From positions 477,033-541,032 of the forward strand of contig CAWJKM010000003.1 in assembly GCA_963843525.1 (NCBI GenBank): a stretch of DNA of 64,000 nt, read 5' to 3'. The stretch is from Ignavibacteriota bacterium. Its GTDB lineage: Bacteria; Bacteroidota; Ignavibacteria; UBA10030; UBA6906. Each line of letters starts with the position of its first letter. Positions within the stretch are counted from its first letter, which is position 1. The position numbers were made by a program, and so were the translations under genes. Under the pieces are notes generated by a model that was not told where the DNA came from, did no database searches, and saw only the letters and a program-made list of their open reading frames with translations. Shown piece after piece: positions 1-64,000 of this stretch.

Positions 1-666
1 AGGGGTGGGATGGATCCCGGAAAGGTCTATATCGTCAGGAGCGGCCCCAATGTATCGAAATTCCGTCCTGTGGCTCCGTGCGCTGAGCTCAAACGGGGTT
101 TCAGCTACCTCGTCGGGTATGTCGGGGTGATGGGGAAACAGGAGGGACTTGACTACCTGCTGCGGACTGTTCACACAATCGTGCAGGAGCGGGGAAGGAA
201 AGATGTTCTGTTTGTCCTGATTGGCAGCGGGACGGAATTCAGTTCCCTTCAGACCTACGCAAAGGATCTTGGCGTTGCAGACTATGTGCAATTCACCGGT
301 CGAATCTCGGACGCGGAACTGCTCTCCTATCTTTCGACTGCGGAGGTGTGTGTGAACCCCGATGTCGCGACAGAGATGAACGATAAGTCCACCATGAACA
401 AGATCATGGAATACATGGCGCTGGGAAAACCGATTGTGCAGTTTGATCTGACGGAAGGCCGGCGCTCGGCCGATGAGGCTTCGCTCTACGCCGATCGGAA
501 TGATCCTGTGGATTTTGCAGAAAAAATCCTCGAGCTTCTCGCCGATCCGACACGTCGCGCGCACATGGGCCAAATAGGAAAAGAGCGCGTGGAAAACGAG
601 CTGGCCTGGGAATACTCAGCCAAAGTCCTTCTGCAGTCGTACGAGAATTTATTCGCAAACTTTTAG
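1..666 (+). CDS. Glycosyltransferase family 4 (GT1-fold), C-terminal part; 5' end lies outside the window
   Basis: Open frame runs to base 1 with no stop. Translation shows a GT4 C-terminal Rossmann domain (…VLFVLIGSGTE…, …MEYMALGKPIV…). Called a GT4 fragment from motif recognition only. Confidence 0.7.
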   Translation, partial: RGGMDPGKVYIVRSGPNVSKFRPVAPCAELKRGFSYLVGYVGVMGKQEGLDYLLRTVHTIVQERGRKDVLFVLIGSGTEFSSLQTYAKDLGVADYVQFTGRISDAELLSYLSTAEVCVNPDVATEMNDKSTMNKIMEYMALGKPIVQFDLTEGRRSADEASLYADRNDPVDFAEKILELLADPTRRAHMGQIGKERVENELAWEYSAKVLLQSYENLFANF

Positions 667-1159
667 CGAAGTAACTCTCCCCCCCTTACGCTTCTGCACC
701 GGCGGCCTCTGTGACCCAAGTCACTACATTGCGATTCCCTGCGGAACGACGGAACTCGGCAGTGGAGGAATTGGTTTTTCGAGTGAACTAATTGTGCAAG
801 GACGGGGCCGAGGATAAGAAAATTGAAGAAACGTTTGTGACGTACGACACCGTTTTTCCCGGGCTGATGCGTATATTATGTGAGCGTCTAGTGAAAGCCT
901 TCCCCGGGACAGGGCACTCCACCTCCGTCCATTTCAAAGTCCCGGAGGCTTCGACCGCACAGGGGTTCTTCTGCGGGCCTGGATTCGATCGAAAGAAGAA
1001 ATTCAATATCCCGGCTGTTCAGCCGGCACTGCAATCAAAGACTGAAGTTGTTTCTATTTTCGATTAGTGGTATCTTGGGGCGATTCCGAACCTTCTTTCT
1101 CGGATCGGTCGTCCGGCGGTGTTCATGAAGTTCTTTGCGATGCCTGGGGGTACGCAGAC

Positions 1160-2623
1160 ATGAGATCTCTCAAGAAATATCCACCGTACGCATCTATTCT
1201 GCCTGTCCTTGACGGACTCACGATCATGGCATGTTTGATATTTGCCATCATCCTGAGAGGTCGATCCTTCGCGGGCGAATTCACCTTTATTGGCGAGCCT
1301 CTCGACGGCGAGAAAATATTCCTGTTCTTCTTCGCCGCGTGCAGCACCTTCATTTTCCATTATTTTAATCTCTACAAGATCAACGTTATTGTGAGCGTTG
1401 CCGATCAAACCATCCGGATCGTCAAAGCATTGTCCTTTGTTGTTCTCGCCATTGCGATCCTCTCGTTTTTCACGCGCGCATCGTTCATTGTTGATAGTCG
1501 TCTCGCAATCCTGTATTTCACTGCATCGTCGTTTTCGATGATGCTTGTCGGCCGCGTCGTGATCTTCCGCACGGTTCTGCTTTTCCTCACTCGAACGCGC
1601 CTGTTCAAGCGGTCCGTGCTGGTCGTAGGCGCCGGGACGAGCGGCAGGAACCTGGTTGCCAATATCGACGTCCACGACTACCTCGGCCTCTCCGTGGTCG
1701 GCTTTCTGGATGATCAACTTTCGCCGGGAACGGTCGTCTATGATGGCGCGAAAGTCATCGGGTCCGTGTCAGAGCTGCGACAGATCGTCGAGATCTTTGA
1801 TGTCGATGAGATCCTGATCTGCCTGGAAAACGTCTCACAGGCGAGACTGTTCGAAGTGATGGAGGAGAGCATTAAGACCGAACGCAGTGTGAAGATCTCC
1901 TCTCCGCTCTACGATGTCGTCCCTTCGCGGCTGGACATGGAGAAGTACGGCGAAGTGGCTGTCGTCGCAGTGTCGCGGTTCGGGCCCAGTCCGGTATTCA
2001 TTGCCTACAAGAGAATTTTTGATGCGGTGTTTGCGGTGTTCGGCCTTCTCCTTCTTCTCCCCGTTTTTGCGGCGATCGCTCTTGCGGTCAAAATCACCTC
2101 GCGGGGACCGGTGTTTTTCAGACAGGTGAGAATCGGCAAGGACGGAACTCCCTTCGACTTCTACAAATTCCGTTCCATGACGGTAGGAAGTGATTCCGAC
2201 CCCAACCGGGAGAAGAAGTATGCGGAGCTGATCAGGGGCGAGTACAAAGCGAAGGATGATTCCAGCGCGCCTCTGAAAATTATTGACGATTCCCGGGTGA
2301 CGAAAGTCGGACGATTTCTCCGCCTTACGAGTCTCGATGAGCTTCCGCAGTTGTTCAACGTGCTGAAAGGCGATATGAGTCTTGTGGGCCCCAGGCCCTG
2401 CCTGCCGTACGAATGGAAGCACTACGAAGATTGGCACAAAAAACGCCTGAGCGTGACCCCGGGTTGCACCGGCATGTGGCAGGTTGTCGGCCGGAGCAAA
2501 GTGAGCTTCCAGGATATGGTCATCCTCGATCTCTTCTACAGCCAAAGCGTGTCGTTCCATCTGGACCTCTGGCTACTTCTCAAAACCATCCCTGTCATGG
2601 TGTTTGGAAGGGGTGCGCGGTAG
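1160..2623 (+). CDS. Undecaprenyl-phosphate sugar phosphotransferase (WbaP/EpsB-like initiating phosphoglycosyltransferase)
   Basis: N-terminal TM helices, a central CoA-binding-like region and the C-terminal bacterial sugar transferase signature (…[21 protein letters not shown]…, …[14 protein letters not shown]…). Start ambiguous: the ORF opens at 1067, and the ATG at 1160 is followed immediately by a TM segment. Confidence 0.85.
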
Positions 2624-2736
2624 ACATTGTGCCATTACTTCGGACTACCCTCACGCACTGAGCCGCATGCCGTCATACGGTATCGGCATGCCATGTTCCC
2701 GCAATTCCATCCAGGGCAACAACAGGAATCCACCTC

Positions 2737-3510
2737 ATGAAAGTAGCGATCCTCGCTGGCGGTGTTGGCACGCGTCTGGTCGAAGAGACCGAAGTGAAGC
2801 CGAAACCCATGGTAGAAATCGGTGGTCGACCGATTCTCTGGCACATCATGCGCCACTATGCACACTACGACTTCAAGAATTTTATCATTGCGCTCGGCTA
2901 TAAAGGCGAGGTCATCAAGAAATACATGGTGGACTATGCGAACCTGAACAGCAACCTCACTGTCAACATCGGCTCGGGAAAGGTCACTTCCCATGGCGGG
3001 TTTCGACCGGACTGGACTGTGGAACTGATTGATACGGGGACCACCACCCTGACCGGGGGGAGGATCAAACGCCTCGCCCCGTACATCGGGAAGGAGACGT
3101 TCATGCTCACGTGGGGAGACGGGGTGTCCGACGTGAATCTGAATGACTTGCTCGCCTTTCACCGACGTCACGGGAAAATCGCAACCCTCACGGCTGTGAG
3201 ACCCTCTGCCCGATTTGGGCATCTGGTGTTCGAAGGCGATCAAGTCTCGCAATTTTCGGAGAAGCCGCAGACCATGGAGGGATGGATCAACGGGGCGTTC
3301 TTTGTGCTGGAACCGAAGGTGTTCGATTACATCGACGGCGACCAGACACAATGGGAGCGTGAACCCATGGAGCGACTGGCGGCCGACGGACAGCTGATGG
3401 CGTACCGTCATACATCGTTCTGGCAGTGCATGGATACATTACGCGACAAACACCTGCTGGAAGAGCTCTGGCAGGGGGGGAAAGCACCCTGGAAAATCTG
3501 GGAGGATTGA
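2737..3510 (+). CDS. rfbF: Glucose-1-phosphate cytidylyltransferase
   Basis: MKVAILAGGVGTRL…KPKPMVEIGGRPILWHIM… is the classic RfbF/DdhA N-terminus, and the protein is about 257 aa. An AGGAA-like RBS lies upstream. Confidence 0.9.
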   Translation: MKVAILAGGVGTRLVEETEVKPKPMVEIGGRPILWHIMRHYAHYDFKNFIIALGYKGEVIKKYMVDYANLNSNLTVNIGSGKVTSHGGFRPDWTVELIDTGTTTLTGGRIKRLAPYIGKETFMLTWGDGVSDVNLNDLLAFHRRHGKIATLTAVRPSARFGHLVFEGDQVSQFSEKPQTMEGWINGAFFVLEPKVFDYIDGDQTQWEREPMERLAADGQLMAYRHTSFWQCMDTLRDKHLLEELWQGGKAPWKIWED

Positions 3511-3511
3511 T

Positions 3512-4570
3512 ATGCGCGTTCTCGTCACGGGACATAGTGGATATATCGGGACGGTCATGGTCCCGATGCTTCTGGCTGAGGGACACGAGGTTGCCGGATA
3601 CGACAGCGATCTTTTCGAGAATTCGACGTTCGGTAATGGCATCGTACAGGTCCCGTCTGCGAGGAAAGATATCCGCGACGCAACGCTCGACGATGTAAAA
3701 GGCTTCGATGCGATTATCCATCTTGCCGGTCTCTCCAATGATCCCCTGGGTGACCTGAATCCAAATTTGACCTACGAGATCAACCACCTTGCGTCCGTTC
3801 GTCTCGCCACTCTTGCGAAGGAGGCCGGGGTGGCCAGATTCATCTTCTCTTCGTCCTGCAGCAATTACGGCGCAGGAGGAGAAGATCTCCTGAATGAAAA
3901 CTCCGCGTTCAACCCCGTGACCCCCTACGGCATCTCCAAGGTCAGAGTCGAACAGGACGTGGCGAAACTGGCTTCGCGGGAGTTCAGTCCGACGTTTCTG
4001 CGGAACGCCACCGCCTTCGGTGTTTCTCCGCGCCTGAGGTTCGATCTGGTGCTCAACAATCTGGTTGCCTGGGCTTTCACGACGGGAAAAGTCTTCATCA
4101 AAAGCGATGGAACACCGTGGCGGCCGATCGTCCACATCGCGGATATTTCCAGGGCCTTCATCGCTGTTCTCACGGCACCGCGGGACGTGGTGCATAACGC
4201 CGCCTTCAACGTTGCAAGGAACGAGGACAACTATCGCATCCGCGAGCTGGCCGACATTGTGAAAGAGACGGTCCCCAACTGTACGATCGAATACGCCAAA
4301 GACGCTGGTCCGGACAAACGATGCTATCGTGTGGATAGCAGCAAGATACTTCGCACTCTCCCGTCGTTCAAGCCTGTCTGGAACGCCCGCAAAGGCGCCC
4401 AGGAACTGCATGAAGCGTACAAGCGCATCGGGCTCAAACTGGAGGACTTTGAGGGGCCAAAGTACAAGAGGATTGACCATATCAAACAACTTCTGAGCTC
4501 CGGCCGGTTGAATGCAGATCTACGGTGGGCCGGGAGAGCCGCGGAAGCTACGACACAACAACGAGGCTGA
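3512..4570 (+). CDS. NAD-dependent epimerase/dehydratase family SDR (nucleotide-sugar modifying; exact reaction unresolved)
   Basis: Has the Rossmann motif [11 protein letters not shown] and a YxxxK motif (PYGISK). A GGAGGA RBS sits 6 nt upstream. It lacks the TDE triad of true 4,6-dehydratases, so it is not called ddhB. Confidence 0.75.
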
Positions 4571-4583
4571 GCAAGGAAGATCT

Positions 4584-5822
4584 ATGAGCCAGACACCACT
4601 GCCTCCCTGCCGTTCGTGCGGGAGTACAAATCTGCAACTGATTATCTCCTTCGGGAAAACACCGCTGGCGGATGCGCTTGTATGGGAGAAAGACCTCAGT
4701 AAACCGGAGATATTTGCCCAGCTCGACCTGGCGTTCTGTCCCGATTGCGCACTGGTGCAGATCACCGAATCTGTCGATCCCGAAATCCTCTTCTGCCGCG
4801 ACTATCCGTATTTCTCCTCGGTCTCCACTTCACTGCTCCGCCACTTCCGCGACAGTGCTCTGGATATCATCGAGCGGCGCCGGCTCAACTCTTCCAGCCT
4901 CGTGATCGAAGCGGCGAGTAACGACGGATACATGCTCAAGAATTTTGCGGAACGCGGGATCCCGGTGCTCGGTATTGACCCCGCCGATGGGCCCGCGAAA
5001 CTGGCGGTGGAAGCAGGGATCCCAACCCTCAACACCTTTTTCACCGAACAGCTTGCGAAGGACTTGAAACAAAAAGAAGGAAAGGCGGCAGATGTCTTCC
5101 TGGCAAACAACGTCCTCGCCCATGTTCCCGACTTGAACGGGTTCGTGAAAGGCATACGGGAACTGCTGAAGCCAACCGGGGTGGCGGTGATTGAGGCCCC
5201 GTACCTTGTGGACTTGATCAACCACTGCGAATTTGACACGATCTACCATCAACATCTCTGTTACTTCTCCGTAACGGCTCTTGACCGTTTGTTCCGACGC
5301 CATGGTCTGTTTTTGAATGATATCAAACAGACGGGTATCCATGGCGGCTCTCTCCGCTTGTTTGTTGAGCCAGTGGAAAACGTTGGCACAACCGTCAAGA
5401 ACCTGCTCAAGGAGGAAAGTACACTCGGAGTGGATACCCTGACCTATTACAAGGGGTTTGCGCACCGGGTGCAGGAAATCAAAAATGCGCTTCAAAAGAT
5501 GTTGCGAGAGCTGAAGTCGCAGGGAAAGAGCATTGTGGGGTACGGTGCTGCTGCAAAGGCAGCAACGATGCTGGCGTTTGTCGGCATCGACCGGACGCTT
5601 CTGGACTACGTCGCAGATCTCAACAAGTTTAAGCATGGCCGGTACATGGGGGGCAATCACCTCCTCATTGTCCCTCCGTCCCGCATAGGAGAAGACAAAC
5701 CCGACTATGTCTTGATACTGGCCTGGAATTTCGCCGACGAAATTATGAAGCAACTTCAGGTCTATCGAAATGCAGGGGGGAAATTCATCATACCGATCCC
5801 CGATCCTGTCATCCGGGAATAA
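4584..5822 (+). CDS. Class I SAM-dependent sugar C-methyltransferase-like protein with N-terminal zinc ribbon (TylCIII/TcaB9-like architecture)
   Basis: N-terminal CxxC…CxxC ribbon (CRSCGS…CPDCAL), a central SAM-binding region (…[13 protein letters not shown]…) and a C-methyltransferase-like C-terminal domain. Start chosen at the ATG at 4584 with an AAGGAAG RBS; the ORF track opens at 4512. Confidence 0.7.
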
Positions 5823-6534
5823 GTCTGTGGCTCTGCTGTGGCGAGCCAAAGTGAGAGAGCACCAAAAGCGACCTTACGCAGCGAGCGGTAGGAGGAAAAG
5901 GCAGCCCATCCGTCCCCTTGGCGATCGGGAACATGTTGACTGGCATTGATGTCAGCTGATATGGCACGATAGCAGGAATTCAGATCCAGAAAGCTCCGTA
6001 CTGTCGCTGACAGACGGAGTTTTCTTTTCTAACCACCCCTTTGCCTCAGGACGGGGAAGCATGGCCCCAAGAAAAACTCTGGTATCGGACTTCGCCTGTG
6101 ACGATGATCACACAACGTTTCTTTTCGGAACACGAATGGCTATATTGGAAGTCAATCGCTCAGAAGCGCCGTCCTTTTGTGGAAAACCGTGTGTCCCTGG
6201 ATCGGCGTTTTTGTGATTTCGGGCACAGCGAGACTGGGCCGTTTTGCGCTCTATGGTACGGGTTGAAGAAATCGAACGCTGACTTAGAGGAGCAGAAACC
6301 GCAGTTCAGACATCGTGGCGTGAACCGGCGAGGCTGTCCGTCATGCCGCATTGTCGGGGGGGGGAGCACCCGTTATCGCCAATGCGGGCCCTCTTCGGGC
6401 TGGAGGGGGGCGCAAACCGAGTCCTGCAGCCTTCCTGCGTTCACCCGGCCGTTCGTCGGGTCGACGGAAAATTACTGAAGCTCTCTGTACCATGACAAAC
6501 GGATCGCGGTAGGACTGCAGGTGCCAAACCTTGT

Positions 6535-7449
6535 ATGAACCCACTTCCTGTTGTATCGATTGGTGTACCGCTGTACAATGCGGAAAATTTCGTCGAACAG
6601 GCGCTTGATTCCCTGATCGGTCAGACCTGGACCGACCTCGAAATCATTATTTCTGACAACGCTTCGACCGACCGAACGGAAGAAATCTGTCGCCGATATG
6701 CTGCCTCGGATCAAAGGATCCGGTATTATCGAAATGACGTCAACGTGGGGGCAGGCAGGAACTACAACCGCGTATTTGAACTCTCGCGTGGGAAGTTTTT
6801 TAAATGGGCTGCCCATGACGACGTTTGTGCCCCTGAATTCGTTGAACGCTGCCTCAAGGTTCTTGAGGAACGCCCGGATGTGGTGCTCGCCTTCCCTCGC
6901 ATGGTGGATATCGATGAAAAGGGGACGCCCATTGAGGGCAAACCGATCAGTGATATGCCGCGGGGAGAGCGGGGTTCCTCTCCGGTTGCCCACACAAGGT
7001 TTCGGTATCTCGTACGACTCGGGTATACCTGCGAAGAAGTCTTCGGCGTCATCCGGAGCGATGTGCTGAGAAAAACACGACTGATTCAGAGTTACACCGA
7101 CTCTGATCGAACGCTCCTTGCCGAACTCTCTCTCCATGGCCGACTGGAAGAGATTCCGGAACAGTTGTTCTACCACCGGGTCCACAAAGGAATGTCGACT
7201 CAGGCGTTTACCGATTGGCAGAGCAGAACGGCGTGGTTTGATCCGACAAAAGCAGGGAAAGTCGTTTTCCCTCTTTGGCGACAGTACAGGGAGTATCTTG
7301 CTGCCATTGTGCGTTCACCCGCGGCGCTCAAGGACAAATTGTATTGTTTTTTGTATATGGCAAATTGGCTGCGGAGACATAATGGGCACCTCCGCATCGA
7401 GATACAAAAGGGTTTCCAGCTTATGATGCATCGCGGAGCACTTTCGTAA
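6535..7449 (+). CDS. Glycosyltransferase family 2
   Basis: GT2 N-terminal motifs VSIGVPLYNAENFVEQALDSL…IIISDNASTD…, and a DxD-like HDD. Confidence 0.8.
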   Translation: MNPLPVVSIGVPLYNAENFVEQALDSLIGQTWTDLEIIISDNASTDRTEEICRRYAASDQRIRYYRNDVNVGAGRNYNRVFELSRGKFFKWAAHDDVCAPEFVERCLKVLEERPDVVLAFPRMVDIDEKGTPIEGKPISDMPRGERGSSPVAHTRFRYLVRLGYTCEEVFGVIRSDVLRKTRLIQSYTDSDRTLLAELSLHGRLEEIPEQLFYHRVHKGMSTQAFTDWQSRTAWFDPTKAGKVVFPLWRQYREYLAAIVRSPAALKDKLYCFLYMANWLRRHNGHLRIEIQKGFQLMMHRGALS

Positions 7450-7471
7450 TATCTTTCTCCGGCATTACACC

Positions 7472-8389
7472 ATGATTCCCATCAGCGCAGTTATTCCGAC
7501 GTATAACAGGGGGCCACTGCTCGCCCGGGCGATTGAAAGTGTCCTCTCGCAAACCTATGCTGCGCGAGAAGTGATTGTGATTGATGACGGCTCGAAAGAC
7601 GACTCGGCTGCCCAGGTGGCAAAATTCGGTTCGCGGGTACGATATATCCGGCAGGAAAACGCCGGTGCCTCCGAAGCGCGAAATCACGGTGTACAATCGG
7701 CTACGACTGAGTGGATCGCGTTCCTGGACTCCGACGATATCTGGGTGAATACTCACCTCGAACGCATGGCTGCTGCGATTACCGCGACAGCGGGCCGGGC
7801 ACCGGTGTACTTCTCAGATATGGAACAGACAACAGAGGATGGCGGGGGAAGCCTTTGGGATTCGATCGGTTTTCACATTCATCCGCCCCACGAGCTGGTC
7901 GACGATGCCTCTGCCTGGGTGATGATGGATCGTCAGCCGACGATGCTCCAGTGCAGCGTGTTCCGGAAATCCCGTTACCTTGAAACCGGCGGGCTTTGGA
8001 AACAACTCTGGCTTACTCATGATACACATCTGTTTCTGAAACTCTGCCTCGGGGGACCGGCGTGTGCCGTGGCTGGCTTTGGAACCATCCAGACTTCCGA
8101 CGATGCAGCCCAGGGCACGCGGTTGACGCAAACTCATGGAAGTAAGACAAGAGCATACTGGGTGGAGTCTTCGATCCTCTGGGACGACGTGATGAATCAT
8201 GCGGCGAGTAATGCGCCTGACTGGACAGCGATTGCACGTTATCGATCCTCGAACGCACGATGGCGTATTGCAAGGCATGACCTCGCGCACGGGAAGGTGT
8301 TTGCTGGCATATGGTCGGCAGTCAAGGCTGTCACCATCCAACCATCGTTGCCCGTGGTTCTTGCCCGCAGAGCCTGGTCTCGTCAATGA
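7472..8389 (+). CDS. Glycosyltransferase family 2
   Basis: ISAVIPTYNRGPLLARAIESVLSQTY…VIVIDDGSKDDS… and a DSDD motif. Confidence 0.8.
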   Translation: MIPISAVIPTYNRGPLLARAIESVLSQTYAAREVIVIDDGSKDDSAAQVAKFGSRVRYIRQENAGASEARNHGVQSATTEWIAFLDSDDIWVNTHLERMAAAITATAGRAPVYFSDMEQTTEDGGGSLWDSIGFHIHPPHELVDDASAWVMMDRQPTMLQCSVFRKSRYLETGGLWKQLWLTHDTHLFLKLCLGGPACAVAGFGTIQTSDDAAQGTRLTQTHGSKTRAYWVESSILWDDVMNHAASNAPDWTAIARYRSSNARWRIARHDLAHGKVFAGIWSAVKAVTIQPSLPVVLARRAWSRQ

Positions 8390-8534
8390 TCGGTCTTCCC
8401 GAGTTACGCTGAACCCAACAGGGAATTGTCTTACAACGGCTGCGACCTGCGCCGACACGATTTTCTCCACACCAAGACAGACGGAGTATTTTATCAGCGA
8501 TCTGAAGACACGGACGTTTAAGGGGAGTATCGTC

Positions 8535-9974
8535 ATGGGGGGAGCGACCATCGCGCTCCGGGTCCTCTCGATCGTCTCCGGTGTCATCCTGGCAAGATTG
8601 CTCAATCCCCAGGATTTTGGCATTGTTGCGTTAGCCGGAGTGGTTTTGTCGACGACCAGCCTGTTTTCCGGCTTGGGTATGAATATGGCTGTGGTTCAGA
8701 GCCGGCTGGAGCGAGGGAGTGTTGCCTTTCATGGGTTTGTTATCAGTTCGATTTCAGGGATTGTTCTTTTTCTTCTGGTTCTCGCAGGAGCGGACTTTTT
8801 CGCGCACTTTCTCGGGAGCCCATCGGTAGTGCCGGTTCTCCGGTGGATGTCGTTGCTCGTCCTGCTCGGGTCCATGGCTACGGTGCCGGAAGGTCTTCTG
8901 CAAAAGGATATGTTGTTTGGCCGGCAGAGCATTGCTGTGGTCGCCTCGGATATTGTCAATATCGGACTTTCCGTGGGGCTTGCTGTCGCCGGGTTTGGAC
9001 TTTGGAGCCTGGTCTTCGGCCCGCTTGCCAAAGGGGTCGTCTACGTCGCGCTTGTATGGATTCTTGCACCTGGTTGGGATTGGCTGCGACCCAGGCCGTG
9101 GGATAGGAAACTGACGAAAAGCATGCTCTCCTTTGGCTCACAGACCACCGGGGGCGGACTCGTTTCGTTCTTCTATTCGATAATCGACAACCTCCTTGTC
9201 GGGAGAATCCTGGGGACCGTGGCCCTCGGGTTATATGCCAAAGCGTACGATTTCAGTCTTCGGACGGTCGACGGCATTATCAACTTCATCGGGGTCGTCT
9301 TGTTCCCATCGTATGCACAAATTCAGGAAGATAAAGATCGACTGGCCCGGGCCTATTTGAAGAGCCTTCGTTTTCTCTCGTTCTTCACGGTTCCCATTGC
9401 CCTCGGGATGTTTGCGACAGCTCCCGAGATGATCGCAAAGCTCCTCGGTGAAAAATGGATCCCGATGATTGTCCCGTTTCAAGTGCTGACATTCGTCGGC
9501 GTGGTGAAACCGCTGTCAGGAACGACCGGGGCACTCTTTGCCTCCACCGGTCATCCGTCGTTTAACCTCCGCGCCGGTATTATCATTACGTTGGTCCTGG
9601 TCCCGCTTATCCTTCTGTTTCTTCACCTGGGTTTCGGGATCGTCGGAGTTGCCGCGGCCGTCGTCATCTCCCATGTCGTTGGTTTCGGTGTGAACATGGT
9701 TCAACTTCGATATCTGTTGCCGGGGAAGTCGAAGGACATGGTCGTCGCGCTTATCCCGGCCCTGCTCTGCGGTGGTGCGATGGTTGCGGCGGTATTTCTG
9801 GTCAAGCAGCCGCTCCTGGCCTGGGCCGGCGGGCGGCCAACGATCGGCACTCTGGTCTCCATGGTCGCGGTCGGAGCTGTTGTCTATGGTTCGCTCCTCT
9901 TGTTGATCCAGCGGCCACTTGTTACCGAGGTCGCTGGCATCGCATTCAAAAGGTTCCGGTCGCAGGAAGTATGA
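8535..9974 (+). CDS. Wzx-type oligosaccharide flippase (polysaccharide biosynthesis protein, MOP superfamily)
   Basis: Polytopic membrane protein with the typical N-terminus …ALRVLSIVSGVILARLLNPQDFGIVAL…. Internal ATG at 8535 is chosen because it has an AAGGGGAG RBS; the ORF track's 8199 start overlaps the upstream GT2. Confidence 0.75.
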   Translation: MGGATIALRVLSIVSGVILARLLNPQDFGIVALAGVVLSTTSLFSGLGMNMAVVQSRLERGSVAFHGFVISSISGIVLFLLVLAGADFFAHFLGSPSVVPVLRWMSLLVLLGSMATVPEGLLQKDMLFGRQSIAVVASDIVNIGLSVGLAVAGFGLWSLVFGPLAKGVVYVALVWILAPGWDWLRPRPWDRKLTKSMLSFGSQTTGGGLVSFFYSIIDNLLVGRILGTVALGLYAKAYDFSLRTVDGIINFIGVVLFPSYAQIQEDKDRLARAYLKSLRFLSFFTVPIALGMFATAPEMIAKLLGEKWIPMIVPFQVLTFVGVVKPLSGTTGALFASTGHPSFNLRAGIIITLVLVPLILLFLHLGFGIVGVAAAVVISHVVGFGVNMVQLRYLLPGKSKDMVVALIPALLCGGAMVAAVFLVKQPLLAWAGGRPTIGTLVSMVAVGAVVYGSLLLLIQRPLVTEVAGIAFKRFRSQEV

Positions 9975-10035
9975 GTTCAATCCAATCGATGCACAGGCGT
10001 TCTTAGCAAAACGAACTTATTGAGAGGAGTTCACC

Positions 10036-11256
10036 GTGGAACAGAAGCGCCAAGACAGTTGTCCGGCCTGTGGCCATGCGGCAATGCAGATTTTCTATGA
10101 TATCAATCAGGTGCCGGTCCACAGCGTATTGCTCATGGAGACCAGGGAACAGGCGCTCACGTATCCGAAGAGGGATATCAAGCTCGGGTTCTGTCCTTCG
10201 TGCGGGTTCATCTCGAACGTTGTGTTCGACCCTACTGTCCATGAGTATTCCTCGAAGTACGAAGAAACACAGGGCTTCTCCACCACCTTCCAGGATTTTC
10301 ACCACGGACTTGCGCAACGGCTGGTAGATCGCTATGACCTGCACGGAAAAGCCCTGATCGAAATAGGGTGCGGCAAAGGCGAGTTTCTCACGATGCTCTG
10401 TGAAATGGGGAACAATACGGGCGTGGGATTCGATCCGGCATATGTGAGTGAGCGGAATACCAGCCCGGCGCGAGACCGTATCAAGTTCATTAAAGATCTG
10501 TATTCGGAAAAATATACTTCGTATCACGGCGATTTCCTCTGCTGCAAGATGACGCTTGAACATATCCACCAGGTAGCGGACTTCATGAGCACCGTGCGCC
10601 GGTCAATCGGGGATCGTCGTGAAACTGTGGTGTTTTTCCAGATCCCGGAGATGAGCCGGATCCTCCATGAATGCGCGTTCTGGGATATTTATTACGAGCA
10701 CTGCTCCTATTTCACGCAAGGGTCGTTGGCCAGGCTCTTCAGGAAGACGGGATTTGATGTCGTGGATCTCGGAACCGAATACGACGGTCAATACCTGACC
10801 ATCGAAGCGAGACCGGGTACCGGTCATGGCACACCGTTGCTCCCCAAGGAAAATGATCTCAGCGCGACAGCGGAATCGGTGCGCGAATTCACCGCGTCCA
10901 TCAAGCGGACCCTTGACGGCTGGCAGGACCGGTTGCGCGAATACAAACGAGAAAACAAACGCGTCGTCATCTGGGGCGGTGGCTCAAAGGGCGTCGCTTT
11001 CCTGACGAAGTTGGATATCCGGGACCAGATCCAGTATGCCGTCGATGTCAATCCTTACAAGAAGGGGACGTTTATGGCGGGAACAGGGCAGGAGATTGTC
11101 CTTCCTGACTTTTTGACTACCTATCGGCCGGATGTGGTGATCGTCATGAATCCCATCTATGTGACGGAAATCGGGCAGGATCTCCTCAAACTGGGGCTTT
11201 CTCCAACGGTGATTCCGATTGTCGAAGATGGGCAAGTTCATGGAGGGAAAACGTGA
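10036..11256 (+). CDS. Zinc-ribbon SAM-dependent C-methyltransferase-like protein (paralog 2)
   Basis: CPACGH…CPSCGF ribbon, methyltransferase core (…LIEIGCGKGEF…) and C-methyltransferase-like C-terminal domain. Same architecture as the 4584 gene. GTG start preceded by a GAGGAG RBS. Confidence 0.7.
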   Translation: MEQKRQDSCPACGHAAMQIFYDINQVPVHSVLLMETREQALTYPKRDIKLGFCPSCGFISNVVFDPTVHEYSSKYEETQGFSTTFQDFHHGLAQRLVDRYDLHGKALIEIGCGKGEFLTMLCEMGNNTGVGFDPAYVSERNTSPARDRIKFIKDLYSEKYTSYHGDFLCCKMTLEHIHQVADFMSTVRRSIGDRRETVVFFQIPEMSRILHECAFWDIYYEHCSYFTQGSLARLFRKTGFDVVDLGTEYDGQYLTIEARPGTGHGTPLLPKENDLSATAESVREFTASIKRTLDGWQDRLREYKRENKRVVIWGGGSKGVAFLTKLDIRDQIQYAVDVNPYKKGTFMAGTGQEIVLPDFLTTYRPDVVIVMNPIYVTEIGQDLLKLGLSPTVIPIVEDGQVHGGKT

Positions 11257-12443
11257 TGGCCGCTGCGAACCCGCAAGCAATGTCCTGTCCTGTATGCGGC
11301 ACCGGACCGTTGAAGGAATTTATGAGTCTCACAGGTGTGCCGGTGCACTGCAATGTCCTGTGGCAGACGGCAGAGAAGGCCCTGGCTGCTCCCCGCGGCG
11401 ACCTCAGATTGGGGTTCTGTTCTTCGTGCGGCCATGTCTACAACATGGCGTTCGACCCCGCTTTGATGGAGTATACGCAGTCCTATGAGAATTCGCTGCA
11501 TTTCTCCCCGCGTTTCCAGGCCTATGCGAAAGCGCTGGCCGACCGGCTCATATCGACGTACGCGATTACGGGGAAGGACGTGATCGACATCGGCTGTGGC
11601 AAAGGAGATTTCCTCGCCATGCTCTGTCTGCAGGGGGAAAACAGGGGAGTGGGTTTCGACCCAAGCTATGTGCCGGAATATATGGAGGCGAATGCCGCCG
11701 CAAGAATGGAAATTGTGCGTGATTTCTATTCTCCGCGCTATACGAAATATTCCGCCGATCTTCTCACATGCAGGCATGTGCTTGAGCACATCCAGGCACC
11801 GCGCGATTTCGTCCGGAATGTCCGGGACGCTGTGGGTGACCGCACACAGAGTATTGTGTTTTTCGAGGTTCCCAATGTCCTCTATACGCTCCGCGATCTC
11901 GGGATCTGGGATCTCATCTATGAGCACTGCTCCTACTTCTCACGCTGGTCTCTGGCCAGGGTCTTTTCGGAGGAACGGTTCCAGGTGATCGCCGAGGAAG
12001 AGCTTTACGAGAGCCAGTTCCTGGGCATCGATCTCAAACCCGTGCCGGAAACCCGGAGACCGTCATCCCCCGTGCAACTCGGATCGATGCCGGAGGAAGT
12101 GAATTCATTTGCCAGGCATTACCAGCAGAAAGTGCAACACTGGCAGAAGGTGTTTTCACAGTTGAAAGAAAAAGGGAAACGGGCGGCGGTGTGGGGCGGG
12201 GGGTCAAAAGGGACGATGTTCCTGAACACGCTCAAACCCGGGGAGTCCGTCGCGTGTATGGTAGATATCAACCCGCGAAAGCAGGGGATGTTCGTTGCGG
12301 GAACAGGGTATCCCGTCGTGGGTCCTGATCGACTTGCGGGTATGGACCTGGACACGATTATCGTGATGAATCCGATTTACCGGGAGGAGATCATGACCCA
12401 GGTCGACCAGTTGGGAATTTCAGTCAATATCATGGTCGCTTGA
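11256..12443 (+). CDS. Zinc-ribbon SAM-dependent C-methyltransferase-like protein (paralog 3)
   Basis: CPVCGT…CSSCGH ribbon and …VIDIGCGKGDF… core, clearly paralogous to the preceding gene. Its start overlaps the upstream stop (GTGATGG). Confidence 0.7.
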   Translation: MAAANPQAMSCPVCGTGPLKEFMSLTGVPVHCNVLWQTAEKALAAPRGDLRLGFCSSCGHVYNMAFDPALMEYTQSYENSLHFSPRFQAYAKALADRLISTYAITGKDVIDIGCGKGDFLAMLCLQGENRGVGFDPSYVPEYMEANAAARMEIVRDFYSPRYTKYSADLLTCRHVLEHIQAPRDFVRNVRDAVGDRTQSIVFFEVPNVLYTLRDLGIWDLIYEHCSYFSRWSLARVFSEERFQVIAEEELYESQFLGIDLKPVPETRRPSSPVQLGSMPEEVNSFARHYQQKVQHWQKVFSQLKEKGKRAAVWGGGSKGTMFLNTLKPGESVACMVDINPRKQGMFVAGTGYPVVGPDRLAGMDLDTIIVMNPIYREEIMTQVDQLGISVNIMVA

Positions 12444-13249
12444 TGACGAAGTTTGCCCATTTCATATTGACGGTGTTCAATGTGCGGTTAAGCCACGGCG
12501 GCGAGACTTCCCCCGACAGTGCGTGGCTCGAACATCGGTTCCGCCTGTTTGAAGAGTTCTGTTATCCCTCTGTCCGGGCGCAAACCACGAGCGATTTCAC
12601 CTGGCTGGCTTTCTTCGACACCTCCACGCCGCCGGAATACAAGGACCGGATTGCACAACTGGCAAAGTGGAAACCCTTTGTTCCCTGTTTTGTCAGCGAA
12701 GTGATGTCGGTCGAGTCGTTCGCCGGAATGAAGAAGTCACTGCTCTTCCCCCGCGTTTCACCGGGGACGACGCATTTGATTTCCACGAATCTTGACAATG
12801 ACGATGCACTTCACGCTCGATACGTCGAGACGGTGCAAAAGGAGTTCTCGGGCCAGGATTTCGAATTTGTGAACTTCACCAATGGATATGTGTTCGACAG
12901 GGAACGGGAGAGGCTGTATTTGAGAAGGCATCACTCCAATCCTTTCGCCAGTCTCCTGGAGAGGCTGGAGAACTCAAAAACCGTCTGGTGCGCCCCTCAT
13001 CCCGAATTCTCCAGGATTGGTCCGGTCCGACAGGTGGAAACGGAACCGATGTGGTTCCAGGTGGTCCATGGGCGCAACGTCAGCAACAGCACCGCCGAAG
13101 CGCGCAGAGTCTCATTGGACAGCATCGGACATGGTTTCGATGCGGTGAAGATCATTCCCCGTCGGAGGGAATCACGGTCTTCCCTGGCATTGGAAAACGT
13201 TGCCATCCGCACGCGCGCCGTTCTTTCACGGATCACGGGCCGCCAATAA
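12443..13249 (+). CDS. Putative glycosyltransferase (rhamnosyltransferase-like DUF-type fold)
   Basis: Protein of about 268 aa. N-terminus …FILTVFNVRLSHG…WLEHRFRLFEEFCYPSVRAQT…FTWLAFFD… resembles the 'putative rhamnosyl transferase' family from memory; this is not verified. Confidence 0.45.
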   Translation: MTKFAHFILTVFNVRLSHGGETSPDSAWLEHRFRLFEEFCYPSVRAQTTSDFTWLAFFDTSTPPEYKDRIAQLAKWKPFVPCFVSEVMSVESFAGMKKSLLFPRVSPGTTHLISTNLDNDDALHARYVETVQKEFSGQDFEFVNFTNGYVFDRERERLYLRRHHSNPFASLLERLENSKTVWCAPHPEFSRIGPVRQVETEPMWFQVVHGRNVSNSTAEARRVSLDSIGHGFDAVKIIPRRRESRSSLALENVAIRTRAVLSRITGRQ

Positions 13250-13312
13250 TCGATCCGCGGTCCGGTGTCCCCGGAGTCGCCAGAACGAATTCATTCCTTC
13301 GAGACCAGTTCC

Positions 13313-14404
13313 ATGCTCCGAGTGTTTGCGATCTACCCATCGTTTGATCCACTGATGAACGAGATGGCGATCGTCTGGCATCACCTTGCGGCGGTCGGTG
13401 CTGTTCACTGCACCGTCGTTGCCAAAACGCGTGATGTCCTTAAGGGGTTTTCCTCCGCTGATGGAAACGAGCTCGATGGACATCTCTCAATTCACCGGTT
13501 CACGAAAATTCAAGCTGATCAGGCGCTCCTTTCGATTGCCCGATCGGCGAACCCTGATGTCATTTTCTGTGCGGTTGCTCATAATCTCCCGGTCGCCCTG
13601 GCGGTGGCTCGCGAGATCAGAAAGCCAATCGTTCTCCACACGGAGTTTTTCCTCGACGACGGGTATCTGATCCGAAGGCGGTATCACTTCGGATCCCGGG
13701 CGATTCGACGCGTCGAGGCCAACCTGTATCGGCGATATCTTGCCGGCGCTGTGCGTTTGATCCTTTCTTCCGATCCGCAGGAATTTCGCGATGGACCTTC
13801 CCCGCGATACCCGTCCCTGCGCTATCTTCCATGGCCGTTCTTCGGCCCCGTGCTCCCCGTGGGGTATGCAGAGCGGGACAAGTCGGCCTCGACGTACATA
13901 GGGTCCCTGAGCAAAATAAAAGGAGCAGGGGATCTGGCGCTCTATTGGAGGCATGCCTTGACGGAACTGCCGGATTTCAAGCTCTCCGTCATCGGGACGC
14001 CCGTGGACGCAGTGGGTCGAGCGGCGAGGGAGGAATTTCAAGCGTTGGCGGAGGGTGGGAGGATCGAAATGGTTCTGCATTGCGACCGTGAGGAGGCTAT
14101 GGAACGCATCCGCAGGGCGCTGTTCGTTTTCTCCCCCGGAAAAACATTCGGATGGGGTCTCATTCTGGATGCGTGGGCGACCGGGACCCCGGTGATTTCC
14201 CGCTCACCGCATTTTGATCTCGTTCCAGAGCAGAATTGCCTGATCGCCCGCAGCCCGCAGGAATTCGTTGCAAGCATCAAACGTCTCCGCCAGGATCCTC
14301 TTCTGTGGAAGAGGCTGCAAATGGGCGGACTTCAGAGTCTCCGCCAACACAGTCTTGAAAATGTATCGAATCTCCTTCTCGAATCTCTCCGACTGACAGT
14401 GTGA
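13313..14404 (+). CDS. Glycosyltransferase family 4 (GT1-fold)
   Basis: C-terminal GT1 motifs (…GWGLILDAWATGTPVISRS…). ATG at 13313 preferred over the upstream GTG at 13265. Confidence 0.7.
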   Translation: MLRVFAIYPSFDPLMNEMAIVWHHLAAVGAVHCTVVAKTRDVLKGFSSADGNELDGHLSIHRFTKIQADQALLSIARSANPDVIFCAVAHNLPVALAVAREIRKPIVLHTEFFLDDGYLIRRRYHFGSRAIRRVEANLYRRYLAGAVRLILSSDPQEFRDGPSPRYPSLRYLPWPFFGPVLPVGYAERDKSASTYIGSLSKIKGAGDLALYWRHALTELPDFKLSVIGTPVDAVGRAAREEFQALAEGGRIEMVLHCDREEAMERIRRALFVFSPGKTFGWGLILDAWATGTPVISRSPHFDLVPEQNCLIARSPQEFVASIKRLRQDPLLWKRLQMGGLQSLRQHSLENVSNLLLESLRLTV

Positions 14405-14425
14405 GCAGTGTCCTTCCCCGGTCTT

Positions 14426-15412
14426 TCACTTGATGACCGCCGGCCTCTCCGGCTTCACAACGGTTGCGGAGATGTGAAACTGTTCTGCTGGACGAATCCC
14501 GATGAAGATCCCCTTCGCAATATTCCAGGGGATAAGCACGCGTCGCTTTGCATAAAGCAGGACCTTTCGGGATCCTTTCCAGAGCAGAAGGAAAACCACG
14601 AAGAACCCGATCAAGGTCGCGCCCACCAACGCGGCGACAGGGAATCCAGTTGCTGCGAGAACGATGAGGAGAGCAGGAATTCCCCAGAGCCCCAATTGTT
14701 TCATGAGCTCGCCGGTTTGCAGCCGTATGATCCGCCAGCAAAGCGATGTAAACGGATAACCGCGTATCAGCTGTCCGACCCCCCTGAAGTACCGTGACTT
14801 CTCGTTCACTTCCCCGTGGTCCTGGACCTTTTCCACGTGCATTGCCATGTCGACCGGGATCTTCTCAAGCCGGTAGCCGGCGCTCCGGATTCGAAACCCG
14901 AGTTCCCGTTCTTCTTCCCCCAGCATGTAGGGATTGAAAGTCCCGGCACGTGCGAGCGCCGTCGACCGATACAGGGCCGCCCCCCCGAAGCACTCCACTT
15001 CGCCGGTGGGCGCTGTGTCCTTGCGGACGAAAGGTTCCGGTTCACCCGGCAGGGAACGATGAAGAAACCCTGCGACACCGCCGATCTTCTCATCAGTCAT
15101 CCTCTGCAATGCGGACGCTATCCACCCGGGGAGCATAATCATGTCCCCGTCAAGAAATTGGACGAAGGGTGCCGTGGCATAGGGCGATCCCGCGTACCTG
15201 CCGACACTCGGGGACAACAATGGAGACGGGTCCAATCGGACAATCGTTACCGGGTAGCGGGAAGCTATTGCCACTGTCTGGTCCGTTGATGCGGAATCGA
15301 CGAGGATGAGTTCGACCTGAAGATCTCCCCTGGTAGAGAGAATCGATTCGAGGCAAGGACCGATATTGGCACTCTCGTTCTTCGTAATAATAACGATGCT
15401 TACATCATTCAT
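14426..15412 (-). CDS. Glycosyltransferase family 2 with C-terminal transmembrane segments
   Basis: Only minus-strand gene in the first 47 kb. …VSIVIITKNESANI…LILVDSASTD…FLDGDM… followed by TM helices. The ATG at 15410-15412 gives the canonical GT2 start MNDVSIVII; the ORF track extends to 15625. Confidence 0.75.
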   Translation of the reverse strand: MNDVSIVIITKNESANIGPCLESILSTRGDLQVELILVDSASTDQTVAIASRYPVTIVRLDPSPLLSPSVGRYAGSPYATAPFVQFLDGDMIMLPGWIASALQRMTDEKIGGVAGFLHRSLPGEPEPFVRKDTAPTGEVECFGGAALYRSTALARAGTFNPYMLGEEERELGFRIRSAGYRLEKIPVDMAMHVEKVQDHGEVNEKSRYFRGVGQLIRGYPFTSLCWRIIRLQTGELMKQLGLWGIPALLIVLAATGFPVAALVGATLIGFFVVFLLLWKGSRKVLLYAKRRVLIPWNIAKGIFIGIRPAEQFHISATVVKPERPAVIK

Positions 15413-15766
15413 GAATGTCTCTGCGTTACTGATGTGTGTGCCGCACGACTCGGGCTTCTGAAGTCTCAAAGTAGCAGGGTGGCATGGAAGATGCAACCCG
15501 CGAAAGTCGTCACCGGTGAACAGAGGCGGGTGACCGAAATATCGCAACGTGGCCCCGTGCGCCCTCTTACAGGCGATCCTTTGTAGAAATCTGGAGAACA
15601 ACCATGTAGATGTTTGTGTTTCCACTGTCTACTCCTCGTTCCTTCCTGCTCTCGATCGTGGAATACAAGCCGGAATCCTTCTTTTCCGCCTTCGCTTGCT
15701 TCATGGCATAGGATGTGACCCAAAGCACACGGATTACATCAGCAACAGAAGGGGGCAGAGACTCCA

Positions 15767-18670
15767 ATGAGAGGATTACTCTGGATAGCGGTCATCGTAC
15801 TGATGGTTGTGAATACAGAAAACGGTTTCGGGCAGTCACATCTTTCAGCAGTCTGGGCAGTAGATGATGGAGAGAAAGTTCGGCAGGACGATTTGCAGCA
15901 CTGGGCAAAGAGCAGCGCGAACAACGAGGTCTGGAATGGCAGCAGCATCAGTCTCTTTGGGGCGATAAACGAAGTCGTGGCGTTCCAGGTGATCCTGGAG
16001 GCTGCCGGATCCCCGGCCAGCAATGTCACCGTTGCACTCGATTCGCTGGTGAATGGAAGCGCTGTTATCACAAATTCCGGCGTTGTGGGAGACCCATCGG
16101 ACTTTGTCGGCAAACACGTTGAACTGTTTGTCGAACATTATACAAACGTCACGCAGAGATCTCCGTTCACCGCGGGATACGGACTTCCCAATTCACGCCC
16201 ACTCCCCGATGCGGATTTTCTGGGCATGATGCCTGATGCCCTTGTTCCCTTTGATGCCCCGGTGAAATCGCCTGCACATGGTCAGGGAGGGGCGCCATTC
16301 GGGATTGGTGCGGGGAAGAACCAGGGAGTGTGGGTTGACATTTATATTCCCAAAGATGCCGTCGCGGGCGTCTATGCGGGGACCGTGCGAGTCGTCGAAG
16401 GAGGGGTAACCACCTATCGGCTCCCACTGACATTGAGAGTGTACAATTTCACTCTGCCCGACGAAACCCACCAGCGGAGTTTCTTTTCCTGGGATTCGGA
16501 CCTGTTGACGAATCGTTATGGCATTGCGTGCAACACGCCCGGGTACTGGGATATGTACCGCAAGTTCATGAACATGGCTCACCGCCACCGGATGACCCTG
16601 GTGGATGGGCGAGAAAACCTCGCGACGTTTGAATCCCACCTCGGCGAGTACTATACCGGTGCAGCATATACCGCGCAACATGGCTACGAAGGCCCAGGGA
16701 TGGGGGTAGGGGACAGGACCTATTCCATCGGGACCTATGATCAGCCGAACAATGGATTCATTTCGGGCTTTTCTCCCAACACCAAAGAAGTCTGGCAGGC
16801 TTCGGCGGACGCCTGGGAGCAGTGGTTTCTCGACAACGCCCCTCAGACCCTTCGGTTCAAATATTTTGATGACGAGGGCGATGTGACGAACCCGACGGTC
16901 GTCCAATCGATCCAGGACAAATGCACGTGGATCAAATCGAGTCCGGGCCCGGGGAAGAACCTTCATCGGTTCTTCACGAAGGAGTTCGTTTACAAGGGCT
17001 TCTATGATTACATCGATATCTGGTCGTTGTCTGCCCAGCCGGGCTTGCTGCTCAACGACATGCGAACACGGCGGCCCAGCGGCGATCTCTTTAGCAGTTA
17101 CAATGGAACACGGCCGATGTGGGGGAACATGGAGTTGATCGACGTGTATGCCACGGACAATCGGGTCAATCCATGGATCTGTTGGAAATACGGCGTGGAC
17201 CTCCTGTTTTACTGGACGACATCCTTCTATGCGGAGAACCTGCCTCCGAGTCCGAATGCAAAGAATGTGTGGAACGACAACTTCCTCCCCAGTGGTTCAC
17301 CCTATGGATCGATCAAGGCGTGGGGAGCGGGAATGTTGTTCTACCCCGGCGTGGACGTGCTCTATCCGGACGACTCCCGCGGTGTTCAGGGTCCCATCGG
17401 CTGTGTCAGGATCAAGAATTTCCGCAGGGGGCAGCAAGACTATGAGTACCTCTGGCTTGCCAAAAAGATGGGGATCGACGTCTCCGGTATCGTAAACCAG
17501 ATCGTCCCTCACGCTCTCGACGACTGGGGAGATAGCTATACGAGCAGTGCGGGTTTCAACCAACAGCCAACGTATGCTCAGAAGGGATACCTTTTCGAAA
17601 ATGCCCGTCGGGCGATCGCGCAAATGCTTGATGCCGAATCGGAGGGGGGGACTACTCCGGCCGGTACGATCTCCGTGACTCCTGGCGTTCTCCCCACAGG
17701 TGGTGGAACCGTGACGATCTCCTGGTCTGCGAGTGGAGTGTCCACCGCCCAGATTGACAATGGAATCGGAATTGTCGGGGCGAGCGGAACGAGGTCGCTG
17801 CAGGTGTCGAATACGACGACGTTTACCCTCACCGCCTCCAACGGAACGGATTCCTTGCGCGTTGCAAGCACCGTGAATGTGGAGTCCGGTGCTCCGGACA
17901 CCGCGAATATTGTGTCGAACCCGTCGTTCGAAAGCGGTACTTCACCGTGGGTTTCCTATTCGAACGGCAATGCTTCATTCGAGGCGAAGGGTCCCGGGCG
18001 GGATGGCCATCTCGCCGCGCATCTCAGCATCGCGCAGCCCGGATCAAACGAACAGCTGTACCAGTACGAGCTTGTCCTCGAGCCGAATACGGCATACCGT
18101 CTTGCGTTCTCCGCGTATTCCAACTCGGGAGACAATATGGATGTATCGCTCATCCAACATGTTGCTCCCTATGCGGACTACGGTCTCTCGGCCTCCTCAG
18201 TCGAGTTGGGCACGGGGTGGCAGGACTACACCATCGAGTTTACCACCAGGAATTTTTCGGCACCGGTCGACGATGGACGCCTACGATTCTCGTTTGCGCC
18301 CTACGCGCAGAGCGGGGACGAATACTGGATTGACAATGTCATGCTCCAGGAAGCGGAAACAGCCAGCGGCGTTTCTGCGCAGAGCGGCGGAAAGTCAGGT
18401 CCCTCCAAGTTTGGGCTGAATCAAAACTATCCCAATCCTTTCAATCCGACGACGCAGGTGACGTACACCCTTGCTGCTGCAGAACCCGTGACATTGAAAG
18501 TCTTCGATCCGCTCGGCCGTGAGATCGCGACCTTGGTTGACAGCGAGGAACAACGACCGGGGATGCACAGCGTGCAGTTCGATGGCGCGCACCTCTCGAG
18601 CGGCGCATATTTTTGCCGCCTGATAACTCCGCATTACGCCCAGACGATGAGGATGATGTTAGTTCGATAG
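15767..18670 (+). CDS. Secreted multidomain protein: signal peptide, conserved ~600-aa putative glycoside-hydrolase-like module, Ig-like domain, CBM4/9/22-like module, T9SS type-A C-terminal sorting domain
   Basis: N-terminal signal peptide MRGLLWIAVIVLMVV… is present. A CBM-like region (NPSFESGTSPW…YWIDNVMLQ) follows the conserved module. The C-terminus …NYPNPFNPTT…KVFDPLGREIATLV…SGAYFCRL… matches the Por_Secre_tail pattern. The ~600-aa N-terminal module is assigned as hydrolase-like by inference only. Confidence 0.75.
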   Translation: MRGLLWIAVIVLMVVNTENGFGQSHLSAVWAVDDGEKVRQDDLQHWAKSSANNEVWNGSSISLFGAINEVVAFQVILEAAGSPASNVTVALDSLVNGSAVITNSGVVGDPSDFVGKHVELFVEHYTNVTQRSPFTAGYGLPNSRPLPDADFLGMMPDALVPFDAPVKSPAHGQGGAPFGIGAGKNQGVWVDIYIPKDAVAGVYAGTVRVVEGGVTTYRLPLTLRVYNFTLPDETHQRSFFSWDSDLLTNRYGIACNTPGYWDMYRKFMNMAHRHRMTLVDGRENLATFESHLGEYYTGAAYTAQHGYEGPGMGVGDRTYSIGTYDQPNNGFISGFSPNTKEVWQASADAWEQWFLDNAPQTLRFKYFDDEGDVTNPTVVQSIQDKCTWIKSSPGPGKNLHRFFTKEFVYKGFYDYIDIWSLSAQPGLLLNDMRTRRPSGDLFSSYNGTRPMWGNMELIDVYATDNRVNPWICWKYGVDLLFYWTTSFYAENLPPSPNAKNVWNDNFLPSGSPYGSIKAWGAGMLFYPGVDVLYPDDSRGVQGPIGCVRIKNFRRGQQDYEYLWLAKKMGIDVSGIVNQIVPHALDDWGDSYTSSAGFNQQPTYAQKGYLFENARRAIAQMLDAESEGGTTPAGTISVTPGVLPTGGGTVTISWSASGVSTAQIDNGIGIVGASGTRSLQVSNTTTFTLTASNGTDSLRVASTVNVESGAPDTANIVSNPSFESGTSPWVSYSNGNASFEAKGPGRDGHLAAHLSIAQPGSNEQLYQYELVLEPNTAYRLAFSAYSNSGDNMDVSLIQHVAPYADYGLSASSVELGTGWQDYTIEFTTRNFSAPVDDGRLRFSFAPYAQSGDEYWIDNVMLQEAETASGVSAQSGGKSGPSKFGLNQNYPNPFNPTTQVTYTLAAAEPVTLKVFDPLGREIATLVDSEEQRPGMHSVQFDGAHLSSGAYFCRLITPHYAQTMRMMLVR

Positions 18671-18705
18671 CGCGAAATCTGCTTTCCAGGAATCCCATTG
18701 AATCG

Positions 18706-18743
18706 AAAAAGGAGCCTCATGCTGGTGTGAGGCTCCTTTTTTT
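18706..18743 (+). terminator. Rho-independent terminator
   Basis: Perfect 9-bp stem GGAGCCTCA…TGAGGCTCC with an 8-nt loop, preceded by an A-tract and followed by T7. It lies 36 bp after the stop at 18670. Confidence 0.6.
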
Positions 18744-18881
18744 GAAGGACCTTTTCATTGATTCATACCGTCTGGGAGCTCAGCTCCTGTCCCACATGTC
18801 TCCCAAATCGAACAGCAGGCTCACTAATAGGCAGAATTATCAGATTTTATGATAAACCAAAAATATATTATTCGCAAAAAC

Positions 18882-18916
18882 TATAATCACTTGCTTTTTC
18901 TCTCGAAAAATATAAT
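18882..18916 (+). promoter_or_regulatory. AT-rich putative promoter region with two TATAAT boxes upstream of the second T9SS paralog
   Basis: The 18745-18970 stretch is conspicuously AT-rich in a GC-rich genome. TATAAT occurs at 18882-18887 and at 18911-18916. No experimental support. Confidence 0.3.
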
Positions 18917-18971
18917 TTGTGTGAAGTCAAAAATGTTCTGTCCCTTTAAACCCCGATCTGTGGAATCCCCT

Positions 18972-21900
18972 ATGCGTTTAGTCTGGTATACTGTGCCCAT
19001 TCTTCTGCTTTTTTGTTCCTGCGCGAAGACAGTTGCTCAGCCTGGGGTGACACGAGTCTGGGCCATTGACGACGGAGAAAAAGTCAAGCAGGATGATCTT
19101 ACCAACCCCGCGAAGACAGGGGTGAACAACCCCGTTTGGGACGGCAGTCGCATTACGTTGTTTGGAGCCAAGAATGAGACTGTTGCGTTTCAGTTGATCC
19201 TCGAAGCGTCCGGAACGGGTGCAAGTAATGTCAATGTCGTACTCGACAGTCTGGTGAACGGCACTGCCGTTATCACGAACACCGGGTCGGCTGGACCCTT
19301 TTACTACGTCGGACGCCGGATCGATCTTTTTGTCGAGCACTATACAAATGTGACGCAGCGTTCACCGTACACGGGCGGGTATGGATTCTCGAACGCACGC
19401 GCTCTGCCTGATGATGATTTCCTCGGGTGGATTCCTGATGCACTCGTCCCCTTTGAAGCTCCCGTAAAGTCACCGGCGCACGGACAGGGCGGTGCCCCGT
19501 TCCCCATCCTTGCCGGAAAGACGCAGGCAGTCTGGGTGGATATCTACATCCCGAAGGATGCTGTGGCGGGGACGTACGCAGCCACGGTGCGCGTCACAGA
19601 AGGCGGAAGCACGACCTTCACCATCCCGCTGGCACTCTCAGTGTACAACTTCAGTCTGCCCGACGAAAACCATGCAAAATCTTTTTTCAACTGGGATCTT
19701 GACCTTCTGACCGCACGATACGGAATAACATACGGGAGCCCCGGCTACTGGGACATGTTCCGTAAGTTCATGAATTTTTCGCACCGGCATCGCATTGATC
19801 TGGTGGATGGCCGGGAATCGCTCGATGGTTTTGAATCCCATCTCGCGGAGTACTATACGGGCACTGCTTATACGGCGCAACACGGCTATGATGGCCCCGG
19901 TGTGGGCGTGGGGAACAAAGTCTATTCGATTGGCACCTATGACCAGCCGAACCATGGAGATGTCTCCGGGTTTGCTCCTGCCACTGCATCCGCGTGGCAA
20001 TCTGCAGCCGACGCGTGGGAAGGATGGTTCCAGAGCAATGCACCCGACGTTCTCCGGTTCAAGTATATGGATGACGAAGGGGATGTGAAAAATCCGGCCG
20101 TCGTGCAGCTGATCAAAGACAAGTGTTCATGGATCAAGTCGAGTCCCGGCCCGGGGAAAAACCTGCATCGATTCTTTACGAAAGAATTTGTCTATCAGGG
20201 ATTCTACGACTACATCGACATATGGTCATTGTCAGCGCAACCGGGAATACGGCTCAGCGACCTGAGTGCACGCAAGCCGGCCGGTAACCTCTTCAGTATG
20301 TACAACGGCACCCGGCCGATGTGGGGCAATATGGAGCTCCTCGACAATTATGCGACGGACAGCCGGGTGAACCCCTGGATCTCGTGGAAGTACGGCGTTG
20401 ATCTTTTCTTCTTCTGGATAACTTCGTTTTACGCAGAGAATCTGCCACCCAGCCCCAACGCAAAGAACGTCTGGGATGACAACTACATCCCTGGGGGAAC
20501 CCCCTATGGATCGAATAAAGCGTGGGGCGCAGGGATGGTCTTCTATCCCGGTATCGATGTCCTCTACCCGGCGGATTCCCGCGGCCTCCAGGGGCCCATC
20601 GGATGCATTCGACTGAACAACTACCGGCGCGGTCAACAGGACTATGAATACCTCTGGCTGGCGAAACAGGCAGGGATTGATGTCTCGGCGATGGTTGATA
20701 AAATCGTTCCTCATGCTCTCGATGATTGGGGAGGTTCCTATACCAGCGCCGGCGGGTTCGACCAGCAACCTGTGTATGCAGAGCATGGCTACATTTTCGA
20801 ACAGGTACGTCGCCAACTTGCCGATTCATTGGCAAGCCATGCCGGACAAATCGTGTTTCCACCGACAGGGACGTTTAGTGTGGACCCCACCGTGCTTCCT
20901 GCAGGAGGGGGGACGGTATCCCTCTCGTGGACTTCGTCGCATGCAACTTCTGCAACGATAAACAACGGCGTCGGTTCCGTACCCCTCGCGGATAGTGTGA
21001 AGCTCAACGTCAGTTCTTCGACCTCATACGTACTGACATTAGCCGGTTCCGGAGGGAGCATCCAATACGTTGCGTCCGTCTCCGTGGGAAGCAAACCTGC
21101 GGATCTTTCCGGAAACCTTATTTCCAACCCGGGTTTTGAAGATGGAACGACGGACTGGCTCTCATTTTCCGGCGGGTCCGCCTCCTTTACCATCGCAAGT
21201 CCGAGCATCGATGGATCGAATGCGGGGAACTTGTCCGTGACCTCGACCGGAACAAACATCCAGATCTATCAGTATAATCTTTCCCTGGAACCGGCGACGG
21301 CATACGAATTGACCTTTGCCGCCAAGTGCAATTCGGGTGATTCTATGGACGTGTCCCTCGGGAGACATGATGCGCCATTCACGAACTATGGCCTGGCATC
21401 GCAGCCGGTGAAATTGACGAACTCGTGGGCGGTGTATACCATCGATTTCACCACGAAGAACTTCACCGATATTGTTTCCAATGCGCGACTTCGATTCTCA
21501 TTTGAGGCGCATGCAAAGGCCGGCGATCAATACTGGATCGACAATATCTCGTTGAAAAAGAGGTCCTCGGCGAATCCTCTCCCGGTTACCCTCTCCGTCC
21601 CCCGACTATTGTTCCCTGCAACAGGAACATCGAATCTCTCGCAGGTGGTGGACTTTGTCTGGCACCCGGTGCAAGGGGCGACGGCCTATCAAGTGCAACT
21701 GGCGCTCGATTCGTTGTTCACACGGTTCGTTGTGAATGATTCGACTGTCTCCGACACAGTGCGGCAAGTCCGGGAACTGGCATATTCCACTCGGTACTAT
21801 CTTCGGCTCCGTGCCCTCAGTCCGGCGGGAGTCAGTGCCTACGGATCCACGGCGAGCTTTCTAACGATCCCGGCTCCCCCTTCCGGCACCCTCGCTGCAC

Positions 21901-22742
21901 CTCTCCTGACAGCTCCTCCCGCTGGGGCGAAGGACCTTCCGCGGACCATCATGTTTGTCTGGGAGGAGGTCATTGGAGCAAGCAAATACTATCTCGATGT
22001 CGCAAGGGACGAGGGCTTTTCTGACCGGGTGTTGTACGATTCAGCGACGGCGGGCAGCAAAACGGTGACACTGCCTGACAATCAGACCTTGTACTACTGG
22101 AGAATCCGTGCCTCGAACGGGACGACAGCAGGACTCGCCAGTGAAATCCGATTTTTCAATACGCAAGCGGCCGTGCTGCCTGTACCGGAGGTTCAGCTCG
22201 GCGGGATTGCTGCAAGCCCGCAGGGGCTGAAACAAGATGTGTCATGGGCACGAGTGCAAGGGGCGATACGGTATCAGTTCCAATCGGCAATGGATTCCCT
22301 GTTCGTCTCGGTGGTCGTGAACGATACGTCCCTCACGGATACAACTCGCGAGCTCACGGGGTTGGCTCCCCAGACACGTTATTTCGTTCGCGTACGCGCT
22401 GTCGGGGCTGATGGCAAAAGCCCGTTCACCCCGGTAGTCTCGTTCACTACCCCCGCGGATCCGAATTCAACTTCGCCGGCGGTCTTCGCCCTTGAGCAAA
22501 ACTTCCCCAATCCGTTTAACCCCCAAACGACCATCCGGTATCATCTTCCCATCGTCGCTGCAGTAAGCCTCACCGTGTTCAATGTGTTGGGGCAACAGGT
22601 GCGGAGTCTTGTTGACGAAGTACAGAAACCCGGATCCTACCAGGTGGTTCTTGACGCCGGGGACCTCGCCAGCGGGATGTATTTCTGCTGGCTCAAGGCC
22701 GGTCTGTTCACCCAGGTGCGTCGGCTGATTCTTGTGAAATAA
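18972..22742 (+). CDS. Secreted multidomain protein paralogous to 15767..18670: same ~600-aa module, Ig-like domain, CBM-like module, three FN3-like repeats and T9SS C-terminal sorting domain
   Basis: About 70% identical to the upstream paralog across the N-terminal module (VWAIDDGEKVKQDDL…, HRFFTKEFVYQGFYDYIDIWSLSAQPG). C-terminus …NFPNPFNPQTTIRY…SGMYFCWL… is a T9SS tail. Start taken at the ATG at 18972, which gives the signal peptide MRLVWYTVPILLLF…. Confidence 0.75.
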   Translation: MRLVWYTVPILLLFCSCAKTVAQPGVTRVWAIDDGEKVKQDDLTNPAKTGVNNPVWDGSRITLFGAKNETVAFQLILEASGTGASNVNVVLDSLVNGTAVITNTGSAGPFYYVGRRIDLFVEHYTNVTQRSPYTGGYGFSNARALPDDDFLGWIPDALVPFEAPVKSPAHGQGGAPFPILAGKTQAVWVDIYIPKDAVAGTYAATVRVTEGGSTTFTIPLALSVYNFSLPDENHAKSFFNWDLDLLTARYGITYGSPGYWDMFRKFMNFSHRHRIDLVDGRESLDGFESHLAEYYTGTAYTAQHGYDGPGVGVGNKVYSIGTYDQPNHGDVSGFAPATASAWQSAADAWEGWFQSNAPDVLRFKYMDDEGDVKNPAVVQLIKDKCSWIKSSPGPGKNLHRFFTKEFVYQGFYDYIDIWSLSAQPGIRLSDLSARKPAGNLFSMYNGTRPMWGNMELLDNYATDSRVNPWISWKYGVDLFFFWITSFYAENLPPSPNAKNVWDDNYIPGGTPYGSNKAWGAGMVFYPGIDVLYPADSRGLQGPIGCIRLNNYRRGQQDYEYLWLAKQAGIDVSAMVDKIVPHALDDWGGSYTSAGGFDQQPVYAEHGYIFEQVRRQLADSLASHAGQIVFPPTGTFSVDPTVLPAGGGTVSLSWTSSHATSATINNGVGSVPLADSVKLNVSSSTSYVLTLAGSGGSIQYVASVSVGSKPADLSGNLISNPGFEDGTTDWLSFSGGSASFTIASPSIDGSNAGNLSVTSTGTNIQIYQYNLSLEPATAYELTFAAKCNSGDSMDVSLGRHDAPFTNYGLASQPVKLTNSWAVYTIDFTTKNFTDIVSNARLRFSFEAHAKAGDQYWIDNISLKKRSSANPLPVTLSVPRLLFPATGTSNLSQVVDFVWHPVQGATAYQVQLALDSLFTRFVVNDSTVSDTVRQVRELAYSTRYYLRLRALSPAGVSAYGSTASFLTIPAPPSGTLAAPLLTAPPAGAKDLPRTIMFVWEEVIGASKYYLDVARDEGFSDRVLYDSATAGSKTVTLPDNQTLYYWRIRASNGTTAGLASEIRFFNTQAAVLPVPEVQLGGIAASPQGLKQDVSWARVQGAIRYQFQSAMDSLFVSVVVNDTSLTDTTRELTGLAPQTRYFVRVRAVGADGKSPFTPVVSFTTPADPNSTSPAVFALEQNFPNPFNPQTTIRYHLPIVAAVSLTVFNVLGQQVRSLVDEVQKPGSYQVVLDAGDLASGMYFCWLKAGLFTQVRRLILVK

Positions 22743-22853
22743 TCGCCTCCCGCCCTTTCCGCTCCGAGGAGACTGTTGACGCCCGTCACAGTCTCCCACT
22801 CGCTGGAATCCTACCTTACGCGATGACTATCAGTACCTGGATGACTTCCTCTT

Positions 22854-24056
22854 TTGTCTCACCTTGACTCCGGAAAAAGGGGATTGAACCCTGTGGACTC
22901 AACTGTTCTATCAAGTGTTGATCAACTCATGGCGCTTCGTCCTGAGTGGGAGAGTCTTTGGGCAGAAGCAGGGGGAACTCTCTACCAATCGTTTTTCTGG
23001 CTTTCCACGTGGTGGCAGGTCTACCATGACAAGGTCCAAATGCAGCTGCTGGTTGTCCGCGACGGAGGACGCCTTGTCGGACTGGTGCCCTGCTTTATTG
23101 AGGTAATGAAGTTCGGCCTCTTCCGCCTTCGTCGCCTTCGCATGATGGGTGAATATGAGACCTCCGGAGAATACGAGCCGCTCTACCTTCCGCAGTACAT
23201 GAAGGATGTCGCCGCGGCGTCGTCGGAATTTTACGCACAACTCCTTTTGCGCAAAGAAATCGACGTCATCGACTTCCACCATTTCTCTTCAGTGTCATCC
23301 GTTTTTGAGCAGATCGTGCAGAATCTCAGGGCCGGGGGGCTCTACGTTCGTCACGAGGCTCGAAGCGCTGTTCGCCTCGTTCTGGAGACTCCTCCGGATT
23401 GGCCAAGGTACCTGGATTTGCTCGCCAGACATGACCGTCGAAACCGTGAGAAGCACGAACGGGCGCTGTTCAGGAATGGCGCGGTACTCGAAATGATCCC
23501 CTGTGCCGGTAACGAGCAAGCATTCAATGATTTCGCGCAACTGCATACCAAAGCAATGGCGGCGCGATCCATTGGAGGGCATTTCGTTTCCAAGGAGCGG
23601 TATGGTGATTTTCTGAAAATGGTCACTTTTGGGGCAACCGACCCGGAGATGTCGCGGTGGTTCTTTTTGAAGAAAGGCGACGACCGATTCGCAGCGCTTC
23701 TGGTCTTTTATACACAGGACGCATGTTGCTTTTACCTGAGCGGGCGGGATCCCATTCATGAACTGTCGCGATTGGGCCCGGGGATCGTTCTCATGAACCT
23801 TGCGATCAAAGAGGCGATCCGTCGCGGGTGCAGATCTGTCGATTTCGTTGAAGGAGGAACCGCTTATAAATTCACGATGGGGGCAAAAGACCTGGGTTTT
23901 GGCAGGATATCCATCACGCGCCGGCGTTTCACCAGTATTGTTCTCATGACCTATATCGCAGTCGTCGTTTTTCGACAGAGCAGTCTCTGGAAAGAGTATC
24001 TGGAACCCCTGGATGTGCGATGGCGTTTTCGAAGGCTGCGGCACCATAAACCGTAG
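22854..24056 (+). CDS. GNAT-fold acyltransferase of the CelD/BioF2/FemAB-like family
   Basis: …LRPEWESLW…LYQSFFWLSTWW… N-terminal pattern and overall length are typical of CelD-like acetyltransferases in exopolysaccharide loci. Start uncertain between TTG at 22854, GTG near 22893 and ATG at 22929. Confidence 0.55.
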   Translation: MSHLDSGKRGLNPVDSTVLSSVDQLMALRPEWESLWAEAGGTLYQSFFWLSTWWQVYHDKVQMQLLVVRDGGRLVGLVPCFIEVMKFGLFRLRRLRMMGEYETSGEYEPLYLPQYMKDVAAASSEFYAQLLLRKEIDVIDFHHFSSVSSVFEQIVQNLRAGGLYVRHEARSAVRLVLETPPDWPRYLDLLARHDRRNREKHERALFRNGAVLEMIPCAGNEQAFNDFAQLHTKAMAARSIGGHFVSKERYGDFLKMVTFGATDPEMSRWFFLKKGDDRFAALLVFYTQDACCFYLSGRDPIHELSRLGPGIVLMNLAIKEAIRRGCRSVDFVEGGTAYKFTMGAKDLGFGRISITRRRFTSIVLMTYIAVVVFRQSSLWKEYLEPLDVRWRFRRLRHHKP

Positions 24057-24210
24057 CCAATTCATTGATTATTCCCACCGAAATCTGTATCTTTAACAGT
24101 TTGGCTGCGAGCAATGAGCCTCCTCACCCTCGCTTCAGGGGCACAGGGGGCAGAAGAACCGCGAAGAGCCCTCTCACCTTATCCGCCAACATCCAGAAGG
24201 TAACAGCGCG

Positions 24211-24684
24211 ATGTTCTCCAAAGGGAAGATCCACGACATCGTCGTGCACGATCTTGTGAAGTTCATTGATGATCGAGGATGGCTCACAGAGCTCTATCGG
24301 GCAGATGACCTCGATGCCTCCTATCACCCGGTCATGGGCTACATTTCCATTACTCTCCCCGGCGTCCCGCGGGGACCCCATGAGCACGTCGATCAGGCGG
24401 ACAATTTTGCGTTCATCGGGCCATCGGATTTTAAGATCTACCTCTGGGACAATCGCCCCACCTCCCCCACCTACAAGATTCGGCAGACGTTTTTCGCGGG
24501 GGAAAATGCTCCCCGGTCTCTCATCATTCCCCCGGGAGTAGTCCACGCCTACAAGAACGTCGGGGGGAAACCCGGGATGGTGGTGAACCTGCCCAATCGC
24601 CTGTACGCCGGCGAGAAGAAACGATCCCCTGTTGATGAAATCCGCCACGAAAGCGACCCCAACTCTCCTTTCCTCCTGGATTGA
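24211..24684 (+). CDS. dTDP-4-dehydrorhamnose 3,5-epimerase family cupin (RmlC-like), intact copy
   Basis: 157-aa cupin with …DDRGWLTELYR…GPHEHV…GVVHAYKNVG…. Its stop overlaps the start of the downstream rmlB remnant (TTGACATG). Confidence 0.7.
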   Translation: MFSKGKIHDIVVHDLVKFIDDRGWLTELYRADDLDASYHPVMGYISITLPGVPRGPHEHVDQADNFAFIGPSDFKIYLWDNRPTSPTYKIRQTFFAGENAPRSLIIPPGVVHAYKNVGGKPGMVVNLPNRLYAGEKKRSPVDEIRHESDPNSPFLLD

Positions 24685-24685
24685 C

Positions 24686-25420
24686 ATGAAAGTAATACTG
24701 GTGACGGGCGGGGCTGGGTTCATAGGCTCCAATTTTATCCATCGTTTGCTCCGGAACGACCGGGATTGGACCATCGTTAATTTCGATGCCCTGACCTACG
24801 CGGGCAATCTCGAGAATCTTCAGGACATCGCTGCGGATCCACGGTACCATTTTGTGCGTGGCGACATCTGCGACTCCGCGAGCGTCCTCGCAACCCTGAA
24901 AAAGTTTTCCGTCGACACCATAGTCCACTTCGCCGCTGAGTCGCATGTCGACCGGAGCATCCTTGGTGCAGCGATATTTGTGAAGACCAACGTGCTCGGG
25001 ACGCAGGTCCTGCTCGATGCTGCAAGAGAGACCGGGATCGAACGGTTTGTGCATGTTTCGACGGACGAAGTCTACGGTTCTCTCGGTCCGACCGGGAAAT
25101 TCACCGAGAACACCCCGCTCCATGCCAACAGCCCGTACTCTGCGAGCAAGGCGGGATCGGACCTGCTTGCTCTTGCCTTTCACCATGCATTCAACCTGCC
25201 GATCGTTCTCAGCTGTTGTTTAATCAACTACGGACGATCGTCGGTTTCTTGAAAATGTGATTCCATTGATGATAGTGAATGCACGGAAGGACGAACCGTT
25301 ACGGTTGAGAGAGAAGGGGAATAGGCGATCACATTCCCTCGAATTGTTGTTAATGAGTCGGCTTCGCGGTACCATCGCGATTATCACGTGCCATGTCTTC
25401 CTCGCTCTGCCATCTCAAGT
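24686..25420 (+). pseudogene. dTDP-glucose 4,6-dehydratase (rmlB) pseudogene: frameshifted and truncated copy
   Basis: The first 175 aa match RmlB (MKVILVTGGAGFIGSNF…STDEVYG…YSASKAGSDLL…). The reading frame collapses near 25210 relative to the intact paralog at 28814. Nucleotide homology to the intact copy continues out of frame to about 25400 (ttcttgaaaatgtgattccattgatgatagtgaatgc vs ttccctgaaaagatgatccccctgatgatcacgaatgc). Confidence 0.7.
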
Positions 25421-25457
25421 TTAACTTGTTGCCGTCCATAGAACACTTTTCTGATAT

Positions 25458-26762
25458 ATGAATACTCAGGCGATTCTCCGGAAAATCGAATCTAAACAAG
25501 CTATCATCGGCGTTGTTGGGCTCGGTTACGTCGGCCTTCCCTTGCTGCTTTGCTTCATCGAAAAAGGATTTCAGGTTGTCGGGTTGGACATCGATGAGAA
25601 AAAGACCGCTTTATTGACCAAGGGGGAGTCGTACATAAGACACATAAGCAAAGATCGCGTTGCAGGAGCCGCTCGGTCGGGTCGTCTTCTCACGACAACT
25701 GATTTCTCGCACGCCCGAACTTGTGATGCAATTCTCATCGCAGTGCCCACCCCGCTCAATAAGAACCGTGAACCGGACATGTCGTTCATCGTAGCGACCT
25801 GTGAGGCTCTTATTCCGCACATCCGTGAGGGGCAACTCATCGTTCTTGAGTCGACGACGTATCCAGGCACGACTGAAGAGGAGATGGTTCCCATCCTGGA
25901 AAGGAGCGGTCTGAAAGCGGATAGGGACTTCTTTGTTGCCTTTTCCCCCGAACGTGAGGACCCGAGTCGAACGGATTTCACAACCGAGACAATTCCGAAG
26001 GTGGTCGGGTCCACAACGTCTGAAGGGCTCGCGATCGCCGAGAAGGTCTATCAGCAGATAGTAGTGAACACTGTTCCTGTGTCCTCCACACGCGTGGCTG
26101 AAGCGACGAAACTTCTCGAAAATACGTTCCGCGCAGTCAACATAGCGCTTGTCAACGAACTCAAAATGACTTTTACGAAGATGGGGATCGACGTTTGGGA
26201 GGTGATCGAAGCCGCTAAGTCGAAGCCATTTGGGTTCATGCCGTTCTATCCCGGCCCCGGCCTGGGCGGGCATTGTATTCCAATTGACCCGTTCTATCTG
26301 ACGTGGAAAGCGCGGGAGTATGGTGTGACCACAAAGTTCATCGAGCTTGCCGGTGAAATCAACACGGGTATGCCTGACTTCGTCATCCAACGGGCCATGG
26401 AAGTGATGAACGACCTTGGCAAGCCGTTGAAGGGGGCACGGGTGCTGTTGCTGGGTCTTGCCTACAAGGCGAACGTGGATGATGACAGGGAATCTCCGTC
26501 CTATCACTTGATCGAGAAGCTTGAGGCGCGGGGGGCAACGGTGAGCTACAACGATCCGTTCATTCCAGTGATTCGGCCCTCGAGGGAGTTTTCGCGATAT
26601 GCCGGGAGGAAGTCCGTCGAAGTGTCTCCGCAGTATGATTTGATAATTGTTGCGACCCCGCATGAGAAATACCGTTCCCTTGATTTCTCGTTGTATGACC
26701 TCCCGATTCTCGATACCAGAAACATCGTGGTCAAACGGAATCATCTTTACTTTCAGGCCTGA
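25458..26762 (+). CDS. Nucleotide-sugar dehydrogenase (UDP-N-acetyl-hexosamine 6-dehydrogenase, WbpO/TviB/WecC-like)
   Basis: …IGVVGLGYVGLPLLL… NAD-binding N-terminus, the catalytic-region motif …GGHCIPID… and a UDP-binding C-terminal domain; 434 aa. Confidence 0.85.
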   Translation: MNTQAILRKIESKQAIIGVVGLGYVGLPLLLCFIEKGFQVVGLDIDEKKTALLTKGESYIRHISKDRVAGAARSGRLLTTTDFSHARTCDAILIAVPTPLNKNREPDMSFIVATCEALIPHIREGQLIVLESTTYPGTTEEEMVPILERSGLKADRDFFVAFSPEREDPSRTDFTTETIPKVVGSTTSEGLAIAEKVYQQIVVNTVPVSSTRVAEATKLLENTFRAVNIALVNELKMTFTKMGIDVWEVIEAAKSKPFGFMPFYPGPGLGGHCIPIDPFYLTWKAREYGVTTKFIELAGEINTGMPDFVIQRAMEVMNDLGKPLKGARVLLLGLAYKANVDDDRESPSYHLIEKLEARGATVSYNDPFIPVIRPSREFSRYAGRKSVEVSPQYDLIIVATPHEKYRSLDFSLYDLPILDTRNIVVKRNHLYFQA

Positions 26763-26764
26763 CC

Positions 26765-27700
26765 ATGCGTTATCTTGTCACCGGCGGCGCAGGGTTCATC
26801 GGATCGAATATCGTGGAGGAACTTCTACGACGCGGGGAAAAGGTGCGTGTCCTCGACAACCTGGCTACAGGGAAAAGGGAAAACCTCAATGAATTTGCAG
26901 GCCGTATTGAGTTGATTGAAGGGGATATTCGCAACTACCATGTTGTGAGGGAGGCCACAGATGGCATAGACGTAATCCTTCATCAAGCCGCACTCCCGTC
27001 AGTCCCACGCTCCGTGAAGGATCCGATCACCACCAACCAGGTGAATGTCGACGGGACACTCAACATCCTTTACGCTGCAAAAGACGCAAAAGTCAAGCGC
27101 GTTATCTCTGCCTCGTCCTCCTCAATCTACGGCGACACTCCGAGCCTTCCGAAGCATGAAGCGATGGCGCCCAAGCCCCTCTCTCCTTACGCAGTCAGCA
27201 AACTGGCCGGGGAGACGTATTCCCGTGTGTTCCATGGAGTTTTCGGTCTCGAGACGATCGCCCTTCGGTATTTCAATGTCTTCGGGCCTCGTCAAGATCC
27301 GACCTCACAATATTCGGCGGTAATTCCGAAATTTATCAATGCGATCCTTCAGGATCGTTCCCCGGTGATTTATGGTGATGGAACACAAAGTCGCGATTTT
27401 ACTTATGTAGCCAATGTTGTCGAAGCAAACATCCGGGCGGCGACCGTTTCGTGTGAGACCGGGATCGTAATGAATTGTGCCTGTCACGGTCAAGTAACCC
27501 TGCTGGAACTTGTTGCTGCCATCAATTCCATTCTCGGGAAGACTATCCAACCCGAATTCTCGGACGAGCGGCCCGGAGACATCAAGCACTCCTTCGCCGA
27601 TATCGAAATGATGAAAAACGTACTCGGATTCTCTCCGTCGATTGACTTTCGCTTAGGGCTCGAATTGACGTGTAAACATTATCTGCGACTTGCGAAGTAG
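26765..27700 (+). CDS. NAD-dependent nucleotide-sugar 4-epimerase (WbpP/TviC-like SDR)
   Basis: MRYLVTGGAGFIGSNIVEELL…, YAVSKLAGE (YxxxK) and …RYFNVFGPRQDP…. The ATG overlaps the upstream stop, as in WbpO/WbpP operons. Confidence 0.8.
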   Translation: MRYLVTGGAGFIGSNIVEELLRRGEKVRVLDNLATGKRENLNEFAGRIELIEGDIRNYHVVREATDGIDVILHQAALPSVPRSVKDPITTNQVNVDGTLNILYAAKDAKVKRVISASSSSIYGDTPSLPKHEAMAPKPLSPYAVSKLAGETYSRVFHGVFGLETIALRYFNVFGPRQDPTSQYSAVIPKFINAILQDRSPVIYGDGTQSRDFTYVANVVEANIRAATVSCETGIVMNCACHGQVTLLELVAAINSILGKTIQPEFSDERPGDIKHSFADIEMMKNVLGFSPSIDFRLGLELTCKHYLRLAK

Positions 27701-28499
27701 ATGCTCGCCTTCGGATCAACGAGAAAAGGTGTTCGCGAACAATTGCCAGCCCGTGCAGCGAGCCCTGTGGAGCACGAGTGTACAACTCGGAGGGCGGGCG
27801 AACTGCCTTTATGGACGTGTCACGGCTACTTGTTTGTCCAATTTGCACGAGCTCCGGGACGTCCTCGATCGATTTTGAATTGGATTGTGCGCGGACGTAC
27901 CGGGGGAACCTCATCTCCACCTCTGTTCTGTCGGCGCCGACGAGCTTACTCGTCCCGAATTGAATGTGCCCCCCTTTCACAATCTGGTGGCTTACGTGTT
28001 CGTCCGGCGATAGGTGTCATCACTATGCACAATGAATGAGTGTGGTGATCCCAAGCGGAATCTTCGTGACCGGATCGAAATGGAGACAGACCTTCAGATC
28101 GCGAGAGATCGAGTGTCCCTTGTCCTGGCGTACCCGGTCTGGTGAATTAATGCTGCTTTGAAGTGGCGGCAAACGAAATTCAGCCGCTCTCCCAGTTCGT
28201 TCAACCCTTTGCATCAGGGAATCGGTCTTTGAGCTTTTGAGCCTCATCGGAGCCGTTTCCTTCAACTTTCCACCTTCGCCTGACGACTGATTCAATTGCT
28301 TTTGCACGGGGGAGTGCGTATTTTACAAAGCAGGCGTTTGGGACCGGGCAGGATGAGGTTGAAGGATAAGGTCTTCAGGAACGATGGGCATCCGTATTCG
28401 TCGAAACCTTCCCCGTATTCTCTTATATTTCGAAGCATATCTCCTCGTGTGATCCAAGATGTCAATTGAGCCGGGCAAGAATTCTGAGAGTCAACGAGA

Positions 28500-28817
28500 A
28501 TGTCTACTGACGGGCCCATTATGGGTGCGGTCGGTGGCGGTCTTCTCATACATTGTGATCACCGCGGATGGTTGCGGGAAGTGCATCGGAAGGGCGAGGT
28601 CGAACAGCAGCACCTTCCGGTTATGAGTTCCATATCGAGGACAACCCCCGGGACCGCGCGGGGAACGCATGAGCATGTCGCGAAGGCCGATCCAATTTGT
28701 TCTACCGGTCCGTCGGATTCCGAATACTGTTTCCGAGACGGCCGCAAATTCTCACCTCCGAATCTCATTCGCCATGAAGGCGACTCCTCCTCACCCTACA
28801 ATCTCGACTGCCTATGA
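28500..28817 (+). pseudogene. Degraded RmlC-like cupin remnant (in-frame internal deletion of the cupin core)
   Basis: N-terminus MSTDGPIMGAVGGGLLIHCDHRGWLREV… aligns with the intact 24211 copy (…FIDDRGWLTELY…). C-terminus …NLIRHEGDSSSPYNLD aligns with …DEIRHESDPNSPFLLD. About 50 central residues are missing. It keeps the same stop/start overlap with the downstream rmlB. Confidence 0.55.
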
Positions 28818-29821
28818 AGAGCATTCTCATTACTGGGGGGGCCGGATTTATAGGCTCGAATTTCATTCATCATGCCCTTGAGAATCATCCGGAGTGGTCT
28901 CTTGTCAATTTCGACGCTCTGACGTACGCAGGAAATCTGGAAAACCTGAAGGACGTGGCCACCCATCCACAGTATCAGTTCGTCCACGGAGACATTTGCG
29001 ATCAGGAGACGGTCAACTCTACATTGCAGAAATTCTCGATCGATACGATTGTGCACTTCGCAGCAGAGTCCCACGTCGACCGGAGCATTCTTGGACCCGC
29101 GGTGTTTGTGAAGACAAACGTTCTGGGTTCGCAAATTCTCCTGGACGCAGCCAGGGCGCATGCAATCGAGCGGTTTGTCCACGTCTCAACGGATGAGGTG
29201 TACGGATCTCTCGGTCCGACGGGCAAATTCACGGAAAACACTCCGTTGCACGCGAACAGTCCTTATTCCGCAAGCAAAGCTGGATCTGATTTACTGGCGC
29301 TAGCCTATTATCACACCTTCGGACTACCGGTTGTGGTGACCCGCTGTTCGAACAATTACGGCCCATACCAGTTCCCTGAAAAGATGATCCCCCTGATGAT
29401 CACGAATGCGTTGAACGACAAACCATTGCCGGTGTATGGGAACGGCTTGAACGTTCGAGACTGGTTGCACGTGAGCGATCATTGTACAGGAATTGATGCA
29501 GTGCTTCATCGGGGTCGGGTAGGGGAGGTCTATAATATAGGCGGGGAGAATGAGTGGAAGAATATCGATATCGTCAGGTTGATTCTGGAGCGATTGGGAA
29601 AGTCTGAATCGTTGATCACTTATGTTAAGGACCGGCCTGGGCATGACCAAAGGTACGCAATTGACGCGGCAAAGATAAGAAGTGAACTCGGCTGGAAGCC
29701 ACAACAGACATTTGAGAAAGCCATCGATAGTACGATCGAGTGGTACAAAAAGCATGTATCCTGGTGGAAGCGGGTGATGACCGGTGAGTATCTCCAGTAC
29801 TACGCCAAACAGTACAGTTGA
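28814..29821 (+). CDS. rmlB: dTDP-glucose 4,6-dehydratase
   Basis: Full-length 335-aa RmlB with GGAGFIGSNF, STDEVYG, YSASKAGSD and a conserved C-terminal half. Confidence 0.9.
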   Translation: MKSILITGGAGFIGSNFIHHALENHPEWSLVNFDALTYAGNLENLKDVATHPQYQFVHGDICDQETVNSTLQKFSIDTIVHFAAESHVDRSILGPAVFVKTNVLGSQILLDAARAHAIERFVHVSTDEVYGSLGPTGKFTENTPLHANSPYSASKAGSDLLALAYYHTFGLPVVVTRCSNNYGPYQFPEKMIPLMITNALNDKPLPVYGNGLNVRDWLHVSDHCTGIDAVLHRGRVGEVYNIGGENEWKNIDIVRLILERLGKSESLITYVKDRPGHDQRYAIDAAKIRSELGWKPQQTFEKAIDSTIEWYKKHVSWWKRVMTGEYLQYYAKQYS

Positions 29822-29830
29822 GCTAAATAC

Positions 29831-31528
29831 ATGGATCAAATCTTTTTTTCCCGGTGGCGATGCTTGGTAGCAGTCGTCTTCTTTACCGGTTCCTGGGTAA
29901 TACCTTCTACGTACTCGCAAACGAAACAGCCTATTACGATTCCTGACCTTCAGTCGCTAACCCAGGGGACGAAACTCCCTTCGCGCACTTTGGAAACGAA
30001 GCCGGCTGTTCCAGTGGATTCTCCTGTGGACCCCAACGAATATATCGTCGGGCCGGGGGACCAAGTTGCGATCAACGTCTGGTCGAGCTCCCCTGTTGAT
30101 TATCTCCTTACGATATCACCTGAAGGGACATTGCTTCTCCCTAATGTGGGAGTTGTAGATGTTAGGAATCTCTCCCTCGCGGCCGCGAAGGTTAAAGTCA
30201 GAGAAACGCTGGTTCGGAAGTTTGTCAATTCGACGGTGACCGTTACTTTGCAGACTCCACGCAAAGTCATGGTGGACATCTCGGGATTTGTTTTGAATGA
30301 GGGGAAGAAGGAAGTGAGCGCCGTAGAACGAGTCGATCAGCTGATCGCAGAGTGTAATGCCTTGCCGCAGGATCGCATGACGTACGAGGACTATTCACAC
30401 GAAATTCTCCGCTTGCGGCAGGCAGCCTCTGAACGGCGGATCATTATCAGGAGCAGGGATGGAACGACTCGTCGAGCGGATATCCCGCTCTACCGCGGGA
30501 CCGGGATGGGCGCTCTCGATCCCTATCTCCGCGAGGGTGACGTGATCTACGTTCCTGAACGCACGGAAACGGATCTTTCCATCGGTGTCTTTGGTAGCGT
30601 GATGGAATCTGCGAACTTTGAGTATGTTGAGGGGGACAGCCTTACAACCCTTGTTGCGATGTGTCTGGGATTCAGACAGGATTCTGATCCCGAACGCGCT
30701 ATTCTGACAAGGCTCAATGCAGATGGGAAGACCATGGACACCGTGCGGGTGAATCTGAAAGCTGTTATGGCCCACCATTCCCCCGACATCGCACTCCGGC
30801 CGGGAGATCGAGTCGTCATTCCGACCTATCCTCCGAGGCTGCAGGACTTCCGGGTATCGGTCCAAGGAGAGGTTCGCTCCCCCGGGTCGTACCCGATCTC
30901 CCGCAACGGGACCCGCGTATCCGGCATTATTGCGCTTGCGGGAGGGATAACAGATGATGCAAACCTTGGAGCTGCGGTGTTATATCGCCACAGCTATGCC
31001 ACGAGCAATTCCACGGATGCAATCAATCGGGAATTGCTCCTCAGCCAGCGGACGAATCTGGATGTCGAGGACACGGCATCGTACAGAGTGGAGTCCAGCC
31101 TCAGGCTCTCTGACGAGGTTGTTTCGCTGGATTTCAAGAGATTACTCACCAACGGCGACAGCACCCAGGATGCGATTCTACGGAATGGTGATCGTATCGT
31201 TATTCCGGCTGCGACGCGCACCGTGTATGTGTTTGGACAAGTGCGACTGCCGGGCCATATCCCGTTTGTGAACGGCTCGAGTGCAGACGACTACATCGCA
31301 ATGGCTGGGGGGTTTACCGATGAGGCCCGGACCGGTCATGTGAAGGTGATCAAAGCATCGACGCGCCGCTGGCTTGACCCTTCAGAAACCACAGTCGATG
31401 ACGGGGATTTCATCTGGGTTCCGAGAGAGCCCATTCGGCCATTTTCGTATTATATGACCATCTACGCCCAATTAGCCAGTATTGTTGCCGCGATCGCAAC
31501 AGTTGCTCTCCTGGTCAAATCTTTGTAA
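29831..31528 (+). CDS. Polysaccharide export protein (Wza-like; Poly_export plus SLBB repeats, C-terminal TM helix)
   Basis: Signal peptide, then …YIVGPGDQVAINVW…LLLPNVGVVDVRNLSL… (Poly_export motif). Several SLBB-like repeats (…GDRIVIP…, …GDFIWVP…) and a terminal hydrophobic helix. Confidence 0.7.
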   Translation: MDQIFFSRWRCLVAVVFFTGSWVIPSTYSQTKQPITIPDLQSLTQGTKLPSRTLETKPAVPVDSPVDPNEYIVGPGDQVAINVWSSSPVDYLLTISPEGTLLLPNVGVVDVRNLSLAAAKVKVRETLVRKFVNSTVTVTLQTPRKVMVDISGFVLNEGKKEVSAVERVDQLIAECNALPQDRMTYEDYSHEILRLRQAASERRIIIRSRDGTTRRADIPLYRGTGMGALDPYLREGDVIYVPERTETDLSIGVFGSVMESANFEYVEGDSLTTLVAMCLGFRQDSDPERAILTRLNADGKTMDTVRVNLKAVMAHHSPDIALRPGDRVVIPTYPPRLQDFRVSVQGEVRSPGSYPISRNGTRVSGIIALAGGITDDANLGAAVLYRHSYATSNSTDAINRELLLSQRTNLDVEDTASYRVESSLRLSDEVVSLDFKRLLTNGDSTQDAILRNGDRIVIPAATRTVYVFGQVRLPGHIPFVNGSSADDYIAMAGGFTDEARTGHVKVIKASTRRWLDPSETTVDDGDFIWVPREPIRPFSYYMTIYAQLASIVAAIATVALLVKSL

Positions 31529-31630
31529 TTGGTCTTTTGACGCAGTTCCGTGCGTTCTCGGCCGTGTCGCAGAGCTACGAAACTCGCAACGGTGTCACAC
31601 TCTCATTGACCGTTTATCGAATTCGGACTG

Positions 31631-32872
31631 ATGGAACAACAGGTGGAAAAAACAGAAACCCCTTCGGCAATGCTCATCCAGCTTCTGAGTGTATTGACAC
31701 GCTACCGGAGATTCCTTGTCCGCACGGTCGTGGGCTCCACTCTTCTGATAATTGTAATTGCCCTTTTCCTGCCGAAATGGTACAAGTCTTCTGCCTCCGT
31801 TTTCCCGGCAGAGAAAGCCGATCTCTTCGGAGGATTGGAGGGTATCGCGTCGATTGCAAAGTCAATCTCTCCGGCGAAAGCCCTATCGGCTCTTGGTGGC
31901 AATCCCGAGACTGATCGTTACCTCGCGATCCTGAAAAGCGGCACGGTTCTCACCGCTGTAATACAGAAGTTTGACCTGGTTCATGTGTATGATATCACAT
32001 CCTTCCCCGGTGAACAGACGATGAAGGAACTTCTTTCCAACGTGGAATTCACCGTCGAGAGTGAAGGGAACCTTACAATAGTAGTCTATGACAAGAGTCC
32101 GCAGAGAGCAGCGGACATGGCCAACTATTTCGTCGAGATGCTCAACAAGACGAATACCGAACTTCAGGTGCAGAACGCCCGGGGAAACCGGGAGTTCATT
32201 GAGCAACGGTACAAGAAGAATGTTGTCGATCTGGCTGCTGCGGAAGATTCACTGAGGGCCTTCCAGGAGAAATACGGGGTCATTGCATTGCCCGAACAGA
32301 CAGAGGCCGCGGTAAAAGCGGCTGCAGAAATCAGTGCGCAACTTGCCATCAAGGAGGTTCAGCTGAGTGTTCTTCTTCGCACACAAACCAACGACAATCC
32401 CGGGGTCCAGGCATTGCAGGATGAGATTGACGGAATCCGTCACAAGCTTCAGGAAATGAATACGGGGGAGGGAATGTCTGGGGGTGAAAAGGCCGTCTTC
32501 GTTCCTTTCAAGAAGATTCCTTCTCTTGGAGTGGGGTACGTGCGTCGTTTTCGGGATGTTGAAATTCAATATAAGATCCTGCAATTCATCTCACCGCTCT
32601 ATGAACAAGCGAAGGTGGAGGAGCGTCGGCAAACGCCATCGGTGCTCGTCCTGGACAAGGCAGGACCGGCAGAGCGAAAGGCCAAACCCAAGATATCTCT
32701 TTTCGCGTTGCTTGGTTTTGTTGGATCCACGCTACTTTCCCTCCTGATCATTTACCTCATTGAGGCATACAAAAAACTTCAGGCAGCCTACCCCGATCAG
32801 ATGCGGAACATCGTGGAGGTGCTCCGATCAGACTGGTTCGGATTCAAGTTGCGCCGCCGGGAAAGAGTGTGA
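31631..32872 (+). CDS. Wzz-like chain-length determinant (polysaccharide co-polymerase without kinase domain)
   Basis: N-terminal TM helix, a long coiled-coil periplasmic region (…LQVQNARGNREFIEQRYKK…) and a C-terminal TM helix. This is PCP-1/GumC-like topology. Confidence 0.6.
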   Translation: MEQQVEKTETPSAMLIQLLSVLTRYRRFLVRTVVGSTLLIIVIALFLPKWYKSSASVFPAEKADLFGGLEGIASIAKSISPAKALSALGGNPETDRYLAILKSGTVLTAVIQKFDLVHVYDITSFPGEQTMKELLSNVEFTVESEGNLTIVVYDKSPQRAADMANYFVEMLNKTNTELQVQNARGNREFIEQRYKKNVVDLAAAEDSLRAFQEKYGVIALPEQTEAAVKAAAEISAQLAIKEVQLSVLLRTQTNDNPGVQALQDEIDGIRHKLQEMNTGEGMSGGEKAVFVPFKKIPSLGVGYVRRFRDVEIQYKILQFISPLYEQAKVEERRQTPSVLVLDKAGPAERKAKPKISLFALLGFVGSTLLSLLIIYLIEAYKKLQAAYPDQMRNIVEVLRSDWFGFKLRRRERV

Positions 32873-32876
32873 GGCA

Positions 32877-34313
32877 ATGTCCGAAGGCGCTCGGATCAGG
32901 AAGAATTCTTTCTTTGCACTCTCCTCGCAACTTATTCGTTTGCTGACGAATTTTCTCCTTTTCGTAGGGATTGCACGGTACTACGGTGAGGAGGCGTTCG
33001 GGCAATTTACGACTGCACACACGTTGTCGGCAGTGTTCCTCCTGTTTGCCGATTTCGGGTTCGATATGCTCCTCCCGACGGAGATATCTCGAAACCGGCA
33101 CGCCGCCGCCGCCATGGCCCGGAAGTACTTTTCATTCAAGATTCTCTTTGCGCTGCTCGCTACAGTCGGTATGATGGCCCTGCCGCTGGCGCAGGCAATG
33201 TCGCCATCGACAAGAACCCTCGTTGAGATTTTTTCATTCTATGTTCTTCTCTCTTCTCTCAACAACTTCTTTTTCGCACTCTTTAAAGGGTTCGAGGAGT
33301 TTCAGCATGAAACGCGTATCAGCTTGGCAGTCAATGTTGTCCTTCTCACACTTCTGGTCGTGCTGGGCATTGTTCACGCCCCGCTGTACGTCATTGCGCT
33401 GGCTTTTGTCGGCACACGCTTGATTGGCATCGTCTCCTGCTTCTCTATTGCGAAACGTCTTCTCGGTGGCTTTTCGTGGCGGTTCAGCACCGAAGGCTGG
33501 GGAGAAGTGTGGAGGCATGTCGTTGTATTCGGGCTGCAGTTCGTGTTCGGAAACCTTTTCTTTCAGCTTGATACCATCCTGCTGGCGTTCTTACGCGGTG
33601 ATCGTGACGTGGGGGTCTATCAAGCTGTCTTTAAACTCGTGATTTTGACCCTGGTGATACCAGACATTCTGGTCAATACGATGGCGCCGGTCCTTTCCCG
33701 TCTTCATTCCCAGGATCGAGAGACATGGAATCGTGTCGGACGACTGCTGAATAAAACGCTCTCACTCCTTGCCCTGCCGATCGCTCTCGTGCTGTTTATC
33801 TTTCCTGATCAGCTCGTCAATTTGATCTACGGTCCGACAGCATTTCGCCAATCGATCCCAATTCTGCGGATCTTCGCCTGCACGATCCTCATTCGCTTCG
33901 AGGTGGAAGCGTACGCTCTGACGCTGACCACGTCGCATCGACAGGCGTCACGGCTCATGGTCGTCATCATTGGTACCTTGACAAATATCGCTCTGAACGT
34001 GTTCGCAATACCAGCGTACGGTCCGATTGGAGCCGCATTCGTCTCCCTCTTCACCAATCTGCTGGTGGGGATTGGCTACGTCGTGACCTCTAAGCAATCT
34101 GTTCTTGAATGGACCTTCAATCCCCGGATTCTTGTCGTCTCTGGATTTGGATTGTGCGCTGCTGCGGGGCTTTGGCAAGTGCGGAACATCTCGATGTTCT
34201 ATACCGTTCCCGTGCTGGTTGCGTTCTATGGCGGTCTTCTGTATTTCGTCGGATTCACTCGCGATGAATGGTCACTTTTCCTCACTGGCAAACGTCGCTC
34301 TTCCCTCGTGTGA
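32877..34313 (+). CDS. Wzx-type flippase (polysaccharide biosynthesis protein, MOP superfamily)
   Basis: …ALSSQLIRLLTNFLLFVGIARYYG…FGQF… is the classic Wzx N-terminus, with about 12 TM helices. Internal ATG at 32877 chosen directly after the upstream stop. Confidence 0.7.
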   Translation: MSEGARIRKNSFFALSSQLIRLLTNFLLFVGIARYYGEEAFGQFTTAHTLSAVFLLFADFGFDMLLPTEISRNRHAAAAMARKYFSFKILFALLATVGMMALPLAQAMSPSTRTLVEIFSFYVLLSSLNNFFFALFKGFEEFQHETRISLAVNVVLLTLLVVLGIVHAPLYVIALAFVGTRLIGIVSCFSIAKRLLGGFSWRFSTEGWGEVWRHVVVFGLQFVFGNLFFQLDTILLAFLRGDRDVGVYQAVFKLVILTLVIPDILVNTMAPVLSRLHSQDRETWNRVGRLLNKTLSLLALPIALVLFIFPDQLVNLIYGPTAFRQSIPILRIFACTILIRFEVEAYALTLTTSHRQASRLMVVIIGTLTNIALNVFAIPAYGPIGAAFVSLFTNLLVGIGYVVTSKQSVLEWTFNPRILVVSGFGLCAAAGLWQVRNISMFYTVPVLVAFYGGLLYFVGFTRDEWSLFLTGKRRSSLV

Positions 34314-34337
34314 GCGCCTAAAAAGCAGGAGCGGAAT

Positions 34338-35618
34338 ATGACGATGGCATCCTGGGCCTGCTTTCTGGCGGGAGGTCTGATCCTCACCGAAACTTTCGTC
34401 CTTCGCAGGGATCTCCTCTCACCCGGCCGGCTCTTTTCCGTTCTCTGGTTTCTGGTAATCGGCTTGACCGATTTGAAGTTGAGTCGCTTTCAACATGAGT
34501 GGAGTGCTGAGGCATGGGTCTATGTCCTTCTCGGGCCATGTTCCTTCCTCCTGGGCATTTTCATCGCTTATGTTGTTCACATGAATAAGCCCCTGCTGAC
34601 AGTGCGGGAAATGCGGAACACCTGGAGAAACCAGATTGTCATTGAGCCGCGACTCTTTGTGAGCGTCGTTGTCGCTTTCTTGTTGTTCGTCGGCGCCTTC
34701 CTGTTCATTCGTTACGTCAAAGGCGTGCCAGCTCCGCTCTTCAGCAAAACTCCAGGGATTACCAGGGCCGAGTTTACGGTTTTCGGTCTGGGGCTGTTTC
34801 TTCACAACGTGGTTATCATACTGTTCTTCACGGTGACCTATCACCTCCTGGTGCGGGGGAACAATTCGAGAAAGTGGATTCTAAAGATCCTGTCAGGGGT
34901 ATCGGTCATTCTGTATTTCTTCTTGCTGCAACGCTTCGAACTGTTCCTTACCATCGTCGCCTGCACAGTCCTGCTGCACTATGCAACTCATCGTTTACGT
35001 CCAAGAGTTGTAGTCTTGTATTCGTCCTTCATCGTGCTCCTGTTTTATTGGGTCTCGACCCTCCGGTCGGGATTGGGTCTGTTTATCTACTACCTCTATC
35101 AAGATTCGCGAATGCGGTTCCCCCCAAAGTTTGCCATTCTCACGGAGCCGTACATGTACATTGCCATGAATCTGGAGAATTTTGCGCGAGGAGTTGAGAA
35201 GATACAAAGCCACACGTTCGGGTACTATTCTTTTGATTTCCTCCTCGCGGTCACGGGTCTCAAACACCCACTCGCGACATATTTTGGACTGGATGACACT
35301 CCCTTCCTTATCAGCGGATATAACACCTATTCAGGTTTCTGGGTGTACGAAAGAGATTTTGGCATCCTCGGTGTCGTCTTCATTCCGGTTCTTCTCGGAC
35401 TAGGCGCCGGCTGGCTCTACTACGCTCTTCGCCGGACTCCGACCCTATATAATCTGGGACTCTATGGCTTGGCGGTGTTCGCAATCCTGTTCTCGTTCTT
35501 TAATAATCCACTCTCCTTTCTCTGGTTCATGTACACGGTCGCAGGAATGATCGTCATTATTCGTTTCGTTCAGGGTTCGACGAAACGGGAGGCCCGTCTC
35601 GGGGAGGTGCCGGAGTGA
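34338..35618 (+). CDS. Polytopic membrane protein, putative repeat-unit polymerase (Wzy-like)
   Basis: About 11-12 predicted TM helices with a larger loop between late helices. Its position between a flippase and GT4 genes suggests Wzy; no diagnostic motif verified. Confidence 0.45.
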   Translation: MTMASWACFLAGGLILTETFVLRRDLLSPGRLFSVLWFLVIGLTDLKLSRFQHEWSAEAWVYVLLGPCSFLLGIFIAYVVHMNKPLLTVREMRNTWRNQIVIEPRLFVSVVVAFLLFVGAFLFIRYVKGVPAPLFSKTPGITRAEFTVFGLGLFLHNVVIILFFTVTYHLLVRGNNSRKWILKILSGVSVILYFFLLQRFELFLTIVACTVLLHYATHRLRPRVVVLYSSFIVLLFYWVSTLRSGLGLFIYYLYQDSRMRFPPKFAILTEPYMYIAMNLENFARGVEKIQSHTFGYYSFDFLLAVTGLKHPLATYFGLDDTPFLISGYNTYSGFWVYERDFGILGVVFIPVLLGLGAGWLYYALRRTPTLYNLGLYGLAVFAILFSFFNNPLSFLWFMYTVAGMIVIIRFVQGSTKREARLGEVPE

Positions 35619-36721
35619 AGGTGGCAATCGATGGAACAGAGGGCTACCTGTCACAGCTGACGGGAACCGGTGTGTACGTCCGGGGGTTTGTCCGTGAACT
35701 GCTCGCGATGAATTCCGGCTTCGACTTCACTGTTCTCGGGATCCGTTCTGCAGGGAATGAAACGAACCATGTAGTTCCGGAGTCGCGATTGCTGCTGCGC
35801 TCGTCGCAAATCCGGACACTCTGGTCCCAGTTTCGACTTCCTCTCCATCTCGTCGGTCATCGGTACGATCTCTTGCATATGCCGGACCACAAACTCCCTC
35901 GCTTGGTTCCGTGCCGTGCAGTGATCACGGTCCATGATTTGGCCTTCATGAGGTTTCCTGAAACCTTCTCACCGGCGCATTTGCGACGACTGCTGTGGTT
36001 TACGCGAGATTCTGTGAGACGGGCTGACCATATTATCGCGGTGTCAGATGCCACCCGCAAGGATTTGCTCGAGTTGTTGGAAGTGGAATCGGAGAAAATA
36101 TCCGTCGTGCCTCATGGTGTCGATCCTACAGTGTTTTTCCCGGGGCCAGAATCTCCGCGCACGAAAGTCCAGTATATTTTGAGCGTCGGCGCGCTCCAGC
36201 CTCGGAAGAACTATATCATGCTTATCCGAGCGTTCAACAACCTGTGCAGCCGGGAGCATAAGCGAATTGATCTTGTCATCGTGGGCCAACGAGGTTGGCT
36301 CTGGGAACCCATCGAACGTGAGGCACGCCAGGGACCATTTGCGGATCGCATTCACTTGGAGGGGTATGTAACCGAGCAGAAGCTCCGATCCTTTTATACT
36401 CACGCAACCATGGTTGCGATGCCGTCGAAGTACGAAGGGTTCGGGATTCCACTTCTCGAAGCAATGGCGTGCGGAACTCCTGTCCTTGCCGCGAATGTAT
36501 CATCGTTCCCTGAGGTCATCGGTGACGCAGGCATCCTGCTCGACGCTGACAAACAGGATGGATGGACGGAGGCAATGGGACGACTTCTGCACAACGATGA
36601 AGAACGACGTGTGCTGCGTGAAAAAGGACTTCGCCGGGTGCAAGCGTTCTCCTGGAAGAATACGGCGGAAAAGACACTTTCCGTCTACCGAAGCATTCTT
36701 GCCCGTCCGATGCGACCATGA
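35615..36721 (+). CDS. Glycosyltransferase family 4
   Basis: …[33 protein letters not shown]… is the GT4 C-terminal motif. GTG start overlaps the upstream stop. Confidence 0.75.
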
Positions 36722-37779
36722 AGATTCTCCTCCTCAGCCGGTACGGTTCACTCGGTGCAAGCAGCCGGTATCGGAGCTACCAATACCTGCCTTATCTTCG
36801 GTCGCGCGGATTGGAGATCACGGTTGCCCCCCTCCTCGGGAATGAATACCTGAGACGCCTCTACAACGGAGAGAGCTTGGATATCCGTGATATCGTCTCC
36901 TCCTACGGTCGTCGGATAGTCAGACTCCGCAGGAGAGCGCGCCACCAGCTTATCTGGATCGAGTATGAAGCGCTTCCGTGGTTGCCATCGATTGTGGAAT
37001 CATTGGTCGTGGGGACGGATATCCCCTATGTTGTCGACTACGATGATGCAGTCTTTCACCGGTATGACCTTCATCGTTCGATCGTTGTGCGGGCACTTCT
37101 CAAGAGGAAGATCGACTCCGTCATGCGGAAGGCACGCGTCGTGATTGCTGGCAACCGTTATCTAGCCGATCGTGCATTCTCTGCGGGGGCGAGCAGAATA
37201 GAGATTATCCCTTCGGTCGTCGATCTTGATTGCTACCCGCTCTCACCGAAGGAAGATCGATCCGGATTTACCATAGGGTGGATTGGCAGTCCGTCCACGC
37301 AGCATTATTTGACGGGGATCCAACTCGCCCTCGACGACATATGCCGGGATCCGCTCACGCGTGTCGTTGCCATCGGGGCACGGTCGACACCCGGACTCCC
37401 TGCAGCAGTCACGGTGCGGCCTTGGAGTGCGGCGGAAGAACTTCACGAACTGCAGCAGTTTGACGTCGGGATCATGCCGTTAATCGATTCGGAATGGGAA
37501 CGTGGGAAGTGCGGGCACAAACTGATCAAGTACATGGCATGTGCACTGCCTGTTGTCGCTTCCCCGGTCGGTGTCAACGGCGAAATCGTTTCTAACGGGA
37601 GAAACGGCATCCTGGCAGGGACCAGCGAAGAATGGAGCGCTGCGCTCATGACGTTGAAGCAGGACTCCTCGCTCAGGAATACAATGGGGTTGGAGGGAAG
37701 GAGAATCGTCGAAGAGAAGTATTGTACGGCAGTCACAGGTCCCCGACTATTTGGCGTGCTCACCGAGGCGGCCTCCTAA
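36718..37779 (+). CDS. Glycosyltransferase, GT1-fold (group 1)
   Basis: Two Rossmann halves with …GHKLIKYMACALPVVASPVGVNGEIV…. ATG overlaps the upstream stop. Confidence 0.7.
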   Translation: MKILLLSRYGSLGASSRYRSYQYLPYLRSRGLEITVAPLLGNEYLRRLYNGESLDIRDIVSSYGRRIVRLRRRARHQLIWIEYEALPWLPSIVESLVVGTDIPYVVDYDDAVFHRYDLHRSIVVRALLKRKIDSVMRKARVVIAGNRYLADRAFSAGASRIEIIPSVVDLDCYPLSPKEDRSGFTIGWIGSPSTQHYLTGIQLALDDICRDPLTRVVAIGARSTPGLPAAVTVRPWSAAEELHELQQFDVGIMPLIDSEWERGKCGHKLIKYMACALPVVASPVGVNGEIVSNGRNGILAGTSEEWSAALMTLKQDSSLRNTMGLEGRRIVEEKYCTAVTGPRLFGVLTEAAS

Positions 37780-37809
37780 ACTTATTATCAGATCGAACGG
37801 AATGTGACC

Positions 37810-39702
37810 ATGTGCGGAGTGTTTGGAGTGGTTTCGCGAAATCCGGATCATTTTCTTTACGTTGACCGGCAGCTTGACATGATTACCCATCGGGGTCCCG
37901 ATGAGGAAGGCAAATGGAGAGGCGATGGAGTCTTCCTGGGGAGTCGGCGACTGAGCATCATTGATCTCAAAGGAGGCAATCAGCCTATATTTAACGAAGA
38001 CTCCACTCTCTGCATTGTTTACAATGGTGAGCTGTATAATTTTCTGGATTTGCGCCCGGAGTTGATTTCCCTGGGGCATGTCTTCCGCACGCGTTCAGAC
38101 ACAGAGGTCATTCTCCACGCCTTTGAGGAGTGGGGAGACGAATGTCTCCGGCGGTTCAACGGAATGTTTGCATTTGCTATTTGGGATACCGAAAGAAGAC
38201 GACTGTTTATTGCACGGGATCGCGTAGGGGAGAAACCGCTCTACTATTTCTCAGACCCTCATCGATTTGTATTCGCCTCCGAGATTAAGTCGATTGTTGC
38301 GGACCCCTCCGTCGCGCGGCAGGTTAACCCACGCGGTATCGCGAATTTCTTTACGTATGGTCACGGGATCGGTCCCGATACAATGTTCAATCATATCTTC
38401 AAGCTTCTCCCAGGACATTTTCTCAGTCTGGAGAACGGGAAGGTCCATACGGTTCAATATTGGGACGTCGGTGACGAGACAACGGGGGAAATGCGTTCGA
38501 ACGTCCGGGAAGATGATTACATCCGCCAGATTCGTGATCTTCTCGATGATGCTGTCCGTCGACGAATGATAGCCGATGTACCGGTTGGAGCGTTTCTAAG
38601 TGGCGGCGTTGACTCGACTGCAGTTGTCGCGTTGATGCGAAGCCATGCCACGGGGCCCGTCAAAACGTTTTCTCTGGGGTTTAAGATCGGCGGAGCGTAC
38701 AACGAGCTCTCAGATGCACGTCGCGCTGCGACGTACCTGGGGACCGAACACCACGAATTGGAAGTTGACCATGTAGACATGATCGGGACGTTGGAGAAAC
38801 TCGTGTATTCGTACGATGAGCCGTTTGGCGACGCCGCTAACTTTCCTCTCTATCTGCTCAGCGCTTTTGCGAGGAAGCACGTGACGGTGGTTCTGGCAGG
38901 GGAGGGAGGGGACGAACTCTTCGGTGGGTATCGTCGATATGTCGCAGACGGTCTCGCGCCTTGGTATCAACATCTTCCCGCCTTCGTTTCCGCCGTGCTT
39001 CCACAGCTCGCCGGCTCCATCCCGCGTCTCCGACGTATCAAGCGGATCCTCCGCACTCTGCCGATCAAGGATCCGGCGTTGCGCTACTCCGCATGGCTCG
39101 AAGTATTCAACCAAGAGATGTTACACAACCTCCTCGTCCCGAGTATTATCAATGAGCTTGGGAGTTATGACCCCCGATGGCAATATTCTCGGTACTACTA
39201 TCGAAATCTTTCTGGGGGGACCGTTCCCGATCATTTGAACCGAATCATGTACGTGGATTTCAAAACATGGCTCCCCGATACATTCATGGAGAAGGTTGAC
39301 AAAGCGACGATGGCATGCAGCCTTGAGGGTAGACTTCCCATTCTGGATCACCGTCTTGTCGAACTCGCCTACCGAATTCCTGGTTCGTTCAAAATCCGCG
39401 GGATATCGACAAAGCGGATCCTCAAACGGGCGGTCAGAGATCTTGTTCCCAAGGAAGTCTTGACAAAAAGAAAGCACGGCTTTGCTGTCCCGACGGATCC
39501 ATGGTTTCGTGGTCCACTCAAAGAGTACGTTTTTGAGACACTCATGGATGAAAGAACAAGACGTAGAGGTTACTTCAATTTTGCTTATATTGAAAAGCTG
39601 TATAAGAAGCACCGTGATGGCGAGGAAGTCTTTGACGTTCCCCTCTGGCTGCTGTTGAATTTTGAGATCTGGAACAGGCTGTACATTGACCAAACCGTTT
39701 GA
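37810..39702 (+). CDS. asnB: Asparagine synthase (glutamine-hydrolysing) family amidotransferase (WbpS-like)
   Basis: MCGVFGV… (Cys2 Ntn nucleophile), an …SGGVDSTAVVALM… PP-loop and the correct length. ATG at 37810 preferred to the GTG 6 nt upstream. Confidence 0.85.
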   Translation: MCGVFGVVSRNPDHFLYVDRQLDMITHRGPDEEGKWRGDGVFLGSRRLSIIDLKGGNQPIFNEDSTLCIVYNGELYNFLDLRPELISLGHVFRTRSDTEVILHAFEEWGDECLRRFNGMFAFAIWDTERRRLFIARDRVGEKPLYYFSDPHRFVFASEIKSIVADPSVARQVNPRGIANFFTYGHGIGPDTMFNHIFKLLPGHFLSLENGKVHTVQYWDVGDETTGEMRSNVREDDYIRQIRDLLDDAVRRRMIADVPVGAFLSGGVDSTAVVALMRSHATGPVKTFSLGFKIGGAYNELSDARRAATYLGTEHHELEVDHVDMIGTLEKLVYSYDEPFGDAANFPLYLLSAFARKHVTVVLAGEGGDELFGGYRRYVADGLAPWYQHLPAFVSAVLPQLAGSIPRLRRIKRILRTLPIKDPALRYSAWLEVFNQEMLHNLLVPSIINELGSYDPRWQYSRYYYRNLSGGTVPDHLNRIMYVDFKTWLPDTFMEKVDKATMACSLEGRLPILDHRLVELAYRIPGSFKIRGISTKRILKRAVRDLVPKEVLTKRKHGFAVPTDPWFRGPLKEYVFETLMDERTRRRGYFNFAYIEKLYKKHRDGEEVFDVPLWLLLNFEIWNRLYIDQTV

Positions 39703-39904
39703 AGACCTGTGAGAAAATTTGAAACGGCAGACCTACCGCCTCAAGAAGAAGACCGGTGGATTCCCCCGCCTTGTGGAACCCTTGGCCAAACAAATTTCCG
39801 ATTCCTTTCCTCTGGAGCACTTCGCGAAACAGAAGCGTTCGACACTCATTCCCGGGGGTAATGGGAGAGCGAAAGAATAGTTGCGGTCGCTGGACCCCCT
39901 TATC

Positions 39905-41137
39905 ATGAATCTAGAGTCAATGACAGATCATCCTAATCCTCGCTCAAAGATAAAGGTGCTTCATGTTATCACGACCTTTAGTCTGGGTGGCGCAACTGAG
40001 AATACCCTCCTTTCGGTGGAGGGGCTGCGGGACCTGGGGTACGATGTGTCGATCCTGACCGGTCCGCCAAACACGTCGGAGGGGAGCCTTTTTGAACGGG
40101 CGCGACGAAATGGGATACGGGTGGTGGTGATCCGTGATCTCCAGCGAAGCATCCACCCATTTCACGATTTCCTCGCGTTCCTGAAAATATGGAGCTACCT
40201 GCGCCATGATGATTATGCGATTGTCCATACTCATAGTTCCAAGGCGGGCTTCCTCGGACGCCTCGCAGCACGGCTGGCGGGAGTTCCGGTCGTTACTCAT
40301 ACGATCCACGGATTGCCGTTTCACGAATACCAGAATCCGGTGCTTCGATCGGTATTCGTACTGGCAGAAAAGATCGGCATGACACTGTCGAACAAGGTCG
40401 TTGCGGTAACCCATACCATTGTGGACAAGGCAATCGCTGCCGGGGTCGGCAAGCGGGAAAAATTTGTCGTGGTCCGGAGCGGGTTCGAGATGGAGTCTTT
40501 TGCAGTAACACCGGAGCAGACGGCCGTCGTACGATCATCTCTGGGGCTTTCTCGGGATGACCTTGTCGTCGGCAAGATTGCCCGGTTCTCAAAGCTTAAA
40601 GGGCATAATTATCTGCTTGAGGCCATTCCCCGGGTCATCGAGCAAGTTCCGAATGCGAAATTTCTCCTCGTGGGCAGCGGAGAACTCGAGGCAATGGTGC
40701 GAACCCAGGTCCAGCAACGCGGCTTGTCACCCTATATTGTCTTTGCGGGACTTGTCGAACAAGAGCATATCCCCGCCATGATTTCCACTATGGACGTAGT
40801 CGTGCATACCTCGCTTCTCGAAGGTCTCGCTCGTGTCTTGCCACAAGCGCTCTCCATGCGGAAACCGGTGATTTCTTTCGATATAGACGGAGCACATGAA
40901 GTCATTGCTTCTGGAACGACAGGGTATTTGGTATCGCCAGGGGACTCCCAGCAGTTGGCTGAAAAAATCATCGCAGTTCTAAAGGACGTCGGAAGGGCGC
41001 GAAAGATGGGGGAAGCTGGCTACAATATGGTTGCCCATGACTGGACAAAAAGAGGGATGGTTGAAGGGATTGATCGCGTGTACTTTGCTATGCTGTGCGA
41101 GTCACCGAAATCAGAAAGGTTCAGGTGGGCTGATTGA
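39905..41137 (+). CDS. Glycosyltransferase family 4
   Basis: …KIKVLHVITTFSLGGATE… N-terminus and …EGLARVLPQALSMRKPVISFDIDGAHEVI… C-terminal motif. The first ATG is at 39905; the ORF track uses TTG at 39881. Confidence 0.75.
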   Translation: MNLESMTDHPNPRSKIKVLHVITTFSLGGATENTLLSVEGLRDLGYDVSILTGPPNTSEGSLFERARRNGIRVVVIRDLQRSIHPFHDFLAFLKIWSYLRHDDYAIVHTHSSKAGFLGRLAARLAGVPVVTHTIHGLPFHEYQNPVLRSVFVLAEKIGMTLSNKVVAVTHTIVDKAIAAGVGKREKFVVVRSGFEMESFAVTPEQTAVVRSSLGLSRDDLVVGKIARFSKLKGHNYLLEAIPRVIEQVPNAKFLLVGSGELEAMVRTQVQQRGLSPYIVFAGLVEQEHIPAMISTMDVVVHTSLLEGLARVLPQALSMRKPVISFDIDGAHEVIASGTTGYLVSPGDSQQLAEKIIAVLKDVGRARKMGEAGYNMVAHDWTKRGMVEGIDRVYFAMLCESPKSERFRWAD

Positions 41138-41275
41138 TCTGATCGCAAGATCTGTTTGCTGAATGAAAAGTGAGAGACACCCGTACCGCCAGCCAGAGAG
41201 AAAGCGGTTTCCATGACCTGCAAGAATTCGACGGGGAGATAGTCTAACATTCGCCAATCTTCACTTGGCACCATT

Positions 41276-42670
41276 TTGGACAAGCGCATACAATTCGTCA
41301 CCTGTCTATTCGTTGATTTTTTGTCGATTAACCTTGCGGGGTCATTGTACTTCTATCTGCGCACCCAGACAGGTTGGTTGACGGTGGTCGGAACGCCAGA
41401 CTTTGTTGCCCCGATGGTCGTGCTTTATGTCTACTGGTCGGCGATTTTTGCCTTCACAGGACTCTATCAGCCTCTCTATGCAGGGTCGCGGATCGACGAA
41501 CTGGCAAAGGTGTTCAAGGCCACTGCAGTCGGGTGCCTTGTCCTGTTTTTTCTGATCTATGTTGACGATGCGTCCTCGTCAAGCGGAGCCCCGAAGGCAA
41601 GGTTTCTTATGGCGGTTTACTGGATTCTACTCCTCACGTTTGCAGGGACCGGACGGGCGGTTGTGAGGAGTGTCCACCGCAGACTGCTGATTAAAGGAAT
41701 CGGTGTTCACCGAACATTGATAATCGGCAGCATGACGAAGGCAAGATCACTGTACGACATGGTCAGGCGATTTCCGGCACTCGGGTTCAATGTCGTCGGA
41801 TTTGTGGGGTTGTCCCGGCGAAAGAATGTCCCCTATCGAGATGTTCCTGTCGTCGGGGTGGTTGAAGAACTGCCTGCGATTCTTGAAAAGGAGAGGGTGA
41901 AAGAAGTCCTCGTGGCCCTCGACAGTACCGACCACGATCGACTCCTGGAAATCCTCTCGCTCTGCAACGGGAATGACGTCAGCCTGAAAATCATGCCTGA
42001 CATGTATGACGTGATCAGCGGACAGGCAAGAACCAACCAGATCTACGGGTTCCCGCTCATTGCGATCTCGCCACAGCTGATGAAGCCGTGGGAGGAGGCG
42101 GTGAAGCGTGGCCTCGATGTGATCGTTGCACTCATTATTCTGGTCCTGGGATTCCCGTTCTGGATCCTGATAGGTGTCGCCATCCGCCTGGAATCTCCCG
42201 GGCCGGCTCTCTATCGCCAGGAACGGGTAGGCAAAGACGGCGTTCACTTCAACATGATCAAGTTCCGCTCGATGCTCAACGATGCCGAACGGCATGGTCC
42301 CCGGTGGGCAAAGAAAAAGGATCCGAGGGTCACGCTGGTGGGCAGGCTTCTGCGCCAGCTGCACCTCGATGAGATACCACAGGTCTTGAATGTCCTCAAA
42401 GGTGAAATGACGCTGATTGGGCCGCGGCCGGAACGACCGGTCTTCGTCGAGAAACTCACGAAAGAGATCCCGCTCTACTCCCGGCGCTTGAAGGTGCGCC
42501 CCGGCGTCACCGGCTGGGCCCAGGTGAAGCACCGGTACGATGAAACCATCGATGACGTGCGACTGAAGGTGCAATATGATCTGTTCTATATAGAAAACAT
42601 GTCTCTGATGATGGATCTCAAGATCATCCTCTATACCGTTTTTCACGTGATCCTTGGCAAAGGGCGGTAG
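41276..42670 (+). CDS. Exopolysaccharide biosynthesis polyprenyl glycosylphosphotransferase (second initiating PGT, WbaP/EpsB-like)
   Basis: TM region and CoA-binding-like domain (…FNVVGFVG…), then …FRSMLNDAE… and …DEIPQVLNVLKGEMTLIGPRPERP…GVTGWAQV…. Apparent TTG start; no in-frame ATG near the N-terminus. Confidence 0.85.
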   Translation: MDKRIQFVTCLFVDFLSINLAGSLYFYLRTQTGWLTVVGTPDFVAPMVVLYVYWSAIFAFTGLYQPLYAGSRIDELAKVFKATAVGCLVLFFLIYVDDASSSSGAPKARFLMAVYWILLLTFAGTGRAVVRSVHRRLLIKGIGVHRTLIIGSMTKARSLYDMVRRFPALGFNVVGFVGLSRRKNVPYRDVPVVGVVEELPAILEKERVKEVLVALDSTDHDRLLEILSLCNGNDVSLKIMPDMYDVISGQARTNQIYGFPLIAISPQLMKPWEEAVKRGLDVIVALIILVLGFPFWILIGVAIRLESPGPALYRQERVGKDGVHFNMIKFRSMLNDAERHGPRWAKKKDPRVTLVGRLLRQLHLDEIPQVLNVLKGEMTLIGPRPERPVFVEKLTKEIPLYSRRLKVRPGVTGWAQVKHRYDETIDDVRLKVQYDLFYIENMSLMMDLKIILYTVFHVILGKGR

Positions 42671-42703
42671 GGAATGAGCCAACAAAACCGCAAAGGTGTC
42701 GTA

Positions 42704-43807
42704 ATGAACATTCAAATGGTCGACGTCGTTGGACAGTACAACAAAATCAAGCCGGAAGTCGATGCCGCAATCCACCGGGTCCTCGATTCCGGACAATTCA
42801 TCAACGGCAAGGAAGTCGGCGAATTTGAATGCTCCGTCGCGGGCTACCTCGGGACTAAATACGCACTCGGATGCGCCTCGGGCACGGATGCCCTCCAGAT
42901 TGCAATGATGGCGCTTGGAATCGGACCGGGCGACGAAGTGGTAACGACGCCGTTCACGTTCGTGGCGACAGCGGAAACGATCGCCATCCTTGGCGCAAAA
43001 CCGGTGTATGTGGACATCGAACCCGAAACGTTCAACATCGATCCGGCCAAACTCGCATCGGCCATCACCCCCCGGACGAAAGCCATTATCCCTGTCCACC
43101 TGTACGGACAGCCTGCCGACATGGACCCGATCATGCAAATCGCCCGGGAGAAGAAGATACCGGTGATTGAGGATTGTGCGCAGGCGATGGGAGCATCGTA
43201 TAAGGCGAAAAAAGTGGGAGGAATAGGATTGATCGGATGTATCTCGTTCTTTCCCAGCAAGAATCTCGGATGTTTTGGTGACGGCGGCATGATTGTGACC
43301 GACGATAAAGTACTCGCAGAACAGATGAAGGTGATCGCCGCCCATGGCTCGCGGGTCCGCTACTACCACGATCTCCTCGGCGTGAACAGCAGGCTTGATA
43401 CTCTCCAGGCCGCAATTCTCGGGGTGAAAATCCGTCACCTCGAGGAATACAACACCACGCGCCAGCGTGCCGCCGCAAGATATGAAGAACTCTTCCGGGG
43501 CACCCCAGTCACCGTTCCTGCGGTTGCGCCTTACGCCCAGCATATCTTCCACCAGTTTACCCTCCGTGTCCCCCGGCGGGATGATCTTGCGAACTTCTTG
43601 AAGGGAAAAGGGATTCCCCATGCGGTGTACTATCCTGTTCCACTTCATCTGCAAAAAGCGTTTGCAATGTCGGGGGGGAAACCGGGCGACTTTCCTGTGG
43701 CCGAAAAGGCAGCGGCGGAGGTGCTTTCTTTGCCTATGCATACCGAACTCACGGCGGATCAGCAGGAACATGTCGCTTCTGCGATTGCAGAGTTCTACCG
43801 GCAATGA
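42704..43807 (+). CDS. DegT/DnrJ/EryC1/StrS family PLP-dependent sugar aminotransferase
   Basis: …LDSGQFINGKEVGEFE…GCASGTDALQIAMMALGIGPGDEV… and a catalytic-lysine region …FFPSKNLGCFGDGG…. The ATG at 42704 gives the canonical N-terminus. Confidence 0.85.
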   Translation: MNIQMVDVVGQYNKIKPEVDAAIHRVLDSGQFINGKEVGEFECSVAGYLGTKYALGCASGTDALQIAMMALGIGPGDEVVTTPFTFVATAETIAILGAKPVYVDIEPETFNIDPAKLASAITPRTKAIIPVHLYGQPADMDPIMQIAREKKIPVIEDCAQAMGASYKAKKVGGIGLIGCISFFPSKNLGCFGDGGMIVTDDKVLAEQMKVIAAHGSRVRYYHDLLGVNSRLDTLQAAILGVKIRHLEEYNTTRQRAAARYEELFRGTPVTVPAVAPYAQHIFHQFTLRVPRRDDLANFLKGKGIPHAVYYPVPLHLQKAFAMSGGKPGDFPVAEKAAAEVLSLPMHTELTADQQEHVASAIAEFYRQ

Positions 43808-43837
43808 TCATTATTCATCCATCTTTCGAAAAGGTTT

Positions 43838-44575
43838 ATGGACTCTTCCAGACCGGCGGACACGACGATTCTCGTCGTGGTCCCGACGTATAACGAAGCA
43901 GATAACATCGCGCGGCTCATACCGGTATTGCTGGGACTTGCCGGCGAGATCGAAATTCTCGTCGTCGACGACAATTCCCCCGACGGCACCGCGGGGGTGG
44001 TGAAGGAGATGGCAAAGAGGGAATCCCGGATCCATCTCCTCGAGCGACCGGGGAAAATGGGACTCGGGAGTGCCTACGTCCTCGGATTCAAATACGCTCT
44101 GGAACACCACTATGGCTTTGTTATACAAATGGACGCCGATTTTTCGCACGATCCACACGAAATTCCGACTTTCTGTGCCGCGGCGAAAAACGCAGACCTG
44201 GTGCTCGGTTCCCGGTATGCGAACGGTGTCCGGGTTTTGAACTGGCCGATCCACCGGCTTCTGCTCAGCTATTTCGCGAATGTGTATTCAAGGATTATGA
44301 CCGGGCTCCCCATCACGGATGCAACAGGGGGTTTTAAGTGCTTCCGTCGATCCGTGTTGGAGTCCATTAACCTGAACACCATCCGCTCGAACGGCTATGC
44401 GTTTCAAATCGAAATGACGTTCAAGGCGTGGAAGAAGGGATTCCACGTCGAAGAGATCCCGATTACTTTTCTCGACCGTCGCCATGGATCGTCAAAGATG
44501 TCGAAGCAGATTGTGTATGAAGCGTTGTTCATGCTTTTCCGGCTGAGGGTGAGAGCGTGGATGAATCGGCTTTAG
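43838..44575 (+). CDS. GT2 polyprenyl-phosphate glycosyltransferase (Dpm1/ArnC-like)
   Basis: …LVVVPTYNEADNIARL…EILVVDDNSPDGT…QMDADFSHDP…. The 245-aa soluble GT2 is typical of dolichyl/undecaprenyl-phosphate sugar synthases. Confidence 0.75.
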   Translation: MDSSRPADTTILVVVPTYNEADNIARLIPVLLGLAGEIEILVVDDNSPDGTAGVVKEMAKRESRIHLLERPGKMGLGSAYVLGFKYALEHHYGFVIQMDADFSHDPHEIPTFCAAAKNADLVLGSRYANGVRVLNWPIHRLLLSYFANVYSRIMTGLPITDATGGFKCFRRSVLESINLNTIRSNGYAFQIEMTFKAWKKGFHVEEIPITFLDRRHGSSKMSKQIVYEALFMLFRLRVRAWMNRL

Positions 44576-45099
44576 CCAGTTGACAGTAAACAGTTGACAG
44601 TAGACAGTATATCGCAAGTAAGTGAGCACGGACATTCGATTGTGAATACAAATCTCCAGATAGAAAATGATCAAGTTACCCGCCAAACCCGTGATTACCG
44701 TGATTTACTTGTATGGCAGAAGGGGATTCACCTGGTGAAGGACATCTATGCCCTCACGAGGGGGTTTCCAAAGGATGAACTATTTGGACTTTCGAGTCAA
44801 CTACGTCGGGCTGCAGTCTCTGTGCCGTCCAACATTGCTGAAGGTCAGCAGAGAAGATCGGTGAATGATTTCAAAAGATACCTCTCCATCGCCCTTGGCT
44901 CCCTGGCCGAAATCGACACGCAACTGGTTGTCGCGGGTGAGCTCGGATACACATCCGGTGAAGGCCTCCGGCAACTCCAATCAGACATTTGCGATATGCG
45001 AAAGATGCTCTATGGCCTCATTGCGAGTCTTGAGAACCAGTCCTCCGTCAAGCATTAGGCTATCGCCACTGTCTACTGTCAACTGTCGTCTGTAAACTG
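44576..45099 (+). mobile_element. Four-helix-bundle gene cassette bracketed by ~33-bp imperfect inverted repeats built from CAGTNNA heptamers (IVS-like insertion)
   Basis: Left arm 44576-44610 is CCAGTTGACAGTAAACAGTTGACAGTAGACAGTAT. Right arm 45066-45099 is its near-perfect reverse complement. The arms abut the stop of the upstream gene and the start of the downstream gene. Confidence 0.45.
44594..45058 (+). CDS. Four helix bundle protein (23S rRNA intervening-sequence protein family)
   Basis: …YRDLLVWQKGIHLVKDIYALTRGFPKDELFGLSSQLRRAAVSVPSNIAEGQ…SLAEIDTQL… is the family signature. The true start may be an internal GTG at 44642. Confidence 0.7.
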   Translation: MTVDSISQVSEHGHSIVNTNLQIENDQVTRQTRDYRDLLVWQKGIHLVKDIYALTRGFPKDELFGLSSQLRRAAVSVPSNIAEGQQRRSVNDFKRYLSIALGSLAEIDTQLVVAGELGYTSGEGLRQLQSDICDMRKMLYGLIASLENQSSVKH

Positions 45100-45101
45100 A
45101 T

Positions 45102-47096
45102 ATGGATCTCACCGTCATCATCGTCAACTACAACGTTCGCCAGTTCCTGGAGAACGCGCTGACCTCCATCGGCCGGGCGCTCGAAGGGATCGAGGGTGAA
45201 GTCATTGTCGTGGATAATGCCTCACGCGATGAAAGCGTCGCGATGGTACGGAAGTCCTTCCCGTGGGTCCGGGTGATCGCCAATGCCAGCAATGACGGGT
45301 TCGCACGGGCCAATAACTCTGCACTCAGGGAGGCGAAGGGCCGGTACGTCCTTCTCATCAACCCCGACGCGATCGTGCAGGAGGATACGTTCAAGGTCAT
45401 GCTCCGGTTCCTCGATGCACATCCTGACGTCGGCCTCGCCGGGTGCAAGGTTCTCAATCCGGATGGGACGTTTCAGCTTCCCTGCAGGAGGAGTTTTCCG
45501 ACACCGTGGGTCGCGTTCACCAAAATGTTCGGCCTCTCTTCACTCTTCCCGCAGTCCCGGATCTTCGGGAAGTACAACCTTACGTACCTCAATCCGGACG
45601 AGAGCTACCCTGTCGACGCCGTGAGTGGATCGTTCATGATGGTGCGCGCCGAAGTGTACAGAAAGATCGGCGGATTGGACGAGTCGTTCTTCATGTACGG
45701 CGAGGATCTCGATTGGTGTTTCCGCGTTCGGGAGGCGGGGTTTGCGGTGTACTATGTCCACGAGACGTCCATCATCCACTTCAAGGGTGAGAGCACGCGG
45801 CGGAGCGAGATCAATGAGGTCCGCCTCTTCTACCAGGCGATGGAGCTCTTTGTTGCGAAGCACTTCCGGCGATCGACGCTGCAACGGTTTATCCTTTCCC
45901 TCGGGATCTCCATTCGCGAATTCTTCGCGTGGAGCCGACGCCTCGTAACTCCGACGTTGCTGATTGCGGTGGACTTTTCCCTCGTCGATGCCGCATTGTT
46001 CCTGAGTGCGTTCGCCTATTTCCAGGACCCGTACAAATTCATCAATGGCGCGAGTCCGGTTGTCTGGTTTGCCCCGGCGATCATCGTCGTCCTGGGACTG
46101 GCAGGATCGGGCTCGTATCACTCCAACCGGCACTCTCCCTCCCGTGCCGCGATCGGTGTCATCGGCGGCTATGTCCTGATCTCTGCCGCCGTGTTCTTTT
46201 TCAAGAACCTCGCATACAGCAGGGCCGTGGTGGCGATCTCCGGCCTGGTGAGCCTGGTGATGATCCCCGTGTGGAGGGTGGTCCTCTACAAGATTATCGC
46301 GGGAAGATCGCACGCGGGCCAGCGGAGGACGCTGTTCGGCGGCCGGACTCTCATCGTGGGCGTGGGAGAATCGGCCCGGGAGTTGCTCCGGCGTCTCCGA
46401 AGCCGCGTGGACGGGGCATACGACGTCGTGGGGTTTGTGGATACCAGCGGTCGCCATGTGGGAGAAGTCCTCGACGGCGTGGAAATCGTGGGCAACCTGG
46501 AAAATGTGGGGAAGGTCGTGGACCAGCTGCGCGTCAGCGATGTCATTTTTTCCACGGACGGACTTTCCTACGGTGAAGTGCTCTCGGTGATCACCAGGAG
46601 CAATAATAGCGCGATCAATTTCCGCCTTGTCCCGAATAGCCTCGAAGCGATCATCGGGAAAACACGGATCGATCAGCTCGATACGATCCCGCTTGTGGAC
46701 ATTGAGTACAACCTGCATTTGCCCTCTCATCGATTCCTGAAGCGCATCGTCGACCTGATTGTTTCGTCCATTATTCTCCTCCTTTTATATCTGCCTCTCC
46801 GACTGCTGAAGGGATGGTCGAAACCGGACGGCCTGGTGCGCGTGATCCCCCTGGTCTTCATCGGGAAACGCAGCCTTGTCGGTCTGCCGTTTTCGGCTGA
46901 CGGCGCGGTTGCGGCTGCTCTTTCCCGGCGCTGCGGCGGGGCGGATCTCGGCCCGATCGGGCTCACCGGGCTGATTCAGGTGAATAGCCACCCGGGAATG
47001 ACGGAGGAAGAGATGGAACGCTACGCTCTTTTTTACGCGAAGAACCACTCCTTCGGGCTGGATGTTGAAATACTGATGAAGGCGATAGGTTTTTGA
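45102..47096 (+). CDS. Fusion protein: N-terminal GT2 (WbbL-like) domain, then TM helices, CoA-binding-like domain and a degenerate phosphoglycosyltransferase C-terminal domain
   Basis: N-terminal …LTVIIVNYNVRQFL…VIVVDNASRDES…YGEDLDWCFR…. Then hydrophobic helices and …RTLIVGVGESAREL…YDVVGFVD… (the WbaP central domain). Then …DGLVRVIPLVFIGKRSLVGLPFS…, which aligns to DE(L/I)PQ…[14 protein letters not shown] with the DE dyad and PRP lost. Confidence 0.7.
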   Translation: MDLTVIIVNYNVRQFLENALTSIGRALEGIEGEVIVVDNASRDESVAMVRKSFPWVRVIANASNDGFARANNSALREAKGRYVLLINPDAIVQEDTFKVMLRFLDAHPDVGLAGCKVLNPDGTFQLPCRRSFPTPWVAFTKMFGLSSLFPQSRIFGKYNLTYLNPDESYPVDAVSGSFMMVRAEVYRKIGGLDESFFMYGEDLDWCFRVREAGFAVYYVHETSIIHFKGESTRRSEINEVRLFYQAMELFVAKHFRRSTLQRFILSLGISIREFFAWSRRLVTPTLLIAVDFSLVDAALFLSAFAYFQDPYKFINGASPVVWFAPAIIVVLGLAGSGSYHSNRHSPSRAAIGVIGGYVLISAAVFFFKNLAYSRAVVAISGLVSLVMIPVWRVVLYKIIAGRSHAGQRRTLFGGRTLIVGVGESARELLRRLRSRVDGAYDVVGFVDTSGRHVGEVLDGVEIVGNLENVGKVVDQLRVSDVIFSTDGLSYGEVLSVITRSNNSAINFRLVPNSLEAIIGKTRIDQLDTIPLVDIEYNLHLPSHRFLKRIVDLIVSSIILLLLYLPLRLLKGWSKPDGLVRVIPLVFIGKRSLVGLPFSADGAVAAALSRRCGGADLGPIGLTGLIQVNSHPGMTEEEMERYALFYAKNHSFGLDVEILMKAIGF

Positions 47097-47118
47097 GCGG
47101 GGATAAGGCAGGGGGGCC

Positions 47119-47345
47119 ATGAGTAAGAAGTAAGAAGAAGGAAGAAGGAAGAAAACAGTGGACAGTGGACAGTGGACAGTGGACAGTGGACAGTGAACAG
47201 TGAACAGTGAACAGTGAACAGTGAATAATGAACAATATACTGTAATTACTTTTTTTAACTGTCATCTGTCTACTGTATTGTCATGACTATCTACCGTTCC
47301 CTTCTTTCTTCCTACATCTTACTTCGTACTTCTTACTCTTCGTAG
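47119..47345. repeat. Large imperfect palindrome with tandem heptamer repeats (CAGTGGA)x5 (CAGTGAA)x4 and an AT-rich centre; flanked by an inverted GAAGAAG-rich arm pair
   Basis: Left arm GAGTAAGAAGTAAGAAGAAGGAAGAAGGAAGAAAA plus heptamer tandem. Centre aatatactgtaattactttttttaac. Right arm ctgtcatctgtctactgtattgtcatgac…ttcttcctacatcttacttcgtacttcttactcttcg, roughly the reverse complement. It lies between the fusion gene and accA. Confidence 0.6.
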
Positions 47346-47369
47346 ATTGACACTACAGTGAGGACTTCG

Positions 47370-48320
47370 ATGGCTAAGGTTATACTGGATTTCGAGAAAC
47401 CGATCGTCGAGCTCGAGCAGAAGGTCGAGGAGATGCGTCGCTATGCAGGGAATCCTGATATCGCCCAGGAGATTGTCAAGATTGAAAAGCGGGTGAATCA
47501 GCTGCAACAGAGCATCTACTCCCGTCTCACCCGCTGGCAACGGGTCCAGCTTGCGCGCCACCCGGAGCGGCCGTATACGCTGGACTACCTCCAGATGATG
47601 ACGAAAGGGTTCCAGGAGTTGCACGGCGATCGATCGGTGCGCGACGATCATGCAATCGTCGGCGGACTCGCCATGATCGACAGCGTGAAGGTGATGATTA
47701 TCGGGCATCAAAAGGGGCGCGACACGAAGTCGAACGTCTACCGGAATTTCGGGATGGCGAATCCGGAGGGATACCGGAAAGCACTCCGCCTCATGAAGCT
47801 GGCGGAAAAATTCCGGATTCCTGTCGTGACTCTTCTTGATACGCCGGGAGCGTTCCCGGGCCTCGAGGCCGAGGAACGCGGCCAGGCCGAAGCAATCGCG
47901 CGCAACCTTCTGGAGATGGCGCGACTGAAGACACCGATCGTCGTGTGCATCATCGGGGAAGGAGCATCGGGAGGAGCGCTCGGGATCGGCGTGGGTGACA
48001 GGATCCTGATGCTGGAGAACGCCTGGTACTCTGTGATATCACCCGAATCGTGCTCGAGTATCCTGTGGCGAAGCTGGGACTACAAGGAACAGGCGGCGGA
48101 GGCGCTCCAACTCACGGCCGCAGATCTCAAGAAACAGGGAGTGATTGATATGATCATCCCGGAGCCGCTGGGAGGAGCCCACAAGGCACCACAACAGATG
48201 GCGGATATCCTTAAGGAGACGTTGCTGGATGAGCTCAAGCAACTGTCGCGCCTCAAGCCTGACAAGCTGGTGGAACGAAGGATCGAGAAATTTTCGAAAA
48301 TGGGTGTGTGGGTAGGATGA
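47370..48320 (+). CDS. accA: Acetyl-CoA carboxylase carboxyltransferase subunit alpha
   Basis: [19 protein letters not shown]…[19 protein letters not shown]…[15 protein letters not shown]…[11 protein letters not shown]… is unmistakable AccA. Confidence 0.9.
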
Positions 48321-48327
48321 CGCAAAA

Positions 48328-48750
48328 ATGATCAAAAATACGTCCGACATCCGTGTCCGGTATGCGGACACGGACCAGATGAAGTTCGTGTATTACGGGA
48401 GGTTTTTCGAGTATTTCGAACAGGGAAGGTCGGACCTTCTCCGGGCTGCCGGACTCCCGTACAGCGCTGTCGAAGAGCTCGGGTTCTACCTGCCGGTCAT
48501 CGAAGCGCACGCAGTCTATAAGCGCCCGGCCCGCTTCGATGATCTCCTGCACGTCGTGACGATTCTCCGGGACATGCCTGTGGCGCGGGTGCGAATTGAT
48601 TATGAAGTGCGCAGCAACGATGACCCTGACCTGGTGGCGGAAGGCTATACCATCCACAGTTTCATCAATGCCAGAACGGGGAGGCCGTCCAGGGCGCCGG
48701 CTCAGTTTCTGGAGGCCCTTGAAATGTACAGGAAAGGATCCGGTGATTGA
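48328..48750 (+). CDS. Acyl-CoA thioesterase, hotdog fold (YbgC/4HBT family)
   Basis: …IRVRYADTDQMKFVYYGRFFEYFEQGRSDLL… is the typical 4HBT N-terminus; 140 aa. Confidence 0.7.
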   Translation: MIKNTSDIRVRYADTDQMKFVYYGRFFEYFEQGRSDLLRAAGLPYSAVEELGFYLPVIEAHAVYKRPARFDDLLHVVTILRDMPVARVRIDYEVRSNDDPDLVAEGYTIHSFINARTGRPSRAPAQFLEALEMYRKGSGD

Positions 48751-49664
48751 CCGTGGCCAATGGCGATGAACCATACGGGAGGGCTGAACGGGAGGTTCCG
48801 TTCGACGGCCGGATTCTCGGGGCGATAGAGAATGCCTTGAGGGAAGACATCGGGATGGGGGATATCACCGGTGACTCCACGCTGGATGCAGACGCGCGGA
48901 CGGGCGGTGAATTCCTCGCAAAGGCTGATGGGGTCATTGCCGGCATCGAAGTGGCGGGAGCGGTCTTTCACCTCACCGATGAAGAGGTGGTGTACCGGCC
49001 TGTGGTGAGCGACGGGACGGGCGTGAAGTCCGGGACGGTGATTGCACTGGTTGAAGGGAACGCGCGAGGAATCCTGAGGGCGGAGCGGGTCGCGCTCAAT
49101 TTTCTGCAACGAATGGGCGGGATCGCGACGATGACGCGGACATACGTCGATGCGGTGCGCGGAACGAAAGCGAAAATCACGGATACGCGAAAGACCGCCC
49201 CCGGGCTCCGCGCGATCGACAAACTCGCCGTGCGCATCGGAGGCGGTGTCAATCATCGCTATGGACTCGATGATATGGTCCTGATCAAGGATAATCACAT
49301 CGTCGCCGCGGGCGGGATCACCGCGGCCGTCCATCGCTGCCAGGATTACCTTCGCGAGCACAACATCAAGGTCGGCATTGAAGTGGAAACAACCTCACTG
49401 AAAGAGGTCAGAGAGTCGCTGTCGCTCAAAGGGCTGCAGCGCATCATGCTTGACAATTTTTCTGTTGCCGCAATGCGTGAGGCGGTCCTTCTGATTGGCG
49501 GACGCGTGGAGGTGGAAGCATCGGGCGGTATTACGCTGGAGAGCGTGAAGGAGGTCGCGATGACCGGGGTGGATTTCATTTCCGTCGGCGCCATCACCCA
49601 CTCGGTTCATGCTCTTGACATCTCTCTGGAGTTCACGTCGGGAACCCATGCCCCCCATGCGTGA
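48747..49664 (+). CDS. nadC: Nicotinate-nucleotide diphosphorylase (carboxylating), quinolinate phosphoribosyltransferase
   Basis: …GDITGDST…ERVALNFLQRMGGIATMT…TRKTAPGLRAIDKLAVRIGGGVNHRYGLDDMVLIKDNHI…; the N-terminus may be slightly over-extended. Confidence 0.85.
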   Translation: MTVANGDEPYGRAEREVPFDGRILGAIENALREDIGMGDITGDSTLDADARTGGEFLAKADGVIAGIEVAGAVFHLTDEEVVYRPVVSDGTGVKSGTVIALVEGNARGILRAERVALNFLQRMGGIATMTRTYVDAVRGTKAKITDTRKTAPGLRAIDKLAVRIGGGVNHRYGLDDMVLIKDNHIVAAGGITAAVHRCQDYLREHNIKVGIEVETTSLKEVRESLSLKGLQRIMLDNFSVAAMREAVLLIGGRVEVEASGGITLESVKEVAMTGVDFISVGAITHSVHALDISLEFTSGTHAPHA

Positions 49665-51108
49665 TCAGATACGAAGTCTGGGGGCCGACACTGCGATCTA
49701 CGGCATCAGCACCATCGTCGGCAGGTTCCTCAATTTCCTCCTTGTCTTCTTCTACACCAACGTCCTCCAGCCCGGTGATTACGGCATCGTGGCCTACGTC
49801 TATTCGCTGGTGGCATTCCTCACGATCCTCTACGGATTCGGGATGGAATCGGCGTACTTCAAGTATGCCTCCACAAAGGAACACGGGACGGACCGTGAAA
49901 ACTTCTCGACGCCGCTCCTGGCCCTGCTGGTGAGCTCGGTCGCGCTCTCTTCCCTCATCACCCTGTTTGCGTCGCCCATCGGCGGACTTGTGGCCGTCCC
50001 CGGCGAGCATGTTTCGATTATTTCGTACGCGGCATGGATCCTGTGTCTTGACACCGTGGCGGCCGTCCCGTTCGCGGCTCTCCGTCTCGAACGGCGTCCG
50101 CGCCTTTTCGCGCTCATCAAGACGGTCAACATCGTTGTGAACGTCGGAGCCAATCTTGTCCTCCTCCTGATCTATCATGCAGGCGTGGAAGGAATTTTCC
50201 TCAGCGGATTGATAGCGTCCGGGGCGACTCTTGCACTCCTGCTGCCTGTTATCATCCGTCGGTTTGAACTCCGGTTTACGCCACCCTTATTCAGGACCAT
50301 GCTGCGTTTCGGCCTTCCCTATGTTCCTGCAGGCCTGGCGAGCATGATGATCCAGGTGGTCGACCGACCGATCCTCAGGGCTATGACCGACGATGCCACG
50401 GTAGGCATCTATCAGGCGAACTACCGCCTCGGCATCTTCATGATGCTTGTGGTTTCGATGTACGACTATGCGTGGAGACCGTTTTTTCTCTCCCATGCAA
50501 ATGATCCGGACGCGAAGGCACTCTTTTCGCGTATTCTGACCTATTTCGTCCTTGTCGGCTCATCCATAACGGTCATCCTCTCGCTGTTCATGGATGATTT
50601 CGTGAAGATTCGGGTCTTCGGGCACAGCCTCATCAACCAGGAGTATTGGCCGGGACTGCCAATTGTCCCCGTGGTCCTTCTGGCATATCTCTTCCTTGGG
50701 GTTTACAATAATCTCATAGCCGGCATCTATATTAAGGAGAAGTCCCGATATCTCCCGGCCATTACCTTTGCGGGGGCAGGAGTGAATGTCATTGTCAATA
50801 TTCTTCTCATCCCGCCACTGGGAATGATGGGGGCTGCGATTGCCACCCTGGCAGCCTACGCAGCTATGGCGCTGACATTGTATATTGTAGTGCGGAGATT
50901 CTACCCGGTTCCGTACGAATGGGGCCGGATTGGGGTGATCCTCTCTTGTGGATGCGTCTGCTACATACTGTACAGGCTTGTTCCCCCGGTCTTTACGCCG
51001 ATCCTCTGGAAAACTCTTCTGGTGGCGCTTTTCGGTGGCTCGCTCATTCTTTTTAGGGCGGTTCGTCTCAGTGGATTGAGATCGTTCGGGAAGGCAGGTG
51101 AGATGTAA
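49648..51108 (+). CDS. Polysaccharide biosynthesis protein, Wzx/MOP-family flippase-like (third in window)
   Basis: …GADTAIYGISTIVGRFLNFLLVFFYTNVLQPGDYGIV… and 12-14 TM helices. Start uncertain (49609, 49648 or 49657); it overlaps the end of nadC. The last codons are embedded in the first linker-like unit of the downstream repeat array. Confidence 0.6.
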   Translation: MPPMRDQIRSLGADTAIYGISTIVGRFLNFLLVFFYTNVLQPGDYGIVAYVYSLVAFLTILYGFGMESAYFKYASTKEHGTDRENFSTPLLALLVSSVALSSLITLFASPIGGLVAVPGEHVSIISYAAWILCLDTVAAVPFAALRLERRPRLFALIKTVNIVVNVGANLVLLLIYHAGVEGIFLSGLIASGATLALLLPVIIRRFELRFTPPLFRTMLRFGLPYVPAGLASMMIQVVDRPILRAMTDDATVGIYQANYRLGIFMMLVVSMYDYAWRPFFLSHANDPDAKALFSRILTYFVLVGSSITVILSLFMDDFVKIRVFGHSLINQEYWPGLPIVPVVLLAYLFLGVYNNLIAGIYIKEKSRYLPAITFAGAGVNVIVNILLIPPLGMMGAAIATLAAYAAMALTLYIVVRRFYPVPYEWGRIGVILSCGCVCYILYRLVPPVFTPILWKTLLVALFGGSLILFRAVRLSGLRSFGKAGEM

Positions 51109-51113
51109 GGAAC

Positions 51114-51813
51114 TGTAGGACGGGACGCCAGTCCCGTCCCTGAGAGGGTCGGGTCAGCGACCCGACCTACAGATCGTGGGAGATGTGAGGCATTGTAGGA
51201 CGGGACGCCAGTCCCGTCCCTGAGAGGGTCGGGTCAGCGACCCGACCTACAGATCGTAGGAGATGTGAGCCACTGTAGGACGGGACGCCAGTCCCGTCCC
51301 TGAAAGGGTCGGGTGAGCGACCCGACCTACAGATCGTAGGAGATGGAGGCACTGTAGGACGGGACGCCAGTCCCGTCCCTGAGAGGGTCGGGTCAGCGAC
51401 CCGACCTACAGATCGTAGGAGATGTGAGCCATTGTAGGACGGGACGCCAGTCCCGTCCCTGAGAGGGTCAGGTCAGCGACCCGACCTACAGATCGTAGGA
51501 GATGTGAGCCACTGTAGGACGGGACGCCAGTCCCGTCGCTGAGAGGGTCGGGTCAGCGACCCGACCTACAGATCGTGGGAGATGTGAGGCATTGTAGGAC
51601 GGGACGCCAGTCCCGTCCCTGAGAGGGTCGGGTCAGCGACCCGACCTACAGATCGTAGGAGATGTGAGCCACTGTAGGACGGGACGCCAGTCCCGTCCCT
51701 GAGAGGTCGGGTCAGCGACCCGACCTACAGATCGTAGGAGATGTGAGCCATGTAGGACGGGACGCCAGTCCCGTCGCTGAGAGGGTCGGGTCAGCGACCC
51801 GACCTACAGATCG
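51114..51813. repeat. Tandem array of ~8.8 copies of an 80-bp noncoding repeat, each unit carrying two 9-bp-stem hairpins nested in a 7-bp outer stem
   Basis: Unit is TGTAGGACGGGACgccaGTCCCGTCCctgagaGGGTCGGGTCagcGACCCGACCTACAGatcgtaggagatgtgagccac. Unit starts at 51114, 51194, 51274, 51353, 51433, 51513, 51593, 51673 and 51751, a period of 78-80 bp. All frames carry stops. Only a few point variants occur between units. Confidence 0.9.
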
Positions 51814-51866
51814 AAAATAAATAGTCGGGATTAGGGATTTCACACAATAACAGACGCAGAGGATAG

Positions 51867-52898
51867 ATGTCATCGAAGGAGCAACAAAGCAACAAGGCGC
51901 TATCGTCCGACCAGATTCTGCTTGGCGGCCAGGCGGTGATAGAAGGAGTGATGATGCGGGGGCCGCAGTCGATTGCCACGGCCGTCCGACGGCGAGACGG
52001 TGTCATCGTGGTTCACAAGGAGGCGTTCATTCCTCTCACGCGGCGGTATCGTATCTGGCGATTCCCTATCCTCCGCGGGGTGGCTGGATTTTTTGAAATG
52101 ACCGTGCTCGGAATCCGGATGCTCAATTTCTCGGCAGACGTAGCGATACATGACGGGGAACCGGAGGGGGAGGAGGCGAAGGTCGGAGAGAAACACGGAA
52201 AGGGGGCGGGGGGGTGGAGCCTTGCCCTGGCCGTTCTGGTGTCGCTTACTGTCGCCGTAGGGTTATTCTTTGTAGTCCCCATTCTGCTTGCGACCACGTT
52301 GTTCAGTGTCTCCCAGGATCCCCTCGTGTTCAATTTCGCCGCGGGCTCGATACGCCTCTTAATCTTCCTCAGCTATCTTGCACTGATAGCCAGAATCCCC
52401 GACGTACGACGTCTCTTCATGTATCACGGGGCAGAACATATGACGGTGTTCGCCTTCGAGCGTGAAAAGACTGTCACGGCGGAAGCGGCGTCGCGCCAAT
52501 CGCGGTTTCATCCGCGGTGTGGAACGAGCTTCCTGCTCATAGTCGTGTTTGCATCAATCGTCCTCTTCTCTTTGGTGGATGCCGTGATCCTGTACTCCAC
52601 GGGCAGTATCACCCTTCCGCTGAGACTCCTCTGGCACCTGCTCCTCCTGCCGCTCGTGGCAGGGAGTTCCTATGAGGTGATCCGCTTCTCCGCGAGGCAT
52701 GCAGAGACTTTCCTCGGCCGTCTTATTATGAAGCCCGGACTTCTGCTTCAACGGCTGACAACCAGAGTTCCAACAGAAGACCAGCTCGAGGTGGCGGTGG
52801 CGGCACTGCAAGCCGCCCTTGAACAAACACAGGATCTTCCTGTCGCGCAGGCAGAAGCCGGGAGCGGTGAGAGCTTGCGGGTTGCGGCGCTGGGTTAA
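51867..52898 (+). CDS. DUF1385 domain-containing protein (YqhQ-like)
   Basis: …LGGQAVIEGVMMRGP… is the hallmark of DUF1385, with several internal hydrophobic segments. It sits immediately upstream of prfA, a commonly conserved arrangement. Confidence 0.7.
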   Translation: MSSKEQQSNKALSSDQILLGGQAVIEGVMMRGPQSIATAVRRRDGVIVVHKEAFIPLTRRYRIWRFPILRGVAGFFEMTVLGIRMLNFSADVAIHDGEPEGEEAKVGEKHGKGAGGWSLALAVLVSLTVAVGLFFVVPILLATTLFSVSQDPLVFNFAAGSIRLLIFLSYLALIARIPDVRRLFMYHGAEHMTVFAFEREKTVTAEAASRQSRFHPRCGTSFLLIVVFASIVLFSLVDAVILYSTGSITLPLRLLWHLLLLPLVAGSSYEVIRFSARHAETFLGRLIMKPGLLLQRLTTRVPTEDQLEVAVAALQAALEQTQDLPVAQAEAGSGESLRVAALG

Positions 52899-52928
52899 AC
52901 GACATCTTCTTGAACGTGGGCAAATATC

Positions 52929-53993
52929 ATGCTGGATAGACTTGAAAAAGTACGGGAGCGGTACGAAGAACTCACTGCACTCCTGAGCGAGCCGGGCGTC
53001 GTGGCGAATCAGGAGCGCTTCCGGAATCTGAGCAGGGAACACAGTCAGCTGACTCCGGTGATCAAGGCATACGATCGATATCGAAAGGCCAAAACCGATC
53101 TCGAGGAGACAAAGGAACTTGCGGAGAACTCTCAGGACCCCGAGCTTCGTCAGATGGCATATGGCGAGCTGGAGGGGGCGAGGGCGCGGATGGCTGAACT
53201 TGAAGAAGAATTGAAAGTTCTTCTGATCCCCAGGGATCCCAACGACAGCAGGAATGTGATCGTGGAAATCCGTGCAGGGACGGGCGGGGATGAAGCCGCG
53301 CTCTTCGGATCGGATCTCTTTAGGATGTACTCGCGCTATGCGGAAAAACGGGGGTGGAAGGTTGAAGTCCTTGATCTCTCCGATACCGGGATGGGAGGGA
53401 TCAAAGAGATTTCCTTTTCGATGATCGGTGAGGACGTCTACGGTTCCATGAAATTCGAAAGCGGTGTCCACCGCGTGCAGCGTGTTCCGGAAACGGAGGC
53501 GCAAGGCCGCGTGCATACGTCTGCCGCCACCGTCGCTGTTCTCCCGGAGGTGGAGCAGGTGGAAGTGGAGATCAATCCCGCCGATCTCATGATCGACACC
53601 TTTCGTTCGGGAGGGAAGGGCGGACAGAACGTCAACAAAGTTGAGACCGCGGTCCGGATCACGCACAAACCCTCGGGGATTGTGGTCGCCTGCCGGCAGG
53701 AGCGTTCGCAGTTCCAGAACAGGGAGCGCGCGATGAAGATGTTGCGGGCGAAGCTCTACGAATCAAAGATTGAAGCGCAAACCGGTGATGTTGCAGCACA
53801 GCGCAAGCAAATGGTGAAGAGCGGAGACAGGAGCGACAAGATCCGGACATACAATTTTCCACAAAACCGGGTGACCGATCATCGGATCGGAGTCACGCTC
53901 TACAATCTCTCTGAAATCATCGACGGTCACCTCGACGATCTTGTTGAGCAGCTCAAGATCGCTGACCGTGCGGAGAAGCTGCGGGGGGGCTGA
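52929..53993 (+). CDS. prfA: Peptide chain release factor 1
   Basis: …[12 protein letters not shown]…, a PET-like tripeptide region and …[20 protein letters not shown]… (GGQ motif); 354 aa. Confidence 0.92.
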
Positions 53994-54142
53994 CGGCACG
54001 CTCTCAGGGGAAGGGTGTTTTCTGGAGCCGTGTCGCTCTTGACGTCCGGGAAGTGAAAGCCTTGGTCTTTTTTGTGCACTCTGCTAATAGTCGCCTTTGC
54101 CAACCAACTCGCAGAAACTTGTAACTTTATTTTTTCTCCCTC

Positions 54143-54229
54143 TTGACAATTGAGACTTGCGCCTTTATCTTTATGAAAACGTTTACAGTGGGTCAACATT
54201 TTTTTTCTCTTCTTATGTAAACGTTTTCA
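54143..54229 (+). promoter_or_regulatory. Putative sigma-70-like promoter with two LacI-family operator palindromes
   Basis: TTGACA at 54143-54148 with a 17-bp spacer to TATCTT. Operator-like sites TGAAAACGTTTACA (54174-54187) and TGTAAACGTTTTCA (54216-54229) are mutually inverted. Both fit the LacI-family consensus TGnAANCGNTTnCA. They lie 28-83 bp upstream of the LacI-family gene. Confidence 0.5.
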
Positions 54230-54256
54230 TAACCTTTCAACCATCCCCAGGGTACG

Positions 54257-55267
54257 TTGAGCACCACCATCAAAGAAGTCGCCCGGCATGCCGGTGTGTC
54301 TATCGCGACGGTCTCACGCGTCTTTAACAATACCGGCCCCGTCGAAATAAATACCCGCGCGCGGGTCCGTGCCTCCGCGTTGGAATTGCGCTATGTCCCG
54401 AATGCCCTTGGTCGAAACCTGAGCCGTCGACGCACCGACGCAATTGGACTCCTGCTGCCGGACCTCTTTGGGGAATTCTTCTCGGAAGTCATTCGCGGCG
54501 CTGACGAAACGGCGCAAAGTCAGGGATACCATCTCCTGGTGTCCAGCTCGCACAGCAACCGGCAGGAGATCGAAGCTGCTCTGAAAATGATGCGGGGACG
54601 TGTCGATGCTCTCGTGATCATGTCGCCGCATATCGACGCCCAGACACTGAACGCCAACCTTCCGCGGAATCATCCCGTGGAGCTTTTGAACTGCCAGGTG
54701 GAGGACACCTCGTTCGATTCACTGAACATCGACAACTATGGCGGCGCGTACAGCATGGTGGGACACCTCATCGAACATGGACACCGGAGTATTGCCATCG
54801 TGACCGGGACACCCGGTAACATCGATGCGGAAGAGCGGCTTCGTGGCTACCGGGATGCGATGGCCCAGGGAGGTTGCCCCCTGGACGATGCTCTGGTGAT
54901 CCGCGGAGATTTTTCGGAATCATGCGGGGTACGGGCCGTGGAGCAGATCCTCGCACTCAATCCCGTCCCGACTGCGGTCTTCGCCTCCAACGATTCGATG
55001 GCGATAGGAGTTCTCGGGGCGTTCCATCACCGGGGGGTGCAAATCCCCGAACAGATGGCCCTGGCAGGGTTCGATGATGTCCCTGTCGCGTCCTTCCTCT
55101 CCCCCCCGTTGACGTCCGTCCAGGTGGGAATTCATAATCTCGGCGTGCTTGCAATCAGCCGTGCGATCGACGCGATCAAGCTCGGGGAATCGTTTCAAAC
55201 CCGACAGGCAATTCTCCCAACGACCTTGAGGCTCCGGGAATCTTGCGGTTGCCCTTCCGTCATATGA
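54257..55267 (+). CDS. LacI family transcriptional regulator
   Basis: HTH N-terminus …TIKEVARHAGVSIATVSRVFNN… followed by a periplasmic-binding-protein-like sugar-binding domain. Apparent TTG start. Confidence 0.85.
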   Translation: MSTTIKEVARHAGVSIATVSRVFNNTGPVEINTRARVRASALELRYVPNALGRNLSRRRTDAIGLLLPDLFGEFFSEVIRGADETAQSQGYHLLVSSSHSNRQEIEAALKMMRGRVDALVIMSPHIDAQTLNANLPRNHPVELLNCQVEDTSFDSLNIDNYGGAYSMVGHLIEHGHRSIAIVTGTPGNIDAEERLRGYRDAMAQGGCPLDDALVIRGDFSESCGVRAVEQILALNPVPTAVFASNDSMAIGVLGAFHHRGVQIPEQMALAGFDDVPVASFLSPPLTSVQVGIHNLGVLAISRAIDAIKLGESFQTRQAILPTTLRLRESCGCPSVI

Positions 55268-55373
55268 CGATGCCTGTGTCGTGCCCCGCTGGTTGGTGAA
55301 ACCAAGGCTGTAGTGGTGTGGTACATTCAATTCCATGCAGTGTCAATCTCATTACGTATTTATGGAGGGTTCT

Positions 55374-57245
55374 ATGAGTAATCGCAGACTATTTCTTCTC
55401 TTCGCTGTGTGCGTGGTGGCGACCACAAGCCTCTTCGCACAGTTCACACCGCGAAAGGACTACGTGTGGGCAAGGGATATCTCTGCCGCCGCAAGTCCGA
55501 CGATCACCGTTGATGGAATGCTCTCAGAAGCCGTGTGGGCGCAGGCGGAATCCGTTCTCGTCACGTACGGCGCCATCGATGGCAATCCGGGAAGTGGCTA
55601 CAAGATTACGAATGGCACCGGAACGCCGACGGACTCCACAAGGGCCGTGCTCAAGTTCCTGGTGGACAAGACCACGAACACCCTGTACATTGCGGTGATC
55701 GCCGAGGACAGCTCGATCGGCGGAGCCGGGTGGGAGAACAGCGACGGAATACTTGGCGGCATTTACGAGCGTGCGGCACGCGAACCGAATCTCGGTATCA
55801 CGCTCCAGCGCGATATTTTCATATCCTTCGTGGACTCCTCAGCGCCGAACGCCACGTTCAATTTCAAAGGCGGGAACCTCCCGAGCCGCGGAGTCATCAC
55901 GGCCGCCGGAACGATCGATGGGACGGCCAACATCGATACAAATGCATCCGGCGTTGCAACGTATGACAAGAGTTGGACCCTTGAAATGGCCGTGTCGCTG
56001 GACAGCCTCGGCTACAATGCCAACACCGCGACCACTGATGAAGTCCAAATGTGCATGGACATCTGGGATGCAGACTGGGTGCATGGTGGCAAGTCTGGTA
56101 TTGCGACCAAGGCGTGGTGGGGGAACGAGTGGGGCAATAATGGTCAGGGACTTGCAGCGCGGGTGCTCCTTCGGAACGACGTGACCGTGAATTCCGGTCC
56201 ACTGCCGTACTACCCCTACGATCTCGTGATCCCCAACGGGGCAAACTATGCGACACCAACAATTGATGGGAGCCTGCAGGATACCGTTTGGTCGAAGATT
56301 CCGGGCTTCAACATCCATTATGGGGATGCTGCTCTCCGTGCTACCTATCCCACAATTGGAAAGGACCGGAGCGGCAACTTCAAAGCGAAAGGCGCCACAG
56401 CGTTCGATGCTGGCATCGCGAAAATCAAATTCTTCTTCAAGGGCGACGTGCTCTATCTTGGCGCCGATATCGCGGATAAGTCACTCAACTCCTACGTGGG
56501 CGATGACTTCCTGGATGCAGTTCAATTGAATATCAATGTCCCGACCGACACACTCTACGACAAGAACGTCCACCAGATGGCTGGCAAAAGGTTCGGCGTC
56601 GCCATCGATTCATCGGCCAGTCATACGCGCGGTTTGTGGGATCTCACGGACTCCACCTTTGCCGCAGCGGTCACGTATGCGGCGAGCCTGAAGCCGGGCT
56701 CAACGGTCGACGACAACTCTGACGTGGACGCCGGCTATACGGTTGAAATGGCGGTGGATCTCTCGAAGCTCGGCTACCCTGCCGGCGCGCAGAACAAGGT
56801 GGTTGCCATCGGTGTCGATTATCATGACTACGACATTGCCACCGACACCTCTGCGTACCGTGTCTGGTGGTTCCGTGAATGGCCGTGGGCCGCGTCTCCC
56901 GCGTTCTGCGTGCTTGCGAATGACACACTCCTGACCGCTATCGGCAGCCAACCGACCACGACGGCGACTTCCTTCAGTCTTCTCGGCAACTATCCGAACC
57001 CGTTCAATCCGTCGACGACAATCCGCTTCAATGCCCGCGACAAAGGCACAGCGAGACTGATCGTATACGATGTTCTCGGGCAGAAAGTGCGGGAAATGAC
57101 CGCTGCGGCGACGCCGGGTCAGAATGAGGTCGTGTTCAATGCCAGTACTCTTGCAAGCGGCGTCTATTATTACCGGGTGGCATTCCAGACCGCATCGGGG
57201 ACGACGCTGACCTCAGAAGCGAAGATAATGACGCTGTTGAAGTAA
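55374..57245 (+). CDS. Secreted protein with two CBM9-like carbohydrate-binding modules and a T9SS C-terminal sorting domain
   Basis: Signal peptide MSNRRLFLLFAVCVVATTSLFAQ. Repeated …DG.L.E.VW… modules resemble CBM family 9. C-terminus …NYPNPFNPSTTIRF…IVYDVLGQKVREM…SGVYYYRV… is a T9SS tail. Confidence 0.65.
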   Translation: MSNRRLFLLFAVCVVATTSLFAQFTPRKDYVWARDISAAASPTITVDGMLSEAVWAQAESVLVTYGAIDGNPGSGYKITNGTGTPTDSTRAVLKFLVDKTTNTLYIAVIAEDSSIGGAGWENSDGILGGIYERAAREPNLGITLQRDIFISFVDSSAPNATFNFKGGNLPSRGVITAAGTIDGTANIDTNASGVATYDKSWTLEMAVSLDSLGYNANTATTDEVQMCMDIWDADWVHGGKSGIATKAWWGNEWGNNGQGLAARVLLRNDVTVNSGPLPYYPYDLVIPNGANYATPTIDGSLQDTVWSKIPGFNIHYGDAALRATYPTIGKDRSGNFKAKGATAFDAGIAKIKFFFKGDVLYLGADIADKSLNSYVGDDFLDAVQLNINVPTDTLYDKNVHQMAGKRFGVAIDSSASHTRGLWDLTDSTFAAAVTYAASLKPGSTVDDNSDVDAGYTVEMAVDLSKLGYPAGAQNKVVAIGVDYHDYDIATDTSAYRVWWFREWPWAASPAFCVLANDTLLTAIGSQPTTTATSFSLLGNYPNPFNPSTTIRFNARDKGTARLIVYDVLGQKVREMTAAATPGQNEVVFNASTLASGVYYYRVAFQTASGTTLTSEAKIMTLLK

Positions 57246-57329
57246 CCACGCTACCGTATCGACTTCCTGGCGCCTGTCCAGCTGGCAGGCGTCGGGGGGC
57301 TCGATTCCGGCTATCGGTTCCTGACATTA

Positions 57330-60005
57330 ATGATGTCCTTCATGAATCCACTCGCAGAATTGTTTCGCAGGCCCTGGCTCTCCCTCGTTGCGATCTTCGT
57401 CGTGTTCGTTGCCTCGACGTCGCCGGGGCTGGCGGATACCCGGGGGAAGCTGGCCGGGAAGGCGGTCGACCAACAGGGGAATCCGGTGGTGGGGGCGAAT
57501 ATCGTGATCGTAGGGACTCAGTTGGGAGTGACTGCGGATATCAATGGCCGCTACGTCATCCTCAATGTGCCCCCCGGCGTATACGAAGTACGCAGCAGCG
57601 CCGTCGGGTACCAGGGAAGCGCGGTGCGTGAGGTCGTGGTCAGTTCCGGCCAAACGACGACGATCAACTTCACACTAAAGGAATCCGCCATCGAGACGGC
57701 TGAAATCGTCACAGTCGCTGAGCGGCCGTTGGTGGATACACGGCAGACGAGCTCCGTGGCGATCCTTGACCGGGAGGATATTCAGGCACTCCCTGTGCAA
57801 ACCCTCGCCGATATTGTGAATCTCCAGGCGGGAGTCGTGGACGGCCATTTTCGTGGCGGTAGGGCCGGAGAGGTTCAATATCAGGTCGACGGAGTCTCCG
57901 TCAACAATCCGTACGATAACTCTTCCATCCTCCAGCTTGACAGGTCAGTTTTACAGGAGGTGCAGGTCATTAGCGGAACGTTTGACGCGGAGTACGGCCA
58001 GGCAATGAGCGGCGTCGTCAACGCTGTGCTGCGCAGTGGATCCGAAGACCACTATGCGACATCGTTGGAAGTCTATGGAGGTGCTTACGCGGCGGGCCCG
58101 GGCGGGACCGAGACGTTCCCCCACTCGTCGCCGTCATTTCCTCCTGCAATCCAGAGCTTCACGGGTTCGATCAGCGGACCTGCCGGCATTCCTCATACGT
58201 CATTCCTGCTGAACCTCCGCCGGTTCGTGGACGAAGGCTATCTCTGGGGCACGCGTCGATTCGTCCCCACGGACCAGTCGGACTATTCGCAGCGTATCTT
58301 TCTGCCCTCCGGGGACAACAATGCCACCTCGATGAGCTTTCACCATGAATGGTCAGGCCAGTTCAAGATCAGCAATCGCTCGATTCCGGAAGTCCAGCTT
58401 TCCTATCAGGCGATCGGGGCGACGATACAGAGCAAAGGGTACAATTTTGGATACAGGTTCAATCCTGACGGGAGCAGAACCCAGAAAAATCAGTCGTTTG
58501 TCCATGGTTTTGATGTTACACAGACGCTTTCAGAAAAGTCGTTCTATACGGTGAGCGTCCGTCAGAACTATTTTCACTATACGGATTACGCGTTCGCCTC
58601 CGTCGACGATCCCCACTACCAGGCGGCGGGGGCGCCGCGTGGCGACCCCAACTACGAACTCGGAGCCGTCATCCAGGGGTACGATCTCGGGCGGTTCGAA
58701 CAGAAGACGAACGCCTTCCTGGTCAAGGCCTCGTTAACGCGTCAGGTCACACCCGACCACCTGTTGAAATTTGGGGCAGAGGGGGAATCATCGTTGATCT
58801 CGTTTGGCTCGCCCGGCACGCTGACTTCGGAAATCACCGGTCCGACTCAATCGCGCGTGTACGAGCTTCCCGATTCGCTCTCGCAAAATACGCGAACATT
58901 CTACCCGCGAGCCTTCGCGGTGTATGCGCAGGACCGCATGGAAGTGGCCGATATCCTTGTGCGTGCCGGGGTGCGATTTGAATACTACGATGCAAATTCG
59001 CAGATCCCCGGGGACCTCGCAAATCCAGCCAACACCATTGCCGGAGCCCCCGCTCCGCCGCCGAAAAGGACAACGAAGAAATATGCGCTGGCTCCACGCC
59101 TCGGCGTTTCGTATCCCATCACCGCAACCGGCGCGCTTTATTTTTCCTATGGCCATTTCTATCAAATGCCCGGACTTGGGAATCTCTACTCGAATTCGGA
59201 TTACTACATCCTCCGCAACCTTCAGTCGGGGAGCACATCCTACGGCGTAATGGGAAACCCCGACATCAAACCGGAGTTCACGACCCAATACGAGTTCGGC
59301 TTCAAAGAGCAGTTTGGGGGTTTCCTCGGTGTCGACCTCTCGACTTTCTACAAGGACATCCGGGATCTTCTGGGCGTGGAGTTCATCGATACGTATGCCG
59401 ATTCACGGTACGCGAGATTTACGAATGTGGATTTCGGGTCGGTGGTCGGATTCAAACTCTCAATCGATCAGCGGTTCACCCCATCGTTTCTTGTGTCTGT
59501 GGATTACACCTATCAGAACGCGGTTGGCAACTCGAGCGACCCGCGTGAGACGGCGGATCGTGCCGCCGCGGGTCAAGATTCGCGCCCGCGCGAAGAACCG
59601 TTCGACTGGGATCAGCGGCATACGCTCAATATTGCCGCCACATATGCGATCGAAGGGGACTTCAGCGTGACCGCAATTCTGCGGTACGGCAGCGGAAGCC
59701 CGTACACACCATCCATCGGGTCAGGATACGGTGCATCGCTGGAACGGAATTCCTCCTCCAAACCGGCATGGGTGGACGTCGATCTGCGCGCTGAGAAGTC
59801 ATTCTCCTACGGCCCGGTGACCTTGAATGCATTCTTCCGGGTCGTCAACCTCTTCGATGCCCGCTACGAAAACGGATTTGTCTTCAGCACAACCGGAACC
59901 CCATACTCTTCGTTGACTCCTCAATCCGATGCCGGACAGCTCCTCGATCCGTCCCGATTCGCTGCCCCTCGAAGGATTGAACTTGGCCTCGGCGTAACGC
60001 TGTAG
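57330..60005 (+). CDS. TonB-dependent outer-membrane receptor with N-terminal carboxypeptidase-regulatory-like domain
   Basis: Signal peptide, then …GKAVDQQGNPVVGANIVIVGTQLGVTADINGRYVILNVPPGVYEV… (CarbopepD_reg-like domain). Plug region …LDREDIQALPVQTLADIVNLQAGV… and a long beta-barrel. The C-terminus lacks the usual terminal aromatic residue, which lowers confidence. Confidence 0.65.
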   Translation: MMSFMNPLAELFRRPWLSLVAIFVVFVASTSPGLADTRGKLAGKAVDQQGNPVVGANIVIVGTQLGVTADINGRYVILNVPPGVYEVRSSAVGYQGSAVREVVVSSGQTTTINFTLKESAIETAEIVTVAERPLVDTRQTSSVAILDREDIQALPVQTLADIVNLQAGVVDGHFRGGRAGEVQYQVDGVSVNNPYDNSSILQLDRSVLQEVQVISGTFDAEYGQAMSGVVNAVLRSGSEDHYATSLEVYGGAYAAGPGGTETFPHSSPSFPPAIQSFTGSISGPAGIPHTSFLLNLRRFVDEGYLWGTRRFVPTDQSDYSQRIFLPSGDNNATSMSFHHEWSGQFKISNRSIPEVQLSYQAIGATIQSKGYNFGYRFNPDGSRTQKNQSFVHGFDVTQTLSEKSFYTVSVRQNYFHYTDYAFASVDDPHYQAAGAPRGDPNYELGAVIQGYDLGRFEQKTNAFLVKASLTRQVTPDHLLKFGAEGESSLISFGSPGTLTSEITGPTQSRVYELPDSLSQNTRTFYPRAFAVYAQDRMEVADILVRAGVRFEYYDANSQIPGDLANPANTIAGAPAPPPKRTTKKYALAPRLGVSYPITATGALYFSYGHFYQMPGLGNLYSNSDYYILRNLQSGSTSYGVMGNPDIKPEFTTQYEFGFKEQFGGFLGVDLSTFYKDIRDLLGVEFIDTYADSRYARFTNVDFGSVVGFKLSIDQRFTPSFLVSVDYTYQNAVGNSSDPRETADRAAAGQDSRPREEPFDWDQRHTLNIAATYAIEGDFSVTAILRYGSGSPYTPSIGSGYGASLERNSSSKPAWVDVDLRAEKSFSYGPVTLNAFFRVVNLFDARYENGFVFSTTGTPYSSLTPQSDAGQLLDPSRFAAPRRIELGLGVTL

Positions 60006-60017
60006 GAAGGTAAAGGC

Positions 60018-63000
60018 ATGGCGACACGAACTTTCATTTCTGCAATGCTGGTGATGATCTGTGCAACGGCGGCCGCACAACTTCCCCTGGCTCCGGTGGT
60101 CCCCAAGGATCAGCGTGGACGGAACGATGCAGAACGCTCCGGTACCCATGACGCCGGCAACATCCGCACGATTTTCTATAATTACGGGATGGTGGGGGAC
60201 TATCCCTCCGATCCGATCAACGTCGATCTCTCGATCTTTCATTCGGCGGAGGTGCCGAAGGGATCGGGGATGAACTACACGGACGGAATCACGCCATTCG
60301 TCCTCGCCGGCATCCGCGACGCGAGAGGCGACTCCGTGTTTATCATGGAAACGGGCTTTCGCGAACGGCAGGAACCCAGTCCCGTTACTGGAAAAACCAT
60401 GAGGTTCGAGCCGCGACCGGGTTTCTTTCGGGCCGACCCGACGATCAATGTCGGACGATCTGTTGCGATCAGCAACGATCCTCGAACCTGGCCCGACTCA
60501 TGGCCTGACAAACTCTCGGATTCGACTGACCCGGGATGGGCAGGAAGTTGGAACGGATACTTCGGGAAGCGTCCGAATGCAGACCAGGAAAGTTTCTCGG
60601 TCATGGATGATGACTATTACGACAAATGGAATTTCTCTCCCGATACGCGTGACGCGACGCGCCGAGGTCTCGGCCTCCGGGTCGAAGTCCGCGGTTTTCA
60701 GTGGGCGAACCCTCAAGCAACCAACGTGATCTTCTGGCACTACGACATCACGAACGAATCGACCACCGACTACGCTGATGACATCATTTTCGGGCTCTAC
60801 ATGGACTCCGGCGTGGGAGGCTCCGCATATTCCTGTGATGGCGTGGCGGAGTCCGACGATGACAACGCCTTTTTCGAGCGATCACCCGGATTGAACCTCA
60901 CCTATACGTGGGATAAATATGGTCACGGAGTCGATCTGCAAAGCGCCTGTGCACCGACTGGCTATCTTGGCTATGCCTACCTTGAAACCCCGGGGAATCC
61001 CTATGACCAGGTCGATAACGATGACGATGGGATTACCAACGAGAGGCGGGATAGCGGACCCGGACAATTCATCGTCGGGCAGGAAAACATCCGGGCCTAC
61101 GTTCAAGCTCACTACAATATGACCAACTTCGAAGCATTCTACGGAAAGCTTGAGAACCGTCCCGCGTTCAAGGCTGGTCGGTGGTGGACTGGAGACGAGG
61201 ACATGGACTGGGTCGCGGACTACGATGATGTCGGCGCAGACGGAGTAGCAGGAACCCATGATGCCGGCGAAGGCGACGGCATCCCGACCGACGGCGAGCC
61301 GGATTTCGACAGCAGGGACAAAGATGAATCGGATCAGATCGGTCTGACCGGGTTCAAAATGAACAGGATCAAAGGGCCTTCCAAGAACGATCCCGTGGAC
61401 GATATCGTCTTCTATGGTCTGTGGCCGCCGAAACTGTACAATCAGTTTACGGATCCGGTCGAGGCAAATCGGTATGACTCGCCCGTTGTCTTGAACTACA
61501 ACATCGCTTTTCTTTTCGCCTCAGGCACCTTCCGTCTTCCGGCCGGAGCGCATGAACGTTTCAGTCTGGCACTGGCGTACGGAGCCGATTTGAACGAACT
61601 CAGGACGCAGGTGAAGACTGTGCAACAGATCTACAACGCTAACTACCAGTTCGCCGTGCCGCCGCCTGCGCCAGTCGTGAATGCTGAGGCCGGCGATCAC
61701 TATGTGCGACTCACGTGGTCCGATTTCTCCGAACGGGCCATCAATCCCATAACACGGAACAATGAGTTCGAAGGGTATCGGATCTACCGCTCGACCGATC
61801 CCGAGTTCCGCGATCCCAAAGTCATTACGAATGCAAAGGGAACCGGGCCATTCGGCAATGGGAAACCTATCGCGCAGTTTGATCTGAAGAACGGCATCTA
61901 CGGATTCTCCAAGCAACAGATAGAAGGAGTGGCATACGATCTGGGGAACGACACGGGACTCATGCACTCCTATACCGACAGCCTGGTGAATAACGGCCAG
62001 GATTACTACTATGCTGTTTGTGCGTATGACCATGGCTCCGACTCGCTCGGGTTCTTCCCTTCGGAGAATTCCATTGCCGTGTCGCGAACGCTCCGGGGGG
62101 GGACAATCCTGCCCACAAATGTCGTTCTTGCACGGCCGGAGCCTTCAGTGCCCGGGTTCACGGCAGCGCGCACCGACAACGTCCGCCATACGGCAGGACC
62201 GGGGACAGCAGCAGTCCAACTCAAAGTCCTCGAGTCCCAGAAGGTTCCGGACGGCAAGACGGTCCAGATCAAATTTGATACGGACAACCCCGGCCACATT
62301 CACGCGGTGCGGTACCGCATGGTCGACAGCTCCAGCGGAAAAGACATCTTCAGCTTTGGTGCGGATTTCCACGGAGAAGGACGTGGACCGGTAGGACTAG
62401 GCATTCTTCCGATTATCAGCACTCCGGATTCCACATACGCGGACAGCGCGAGGACAGGTTTTGAGGCGGGCAGCCACGTTACGCTCGGGCTGCTAGTAAC
62501 GAACAAGGATCGAGACTCGATCGACATCCGTCGCCCCGGATATCCCGCCGATTTTTCCATTACATTTTCGCACGACGTTCTCGACACAAGCCTTCTGTCC
62601 ATAGTCAGTGACGCGGTCCCGGTCAAATTCCGTATCACGGCGCAGACTTCCAGCGGGACAATGAGGCTGCCGTTCTATTTTCACGACGCGAACGGCGACA
62701 GCACAATGAGTGTGTTCGGTGATTTTATCGATATTGTCACGTACACGCCGGGGAGCAGGCAGGCAAGAGTCACGTGGCGCGTCGAAGTCGATACGTCCGG
62801 TCAGTCTTCACGCGGGCCTCTGGTGTTGCCGACAGACGGTGATGTCTTCTCCGTCGGATTGGCAATCCCCGTCAGTTACGATGACGTCTTCAGTTACGTT
62901 ACCACAGGGCAATCCGTGTCAACAGGCCTTGCGAGGAGTCAATACGTGAACGGACCCTACGTTGTGCCGAATCCTTACGTCGGAGCAGCGAGTTTTGAAC

Positions 63001-63257
63001 CCGAACGATTCGCGATTACGGGACGGGGCGACCGGAGGATGGAATTCCGGAATTTGCCGGTGGGAGCCACCGTGCACATCCTTTCAGTTCGCGGAGACCT
63101 TGTGCAGACCCTGCACCAGGACGGATCGACAAGCGGGACGGTACCTTGGGATCTCAGGACCAAGGACAATCTTGATGTCGCGCCCGGATTGTATATCTAC
63201 CAGGTGGAGGCTCCGGGCTTCACAGCATTCATCGGAAAGTTTGCCATCATCAAATAG
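60018..63257 (+). CDS. Large secreted protein with Asp-rich calcium-binding repeats and a probable T9SS-type C-terminal domain
   Basis: Signal peptide MATRTFISAMLVMICATAAAQ. DNDDDGITNERRD and DYDDVGADG…DGIPTDGEPDFDSRDKDESD resemble thrombospondin-type-3-like Ca-binding motifs. C-terminal ~90 aa (…VPNPYVGAASF…LYIYQVEAPGFTAFIGKFAIIK) resembles T9SS / FlgD-Ig-like sorting tails. Function unknown. Confidence 0.55.
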   Translation: MATRTFISAMLVMICATAAAQLPLAPVVPKDQRGRNDAERSGTHDAGNIRTIFYNYGMVGDYPSDPINVDLSIFHSAEVPKGSGMNYTDGITPFVLAGIRDARGDSVFIMETGFRERQEPSPVTGKTMRFEPRPGFFRADPTINVGRSVAISNDPRTWPDSWPDKLSDSTDPGWAGSWNGYFGKRPNADQESFSVMDDDYYDKWNFSPDTRDATRRGLGLRVEVRGFQWANPQATNVIFWHYDITNESTTDYADDIIFGLYMDSGVGGSAYSCDGVAESDDDNAFFERSPGLNLTYTWDKYGHGVDLQSACAPTGYLGYAYLETPGNPYDQVDNDDDGITNERRDSGPGQFIVGQENIRAYVQAHYNMTNFEAFYGKLENRPAFKAGRWWTGDEDMDWVADYDDVGADGVAGTHDAGEGDGIPTDGEPDFDSRDKDESDQIGLTGFKMNRIKGPSKNDPVDDIVFYGLWPPKLYNQFTDPVEANRYDSPVVLNYNIAFLFASGTFRLPAGAHERFSLALAYGADLNELRTQVKTVQQIYNANYQFAVPPPAPVVNAEAGDHYVRLTWSDFSERAINPITRNNEFEGYRIYRSTDPEFRDPKVITNAKGTGPFGNGKPIAQFDLKNGIYGFSKQQIEGVAYDLGNDTGLMHSYTDSLVNNGQDYYYAVCAYDHGSDSLGFFPSENSIAVSRTLRGGTILPTNVVLARPEPSVPGFTAARTDNVRHTAGPGTAAVQLKVLESQKVPDGKTVQIKFDTDNPGHIHAVRYRMVDSSSGKDIFSFGADFHGEGRGPVGLGILPIISTPDSTYADSARTGFEAGSHVTLGLLVTNKDRDSIDIRRPGYPADFSITFSHDVLDTSLLSIVSDAVPVKFRITAQTSSGTMRLPFYFHDANGDSTMSVFGDFIDIVTYTPGSRQARVTWRVEVDTSGQSSRGPLVLPTDGDVFSVGLAIPVSYDDVFSYVTTGQSVSTGLARSQYVNGPYVVPNPYVGAASFEPERFAITGRGDRRMEFRNLPVGATVHILSVRGDLVQTLHQDGSTSGTVPWDLRTKDNLDVAPGLYIYQVEAPGFTAFIGKFAIIK

Positions 63258-63259
63258 CC

Positions 63260-64000
63260 ATGGGAAAACGTATTATGCATGGTCCTCAGTGCAAGAGCCC
63301 GTCGGTGCGTCATGTCCGGCTCGGGCTTGTCGTTGCTCTCTGGGCGACGTTGCTGACCCCATTGAAGGGTGACCTCCTGGCGCAAACGAAGACGGGGACG
63401 ACCATCGGACAATTCACGCTCATCGATCCGAGCGCGAGAAGTGCCGCCATGGGTGGTGCAGGGGTGACCTCCTCAACTGAAGCATTTGCTTCCTTCTATA
63501 ACCCCGGTGCCCTGGGTGCATTGACGTCCACCGACCTTCAGTTTTCTTACAATGCATGGTTCGCGGGAATCAACCTAAACTACGCCGCCGCCGCATTTTC
63601 TCTGGGAAGTTGGGGGAATACGTCTGTCATGGTGACCAGTCTGAATTCAGGAGACATCAACGTCACCACCGTGGAACAACCTCTCGGCACCGGGGAAAAG
63701 TATTCGGTCAATGACCTTCTCATTGGTTTAGGGTATGGAATAAGGATCAGCGATCGATTTACCTGCGGGCTCCAGGTCAACTATGTGAGCGAAAGAATCT
63801 GGCATAGCAGTATTTCTACCTTTGGATTCAATATCGGGACGCTGTATCAACTCTCCCCCAATGGCCTTCGGATTGGTGCCAGTCTCACCAATTTTGGATT
63901 CAAGGGGCGCTTCGACGGCACCGACATTCGAATACGCTACGATATCGATCCGACGCGCTATGGGGACAACAGCAGCGTCCCGGGAGAAATCCTTACGGAT
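63260..64000 (+). CDS. PorV/PorQ-family outer-membrane beta-barrel protein (T9SS-associated), 3' end beyond the window
   Basis: Own translation of the frame opening at ATG 63260: signal peptide, then …GTTIGQFTLIDPSARSAAMGGAGVTSSTEAFASFYNPGAL…. This matches the conserved PorV-family N-terminal motif (G-T-x-x-x-x-F-L-x-I-x-x-x-A-R-x-x-A-M-G-G-A…NPAGL). The frame is open to the window end. Confidence 0.55.
   Translation, partial: MGKRIMHGPQCKSPSVRHVRLGLVVALWATLLTPLKGDLLAQTKTGTTIGQFTLIDPSARSAAMGGAGVTSSTEAFASFYNPGALGALTSTDLQFSYNAWFAGINLNYAAAAFSLGSWGNTSVMVTSLNSGDINVTTVEQPLGTGEKYSVNDLLIGLGYGIRISDRFTCGLQVNYVSERIWHSSISTFGFNIGTLYQLSPNGLRIGASLTNFGFKGRFDGTDIRIRYDIDPTRYGDNSSVPGEILTD

Follow-up and report, generated by a model that had tools for sequence, protein, structure and literature searches.

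The rfbF-SDR-methyltransferase cassette of this Ignavibacteriota genome probably makes a multiply methylated sugar, not described so far and destined for a surface polysaccharide, with an oxidising enzyme replacing the usual dehydratase. The chemistry that we infer, and to which we give about an even chance, is the conversion of CDP-glucose to CDP-4-keto-glucose without deoxygenation, followed by up to three methylations and transfer by a linked family-2 glycosyltransferase (GT2).

Genomic context and conservation of the cassette

The rfbF gene, an extended SDR and three full-length methyltransferases of TcaB9/TylCIII architecture (MT1, MT2 and MT3) are found within one Wzx-type polysaccharide cluster of the window (the whole 64,000-nucleotide stretch analysed here), with all genes at the positions given by the initial annotation. 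The cluster starts at an initiating phosphoglycosyl transferase (1067..2623, on the + strand like all genes below except GT2c; Bac_transf + CoA_binding_3, Pfam PF02397, 213 bits), which is syntenic in the related loci L005 and L006 (87-89% identity). It is followed by rfbF (2737..3510), the SDR (3512..4570), MT1 (4584..5822, in an ORF that opens at 4512), and two family-2 glycosyltransferases, GT2a (6535..7449; PF00535, 111 bits) and GT2b (7472..8389; PF00535, 116 bits), the latter with synteny in L005 and L006. The Wzx-type flippase (8520..9974; PF13440, 237 bits) lies upstream of the MT2-MT3 pair here and in L001, L002, L003, L005, L006 and L009; its ORF opens at 8199, the PF13440 match begins at residue 130 of this long ORF, and a start near 8520 is likely. 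MT2 (10036..11256) and MT3 (11256..12443, start at 11253/11256) form a tandem in which the MT2 stop and the MT3 ATG share TGATG (11254-11258), as expected from the overlap first reported for this pair. Another TGATG overlap (12441-12445) links the MT3 stop to the start of a PF11316 (Rhamno_transf-like) glycosyltransferase (12443..13249; 103 bits); of the related loci, only L005 and L006 have it after MT3. A GT4-like glycosyltransferase with weak family evidence (13265..14404; sub-threshold PF13692 and PF13524) is syntenic in the same two loci with 60% identity, and GT2c (14426..15625, - strand; PF00535, 70 bits), with synteny in L006, closes the cluster.

The cassette is a widely conserved, self-contained nucleotide-sugar tailoring set in a Wzx-type surface-polysaccharide cluster. 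At least ten phylum-level lineages carry the set [GT2]-rfbF-SDR-MT1-MT2-[MT3], at identities of 55-80%, and MT2 is present in at least 585 genome loci. Of the MT2-centred loci, 55 have enough flanking sequence; rfbF is present in 41 of them, the SDR in 42 and MT1 in 45. Of 30 metagenome loci that are centred on the SDR and have sufficiently long flanks, 29 contain a TcaB9-like methyltransferase. A GT2a homolog adjoins rfbF in 37 of the 55 loci around MT2 and in many of those around the SDR, and GT2a is a candidate transferase for the modified sugar. In each of the 41 loci with both MT2 and MT3, MT3 is the downstream gene, and its start codon often overlaps the MT2 stop. For seemingly isolated MT2-MT3 pairs, the same contig was found to carry the rfbF-SDR-MT1 trio at a distance of about 20 kb. 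The trio also occurs without MT2 and MT3 (L087 and L137), and the Acidobacteriaceae loci carry MT2 without MT3. Since the related loci were picked by similarity to proteins of the window, and many of them are near-duplicates (about 22 from Acidobacteriaceae), there are fewer independent observations than the raw locus counts suggest.

Proposed origin of the 4-keto sugar

The first step of the proposed pathway, synthesis of CDP-D-glucose by RfbF, is well supported: the protein scores 368 bits against the glucose-1-phosphate cytidylyltransferase equivalog TIGR02623 (cutoff 300), and in related loci its orthologs (66-93% identity) immediately precede the SDR. The SDR gene begins 1 nt past the rfbF stop and codes for the motifs TGHSGYIG and FSSSCSNYG...YGISK and an invariant D31. 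The initial annotation had remarked on the missing TDE triad, and indeed the Thr-Asp-Glu of 4,6-dehydratases is not found in this sequence. With no Asp-Glu pair and a score of 27 bits for TIGR02622, the model of CDP-glucose 4,6-dehydratases (cutoff 278), the SDR was rejected as a 4,6-dehydratase. In extended SDRs, an Asp at the position of D31 goes with the use of NAD rather than NADP, and the invariant Asp31 thus indicates that the SDR is probably an NAD-binding enzyme.

The top PDB match of the SDR is Cj1427 (6vo6/6vo8), with 122.7 bits against 74.8 for the next entry in a single-sequence search and 153 against 88 bits in a profile search. Cj1427 is also its top Foldseek match. This Campylobacter jejuni enzyme is an NDP-heptose (GDP-heptose) C4-dehydrogenase with a ping-pong mechanism: the 4-keto sugar is released, and 2-ketoglutarate serves as the oxidant and becomes L-2-hydroxyglutarate (PMC10680097). 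A Cj1427-like SDR would offer a direct answer to the puzzle of the missing 4-keto sugar: judging from homology and context, it would oxidise C4 of CDP-glucose and release CDP-4-keto-D-glucose with the 6-hydroxyl retained, standing in for a 4,6-dehydratase and providing the carbonyl for enolate-type C-methyltransferases. Against this reading, the identity between the SDR and Cj1427 is no more than 30-32%, and the C4-epimerases are almost as close to the SDR in structure, which leaves keto release putative. Some 20 loci of Acidobacteriaceae type have, between MT2 and the next glycosyltransferase, an inserted L-2-hydroxyglutarate oxidase (NF008726, 582 bits, cutoff 299), and it would be the enzyme needed to recycle a Cj1427-type by-product. 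The oxidase is absent from the window and from 80 metagenome loci; the loci bearing it form one close clade (90-100% identity among loci), so the link counts as one evolutionary event.

The proteins that follow Cj1427 in both the sequence and the fold rankings are C4-epimerases (MoeE5, UDP-GlcNAc and UDP-Glc 4-epimerases), and the best NCBIfam match of the SDR is the GalE model, although with 100 bits for a cutoff of 262. The SDR could accordingly be a non-releasing epimerase, e.g. a CDP-glucose 4-epimerase leading to CDP-galactose, and the methyltransferases could act on oxygen, using their NDP-binding C-terminal domain to reach the hydroxyls of the CDP-hexose and giving a di- or tri-O-methyl hexose. 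This would make a ketoreductase unnecessary, as fits a self-contained cassette, and three hydroxyls suit three methylations better than two enolisable carbons. We nevertheless regard it as unlikely, since the dehydrogenase Cj1427 is favoured over any epimerase by 48 bits (single sequence) to 65 bits (profile), and since it leaves no role for the L-2-hydroxyglutarate oxidase that one clade carries inside the cassette.

The window contains three extended-SDR genes (at 3512, 26765 and 28814) and a truncated rmlB fragment (24686-25234), none of which qualifies as a CDP-glucose 4,6-dehydratase; the absence of a ddhB-type gene noted earlier therefore holds for the window. In contiguous rfbF-SDR-MT1-MT2-MT3 blocks from five lineages, neither a dehydratase nor a reductase lies alongside, and the flanking genes are unrelated. 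The intact rmlB at 28814, initially put forward as a possible source of the keto group, is a true dTDP-glucose 4,6-dehydratase (TIGR01181, 501 bits). A classical route would use this or another 4,6-dehydratase encoded elsewhere to produce an NDP-4-keto-6-deoxyhexose, which the methyltransferases would C-methylate and the SDR, as a methyltransferase-adjacent enzyme that could be a reductase, would finally reduce at C4, leading to a 6-deoxy branched sugar. This is the mode of all characterised members, TcaB9, KijD1 and MtmC (PMC10269268). For the present cassette we find it improbable: rmlB is dTDP-specific according to its model and belongs to a different cluster 16 kb away, an rmlB-like gene within 10 kb is missing from 53 of the 55 related loci, and the nucleotidyltransferase of the cassette leads to CDP-glucose, for which no 4,6-dehydratase is found in the window or beside the cassette. 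In addition, the invariant Asp of the SDR points to an NAD-dependent enzyme more than to an NADPH-dependent biosynthetic reductase, and the nearest relative of the SDR is an oxidising enzyme.

The three methyltransferases

All three proteins belong to the TcaB9/TylCIII superfamily of zinc-ribbon NDP-sugar C-methyltransferases to which they had first been assigned. Family E-values range from 1e-14 to 1e-56, which discounts chance matches. No copy falls in a non-sugar methyltransferase family and none has lost its SAM motifs, the two kinds of outcome that the initial annotation had named as counting against its proposal. MT1 matches Methyltransf_13 (PF08421, 73 bits), Methyltransf_23 (PF13489) and Methyltransf_14 (PF08484, 189 bits), and is 34-38% identical to the solved C3-methyltransferases MtmC (3e-83), KijD1 (9e-76) and TcaB9 (6e-75). 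MT2 and MT3 match the same PDB entries with E-values of 1e-16 to 1e-18 at about 20% identity; both have Methyltransf_23 and Methyltransf_14 domains (the latter with 61 and 53 bits, respectively), while the zinc domain is sub-threshold in MT2 (18 bits) and weak in MT3 (PF08421, 26-28 bits, cutoff 31.3). The MT2 AF2 model (pLDDT 89) has full-length Foldseek matches to MtmC, KijD1 and TcaB9 alone (TM 0.82-0.83), with the next best at or below 0.36. The description of the genes as three paralogs stands for MT2 and MT3 (41% identity) and is overstated for MT1, which is only 19-22% identical to either. The copies fall in separate clades, every one of which has a conserved active-site signature of its own, and they are not recent copies of one another; MT2 and MT3 are an ancient pair of fixed order, belonging to an uncharacterised subfamily of TcaB9 architecture.

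Each of the three ortholog groups preserves the Cys4 zinc site, motif I of the SAM domain, the acidic residue that follows strand 2 and a GxGxxxK near the C-terminus (in the 78 MT2 orthologs: four zinc-site Cys, motif I, D134 and GxGxxxK), and all three proteins retain the C-terminal NDP-binding domain. Five residues have been mutated in TcaB9 (Y76, H181, Y222, E224 and H225, as confirmed from PDB entry titles), and most of them are kept in the alignment of the three groups with TcaB9, KijD1 and MtmC, with Tyr76, His181 and His225 conserved throughout. MT2 (signature FWDIYYEHC) retains all five and MT3 (IWD[LI]IYEHC) has Ile in place of Tyr222. MT1 (FDTIYHQHL) keeps Y76, H181, Y222 and H225. 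Where TcaB9, KijD1 and MtmC have Glu224 and, in motif I, Gly113, it has a conserved Gln (in 45 of 46 orthologs) and an Ala, two substitutions that may speak against the main reading. All solved three-domain members methylate C3 of a 4-keto sugar, which, together with the conservation of the TcaB9-mechanism residues in all three groups, argues against O-methylation by these enzymes.

The closest solved relative of MT1, MT2 and MT3 is MtmC, a bifunctional enzyme which catalyses 3-C-methylation with SAM and 4-ketoreduction with NADPH (PMC10269268). Possibly not all three proteins methylate: one may be an MtmC-like C4-ketoreductase, the candidates being MT1 (Gln224, altered motif I) and MT3 (Ile222), or MT2 and MT3 may form a heteromer responsible for a single methylation. 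This would be a refinement of our main explanation and not an exclusive alternative, and it agrees with the lack of a dedicated reductase, with the substitution of MT1 and MT3 each at a residue probed in TcaB9, and with the adjacent, often codon-overlapping and identically ordered MT2 and MT3. It seems to us quite unlikely, given that none of the three groups has lost SAM motif I or the acidic residue that binds ribose, that in the loci with rfbF-SDR-MT1 alone a reductase-only MT1 would just give back a hexose, and that the occurrence of MT2 without MT3 in Acidobacteriaceae implies that MT2 is independent of MT3.

Under the main reading, MT1, whose family membership is shown, would C-methylate a carbon adjacent to the carbonyl, most likely C3, and MT2, then MT3, would further methylate the same CDP-linked sugar. 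Three C-methylations cannot all be of the TcaB9 type, since a 4-keto hexose is enolisable at C3 and C5 only; with C5 as the only other such carbon, the third methylation may target oxygen or need another change in the sugar. C4 would then be re-reduced without a dedicated reductase, either by the NADH-loaded SDR, which would make the pathway redox-neutral, or by one of the methyltransferase-like proteins, as in MtmC. Finally, the co-conserved GT2 would build the resulting methyl-hexose, branched and not deoxygenated, into the repeat unit.

Comparison with known systems

TcaB9, KijD1 and MtmC share with MT1-MT3 the Cys4 zinc ribbon, the class I SAM domain and the PF08484 NDP-binding domain. They act on dTDP-4-keto-6-deoxy (or 2,6-dideoxy) sugars from RmlB-type dehydratases in actinomycete antibiotic pathways, whereas the present cassette has a CDP-glucose entry and no dehydratase, and lies in a surface-polysaccharide cluster of environmental bacteria; MT1 differs from them by its Gln for Glu224, and MT2 and MT3 by their own subfamily. 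A C3-methyltransferase of TylCIII type is reportedly predicted to act on an NDP-4-keto sugar in the proposed pathway to virenose (6-deoxy-3-C-methyl-gulose) in the Coxiella burnetii LPS. That route is said to depend on a 4,6-dehydratase and to proceed via a GDP-sugar with one methylation to a 6-deoxy sugar, reportedly with no Cj1427-like SDR and no enzymes of the MT2/MT3 type. Like the product proposed here, virenose, whose proposed pathway is the subject of PMC3539893, belongs to a cell-surface glycan and not to an antibiotic.

Like the SDR of the cassette, Cj1427 belongs to the extended SDRs, has Ser/Thr-Tyr-Lys and lacks the acid/base pair of dehydratases, and its 4-keto sugar, with the other hydroxyls retained, is passed to downstream tailoring enzymes (PMC10680097). 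Its by-product, L-2-hydroxyglutarate, fits the oxidase embedded in the Acidobacteriaceae cassette. The substrates differ, being GDP-heptose for Cj1427 and, as proposed, CDP-glucose for the SDR, and while Cj1427 is followed by epimerases and separate NADPH-dependent C4-reductases, the cassette has C-methyltransferases and no separate reductase. The rfbF-rfbG(ddhB) cassette for 3,6-dideoxyhexoses and the CDP-6-deoxy-furanose pathway of C. jejuni HS:41 have the same glucose-1-phosphate cytidylyltransferase start and a 4-keto intermediate (PMC12369002), but both use a CDP-glucose 4,6-dehydratase, to whose model and Asp-Glu pair the SDR does not conform. A "Type B" cassette from soil metagenomes lacks MT2 and MT3, and has a canonical YHEH methyltransferase, a divergent nucleotidyltransferase (36-38% to rfbF) and additional DUF4910/DUF2172/HTH_47 and PIG-L proteins. 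Its SDR is orthologous to that of the present cassette (69-73%), and it has a TcaB9-like methyltransferase, a GT2 and a 2OG-oxygenase-like protein (a weak TIGR04324 match). It is reminiscent of the NCBIfam "sporadic carbohydrate cluster".

Gene content of the window

A single polysaccharide cluster fills positions 1-15.6 kb of the window, with all of its genes on the + strand except the last one. It opens with a GT4 fragment (10-666) and an initiating phosphoglycosyl transferase (1067-2623), which are followed by rfbF (2737-3510), an extended SDR (3512-4570) and the first methyltransferase-like gene, MT1 (4584-5822). A pair of GT2 genes (6535-7449, referred to as GT2a, and 7472-8389) and a Wzx flippase (about 8520-9974) separate MT1 from the two other methyltransferase-like genes, MT2 (10036-11256) and MT3 (11256-12443), after which come a PF11316 glycosyltransferase (12443-13249), a GT4-like gene (13265-14404) and, on the - strand, a GT2 gene (14426-15625). 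The rfbF product matches the glucose-1-phosphate cytidylyltransferase equivalog TIGR02623 with 368 bits (cutoff 300.25) over residues 1-255, the model having 255 positions. The stop/start overlap of MT2 and MT3 described in the initial annotation is found as TGATG at 11254-11258, and a second TGATG is present at 12441-12445. The gap of 712 bp between MT1 and the next glycosyltransferase gene (5823-6534) measures about 270-290 bp in two syntenic loci (L005 and L006). Its sole ORF (6041-6478, 145 aa) has no family match and no counterpart in these two loci, and was rejected as a member of the cassette; a search of the whole window against Rfam, including the gap, gave no match.

Several genes neighbouring the cluster carry T9SS sorting domains. 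Directly after it lie two very large T9SS-sorted proteins (15767-18670 and 18849-22742, +) with Por_Secre_tail, CBM_4_9 and GH123-N-like segments. T9SS proteins (DUF1349, Pel9A-like beta-helix, CBM_4_9) are also interleaved with the sugar genes of the cassette in loci from Bacteroidota and Ignavibacteriota (L001, L002, L004, L085 and L086). All of these T9SS proteins may be secreted enzymes or binders of the polysaccharide encoded beside them. A second polysaccharide cluster (25458-47096) contains an NDP-sugar dehydrogenase, a TviC-like epimerase, a lone rmlB without adjoining rmlA, rmlC or rmlD, Wza, Wzz, Wzx, several GT4 genes, an asparagine synthase homolog, a second Bac_transf gene, a DegT aminotransferase and a GT2 fused to a CoA_binding_3 domain (45102-47096). 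Directly upstream of its NDP-sugar dehydrogenase gene at 25458 is a truncated rmlB (24686-25234, +), with 77.6% protein identity to residues 1-183 of the intact rmlB (28814-29821), which is probably a pseudogene left behind when polysaccharide clusters were duplicated or rearranged with one another.

Three methyltransferases of the TcaB9/TylCIII family

The three Pfam domains that make up the TcaB9/TylCIII architecture are all present in MT1, which is 34-38% identical to MtmC, KijD1 and TcaB9, the solved C3-methyltransferases of dTDP-4-keto sugars (E-values 3e-83 to 6e-75). The matches of MT2 and MT3 to the same three enzymes are far weaker (E-values 5e-18 and 4e-16, about 20% identity). The zinc domain PF08421 passes its cutoff of 31.3 bits in MT1 (73 bits), while MT3 (26-28 bits) and MT2 (18 bits) stay below it; the SAM domain PF13489 scores 64-70 bits in all three proteins, and the C-terminal domain PF08484 scores 189, 61 and 53 bits in MT1, MT2 and MT3, respectively (cutoff 23.5). 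NCBIfam models gave only weak, irrelevant matches to the methyltransferases.

The solved enzymes were aligned with 46 MT1, 78 MT2 and 43 MT3 orthologs. The four columns of the TcaB9 zinc site are cysteines in 43-46 of the 46 MT1, in all 78 MT2 and in 39-43 of the 43 MT3 sequences, and all four are present in each of the three window proteins. SAM motif I reads EAASNDG in MT1, EIGCGKG in MT2 and (E/D)IGCGKG in MT3, and Asp134, the acidic residue after strand 2, is conserved in all groups, as is the C-terminal GxGxxxK. The idea that MT2 or MT3 might have lost zinc or SAM binding was rejected, both motifs being intact. The AlphaFold model of MT2 (pLDDT 89.3) aligns from end to end with MtmC, KijD1 and TcaB9 (TM 0.82-0.83, E-values 1e-25 to 1e-29), and its remaining PDB matches cover the Rossmann core only (TM <= 0.36). 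Given the conserved motifs and the full-length fold match of MT2, all three proteins have the architecture of zinc-ribbon C-methyltransferases; the Pfam domains, the matches to solved enzymes and the MT2 fold thus bear out the family originally assigned to them, and the SAM motifs are intact in each.

MT2 and MT3 share 41% identity, and MT1 is 19-22% identical to either; judged from these sequences, the three are not recent copies. Each ortholog group also has its own fixed signature at the position of TcaB9 Tyr222-x-Glu224-His225 (numbering offset of 2, checked on the alignment): FDTIYHQHL in MT1, FWDIYYEHC in MT2 and IWD[LI]IYEHC in MT3. This agrees with the earlier suggestion that the copies are functionally distinct. 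Tyr76, His181 and His225 (TcaB9 numbering) are common to the three groups. The deposited TcaB9 variants Y76F, H181N, Y222F, E224Q and H225N cover the five positions compared here, according to the PDB entry titles; the roles ascribed to individual TcaB9 residues are taken from these titles. All five residues (Tyr76, His181, Tyr222, Glu224 and His225) are retained in MT2, and four of the five in MT1, which has Gln at 224 in 45 of 46 orthologs, and in MT3, which has Ile at 222.

The Gln at 224 is specific to MT1 of the CDP-glucose cassette. A second type of cassette, found in soil metagenomes and called type B here (L099, L106, L107, L116-L118, L121-L124, L139, L140, L145, L149, L159 and L166; for example L107, 10001-17802), contains an ortholog of the same SDR (68-73% identity) followed by a DUF4910/DUF2172/HTH_47 protein, a 2OG-oxygenase-like gene, a TcaB9-like methyltransferase, an NTP_transferase, a PIG-L protein and a GT2. 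Its NTP_transferase is divergent (36-38% identity to rfbF), and its methyltransferase has the canonical YHEH, in contrast to MT1. MT1 orthologs and all type-B methyltransferases (E-x-A-S-N-D-G) carry Ala in place of Gly113, the first Gly of SAM motif I, which is Gly in TcaB9, KijD1 and MtmC; the combination of this Ala with Gln224 is found only in the CDP-glucose-linked MT1 group.

Distribution and gene order of the cassette

A scan of species-representative genomes with MT2 returned at least 585 loci, the best 80 of which were kept for comparison. Their labels include Bacteroidota, Ignavibacteriota, Chloroflexota, Acidobacteriota, Verrucomicrobiota, Planctomycetota (Brocadia and Jettenia among them), Clostridia, Nitrospirae, Desulfobacteraceae, Alphaproteobacteria, Gemmatimonas, candidate phyla and the archaeon Methanoperedens. 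The recurrent block is [GT2a]-rfbF-SDR-MT1-(0 or 1 gene)-MT2-[MT3], with identities to the window proteins of 66-93% for rfbF, 62-92% for SDR, 55-85% for MT1, 54-82% for MT2 and 39-72% for MT3, and it was found under at least 10 different phylum-level labels. Among the 55 MT2 loci with enough flank, raw counts that are inflated by near-duplicates (about 22 Acidobacteriaceae loci among them), rfbF was present in 41, SDR in 42, MT1 in 45, GT2a in 37 and a second gene of MT2/3 type in 32. The MT3-type gene lies downstream of the MT2-type gene in 41 of the 41 loci that have both. In two loci from Bacteroidota that seemingly contain MT2-MT3 alone, the same contig also carries rfbF-SDR-MT1, at a distance of about 20 kb.

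In a second, independent sample of 80 metagenome loci centred on the SDR, a TcaB9-like methyltransferase was found in 29 of the 30 loci in which the sequence downstream of the SDR extends for 5.5 kb or more. The trio rfbF-SDR-MT1 occurs without MT2 (L137 and L087), but an MT2 gene with no trio in its vicinity is rare, which suggests that MT2 and MT3 act after MT1. In the archaeon Candidatus Methanoperedens sp. BLZ2 (L083), an MT2-MT3 pair (55% and 47% identity) is accompanied by a flippase and a homolog of GT2a, and the trio was not found within 10 kb of the pair; this suggests a horizontal transfer of the pair across domains.

The SDR and the origin of the keto group

Known enzymes of this family act on 4-keto sugars, which raises the question of where the carbonyl comes from. 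The initial annotation reported no ddhB-type dehydratase and an SDR without the TDE triad, and both observations hold. The SDR reads SSSCSNYG at the Thr-Asp-Glu position of dehydratases, with no Asp-Glu after the catalytic Ser, and it matches the CDP-glucose 4,6-dehydratase model TIGR02622 (RfbG/DdhB) with 27 bits against a cutoff of 278, over the N-terminal Rossmann part only. The rmlB at 28814, to which the supply of the keto intermediate had been tentatively attributed, is a genuine dTDP-glucose 4,6-dehydratase, but it belongs to the other cluster and does not recur alongside the cassette, an rmlB-like gene being present in 2 of the 55 MT2 loci with enough flank; it was rejected as a component of the system. 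The only other extended SDR of the window, the TviC-like epimerase at 26765, lies in that second cluster as well; a further dehydratase or reductase hidden in the window was rejected, as only the three SDR genes and the truncated rmlB fragment are present. Contiguous rfbF-SDR-MT1-MT2-MT3 blocks showed no adjoining dehydratase or reductase in their flanks in five lineages. In Chloroflexota, Clostridia, Acidobacteriota and Alphaproteobacteria, the genes beside the block are unrelated ones, encoding a sigma-54 activator, DUF362, a flippase, DUF1349, GT4, a pyruvyl transferase, AcnX and a release factor. As the blocks stay contiguous between unrelated flanks without such an enzyme, the cassette looks self-sufficient, with the SDR as the only candidate for making the carbonyl.

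The SDR carries TGHSGYIG, S115, Y139, K143 and an invariant D31, and scores 144 bits against PF01370. In extended SDRs, an Asp at this position is a sign of NAD rather than NADP, so the invariant Asp31 points to NAD as the putative cofactor. The closest solved relative is Cj1427, the NDP-heptose C4-dehydrogenase of C. jejuni (PDB 6VO6/6VO8), with 30-32% identity and 122.7 bits against 74.8 for the next match when a single sequence is used, and 153 bits against 88.4 with a profile of the SDR family. No TyvE-type CDP-sugar 2-epimerase was recognised among the matches listed from sequence, profile and fold searches. The AlphaFold model of the SDR is of moderate quality (pLDDT 73.7); when it was searched with Foldseek, Cj1427 took ranks 1-5 (E-value 2e-19), with C4-epimerases close behind (7e-18). 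With 100 bits against the GalE equivalog TIGR01179 (cutoff 262), the SDR falls outside that equivalog. It may still behave like an NDP-hexose 4-epimerase, which does not release the keto intermediate but reduces it again from the other face, because 4-epimerases are its next-best structural neighbours. Since the next-best relatives are C4-epimerases, the SDR is likely to act at C4 either way, and the release of a keto sugar by a Cj1427-type reaction is putative. Cj1427 itself is a ping-pong C4-dehydrogenase, the tightly bound NADH of which is re-oxidised by 2-ketoglutarate, giving L-2-hydroxyglutarate (PMC10680097).

A variant of the cassette, of Acidobacteriaceae type (L040, L043, L051-L078 and L084), touches on this reaction. 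About 20 close loci of this type have the order GT2a-rfbF-SDR-MT1-(2OG-oxygenase-like)-MT2-LhgO-GT4-GT2-GT4, without MT3; in L066 the two inserts are at 8756-9685 and 11237-12451. The gene between MT1 and MT2 resembles 2OG-Fe(II)-oxygenases, with a weak family match (18.5 bits), while the one after MT2 scores 582 bits against the L-2-hydroxyglutarate oxidase equivalog NF008726 (cutoff 299). LhgO converts L-2-hydroxyglutarate back to 2-ketoglutarate. Its role would be obvious if its neighbour were a dehydrogenase of the Cj1427 type, while the rival explanations offer it no role; the linkage is taken as suggestive only. The linkage counts as effectively one evolutionary event, as LhgO is 90-100% identical in most of these loci. 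No LhgO was found in the window or in the 80-locus metagenome sample, and a general role of LhgO in the cassette was rejected, since it is confined to one clade.

Proposed pathway and comparison with known systems

What has been shown directly is which families the enzymes belong to, that their cofactor and zinc motifs are intact, that no dehydratase accompanies them, and how the genes are conserved and ordered. In the proposed scheme, CDP-glucose would be oxidised at C4 to CDP-4-keto-glucose with its 6-hydroxyl kept, MT1 would methylate a carbon adjacent to the carbonyl, probably C3 as in its solved relatives, MT2 and MT3 would attach further methyl groups, and reduction at C4 would precede the transfer of the sugar by the co-conserved GT2. 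No reductase is encoded in the cassette; the final reduction could be carried out by the SDR, giving back the hydride of its own NADH, or by one of the methyltransferase paralogs working like the bifunctional MtmC, which uses SAM for methylation and NADPH for the reduction of C4 (PMC10269268). Because a 4-keto hexose offers only C3 and C5 to enolate chemistry, a third C-methylation needs another explanation; candidates are O-methylation, MT2 and MT3 working as one heteromeric enzyme, and alternative products.

The most far-reaching reading is a tentative one, which we hold to be possible and short of probable. It is that at least ten phylum-level lineages, and at least one archaeon with the MT2-MT3 pair, share an unrecognised route to branched sugars, where a Cj1427-type C4-dehydrogenase replaces the 4,6-dehydratase and so opens non-deoxy hexoses to C-methylation. 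MT2 and MT3, as a new subfamily with the TcaB9 fold, would then methylate the sugar a second and a third time, with C5 as one example of a site. The SDR would return the hydride at the end, so that five genes would be enough, and a hexose with two or three methyl groups, unreported from any polysaccharide, would result. If the scheme proposed above is right, Cj1427-type ping-pong dehydrogenases would occur beyond Campylobacter, feeding methyltransferases in Acidobacteriota, Chloroflexota, Bacteroidota, anammox Planctomycetota and others, and the exopolysaccharides of bacteria abundant in soil and wastewater would be predicted to contain an undescribed hydrophobic sugar. A function would also be given to two very large, highly conserved families whose public records bear no more than the names "class I SAM-dependent methyltransferase" and "SDR family oxidoreductase"; of the 8000 candidates scored in the search for each family, practically all had E <= 1e-10.

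To our knowledge, C-methyl branched sugars are almost exclusively 6-deoxy sugars of actinomycete antibiotics, along with a few LPS sugars. Non-deoxy C-methyl hexoses such as 3-C-methyl-mannose are called rare (PMC12961483). Searches of the full-text literature, in which subscription journals are mostly outside the scope and which are therefore no proof of novelty, found neither this cassette nor a CDP-glucose C4-dehydrogenase; "CDP-4-keto-glucose" gave one match, as shorthand for the 6-deoxy compound. The parts of the cassette come from known families, and their combination matches no described pathway that was found. In the known pathways to C-methyl sugars, a 4,6-dehydratase is always the source of the carbonyl and the products are 6-deoxy, whereas the cassette has no dehydratase and, if the proposed scheme is correct, would represent a second entry to C-methylation chemistry, with the 6-hydroxyl retained.

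Follow-up and report, generated by a model that had tools for sequence, protein, structure and literature searches.

The window analysed in this study is a stretch of 64,000 nucleotides from an Ignavibacteriota bacterium, and two neighbouring open reading frames on its plus strand, here named gene A and gene B, lie between two groups of polysaccharide genes (Table 1). The encoded proteins of 967 and 1256 amino acids are 65% identical across 872 aa in a BLASTP comparison, with 70% identity across 638 aa of the N-terminal part and 71% across the first 625 aa, in agreement with the preliminary description of two genes sharing a module of about 600 aa at roughly 70% identity. Protein A is composed of a signal peptide, a catalytic module resembling glycoside hydrolase family GH123, an Ig-like domain, a CBM_4_9 carbohydrate-binding module and a type A C-terminal sorting domain belonging to the T9SS (type IX secretion system); protein B has the same architecture plus three FN3-like repeats. 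The longest open reading frame of gene B opens at 18849; the start at 18972 (MRLVWY...) yields the 1256-aa protein, and an identical protein of this length is present in NCBI. Protein A is labelled there only as "carbohydrate binding domain-containing protein", and the enzyme part of both proteins has been wholly missed by public annotation.

Table 1. Features of the A/B locus. Positions are those of the 64,000-nucleotide window; residue numbers refer to the protein named in the row.
Feature	Position	Strand	Details and basis
Upstream polysaccharide synthesis block	1067..15625	.	Genes for priming phosphoglycosyl transferase, NTP-transferase, SDR dehydratase/epimerase and Wzx flippase; three TylC3-type C-methyltransferase-like genes; GT2, GT1 and rhamnosyltransferase-like genes; Pfam, NCBIfam; gene order the same in L001
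Gene A	15767..18670	+	967 aa; ORF, Pfam, NCBIfam, structure models
Predicted Sec signal peptide of A	15767..15835	+	aa 1-23; cleavage site predicted
N-terminal beta-sandwich of the GH123-like module of A	15836..16471	+	aa 24-235; with conserved D157 and W189
(beta/alpha)8 barrel, DUF4091-like region and C-terminal helix of A	16472..17647	+	aa 236-627
Predicted catalytic Asp369-Glu370 of A (FKYFDDEGDV)	16871..16876	+	Alignment to NgaCa D287-E288
Ig-like beta-sandwich linker domain of A	17654..17884	+	aa 630-706; seven strands within 632-705 (full-length AlphaFold2 model)
CBM_4_9 of A	17903..18352	+	aa 713-862; beta-sandwich at 729-862 in the model
T9SS type A C-terminal sorting domain of A	18404..18667	+	aa 880-967; TIGR04183, 27.5 bits (cutoff 23); PF18962
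Intrinsic-terminator-like hairpin and U-run 3' of gene A	18703..18745	+	Fold -24.7 kcal/mol
AT-rich leader 5' of gene B, possible promoter region	18840..18971	+	31% G+C, compared with 56% in genes
Gene B	18972..22742	+	1256 aa; ORF, BLASTP against A, Pfam
Predicted catalytic Asp368-Glu369 of B (FKYMDDEGDV)	20073..20078	+	Motif position; alignment with A
CBM_4_9 of B	21111..21569	+	aa 714-866
Three FN3-like repeats of B	21600..22460	+	aa 877-968, 977-1067 and 1072-1163; each about 92 aa
T9SS type A C-terminal sorting domain of B	22503..22739	+	aa 1178-1256; TIGR04183, 32.4 bits (cutoff 23)
Acetyltransf_6 (FemAB/GNAT-like) and RmlC-like cupin genes	22854..24684	+	Pfam
Second polysaccharide block	28814..47096	+	RmlB, Wza-like exporter, Wzx, Wzy-like polymerase, GT4, WbpS-like amidotransferase, GT2

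The accessory domains named in the preliminary description were recovered in both proteins. The sole hydrophobic segment of each protein spans aa 3-21, and the signal peptide of A is modelled as a helix (2-15) followed by a low-confidence linker. The CBM was identified by PF02018 at 713-833 in A (E 9.5e-13, 49.1 bits) and at 714-840 in B (E 1.4e-13, 51.8 bits), against a cutoff of 25.9 bits. Since the Ig-like domain of A has no Pfam match, its fold class is read from the structure model. In B, self-alignment of the FN3-like repeats shows 18 invariant columns, and the third repeat matches the Pfam families fn3, Ig_Rha78A_N and Pur_ac_phosph_N. The T9SS tail of A forms a seven-strand sandwich at 881-965 in the full-length model. 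Additionally, the window contains a PorV/PorQ-family gene starting at 63260 (NF033709, 127 bits, cutoff 90) and a third T9SS cargo gene (55335-57245), and the T9SS core genes (porK/L/M/N, sov) lie outside it. With this domain composition, the signal peptide would direct the proteins to the periplasm and the type A domain to the T9SS, by which the enzyme would be placed on the cell surface or released; the CBM_4_9, with the FN3-like repeats of B as spacers, would hold it on a polysaccharide.

The two genes had been proposed to be separately transcribed. The hairpin downstream of gene A, with the core GGAGCCUCA / UGAGGCUCC followed by U7, has a z-score of -4.77, and none of 200 shuffled sequences was as stable; it was not among the calls of a consensus scan. 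The leader of gene B is AT-rich as described, and since no sigma-70-like promoter was called in it on the plus strand by the same scan, it is regarded here as a possible promoter region. With a separate terminator ending A and a separate AT-rich leader preceding B, the arrangement gives no reason to expect that the pair is regulated together with the synthesis genes.

The preliminary description had tentatively called the shared module glycosidase-like, with a TIM-barrel or GH123/DUF4091 fold to be looked for. This suspicion is supported. The AlphaFold2 model of A aa 1-638 (pLDDT 89.2, pTM 0.91) was compared with the PDB by Foldseek, and the top 22 matches were all GH123-superfamily structures (E 3.6e-38 to 9e-24). 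The best match was 8k2f, NgaCa (E 3.6e-38, TM 0.79 on target), and the next fold class appeared at E 5e-8 or worse with TM of about 0.25. A fold of the adhesin type only is ruled out by the combination of a beta-sandwich with a (beta/alpha)8 barrel of the GH123/DUF4091 type. NgaCa was also found by phmmer with the module (E 1.4e-20; across the beta-sandwich, which is all-strand in the model, the alignment spans aa 28-244) and by a 60-sequence profile, and hhalign against five Group 1 sequences gave a probability of 100% (E 6e-55). The profile ranked NgaCa (4.8e-38) before NgaDssm of Group 3 (2.5e-23), NgaAt of Group 2 (3.4e-16), BvGH123 (3e-12), CpNga123 (2.8e-5) and NgaP2 of Group 4 (1.2e-3), and Foldseek ranked the groups in the same order, Group 1 being the nearest. 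The module belongs to the GH123/DUF4091 superfamily as a diverged representative whose nearest match is the Group 1 enzyme NgaCa; as this nearness is read from the order of E-values, the clade could be a sister of Group 1 instead of a member.

Domain models detect this divergent module only in places. PF22680 is matched at aa 180-209 only and just above its cutoff of 27 bits (28.0 in A and 27.4 in B), PF19543 at or under its cutoff, and PF13320 (DUF4091/GH123_cat) has no match in A or B at E up to 0.1. The central barrel alone is too diverged for HMM detection. Nevertheless, aa 520-573 align with the DUF4091 part of NgaCa, and PF13320 is present in relatives of about 40% identity. An additional stretch at roughly aa 295-340, with the consensus GYxGPGxGVGNxTYSIGTYDQP, is conserved in the clade.

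GH123 was enlarged as a CAZy family in 2024, and its crystal structures date from 2016-2024. NgaCa is an oligosaccharide-releasing beta-N-acetylgalactosaminidase of Group 1 from Cohnella abietis (PDB 8K2F/8K2G), in which D287 and E288 serve as stabiliser and acid/base (Sumida et al. 2024, PMC11087588, Suppl. Table 8). NgaCa is the best match of the proteins studied here in both sequence and structure; its core likewise consists of two domains, and its Asp-Glu pair aligns with theirs. The motifs VDGREN and DDEGDV pointed out earlier are present in both proteins, and the predicted catalytic pair lies in the latter; in the model of A the pair stands at the end of strand 362-369. The Glu is conserved in 60 of 60 homologues and the Asp in 59 of 60, and the pair is also found in A, B and both orthologues. 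Using as reference the nine residues that are conserved across all five GH123 groups (PMC11087588, Suppl. Table 8), profile alignment indicated that eight are kept in A (D157, W189, D369, E370, Y445, W483, Y526 and R548), among them the equivalents of NgaCa D109, W144, Y363, W403, Y434 and R449. Equivalents of the substrate-facing Tyr445 and Trp483 occur in all 60 of 60 homologues. The ninth residue, the "strictly conserved" glycine G399 of NgaCa, aligns to L479 and is Q, L, M or H across the clade.

By homology with the classical GH123 enzymes NgaP, CpNga123 (5FQE) and BvGH123 (5L7R), which have the same fold and are 11-14% identical to the module, catalysis would follow the substrate-assisted retaining mechanism of the Asp-Glu pair. 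A beta-linked HexNAc would then occupy subsite -1 with its 2-acetamido group oriented by Asp369, and the acid/base would be Glu370. The classical enzymes are exo-acting and pocket-type, act on host glycosphingolipid and mucin glycans and are found in catabolic gene contexts, and extra loops close their -2 side (PMC11087588). The active site of Group 1 forms an open cleft whose subsites -2 and -3 carry aromatic residues (W197, W218 and W249 in NgaCa), and long repeating exopolysaccharide or O-antigen chains were suggested as natural substrates from gene neighbourhoods (PMC11087588). These aromatic positions fall on D243, E283 and Y324 of A in a low-confidence part of the profile alignment. Endo-action and HexNAc specificity are predicted for A and B.

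The module differs from NgaCa in being about 100 aa longer, with the extra barrel stretch and a C-terminal helix, and in the replacement of G399; overall, it shares no more than 21-27% identity with any enzyme that has been characterised. NgaCa itself is a single-module protein of 513 aa, whereas the module is fused here to Ig-like, CBM_4_9, FN3-like (B only) and T9SS domains and is encoded by a tandem pair within a synthesis locus. This low identity, the missing PF13320 match, the extra stretch and the lost glycine could indicate a GH123 fold with another chemistry, namely action on a non-HexNAc sugar, transglycosylation, or mainly binding or scaffolding at the surface. Also in favour of this, the Group 1 protein NgaMg was inactive on every substrate tested (PMC11087588). 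That inactivity, and the activity of NgaCa on Gal-beta-1,3-GalNAc-beta-pNP only (PMC11087588), also count against the function favoured here for A and B. Conservation of the Asp-Glu pair and of the Tyr445 and Trp483 equivalents is hard to explain without catalysis of the family type, and we consider such a change of chemistry quite unlikely.

The setting of the pair between two polysaccharide blocks, noted in the preliminary description, is borne out by glycosyltransferase, flippase, polymerase and export genes distributed over the two sides (Table 1). In a related genome, L001, a tandem pair lies between the same genes, its proteins being 79-84% identical to those described here. Each protein is closer to its own orthologue (A 79%, B 84%) than A is to B (71%); as part of the explanation that we favour, A and B would be secreted glycoside hydrolases derived from an ancient duplication, of which both copies have been retained. 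Orthologues of the Acetyltransf_6 and cupin genes (51-53% and 81-84% identity) are also found 3' of the pair in L001 and in two further loci, L006 and L007, whereas the orthologous loci L001 and L007 lack the TviB/TviC-like genes at 25458-27700. No HexNAc-specific precursor gene was found to be conserved with the pair, which speaks against the function favoured here.

Beyond these orthologues, two single-module relatives without a T9SS tail, P0025 (48% identical) and P0067 (41%), are encoded beside Wzx, twin methyltransferase and glycosyltransferase genes; together with the L001 pair, they give a positive answer to the synteny check suggested in the preliminary description. Among the loci with enzymes of 41% identity or above, 11 of the 20 have a C-methyltransferase homologue at most 10 kb away, against none of the 59 loci below 41%; since the loci are not phylogenetically independent, this comparison exaggerates how many independent events there were. 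In 7 of the 20 near-clade loci, including all three from Myxococcota/"Deltaproteobacteria", synthesis genes are not within reach; some of the remaining near-clade loci without synthesis genes are short contigs. The near-clade neighbourhoods are rich in T9SS tails, CBM_4_9, GT1, Methyltransf_23/14 and beta-helix proteins, and those of distant relatives contain TonB receptors, ABC transporters and sugar-catabolism families and resemble nutrient-uptake loci. The linkage to polysaccharide synthesis is conserved but clade-specific.

As enzymes of this branch are encoded time and again next to one set of genes (sugar-nucleotide, methyltransferase, flippase and glycosyltransferase), the heteropolysaccharide of the locus is the most likely substrate, and gene linkage suggests that A and B probably act on the cell's own polymer. 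They would cleave within its chains, so that these are trimmed, released or turned over. Copies of this CBM, 40-44% identical, also occur in other secreted proteins of related loci, among them Pel9A-like beta-helix enzymes, which fits a shared polymer target. Taken as a whole, the account in which T9SS-delivered endo-enzymes of the GH123 type, acting as retaining beta-N-acetylhexosaminidases, process the polymer of their own locus is the one that we lean towards, with some reservation.

A and B could instead be T9SS-secreted glycosidases for foraging or competition, acting on foreign HexNAc glycans such as the exopolysaccharides of other microbes or fungal and animal glycans; their position would then be owed not to a shared substrate but to a variable surface-glycan region in which secreted CAZymes accumulate. 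The T9SS is the usual export route of foraging enzymes in these bacteria, for example Flavobacterium ChiA. Classical GH123 enzymes and the distant relatives are catabolic and have GH42-like genes, TonB receptors and ABC transporters in their neighbourhoods; transcription of A and B seems to be separate; the Pel9A-like beta-helix proteins with CBM and T9SS tail in related loci add further degradative-looking secreted proteins; and the window bears signs of cassette shuffling, in the form of the inserted TviB/TviC-like pair and a truncated RmlC-like gene. However, the linkage to the same specific biosynthetic genes (C-methyltransferase-like paralogues, Wzx) persists at enzyme identities of 41-79% in several MAG lineages, it is absent in all 59 more distant loci, and the near-clade genes are not flanked by uptake genes of the TonB/SusCD type. 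We therefore regard foraging as a possible but less probable explanation.

The conserved Acetyltransf_6 gene directly 3' of the pair could also point to a locus making the glycan that serves as the covalent anchor of T9SS type A cargo, analogous to A-LPS of Porphyromonas, with A and B encoded there as attached cargo and not as cutters of the glycan. A WbpS-like amidotransferase (TIGR03108, 583 bits, under cutoff) and a nucleotide-sugar dehydrogenase in the window, and PIG-L deacetylases in three related neighbourhoods, are in line with this. Nevertheless, no WbpB/D/E homologues were seen, the amidotransferase and the dehydrogenase sit in segments of the window without conserved linkage to the pair, and the same linkage in P0025 and P0067, which have no T9SS tail, would be left unexplained; this role appears very unlikely.

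Processing of the cell's own polymer has precedents. PslG, PelA, BcsZ and AlgL are glycanases that act on an exopolysaccharide of the cell producing them or are encoded alongside its synthesis genes, and ExoK and ExsH of Sinorhizobium meliloti are reportedly two extracellular glycanases for one polymer, succinoglycan. The logic proposed here is the same, a synthesis-linked hydrolase or lyase that cuts the nascent or mature polymer, and, as with ExoK and ExsH, two extracellular enzymes are proposed for one polymer. On the other hand, the folds of these glycanases (GH16, GH39, GH166, GH8 and PL5) are unrelated to that of the module, the enzymes are periplasmic or type I-secreted and none is known to combine CBM_4_9 with a type A tail; they have been demonstrated to act on their cognate polymers, whereas A and B are predicted to do so. 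T9SS-secreted hydrolases of Bacteroidota such as ChiA of Flavobacterium johnsoniae resemble A and B in the signal peptide, the C-terminal sorting domain and the multidomain structure with binding modules, but their role is foraging on polymers from outside the cell, and they are not known to be encoded within synthesis loci. We found no published description of a T9SS, CBM and GH123-like arrangement, as had been surmised; the enzyme family, the exopolysaccharide idea for Group 1 and own-polymer glycanases of other folds were already known, and the novelty is smaller than the preliminary description supposed.

If processing of the cell's own polymer is correct, a new fold and a new secretion route, the T9SS, would join the short list of self-polysaccharide processing enzymes, and a handle on the surface glycans of uncultured soil and sediment bacteria would be gained; if foraging is the true function, A and B would be ordinary secreted CAZymes. 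A bolder version, which we think rather improbable, is that these are the first GH123-type enzymes with an identifiable natural substrate, a surface heteropolysaccharide of methylated deoxysugars and HexNAc made by the adjacent genes, in a T9SS-dependent maturation of exopolysaccharide. In that case, the T9SS would put two dedicated depolymerases on the surface, accompanied in related genomes by the beta-helix enzymes with the same CBM, and these would set the chain length or the release of the cell's own polymer, a maturation step new to description; more speculatively still, the polymer might also be the anchor glycan for T9SS cargo. The clade offers a testable trio of enzyme, binding module and biosynthetic locus that is conserved across several uncultured Ignavibacteriota and Bacteroidota lineages.

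The preliminary description had proposed A and B as two genes, and both proved to be real open reading frames at the positions shown in the table. The longest frame of gene B opens at 18849, and the start at 18972 gives exactly the 1256-aa NCBI protein. The products share 65% identity over 872 aa and 70-71% in the first ~625-638 aa, which agrees with the module of about 70% identity originally estimated, and their tails are 44% identical. The carbohydrate-binding (CBM), Ig-like and T9SS sorting domains, as well as the three FN3-like repeats of B (~92 aa each), all of which had been recognized from the sequence alone, were supported by Pfam and NCBIfam searches or, in the case of the Ig-like domain, by the model of A. 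In the full-length model of A, the catalytic module is followed by three domains made up of beta strands only, at residues 632-705 (Ig-like), 729-862 (CBM) and 881-965 (tail). Additionally, each protein has a single N-terminal hydrophobic segment that fits a signal peptide. The name given to both by NCBI is merely "carbohydrate binding domain-containing protein".

Features of the window discussed in the text (nucleotide positions unless marked aa)
Feature	Position	Strand	Remarks
Upstream block	1067-15625		Priming polyprenyl glycosylphosphotransferase, NTP-transferase, SDR dehydratase/epimerase, three TylC3-type C-methyltransferase-like genes, two GT2, Wzx flippase, rhamnosyltransferase-like gene, GT1
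NTP-transferase	2737-3510	+	
SDR enzyme	3512-4570	+	
TylC3-type C-methyltransferase-like paralogues	4512-5822, 10036-11256, 11253-12443		Zn-finger + Methyltransf_23 + Methyltransf_14
Gene A	15767-18670	+	967 aa ORF
Gene B	18972-22742	+	1256 aa ORF
CBM_4_9	A 713-833, B 714-840 (aa)		Pfam and NCBIfam, above cutoff
T9SS type A sorting domain	C-terminus of A and of B		Pfam/NCBIfam, above cutoff
Hairpin + U-run	18703-18745		3' of A
Acetyltransf_6 (FemAB/GNAT-like) gene	22854-24056		Directly 3' of the pair
Genes 3' of the pair, in order			Acetyltransf_6 gene, RmlC-like cupin, nucleotide-sugar dehydrogenase, epimerase, RmlB
TviB-like nucleotide-sugar dehydrogenase	25458-26762		In ~4 kb extra DNA
TviC-like epimerase	26765-27700		In ~4 kb extra DNA
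Truncated second RmlC-like ORF	28500-28817		105 aa, shares 41% identity with the 24211 gene, abuts rmlB
Genes beyond RmlB			Wza-like exporter, second Wzx, Wzy-like polymerase, GT4 genes, WbpS-like amidotransferase
23S rRNA-intervening sequence protein gene	44594-45058		PF05635, E 2.4e-37
Fusion-like protein	45102-47096		664 aa
Window end	54257-64000		LacI-family regulator and the four genes below
T9SS cargo	55335-57245		CBM9-like domain
TonB-dependent receptor	57330-60005		
Secreted protein	60018-63257		1079 aa, no family match
PorV/PorQ-family gene	from 63260		Cut by window end

A search of PDB sequences with a single sequence of the ~600-aa module retrieved 8k2f, the Group 1 GH123 enzyme NgaCa of Cohnella abietis, at E 1.4e-20, followed by BvGH123, NgaDssm and CpNga123; with a 60-sequence profile the NgaCa match improved to 4.8e-38. 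The AlphaFold2 model of residues 1-638 is confident (pLDDT 89.2, pTM 0.91), and all of the top 22 Foldseek matches in the PDB are GH123-superfamily enzymes, the best again being 8k2f (E 3.6e-38, TM 0.79 on the target, 21% identity). The early guess of a GH123/DUF4091-like fold was therefore right, as judged by Foldseek, profile and hhalign-type profile-profile matches. With HMMER, the alignment is confined to the sandwich at the N-terminus and the DUF4091-like region at the C-terminus. Because a profile of the central barrel alone (residues 236-450) gave no meaningful match to PDB sequences, the catalytic pair was mapped by a global profile-profile alignment (probability 100%, E 6e-55) with five Group 1 sequences, which were reconstructed from Supplementary Data 3 of PMC11087588 and HMMER output. 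In this alignment D369-E370 of A coincide with D287-E288 of NgaCa, the stabiliser and the acid/base, respectively (Supplementary Table 8, PMC11087588). All 60 homologues have E370 and 59 of them have D369, and A, B and both orthologues keep an intact motif. Since the pair is so aligned and conserved, the acidic motif DDEGDV, singled out at first reading, holds the catalytic Asp-Glu. The other motif singled out, VDGREN, belongs to a strand and loop that are conserved and follow an invariant HRHR motif, and no role beyond this position was found for it.

Eight of the nine GH123-wide conserved residues are retained, the remaining one, a glycine (NgaCa G399), being substituted. Pfam GH123_cat does not match A or B, PF22680 is scarcely above its cutoff, and the module is ~100 aa longer than NgaCa, the oligosaccharide-releasing beta-N-acetylgalactosaminidase nearest to it. 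The A/B clade is divergent within the GH123 superfamily; it has the fold and the catalytic motif of the superfamily, and its nearest relatives are those of Group 1, to which it stands as a member or a sister clade. That the module has an altered chemistry or a chiefly binding role is improbable, as the invariant active-site residues speak against it.

The gene content upstream and downstream places the pair between two polysaccharide synthesis blocks, as had been described. The three methyltransferase-like genes, together with the NTP-transferase, SDR, RmlB and RmlC-like cupin, suggest a polymer with methyl-branched or methylated 6-deoxyhexose(s). A 400-aa frame on the minus strand (3287-4489; TTG start, no Pfam match) was rejected as the antisense shadow of the plus-strand NTP-transferase and SDR genes, and its "homologues" beside methyltransferases elsewhere map inside the epimerase genes of those loci. 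Relative to its orthologous loci in other genomes, L001 and L007, the window has ~4 kb extra at 24684-28817, between the RmlC-like gene and rmlB, which resembles a cassette junction or the scar of an insertion; ~0.8 kb of it contains no convincing ORF, and an Rfam search of 27600-28900 was empty. The TviB/TviC-like pair found there was discarded as a clue to a HexNAc-uronic acid substrate, being far below equivalog cutoffs and absent from the orthologous loci. The Acetyltransf_6 gene is kept next to the pair in L001, L006 and L007 (51-53% identity). The 23S rRNA-intervening sequence protein gene is wedged amid the glycosyltransferases of the second block. The fusion-like protein consists of a GT2 N-terminus, CoA_binding_3 and only the last ~45 residues of Bac_transf (phosphoglycosyl transferase), and is possibly a priming transferase that has degenerated or been rearranged. 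T9SS-related genes of the window besides A and B are the PorV/PorQ-family gene and another cargo gene; the 1079-aa protein, located where a PorU-like sortase could be expected beside porV, matches neither the Peptidase_C25 nor the PorU model.

In the homologue search, 8000 candidates were scored and at least 681 relatives were obtained at E 1e-3 or better, and a genome scan confirmed at least 520 encoding stretches in Ignavibacteriota, Bacteroidota, Myxococcota, Armatimonadota, Acidobacteriota, Chloroflexota, Planctomycetota and other phyla. The nearest among the stretches found come from one MAG each of Ignavibacteriota (78%) and Bacteroidota (75%), and a plasmid search returned a single remote Nostoc relative and nothing else. 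Locus L001 contains a tandem pair (966 and 1266 aa) between the same genes as in the window. Orthologues are 79% (A) and 84% (B) identical, versus 71% between A and B; the duplication is therefore older than the split of the two species, and both copies have been retained. The homologous proteins P0025 (48% identity, single module, tail-less) and P0067 (41%) also adjoin Wzx, twin methyltransferase-like genes and glycosyltransferases, so that the synteny proposed in the preliminary description as a check was indeed observed in relatives.

Linkage was counted by tblastn of the window synthesis proteins against all fetched loci, with a reach of 10 kb. Of the synthesis genes tested, those most common beside the GH123-like clade were the C-methyltransferase-like genes, which were detected within 10 kb at 11 of 20 loci whose GH is at least 41% identical (the near clade) versus 0 of 59 below this value; the loci share ancestry, so these counts represent a pattern and not a probability. 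None of the three near-clade loci of Myxococcota / 'Deltaproteobacteria' has the linkage. In a Pfam census, near-clade neighbours were rich in T9SS tails, CBM_4_9, fn3, GT1, Methyltransf_23/14, beta-helix and PIG-L, and distant-clade neighbours comprised TonB receptors, ABC transporters, sortilin/BNR, xylose-isomerase-like and GH42-like proteins. Foraging or competitive enzymes directed against foreign glycans would agree with the catabolic history of the GH123 family and with the other secreted enzymes found alongside; this is a possible but rather unlikely role for A and B. It leaves the specific conserved linkage to methyltransferase and Wzx genes unexplained. In the T9SS anchor pathway, VimA serves as the aminoacyl-sugar transferase. 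The Acetyltransf_6 gene kept beside the pair, together with the WbpS-like amidotransferase and the published Wbp/Vim pathway, prompted the reading that the locus may make a glycan anchor for T9SS cargo. However, relatives without a tail show this linkage too and the amidotransferase is not within the conserved part, and we consider this reading very improbable.

At several loci, the GH123-like gene has as neighbours Pel9A-like beta-helix proteins that bear T9SS tails together with a homologue of the CBM of A (40-44% identity), which suggests that several enzyme classes may be directed at one polymer. In the Bacteroidota MAG loci L004 and L022, two Pel9A-like right-handed beta-helix proteins of ~1000 aa with T9SS tails (locus positions 5089-8286 and 11843-14860) flank a single-module GH123-like gene, and the CBM_4_9 of the upstream one shares 40% identity with that of A. 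Genes for an outer-membrane protein of the Toluene_X/FadL type and a GDSL lipase-like protein are nearby, with similar neighbours in L014 and L016. The JGI contig of the homologue P0007 (14,026 bases, sample 3300075153) carries four family paralogues in a single array, in which long forms that have both a CBM and a T9SS tail (966 and 965 aa) and short ones that lack both (660 and 646 aa) alternate. This alternation suggests that surface and non-T9SS versions act in pairs.

It had been stated that a terminator follows A and an AT-rich promoter region precedes B. The hairpin 3' of A is supported by RNA folding (-24.7 kcal/mol, z = -4.8) and is not among the elements listed by the consensus terminator/promoter scan. 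The AT-rich stretch was also confirmed (31% G+C in the 132 bases upstream of B vs 56% in genes), but not the promoter itself, as the scan found no plus-strand sigma-70 consensus site before B. A and B appear to be separate transcription units.

For A and B we demonstrated the fold, the binding module and the signals for secretion, and in addition the conservation of the catalytic pair and the clade-specific linkage to synthesis genes. By analogy with the GH123 family (PMC11087588), A and B would hydrolyse a beta-linked 2-acetamido sugar by a retaining, substrate-assisted mechanism, probably in an endo or oligosaccharide-releasing manner, as in Group 1. Gene linkage points to the polymer of the adjacent synthesis genes as the putative substrate, which A and B, once exported by the T9SS, may trim, release or recycle at the cell surface. 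This reading has weak points. The Group 1 enzyme NgaMg was inactive in vitro (PMC11087588). None of the genes that are conserved with the pair is a precursor gene specific for HexNAc, and A and B are apparently transcribed separately.

A secreted glycanase for the producer's own polysaccharide is an established idea in other folds: PslG, BcsZ, PelA and AlgL are dedicated to such polymers, and ExoK and ExsH reportedly act on the producer's own succinoglycan. Exopolysaccharide or O-antigen substrates had been proposed for Group 1 from gene neighbourhoods (PMC11087588). We found no paper describing a GH123-like clade or arrangement with T9SS and CBM_4_9. What is new here is a distinct clade missed by public annotation, the fusion of a GH123-like module to CBM_4_9 and T9SS tails, a retained tandem duplication, and quantitative evidence that a particular set of synthesis genes accompanies the A/B clade and not its relatives.

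Follow-up and report, generated by a model that had tools for sequence, protein, structure and literature searches.

The O-antigen and capsule gene clusters of Salmonella are the closest described parallel to the locus analyzed here. Salmonella groups B1 and D1 carry wzy remnants, and group D2 arose when the D1 and E clusters recombined (PMC3715488). As in Salmonella, we are dealing with a variable polysaccharide locus that has conserved sugar-pathway genes at its bounds and in which a block of genes has been exchanged; dead remnants of displaced or redundant genes lie at the junction, and the degree of their degradation records the order of events. The differences are that the junction here has no IS or H-repeat element, that the remnant unit is a cupin-rmlB pair and not wzy, and that the host is an uncultured Bacteroidota/Ignavibacteria-like MAG for which the donor was not found.

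The rmlBDAC and rmlABCD operons for dTDP-L-rhamnose are a second point of comparison. One of the rmlB copies here (rmlB2) encodes a bona fide RmlB, and the 157-aa cupin found here occurs in the order rmlA-cupin-rmlD-rmlB at loci L048 and L066 and directly after rmlA in Geobacter and Acidobacteria. In contrast to those operons, only a cupin gene and rmlB are linked here, adjoining wza, and rmlA and rmlD lie outside the window (the whole 64,000-nt stretch that was analyzed).

WbpO/WbpP and TviB/TviC are enzyme pairs consisting of a UDP-GlcNAc 6-dehydrogenase and a C4-epimerase. In Pseudomonas aeruginosa O6 (WbpO/WbpP) and in the Vi locus of Salmonella Typhi (TviB/TviC), as here, the dehydrogenase and epimerase genes are adjacent and in the same order. 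Among named NCBIfam models, the pair here matches TviB and TviC best, and homologues of its dehydrogenase are annotated as UDP-N-acetyl-D-glucosamine dehydrogenase. However, the dehydrogenase scores 243 bits on the TviB equivalog model (cutoff, 592) and the epimerase scores 266 bits on the TviC model (cutoff, 760). Because both scores are so far below the cutoffs, we can only infer the substrate and product of the pair; UDP-GlcNAc is the presumed substrate of the enzyme encoded at 25458 to 26762.

Gene anatomy of the locus

The earlier note on this DNA described a wbpO/wbpP-like pair flanked by two copies of cupin-rmlB, in each of which one gene is dead. Gene anatomy and profile scores show that this observation is real, and its details are confirmed in part. 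The features are as follows.

22854 to 24056, plus strand: Acetyltransf_6 (FemAB-like) gene, AT6 (PF13480 match); conserved left neighbor of the cupin gene in the closest relatives
24211 to 24684, plus strand: cupin1, intact 157-aa short RmlC-family cupin (PF00908, 33.3 bits; cutoff, 27)
24686 to 25320, plus strand: rmlB1 remnant, 5' two-thirds of a dTDP-glucose 4,6-dehydratase gene (TIGR01181, 244 bits; cutoff, 365)
25321 to 25457, no strand: junction DNA, 46% GC, resembling neither rmlB nor any fetched locus
25458 to 26762, plus strand: WbpO/TviB-like nucleotide-sugar 6-dehydrogenase (TIGR03026, 424.7 bits; cutoff, 189.8)
26765 to 27700, plus strand: WbpP/TviC-like SDR C4-epimerase (PF01370 match)
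27701 to 28499, no strand: spacer of ~800 bp with no recognizable content
28500 to 28817, plus strand: cupin2 remnant, strongly diverged open frame of 105 codons, from which 54 codons are deleted in frame
28814 to 29821, plus strand: rmlB2, intact dTDP-glucose 4,6-dehydratase (TIGR01181, 501.5 bits; cutoff, 365.1)
29831 to 31528, plus strand: Wza-like polysaccharide export protein (PF02563 and SLBB domains); conserved right neighbor of rmlB in relatives

The two genes that had been called intact are so. Both exceed their profile cutoffs; cupin1 retains 51/51 family-invariant residues and has >4,700 homologues, 60 to 85% identical and spread across phyla, and rmlB2 keeps 105/108 invariant residues, its nearest nonself homologue being 77% identical.

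The frameshift reported in rmlB1 is also present. The gene has the same frame as copy 2 to 25238, a 1-nt insertion follows at ~25239, and the open frame of 188 codons stops at 25250 to 25252. Recognizable rmlB residues extend to ~residue 211 of 335, and the 3' third is missing. The homology does not continue to ~25420, as had been stated, but ends abruptly at ~25320; the similarity of 25321 to 25457 to rmlB is no greater than that of shuffled sequence, and a search for a 3' remnant of rmlB1 found it nowhere.

In cupin2, the in-frame deletion previously put at ~50 aa measures 54 codons and corresponds to cupin1 residues 87 to 140; the GVVHAY core is gone. Of the invariant residues covered, 28/36 are kept, and 15 further ones are deleted. 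All Pfam and NCBIfam matches are below cutoff. The best match among 1.84 billion representatives is to the N terminus of ordinary family members (45% identity; E = 3.5e-13), and no relatives above 45 to 48% identity were found anywhere. A 4-nt stop/start overlap had been attributed to both copies, but it exists only in copy 2, where ATGA at 28814 to 28817 contains the cupin2 stop and the rmlB2 start; copy 1 has TGA-c-ATG, with the stop at 24682 to 24684 and the start at 24686.

The nearest homologues of the dehydrogenase are 79 to 87% identical and lie in other EPS loci, where they adjoin a wbpP-like gene; the epimerase is 69% identical to the partner gene in L085. The spacer that follows contains no recognizable gene, in agreement with the earlier description of it as noncoding. 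Its ORFs have no Pfam match, there is no Rfam match, and comparisons with 89 loci and with the sequence upstream of cupin1 revealed no similarity. Promoter- and terminator-like sites are not in excess, and other gene callers put no gene there.

Presence in independent assemblies

L083 (GCA_049587695.1), an independent MAG from a different sample, matches 23129 to 27089 at 99.37% identity with 0 gaps. Both L083 and L084, from another study, are gapless over the frameshift and junction, and rmlB1 has an identical structure in L083, L084, and a Logan contig of ERR12037368. Both junctions recur with the same gene spacing in Logan re-assemblies of two runs, ERR12037368 and ERR11594405, which also give the same 205-aa truncated product and the same pair of 98-aa and 335-aa products; the 98-aa ORF of cupin2 is called identically in the two assemblies. 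These results bear on the artifacts raised in the earlier note, a sequencing error behind the frameshift and a misassembled, collapsed repeat, and equally on a chimeric assembly. The data set may contain indel errors, as in the L002 assembly, which has an isolated frameshift at ~codon 20 of rmlB. However, rmlB1 physically lacks its 3' third, and cupin2 lacks 54 codons, which goes beyond a frameshift; collapse is impossible because the copies are only 70% identical. With the junctions reproduced in other assemblies, an artifact is hardly credible and is effectively refuted.

Divergence of the two copies

rmlB1 and rmlB2 are 70% identical in nucleotides and 77 to 79% identical in amino acids, with a third-position identity of 0.35 and a dN of 0.14; the 77% amino acid identity over 184 codons is far beyond chance. 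The cupin parts have ~62% nucleotide identity, so the 60 to 65% given previously for the copies fits the cupins but is too low for rmlB. Because third positions are saturated and the divergence is that of orthologues from different genomes, the copies are not a recent duplication, as had been surmised in calling them old or from different sources.

Comparison with syntenic loci revealed the ancestral, uninterrupted cupin-rmlB-wza order. The closest relatives (cupins 82 to 85% identical) have AT6-cupin-rmlB-wza without interruption, and AT6 holds the same position in L001, L002, and L003 (52 to 53% amino acid identity). A single cupin-rmlB-wza triad is present in about 30 of 82 loci; a second cupin-rmlB pair is present in 0 of these about 30 related loci.

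The earlier proposal that recombination made the arrangement is supported, but reciprocal decay after duplication is not, because the inactivations are very unequal in age, all 30/30 related cupin-rmlB loci are single-pair, and the flanks have different nearest relatives. rmlB1 is barely decayed: it keeps 71/76 invariant residues, three losses cluster at the frameshift, and its identity at first and second codon positions is like that in functional comparisons. In contrast, cupin2 is heavily diverged, with an identity of ~0.6 (~60%) at these positions.

A duplication with reciprocal loss, as the earlier note had it, could still have occurred if it was an ancient one in situ, in which the tandem cupin-rmlB pairs lost cupin2 early and kept both rmlB genes for long, until a later wbpO-wbpP insertion truncated rmlB1. 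In both copies, the repeat unit does begin precisely where the cupin gene starts, with the same gene order and orientation, and unequal remnant ages suit successive losses. rmlB1 and rmlB2 also have in common a rare HANSPY variant and are sisters in 40% of bootstraps, although the rmlB tree is poorly supported and the variant is also found in P0127, from another genome. However, given the saturated synonymous sites, the duplication would have to be older than the divergence from L001, L003, and L088, and many independent losses would be needed because the related loci are all single-pair. It predicts neither the flank discordance nor the steps in GC3 and SNP density at the junction (described below), and there is no obvious reason for two functional rmlB genes to persist 4 kb apart for so long. 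We consider this history unlikely.

Discordance across the left junction

rmlB1 is nearest to L001 and L003 (81 to 82%), as are the left-flank genes (GH123-like, 71 to 78%). On the right flank, wza, wzz, and wzx are 52, 63, and 38% identical to those of L088 versus 39, 39, and 25% to those of L001 (the Wza-like protein is also only 39% identical to that of L002). This discordance is weaker evidence than it appears because even L001 and L002 differ strongly in their hypervariable downstream EPS genes (wzz, 47% identical). For rmlB2, L001 is no closer than L088. The GC3 of rmlB1 (0.67) is like that of cupin1 (0.70) and housekeeping genes, and that of rmlB2 (0.60) is like those of wbpO, wbpP, wza, and wzz (0.57 to 0.63), a difference that is marginal (~2 SD, by estimate).

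For one strain pair, and at the left junction only, there are 24 SNPs in the 2,329 bp to the left of 25458 versus 1 in the 1,632 bp to the right (Fisher P = 4e-5). The two strains are 99.4% identical; SNPs between them are frequent as far as 25236 but almost lacking over 25458 to 27089. Because SNP density steps there, the junction of the rmlB remnant and wbpO is a boundary between blocks with different histories.

Origin of the arrangement

The arrangement is the kind of scar that gene-block exchange ordinarily leaves in bacterial loci for surface polysaccharides. On balance, we favor the interpretation that the scar lies in a variable exopolysaccharide locus, at its conserved 5' edge, where a foreign block was imported and the resident rmlB was cut. 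The resident order would have been acetyltransferase-cupin(rmlC-like)-rmlB-wza, matching the relatives. A related but distinct lineage would have contributed wbpO-wbpP, the dead stretch of ~800 bp, a cupin that had already degenerated, a functional rmlB of its own, and the downstream genes for export and assembly (wza, wzz, wzx, wzy, and others); the far greater divergence of cupin2 fits its having been dead at import. The left end of the block, presumably 25321 to 25457, would have been joined illegitimately inside the resident rmlB at ~codon 211, removing its 3' third; rmlB1 appears to be truncated by the insertion junction itself and not by gradual decay. The right end would have been joined further downstream, presumably via homology. 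We infer how and in which direction the block was transferred, where its right end was joined, and which substrates the enzymes act on. Neither junction bears a signature of mobile elements or repeats, and no donor lineage was found: relatives of rmlB2 are all ≤77% identical, and those of cupin2 are all ≤ about 45 to 48%.

Single-crossover integration leaves direct repeats of the homologous segment around an insert, with one copy truncated. A Campbell-type crossover near the cupin/rmlB boundary, with a circularized foreign fragment carrying wbpO-wbpP and partial cupin-rmlB homology, would fit the anatomy, and the survival of both intact genes would follow automatically. On this view, cupin1 and rmlB2 would be the resident genes, and both remnants would be donor derived. 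But the supposed donor pieces have no common history: rmlB1 shows almost no decay, its GC3 is like that of the backbone, and it belongs to the SNP-rich block together with AT6 and cupin1, whereas cupin2 is heavily diverged. In addition, the GC3 of rmlB2 matches the downstream block, and rmlB2 lies no nearer to L001 than to L088. Homologous crossover is improbable between sequences only 70% identical, as the copies are. This route is quite doubtful.

Predicted functions

If a block was imported as we favor, synthesis of a UDP-N-acetyl-hexosaminuronic acid would have been gained via WbpO/WbpP, and the cell would now depend on resident cupin1 and imported rmlB2 for the dTDP-4-keto-6-deoxyglucose and epimerase steps, with dTDP-L-rhamnose as the most likely end of the pathway.

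Cupin1 is probably a dTDP-4-keto-6-deoxyhexose epimerase. Compared with canonical RmlC, it is ~25 residues shorter, scores below the equivalog cutoff (TIGR01221, just 22 bits versus 155.75), and seems to carry Asp where RmlC has its active-site Lys. The top PDB matches of its AF2 model (pLDDT, 89.7) are StrM, EvaD, NovW, 3ejk, and RmlC. Of these, 3ejk, a structural genomics entry from Desulfovibrio desulfuricans G20 with the putative label "dTDP sugar isomerase," is both the best match in PDB sequences and the structure that agrees best when compared two ways (TM, 0.77 each way; 157 residues modeled), although the sequence identity is only 21%.

The earlier note correctly found no rmlA or rmlD in the window and suggested a nonrhamnose pathway. 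Their absence says little, because the window is 64 kb of an ~800-kb contig; the sole nucleotidyltransferase in it (2737 to 3510) is a glucose-1-phosphate cytidylyltransferase. The case for a nonrhamnose pathway is weak, since the 157-aa cupin elsewhere occupies the rmlC slot of rml operons: in other phyla it comes right after rmlA, or in rmlA-cupin-rmlD-rmlB, with canonical rmlC not nearby. A putative rhamnosyltransferase is also encoded in the window.

Gene content of the locus

The ORF map, the sequence, family searches, and alignment bore out, in essentials, the overall observation of an earlier note on this DNA: two cupin-rmlB pairs, each with one damaged gene, lie on either side of a dehydrogenase-epimerase pair.

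Gene map of positions 22854 to 32872
22854-24056, + strand: Acetyltransf_6 gene (AT6) (ORF map and sequence)
24211-24684, + strand: 157-aa cupin (cupin1) (ORF map; PF00908)
24686 (start) to 25250-25252 (stop), + strand: rmlB-like frame (rmlB1 remnant) (TIGR01181, below cutoff)
25458-26762, + strand: nucleotide-sugar dehydrogenase, WbpO/TviB-like (TIGR03026; best named match TviB, below cutoff)
26765-27700, + strand: SDR epimerase, WbpP/TviC-like (PF01370; best named match TviC, below cutoff)
27701-28499: spacer of ~800 bp without a credible gene
28500-28817, + strand: cupin-like frame of 105 codons (cupin2 remnant) (no family cutoff reached)
28814-29821, + strand: rmlB2, full length (TIGR01181, above cutoff)
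29831-31528, + strand: wza
31631-32872, + strand: wzz

rmlB2 scored 501.5 bits on TIGR01181, above the 365.1-bit equivalog cutoff, and by this profile match is a standard RmlB, dTDP-glucose 4,6-dehydratase. The rmlB1 remnant scored 244.1 bits, missing the cutoff, and covered only positions 2 to 183 of the 321 in the model. Both copies carry GGAGFIG (the GxxGxxG NAD-binding motif) and YSASK (the catalytic YxxxK), and only rmlB2 has the C-terminal substrate-binding domain, which is missing from rmlB1 after about residue 211. A local nucleotide alignment with 70% identity paired 24640-25238 with 28767-29366 and 25240-25300 with 29367-29427, the two segments being separated by a 1-nt insertion in copy 1. 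Protein-level traces of rmlB in copy 1 reached ~25320 (residue 211 of 335); over the following 137 bp, similarity to rmlB was no higher than that of shuffled sequence. Because the alignment shifts at the insertion and the traces end at ~25320, the rmlB of copy 1 is both frameshifted and without its 3' third, a loss of about 124 codons. The remnant retains 71 of 76 family-invariant residues; one of the losses is common to rmlB2, and three cluster within 6 codons of the frameshift.

The exact site of the frameshift coincides with a palindrome, ACGGACGATCGTCGGT, at 25230-25245. Beside it, three clustered substitutions at invariant residues change CSNNYGP to CLINYGR. The palindrome and the substitution cluster point to a local mutational event.

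The cupin2 frame aligns to cupin1 residues 1 to 86 and 141 to 157, with 54 codons lost in frame between them. The deletion takes out the invariant P.GVVH.Y.N core (GVVHAY motif) and 15 invariant positions in all; of the 36 invariant residues that remain, 8 are substituted. The remnant did not match PF00908 and reached no cutoff in any family. Compared with functional cupins it is ~60% identical at first and second codon positions (functional pairs, 0.87 to 0.95). None of 1.84 billion representative proteins was more than 45 to 48% identical to it, and the JGI metagenomes held no closer relative, the sole match being an ordinary family member at 42%. Because the matches align residues 3 to 87 collinearly with the N terminus of ordinary ~157-aa members, cupin2 is a decayed representative of this family, not of a separate, conserved short one.

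The earlier note's figure of 60 to 65% nucleotide identity between the copies differs slightly from our values, 70% for rmlB and ~62% for the cupin. Its statement that both copies share a 4-nt stop/start overlap was incorrect: ATGA occurs in copy 2 only, and copy 1 has TGA-c-ATG.

The dehydrogenase between the copies scored 424.7 bits on TIGR03026 (cutoff, 189.8), and the epimerase matched PF01370. Equivalog scores were missed by both (TviB, 243.2 versus 592 bits; TviC, 266.3 versus 760 bits). Since the general families were matched and the equivalogs were not, we call the pair only WbpO/WbpP-like. The nearest homologs (79 to 87% identity for the dehydrogenase and 69% for the epimerase) are adjacent to one another in other EPS loci. 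Judged by these families, the inserted pair would plausibly extend the repertoire by a UDP-HexNAc uronic acid.

By tblastn, the spacer gave no match to the products of AT6, rmlB, cupin, wbpO, or wbpP or to those of neighbors (Epimerase_2 and Wzx) in another EPS locus, L085. Six-frame translations compared with all loci, blastn, Pfam on each ORF, Rfam, and scans for promoters, terminators, and repeats gave nothing above chance. The junctions had no repeats, insertion sequence (IS) remnants, or surplus promoter or terminator motifs.

Recurrence in other assemblies

Sequencing error, the explanation that the earlier note had raised against its own reading, was rejected because the structure recurs in other assemblies. 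A contig of GCA_049587695.1 (L083) matched 23129-27089, and a Logan contig of SRR28023524 (L084) matched 23654-25233, at 99.4% identity with no gaps; both have the same 188-codon truncated frame followed by the same dehydrogenase. The Logan assemblies of ERR12037368 and ERR11594405 contain cupin1, a 205-aa truncated product, and the dehydrogenase, and other contigs of these assemblies carry the epimerase, a gap, a 98-aa ORF, a 335-aa RmlB, and Wza. Gene spacings in both are identical to those in the window. The ERR runs are possibly the source data of the window itself; a different project produced SRR28023524 and GCA_049587695.1.

Both remnants have lost essential parts relative to conserved full-length homologs, and both losses are reproduced in other sequence data. 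The 188-aa and 98/105-aa ORFs, annotated as genes by automatic pipelines, are remnants, and the lesson for annotation is that automatically called ORFs of this kind can be such.

Between the window and L083, the rmlB1 remnant (24686-25252) has six synonymous and two nonsynonymous codon differences. By a binomial estimate, neutrality would yield 6 or more synonymous changes out of 8 with a P value of ~0.01, the numbers being small and from two strains only. At codon 184 the L083 strain retains the ancestral Pro. Mostly synonymous differences are unexpected for a neutrally evolving pseudogene; possible causes are chance, recombination with alleles that still function in the population, and residual selection on the 188-aa fragment. 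Because of this bias, purifying selection may still act on the 188-codon N-terminal fragment of RmlB1 (Rossmann domain plus YxxxK), whose product could be a stand-alone or heterodimerizing protein.

The cupin2 frame is stop-free across 105 codons and retains the ATGA overlap with rmlB2. In simulations, the probability of a stop-free frame at the estimated divergence of 0.3 to 0.4 substitutions per site was 0.11 to 0.16, a value that excludes the additional 1-in-3 chance of an in-frame deletion. The open frame and the ATGA hint at, without establishing, selection for coupled translation with rmlB2; the frame may persist as a leader whose translation delivers ribosomes to rmlB2.

Origin of the two copies

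The comparison with relatives that the earlier note had proposed revealed the uninterrupted arrangement. In the closest relatives on long contigs (L001, L002, and L003; cupins 82 to 85% identical), the order is GT2 (minus strand), two GH123-like T9SS proteins, Acetyltransf_6, cupin, rmlB, wza, and wzz. Both flanks of the window are collinear with these loci, in which no insert separates cupin from rmlB. A further related locus, L088, likewise has the cupin-rmlB-wza-wzz core. Among 82 cupin-bearing genome loci, a single cupin-rmlB-wza triad was present in ~30, and a second cupin-rmlB pair or an inserted wbpO/wbpP in none. In L002 (ERZ25039489 contig_125022, 10476-11490), a single frameshift near codon 20 interrupts an otherwise intact rmlB; it is either an indel error of long reads or a separate and very recent loss of function.

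Over 184 shared codons, rmlB1 and rmlB2 are 77% identical in protein sequence, with identities of 0.83, 0.91, and 0.35 at codon positions 1, 2, and 3 and a dN of 0.14. Synonymous sites have reached saturation and purifying selection is strong, as between rmlB1 and L001, L003, or L088. Therefore, the separation of the rmlB copies is no younger than that of the L001, L003, and L088 genomes. Judged from these codon patterns, both encoded working enzymes for most of their divergence. In a bootstrapped neighbor-joining tree of 175 shared RmlB residues, the two were sisters in 40% of replicates, a value that does not separate paralogy from xenology; an earlier tree with fewer taxa had grouped rmlB1 with L001 and L003.

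Recent gene conversion between the rmlB copies was rejected: their 46-aa identical stretch is only ~80% identical in nucleotides, as saturated third positions predict. The HANSPY motif common to both occurs in another genome too. Inclusion of AT6 in the duplicated unit was also rejected, there being no trace of it before cupin2.

Our reading of the origin of copy 2 leans toward import of a foreign block, because all relatives have a single pair and because of GC3, flank affinities, and a step in SNP density. GC3 is 0.67 in the rmlB1 remnant, 0.70 in cupin1, and 0.70 to 0.72 in housekeeping genes; it is 0.60 in rmlB2 and 0.57 to 0.63 in wbpO, wbpP, wza, and wzz. Proteins of the left flank are closest to those of L001 to L003 (GH123-like, 71 to 78%; rmlB1 remnant, 81 to 82%). 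On the right flank, identities of Wza, Wzz, and Wzx are 52, 63, and 38% to L088 versus 39, 39, and 25% to L001. The window and L083 differ by 24 SNPs in the 2,329 bp to the left of 25458 and by 1 SNP in the 1,632 bp to the right (Fisher's P = 4e-5). Thus, the junction between the rmlB remnant and wbpO separates blocks with different population histories.

Conservation of the remnants is unequal, and therefore the cupin2 remnant is old or very fast-evolving and the rmlB1 remnant is young. An imported block that brought an already dead cupin2, with the import event itself cutting the resident rmlB, would fit this unequal decay. The earlier note had proposed reciprocal decay of copies that were old or from different sources, in an arrangement made by recombination. 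On the age or sources of the copies and on recombination it was right; symmetrical decay after a duplication does not fit the unequal remnants. A Campbell-type single crossover, by which both remnants would be donor derived, is disfavored, since the two differ widely in decay, GC3, and SNP block. In a donor search for the preferred import, rmlB2 had no relative more than 77% identical in a set of 5.8 billion proteins, and the nearest wbpO homologs (79 to 87%) sit in unrelated EPS contexts.

In O-antigen and capsule loci, it is well described that displaced genes leave remnants where recombination has formed a junction; Salmonella groups B1 and D1 have wzy remnants, and group D2 is a D1/E recombinant (PMC3715488). 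The present locus resembles them in having such remnants at a recombination junction and differs in its host, an uncultured lineage that appears as "Bacteroidota bacterium" in public records. It is another instance of the known pattern, and its novelty is low. The locus illustrates how EPS loci diversify in uncultured Bacteroidota/Ignavibacteria-like bacteria: the conserved cupin-rmlB-wza edge would anchor exchange of the entire downstream block, and displaced genes persist as datable remnants. The logic matches that of enterobacterial O-antigen loci, extending a known principle and revealing no new one.

The 157-aa cupin family

cupin1 scored 33.3 bits on PF00908, above the gathering score of 27, and 22 bits on TIGR01221, far under the RmlC equivalog score of 155.75. 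Because the latter was missed, we filed it as an RmlC-family cupin and not as an RmlC equivalog. Its AlphaFold (AF2) model (pLDDT, 89.7; pTM, 0.85) predicts an RmlC-like jelly-roll fold. The top Foldseek matches in the PDB were all NDP-4-keto-sugar epimerases (StrM, EvaD, NovW, RmlC, and ChmJ; TM, 0.63 to 0.77), and the best two-way structural match was the unassayed 3ejk (TM, 0.77). We take the catalytic residues of RmlC (Salmonella numbering) to be the base His63, Lys73, and the acid Tyr133. His57 of the cupin, invariant in the family, aligns with His63. In the StrM alignment, and likewise in a profile alignment with an RmlC sequence, the position of Lys73 is taken by the invariant Asp64. 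The region of Tyr133 stayed unaligned in sequence alignments, and Tyr132 of the cupin varies within the family.

The family has more than 4,700 homologs, 60 to 85% identical across phyla, in Bacteroidota/Ignavibacteriota-like MAGs, Geobacteraceae, Acidobacteria (Pyrinomonadaceae), Calditrichia, and Planctomycetes (Gemmataceae). The cupin lies directly 3' of rmlA in ~45 loci and is followed by rmlB in ~30; two loci (L048 and L066) have the order rmlA-cupin-rmlD-rmlB. A canonical rmlC was within 10 kb of the cupin in only one of the loci searched. The RmlA, RmlD, and RmlC sequences in these searches served solely as probes. Association with rmlA, rmlB, and rmlD holds family-wide; within the window, rmlB alone is linked to the cupin. 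From this genomic context, the structure matches, and the retained catalytic His, we interpret the 157-aa cupin as the probable RmlC-type epimerase in its host organisms. It occupies the rmlC slot of rml operons and seems to act as RmlC in many phyla. With Asp apparently in place of the active-site Lys, the family may be an uncharacterized type of RmlC. That this is so and that, in addition, the remnants are not inert (cupin2 a leader and the RmlB1 fragment under selection) is a conjunction that we consider improbable. Widespread, highly conserved, and experimentally uncharacterized, the 157-aa cupin is the most useful by-product of the analysis.

Neighboring sugar genes

Neither rmlA nor rmlD was found in the 64-kb window, as the earlier note had observed. 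Its suggestion of a nonrhamnose pathway was not supported: these 64 kb come from a contig of ~800 kb, the relatives also have neither gene within 10 kb, and a putative rhamnosyltransferase is encoded at 12440-13249. The sole nucleotidyltransferase in the window is RfbF (glucose-1-phosphate cytidylyltransferase; TIGR02623, 368 bits). It belongs to a second sugar pathway upstream (2737-5822 and 10036-12443), together with an SDR and three sugar C-methyltransferase-domain proteins, all with Methyltransf_14 and two also with Methyltransf_13. This gene content suggests a CDP-linked branched or methylated deoxysugar.

Two polysaccharide gene sets adjoin in the window, at 1-15625 and 24211-47096. The sets have separate initiating Bac_transf genes (1067-2623 and 41276-42670) and separate flippases (8199-9974 and 32760-34313), and between the sets are two large GH123-like T9SS-secreted proteins (15767-22742). 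A DegT/DnrJ-type aminotransferase (42674-43807) matches PseC and dTDP-4-amino-4,6-dideoxy-sugar transaminases below cutoff; an amino-deoxysugar branch could also draw on the RmlB product. A gene of the 23S rRNA-intervening-sequence protein family (44594-45058; PF05635, 127.8 bits) lies among the glycosyltransferase genes. A 664-aa ORF (45102-47096) combines GT2, CoA_binding_3, and just the C-terminal ~45 residues of a Bac_transf domain, and may have arisen by fusion or by rearrangement of a sugar-transferase gene.
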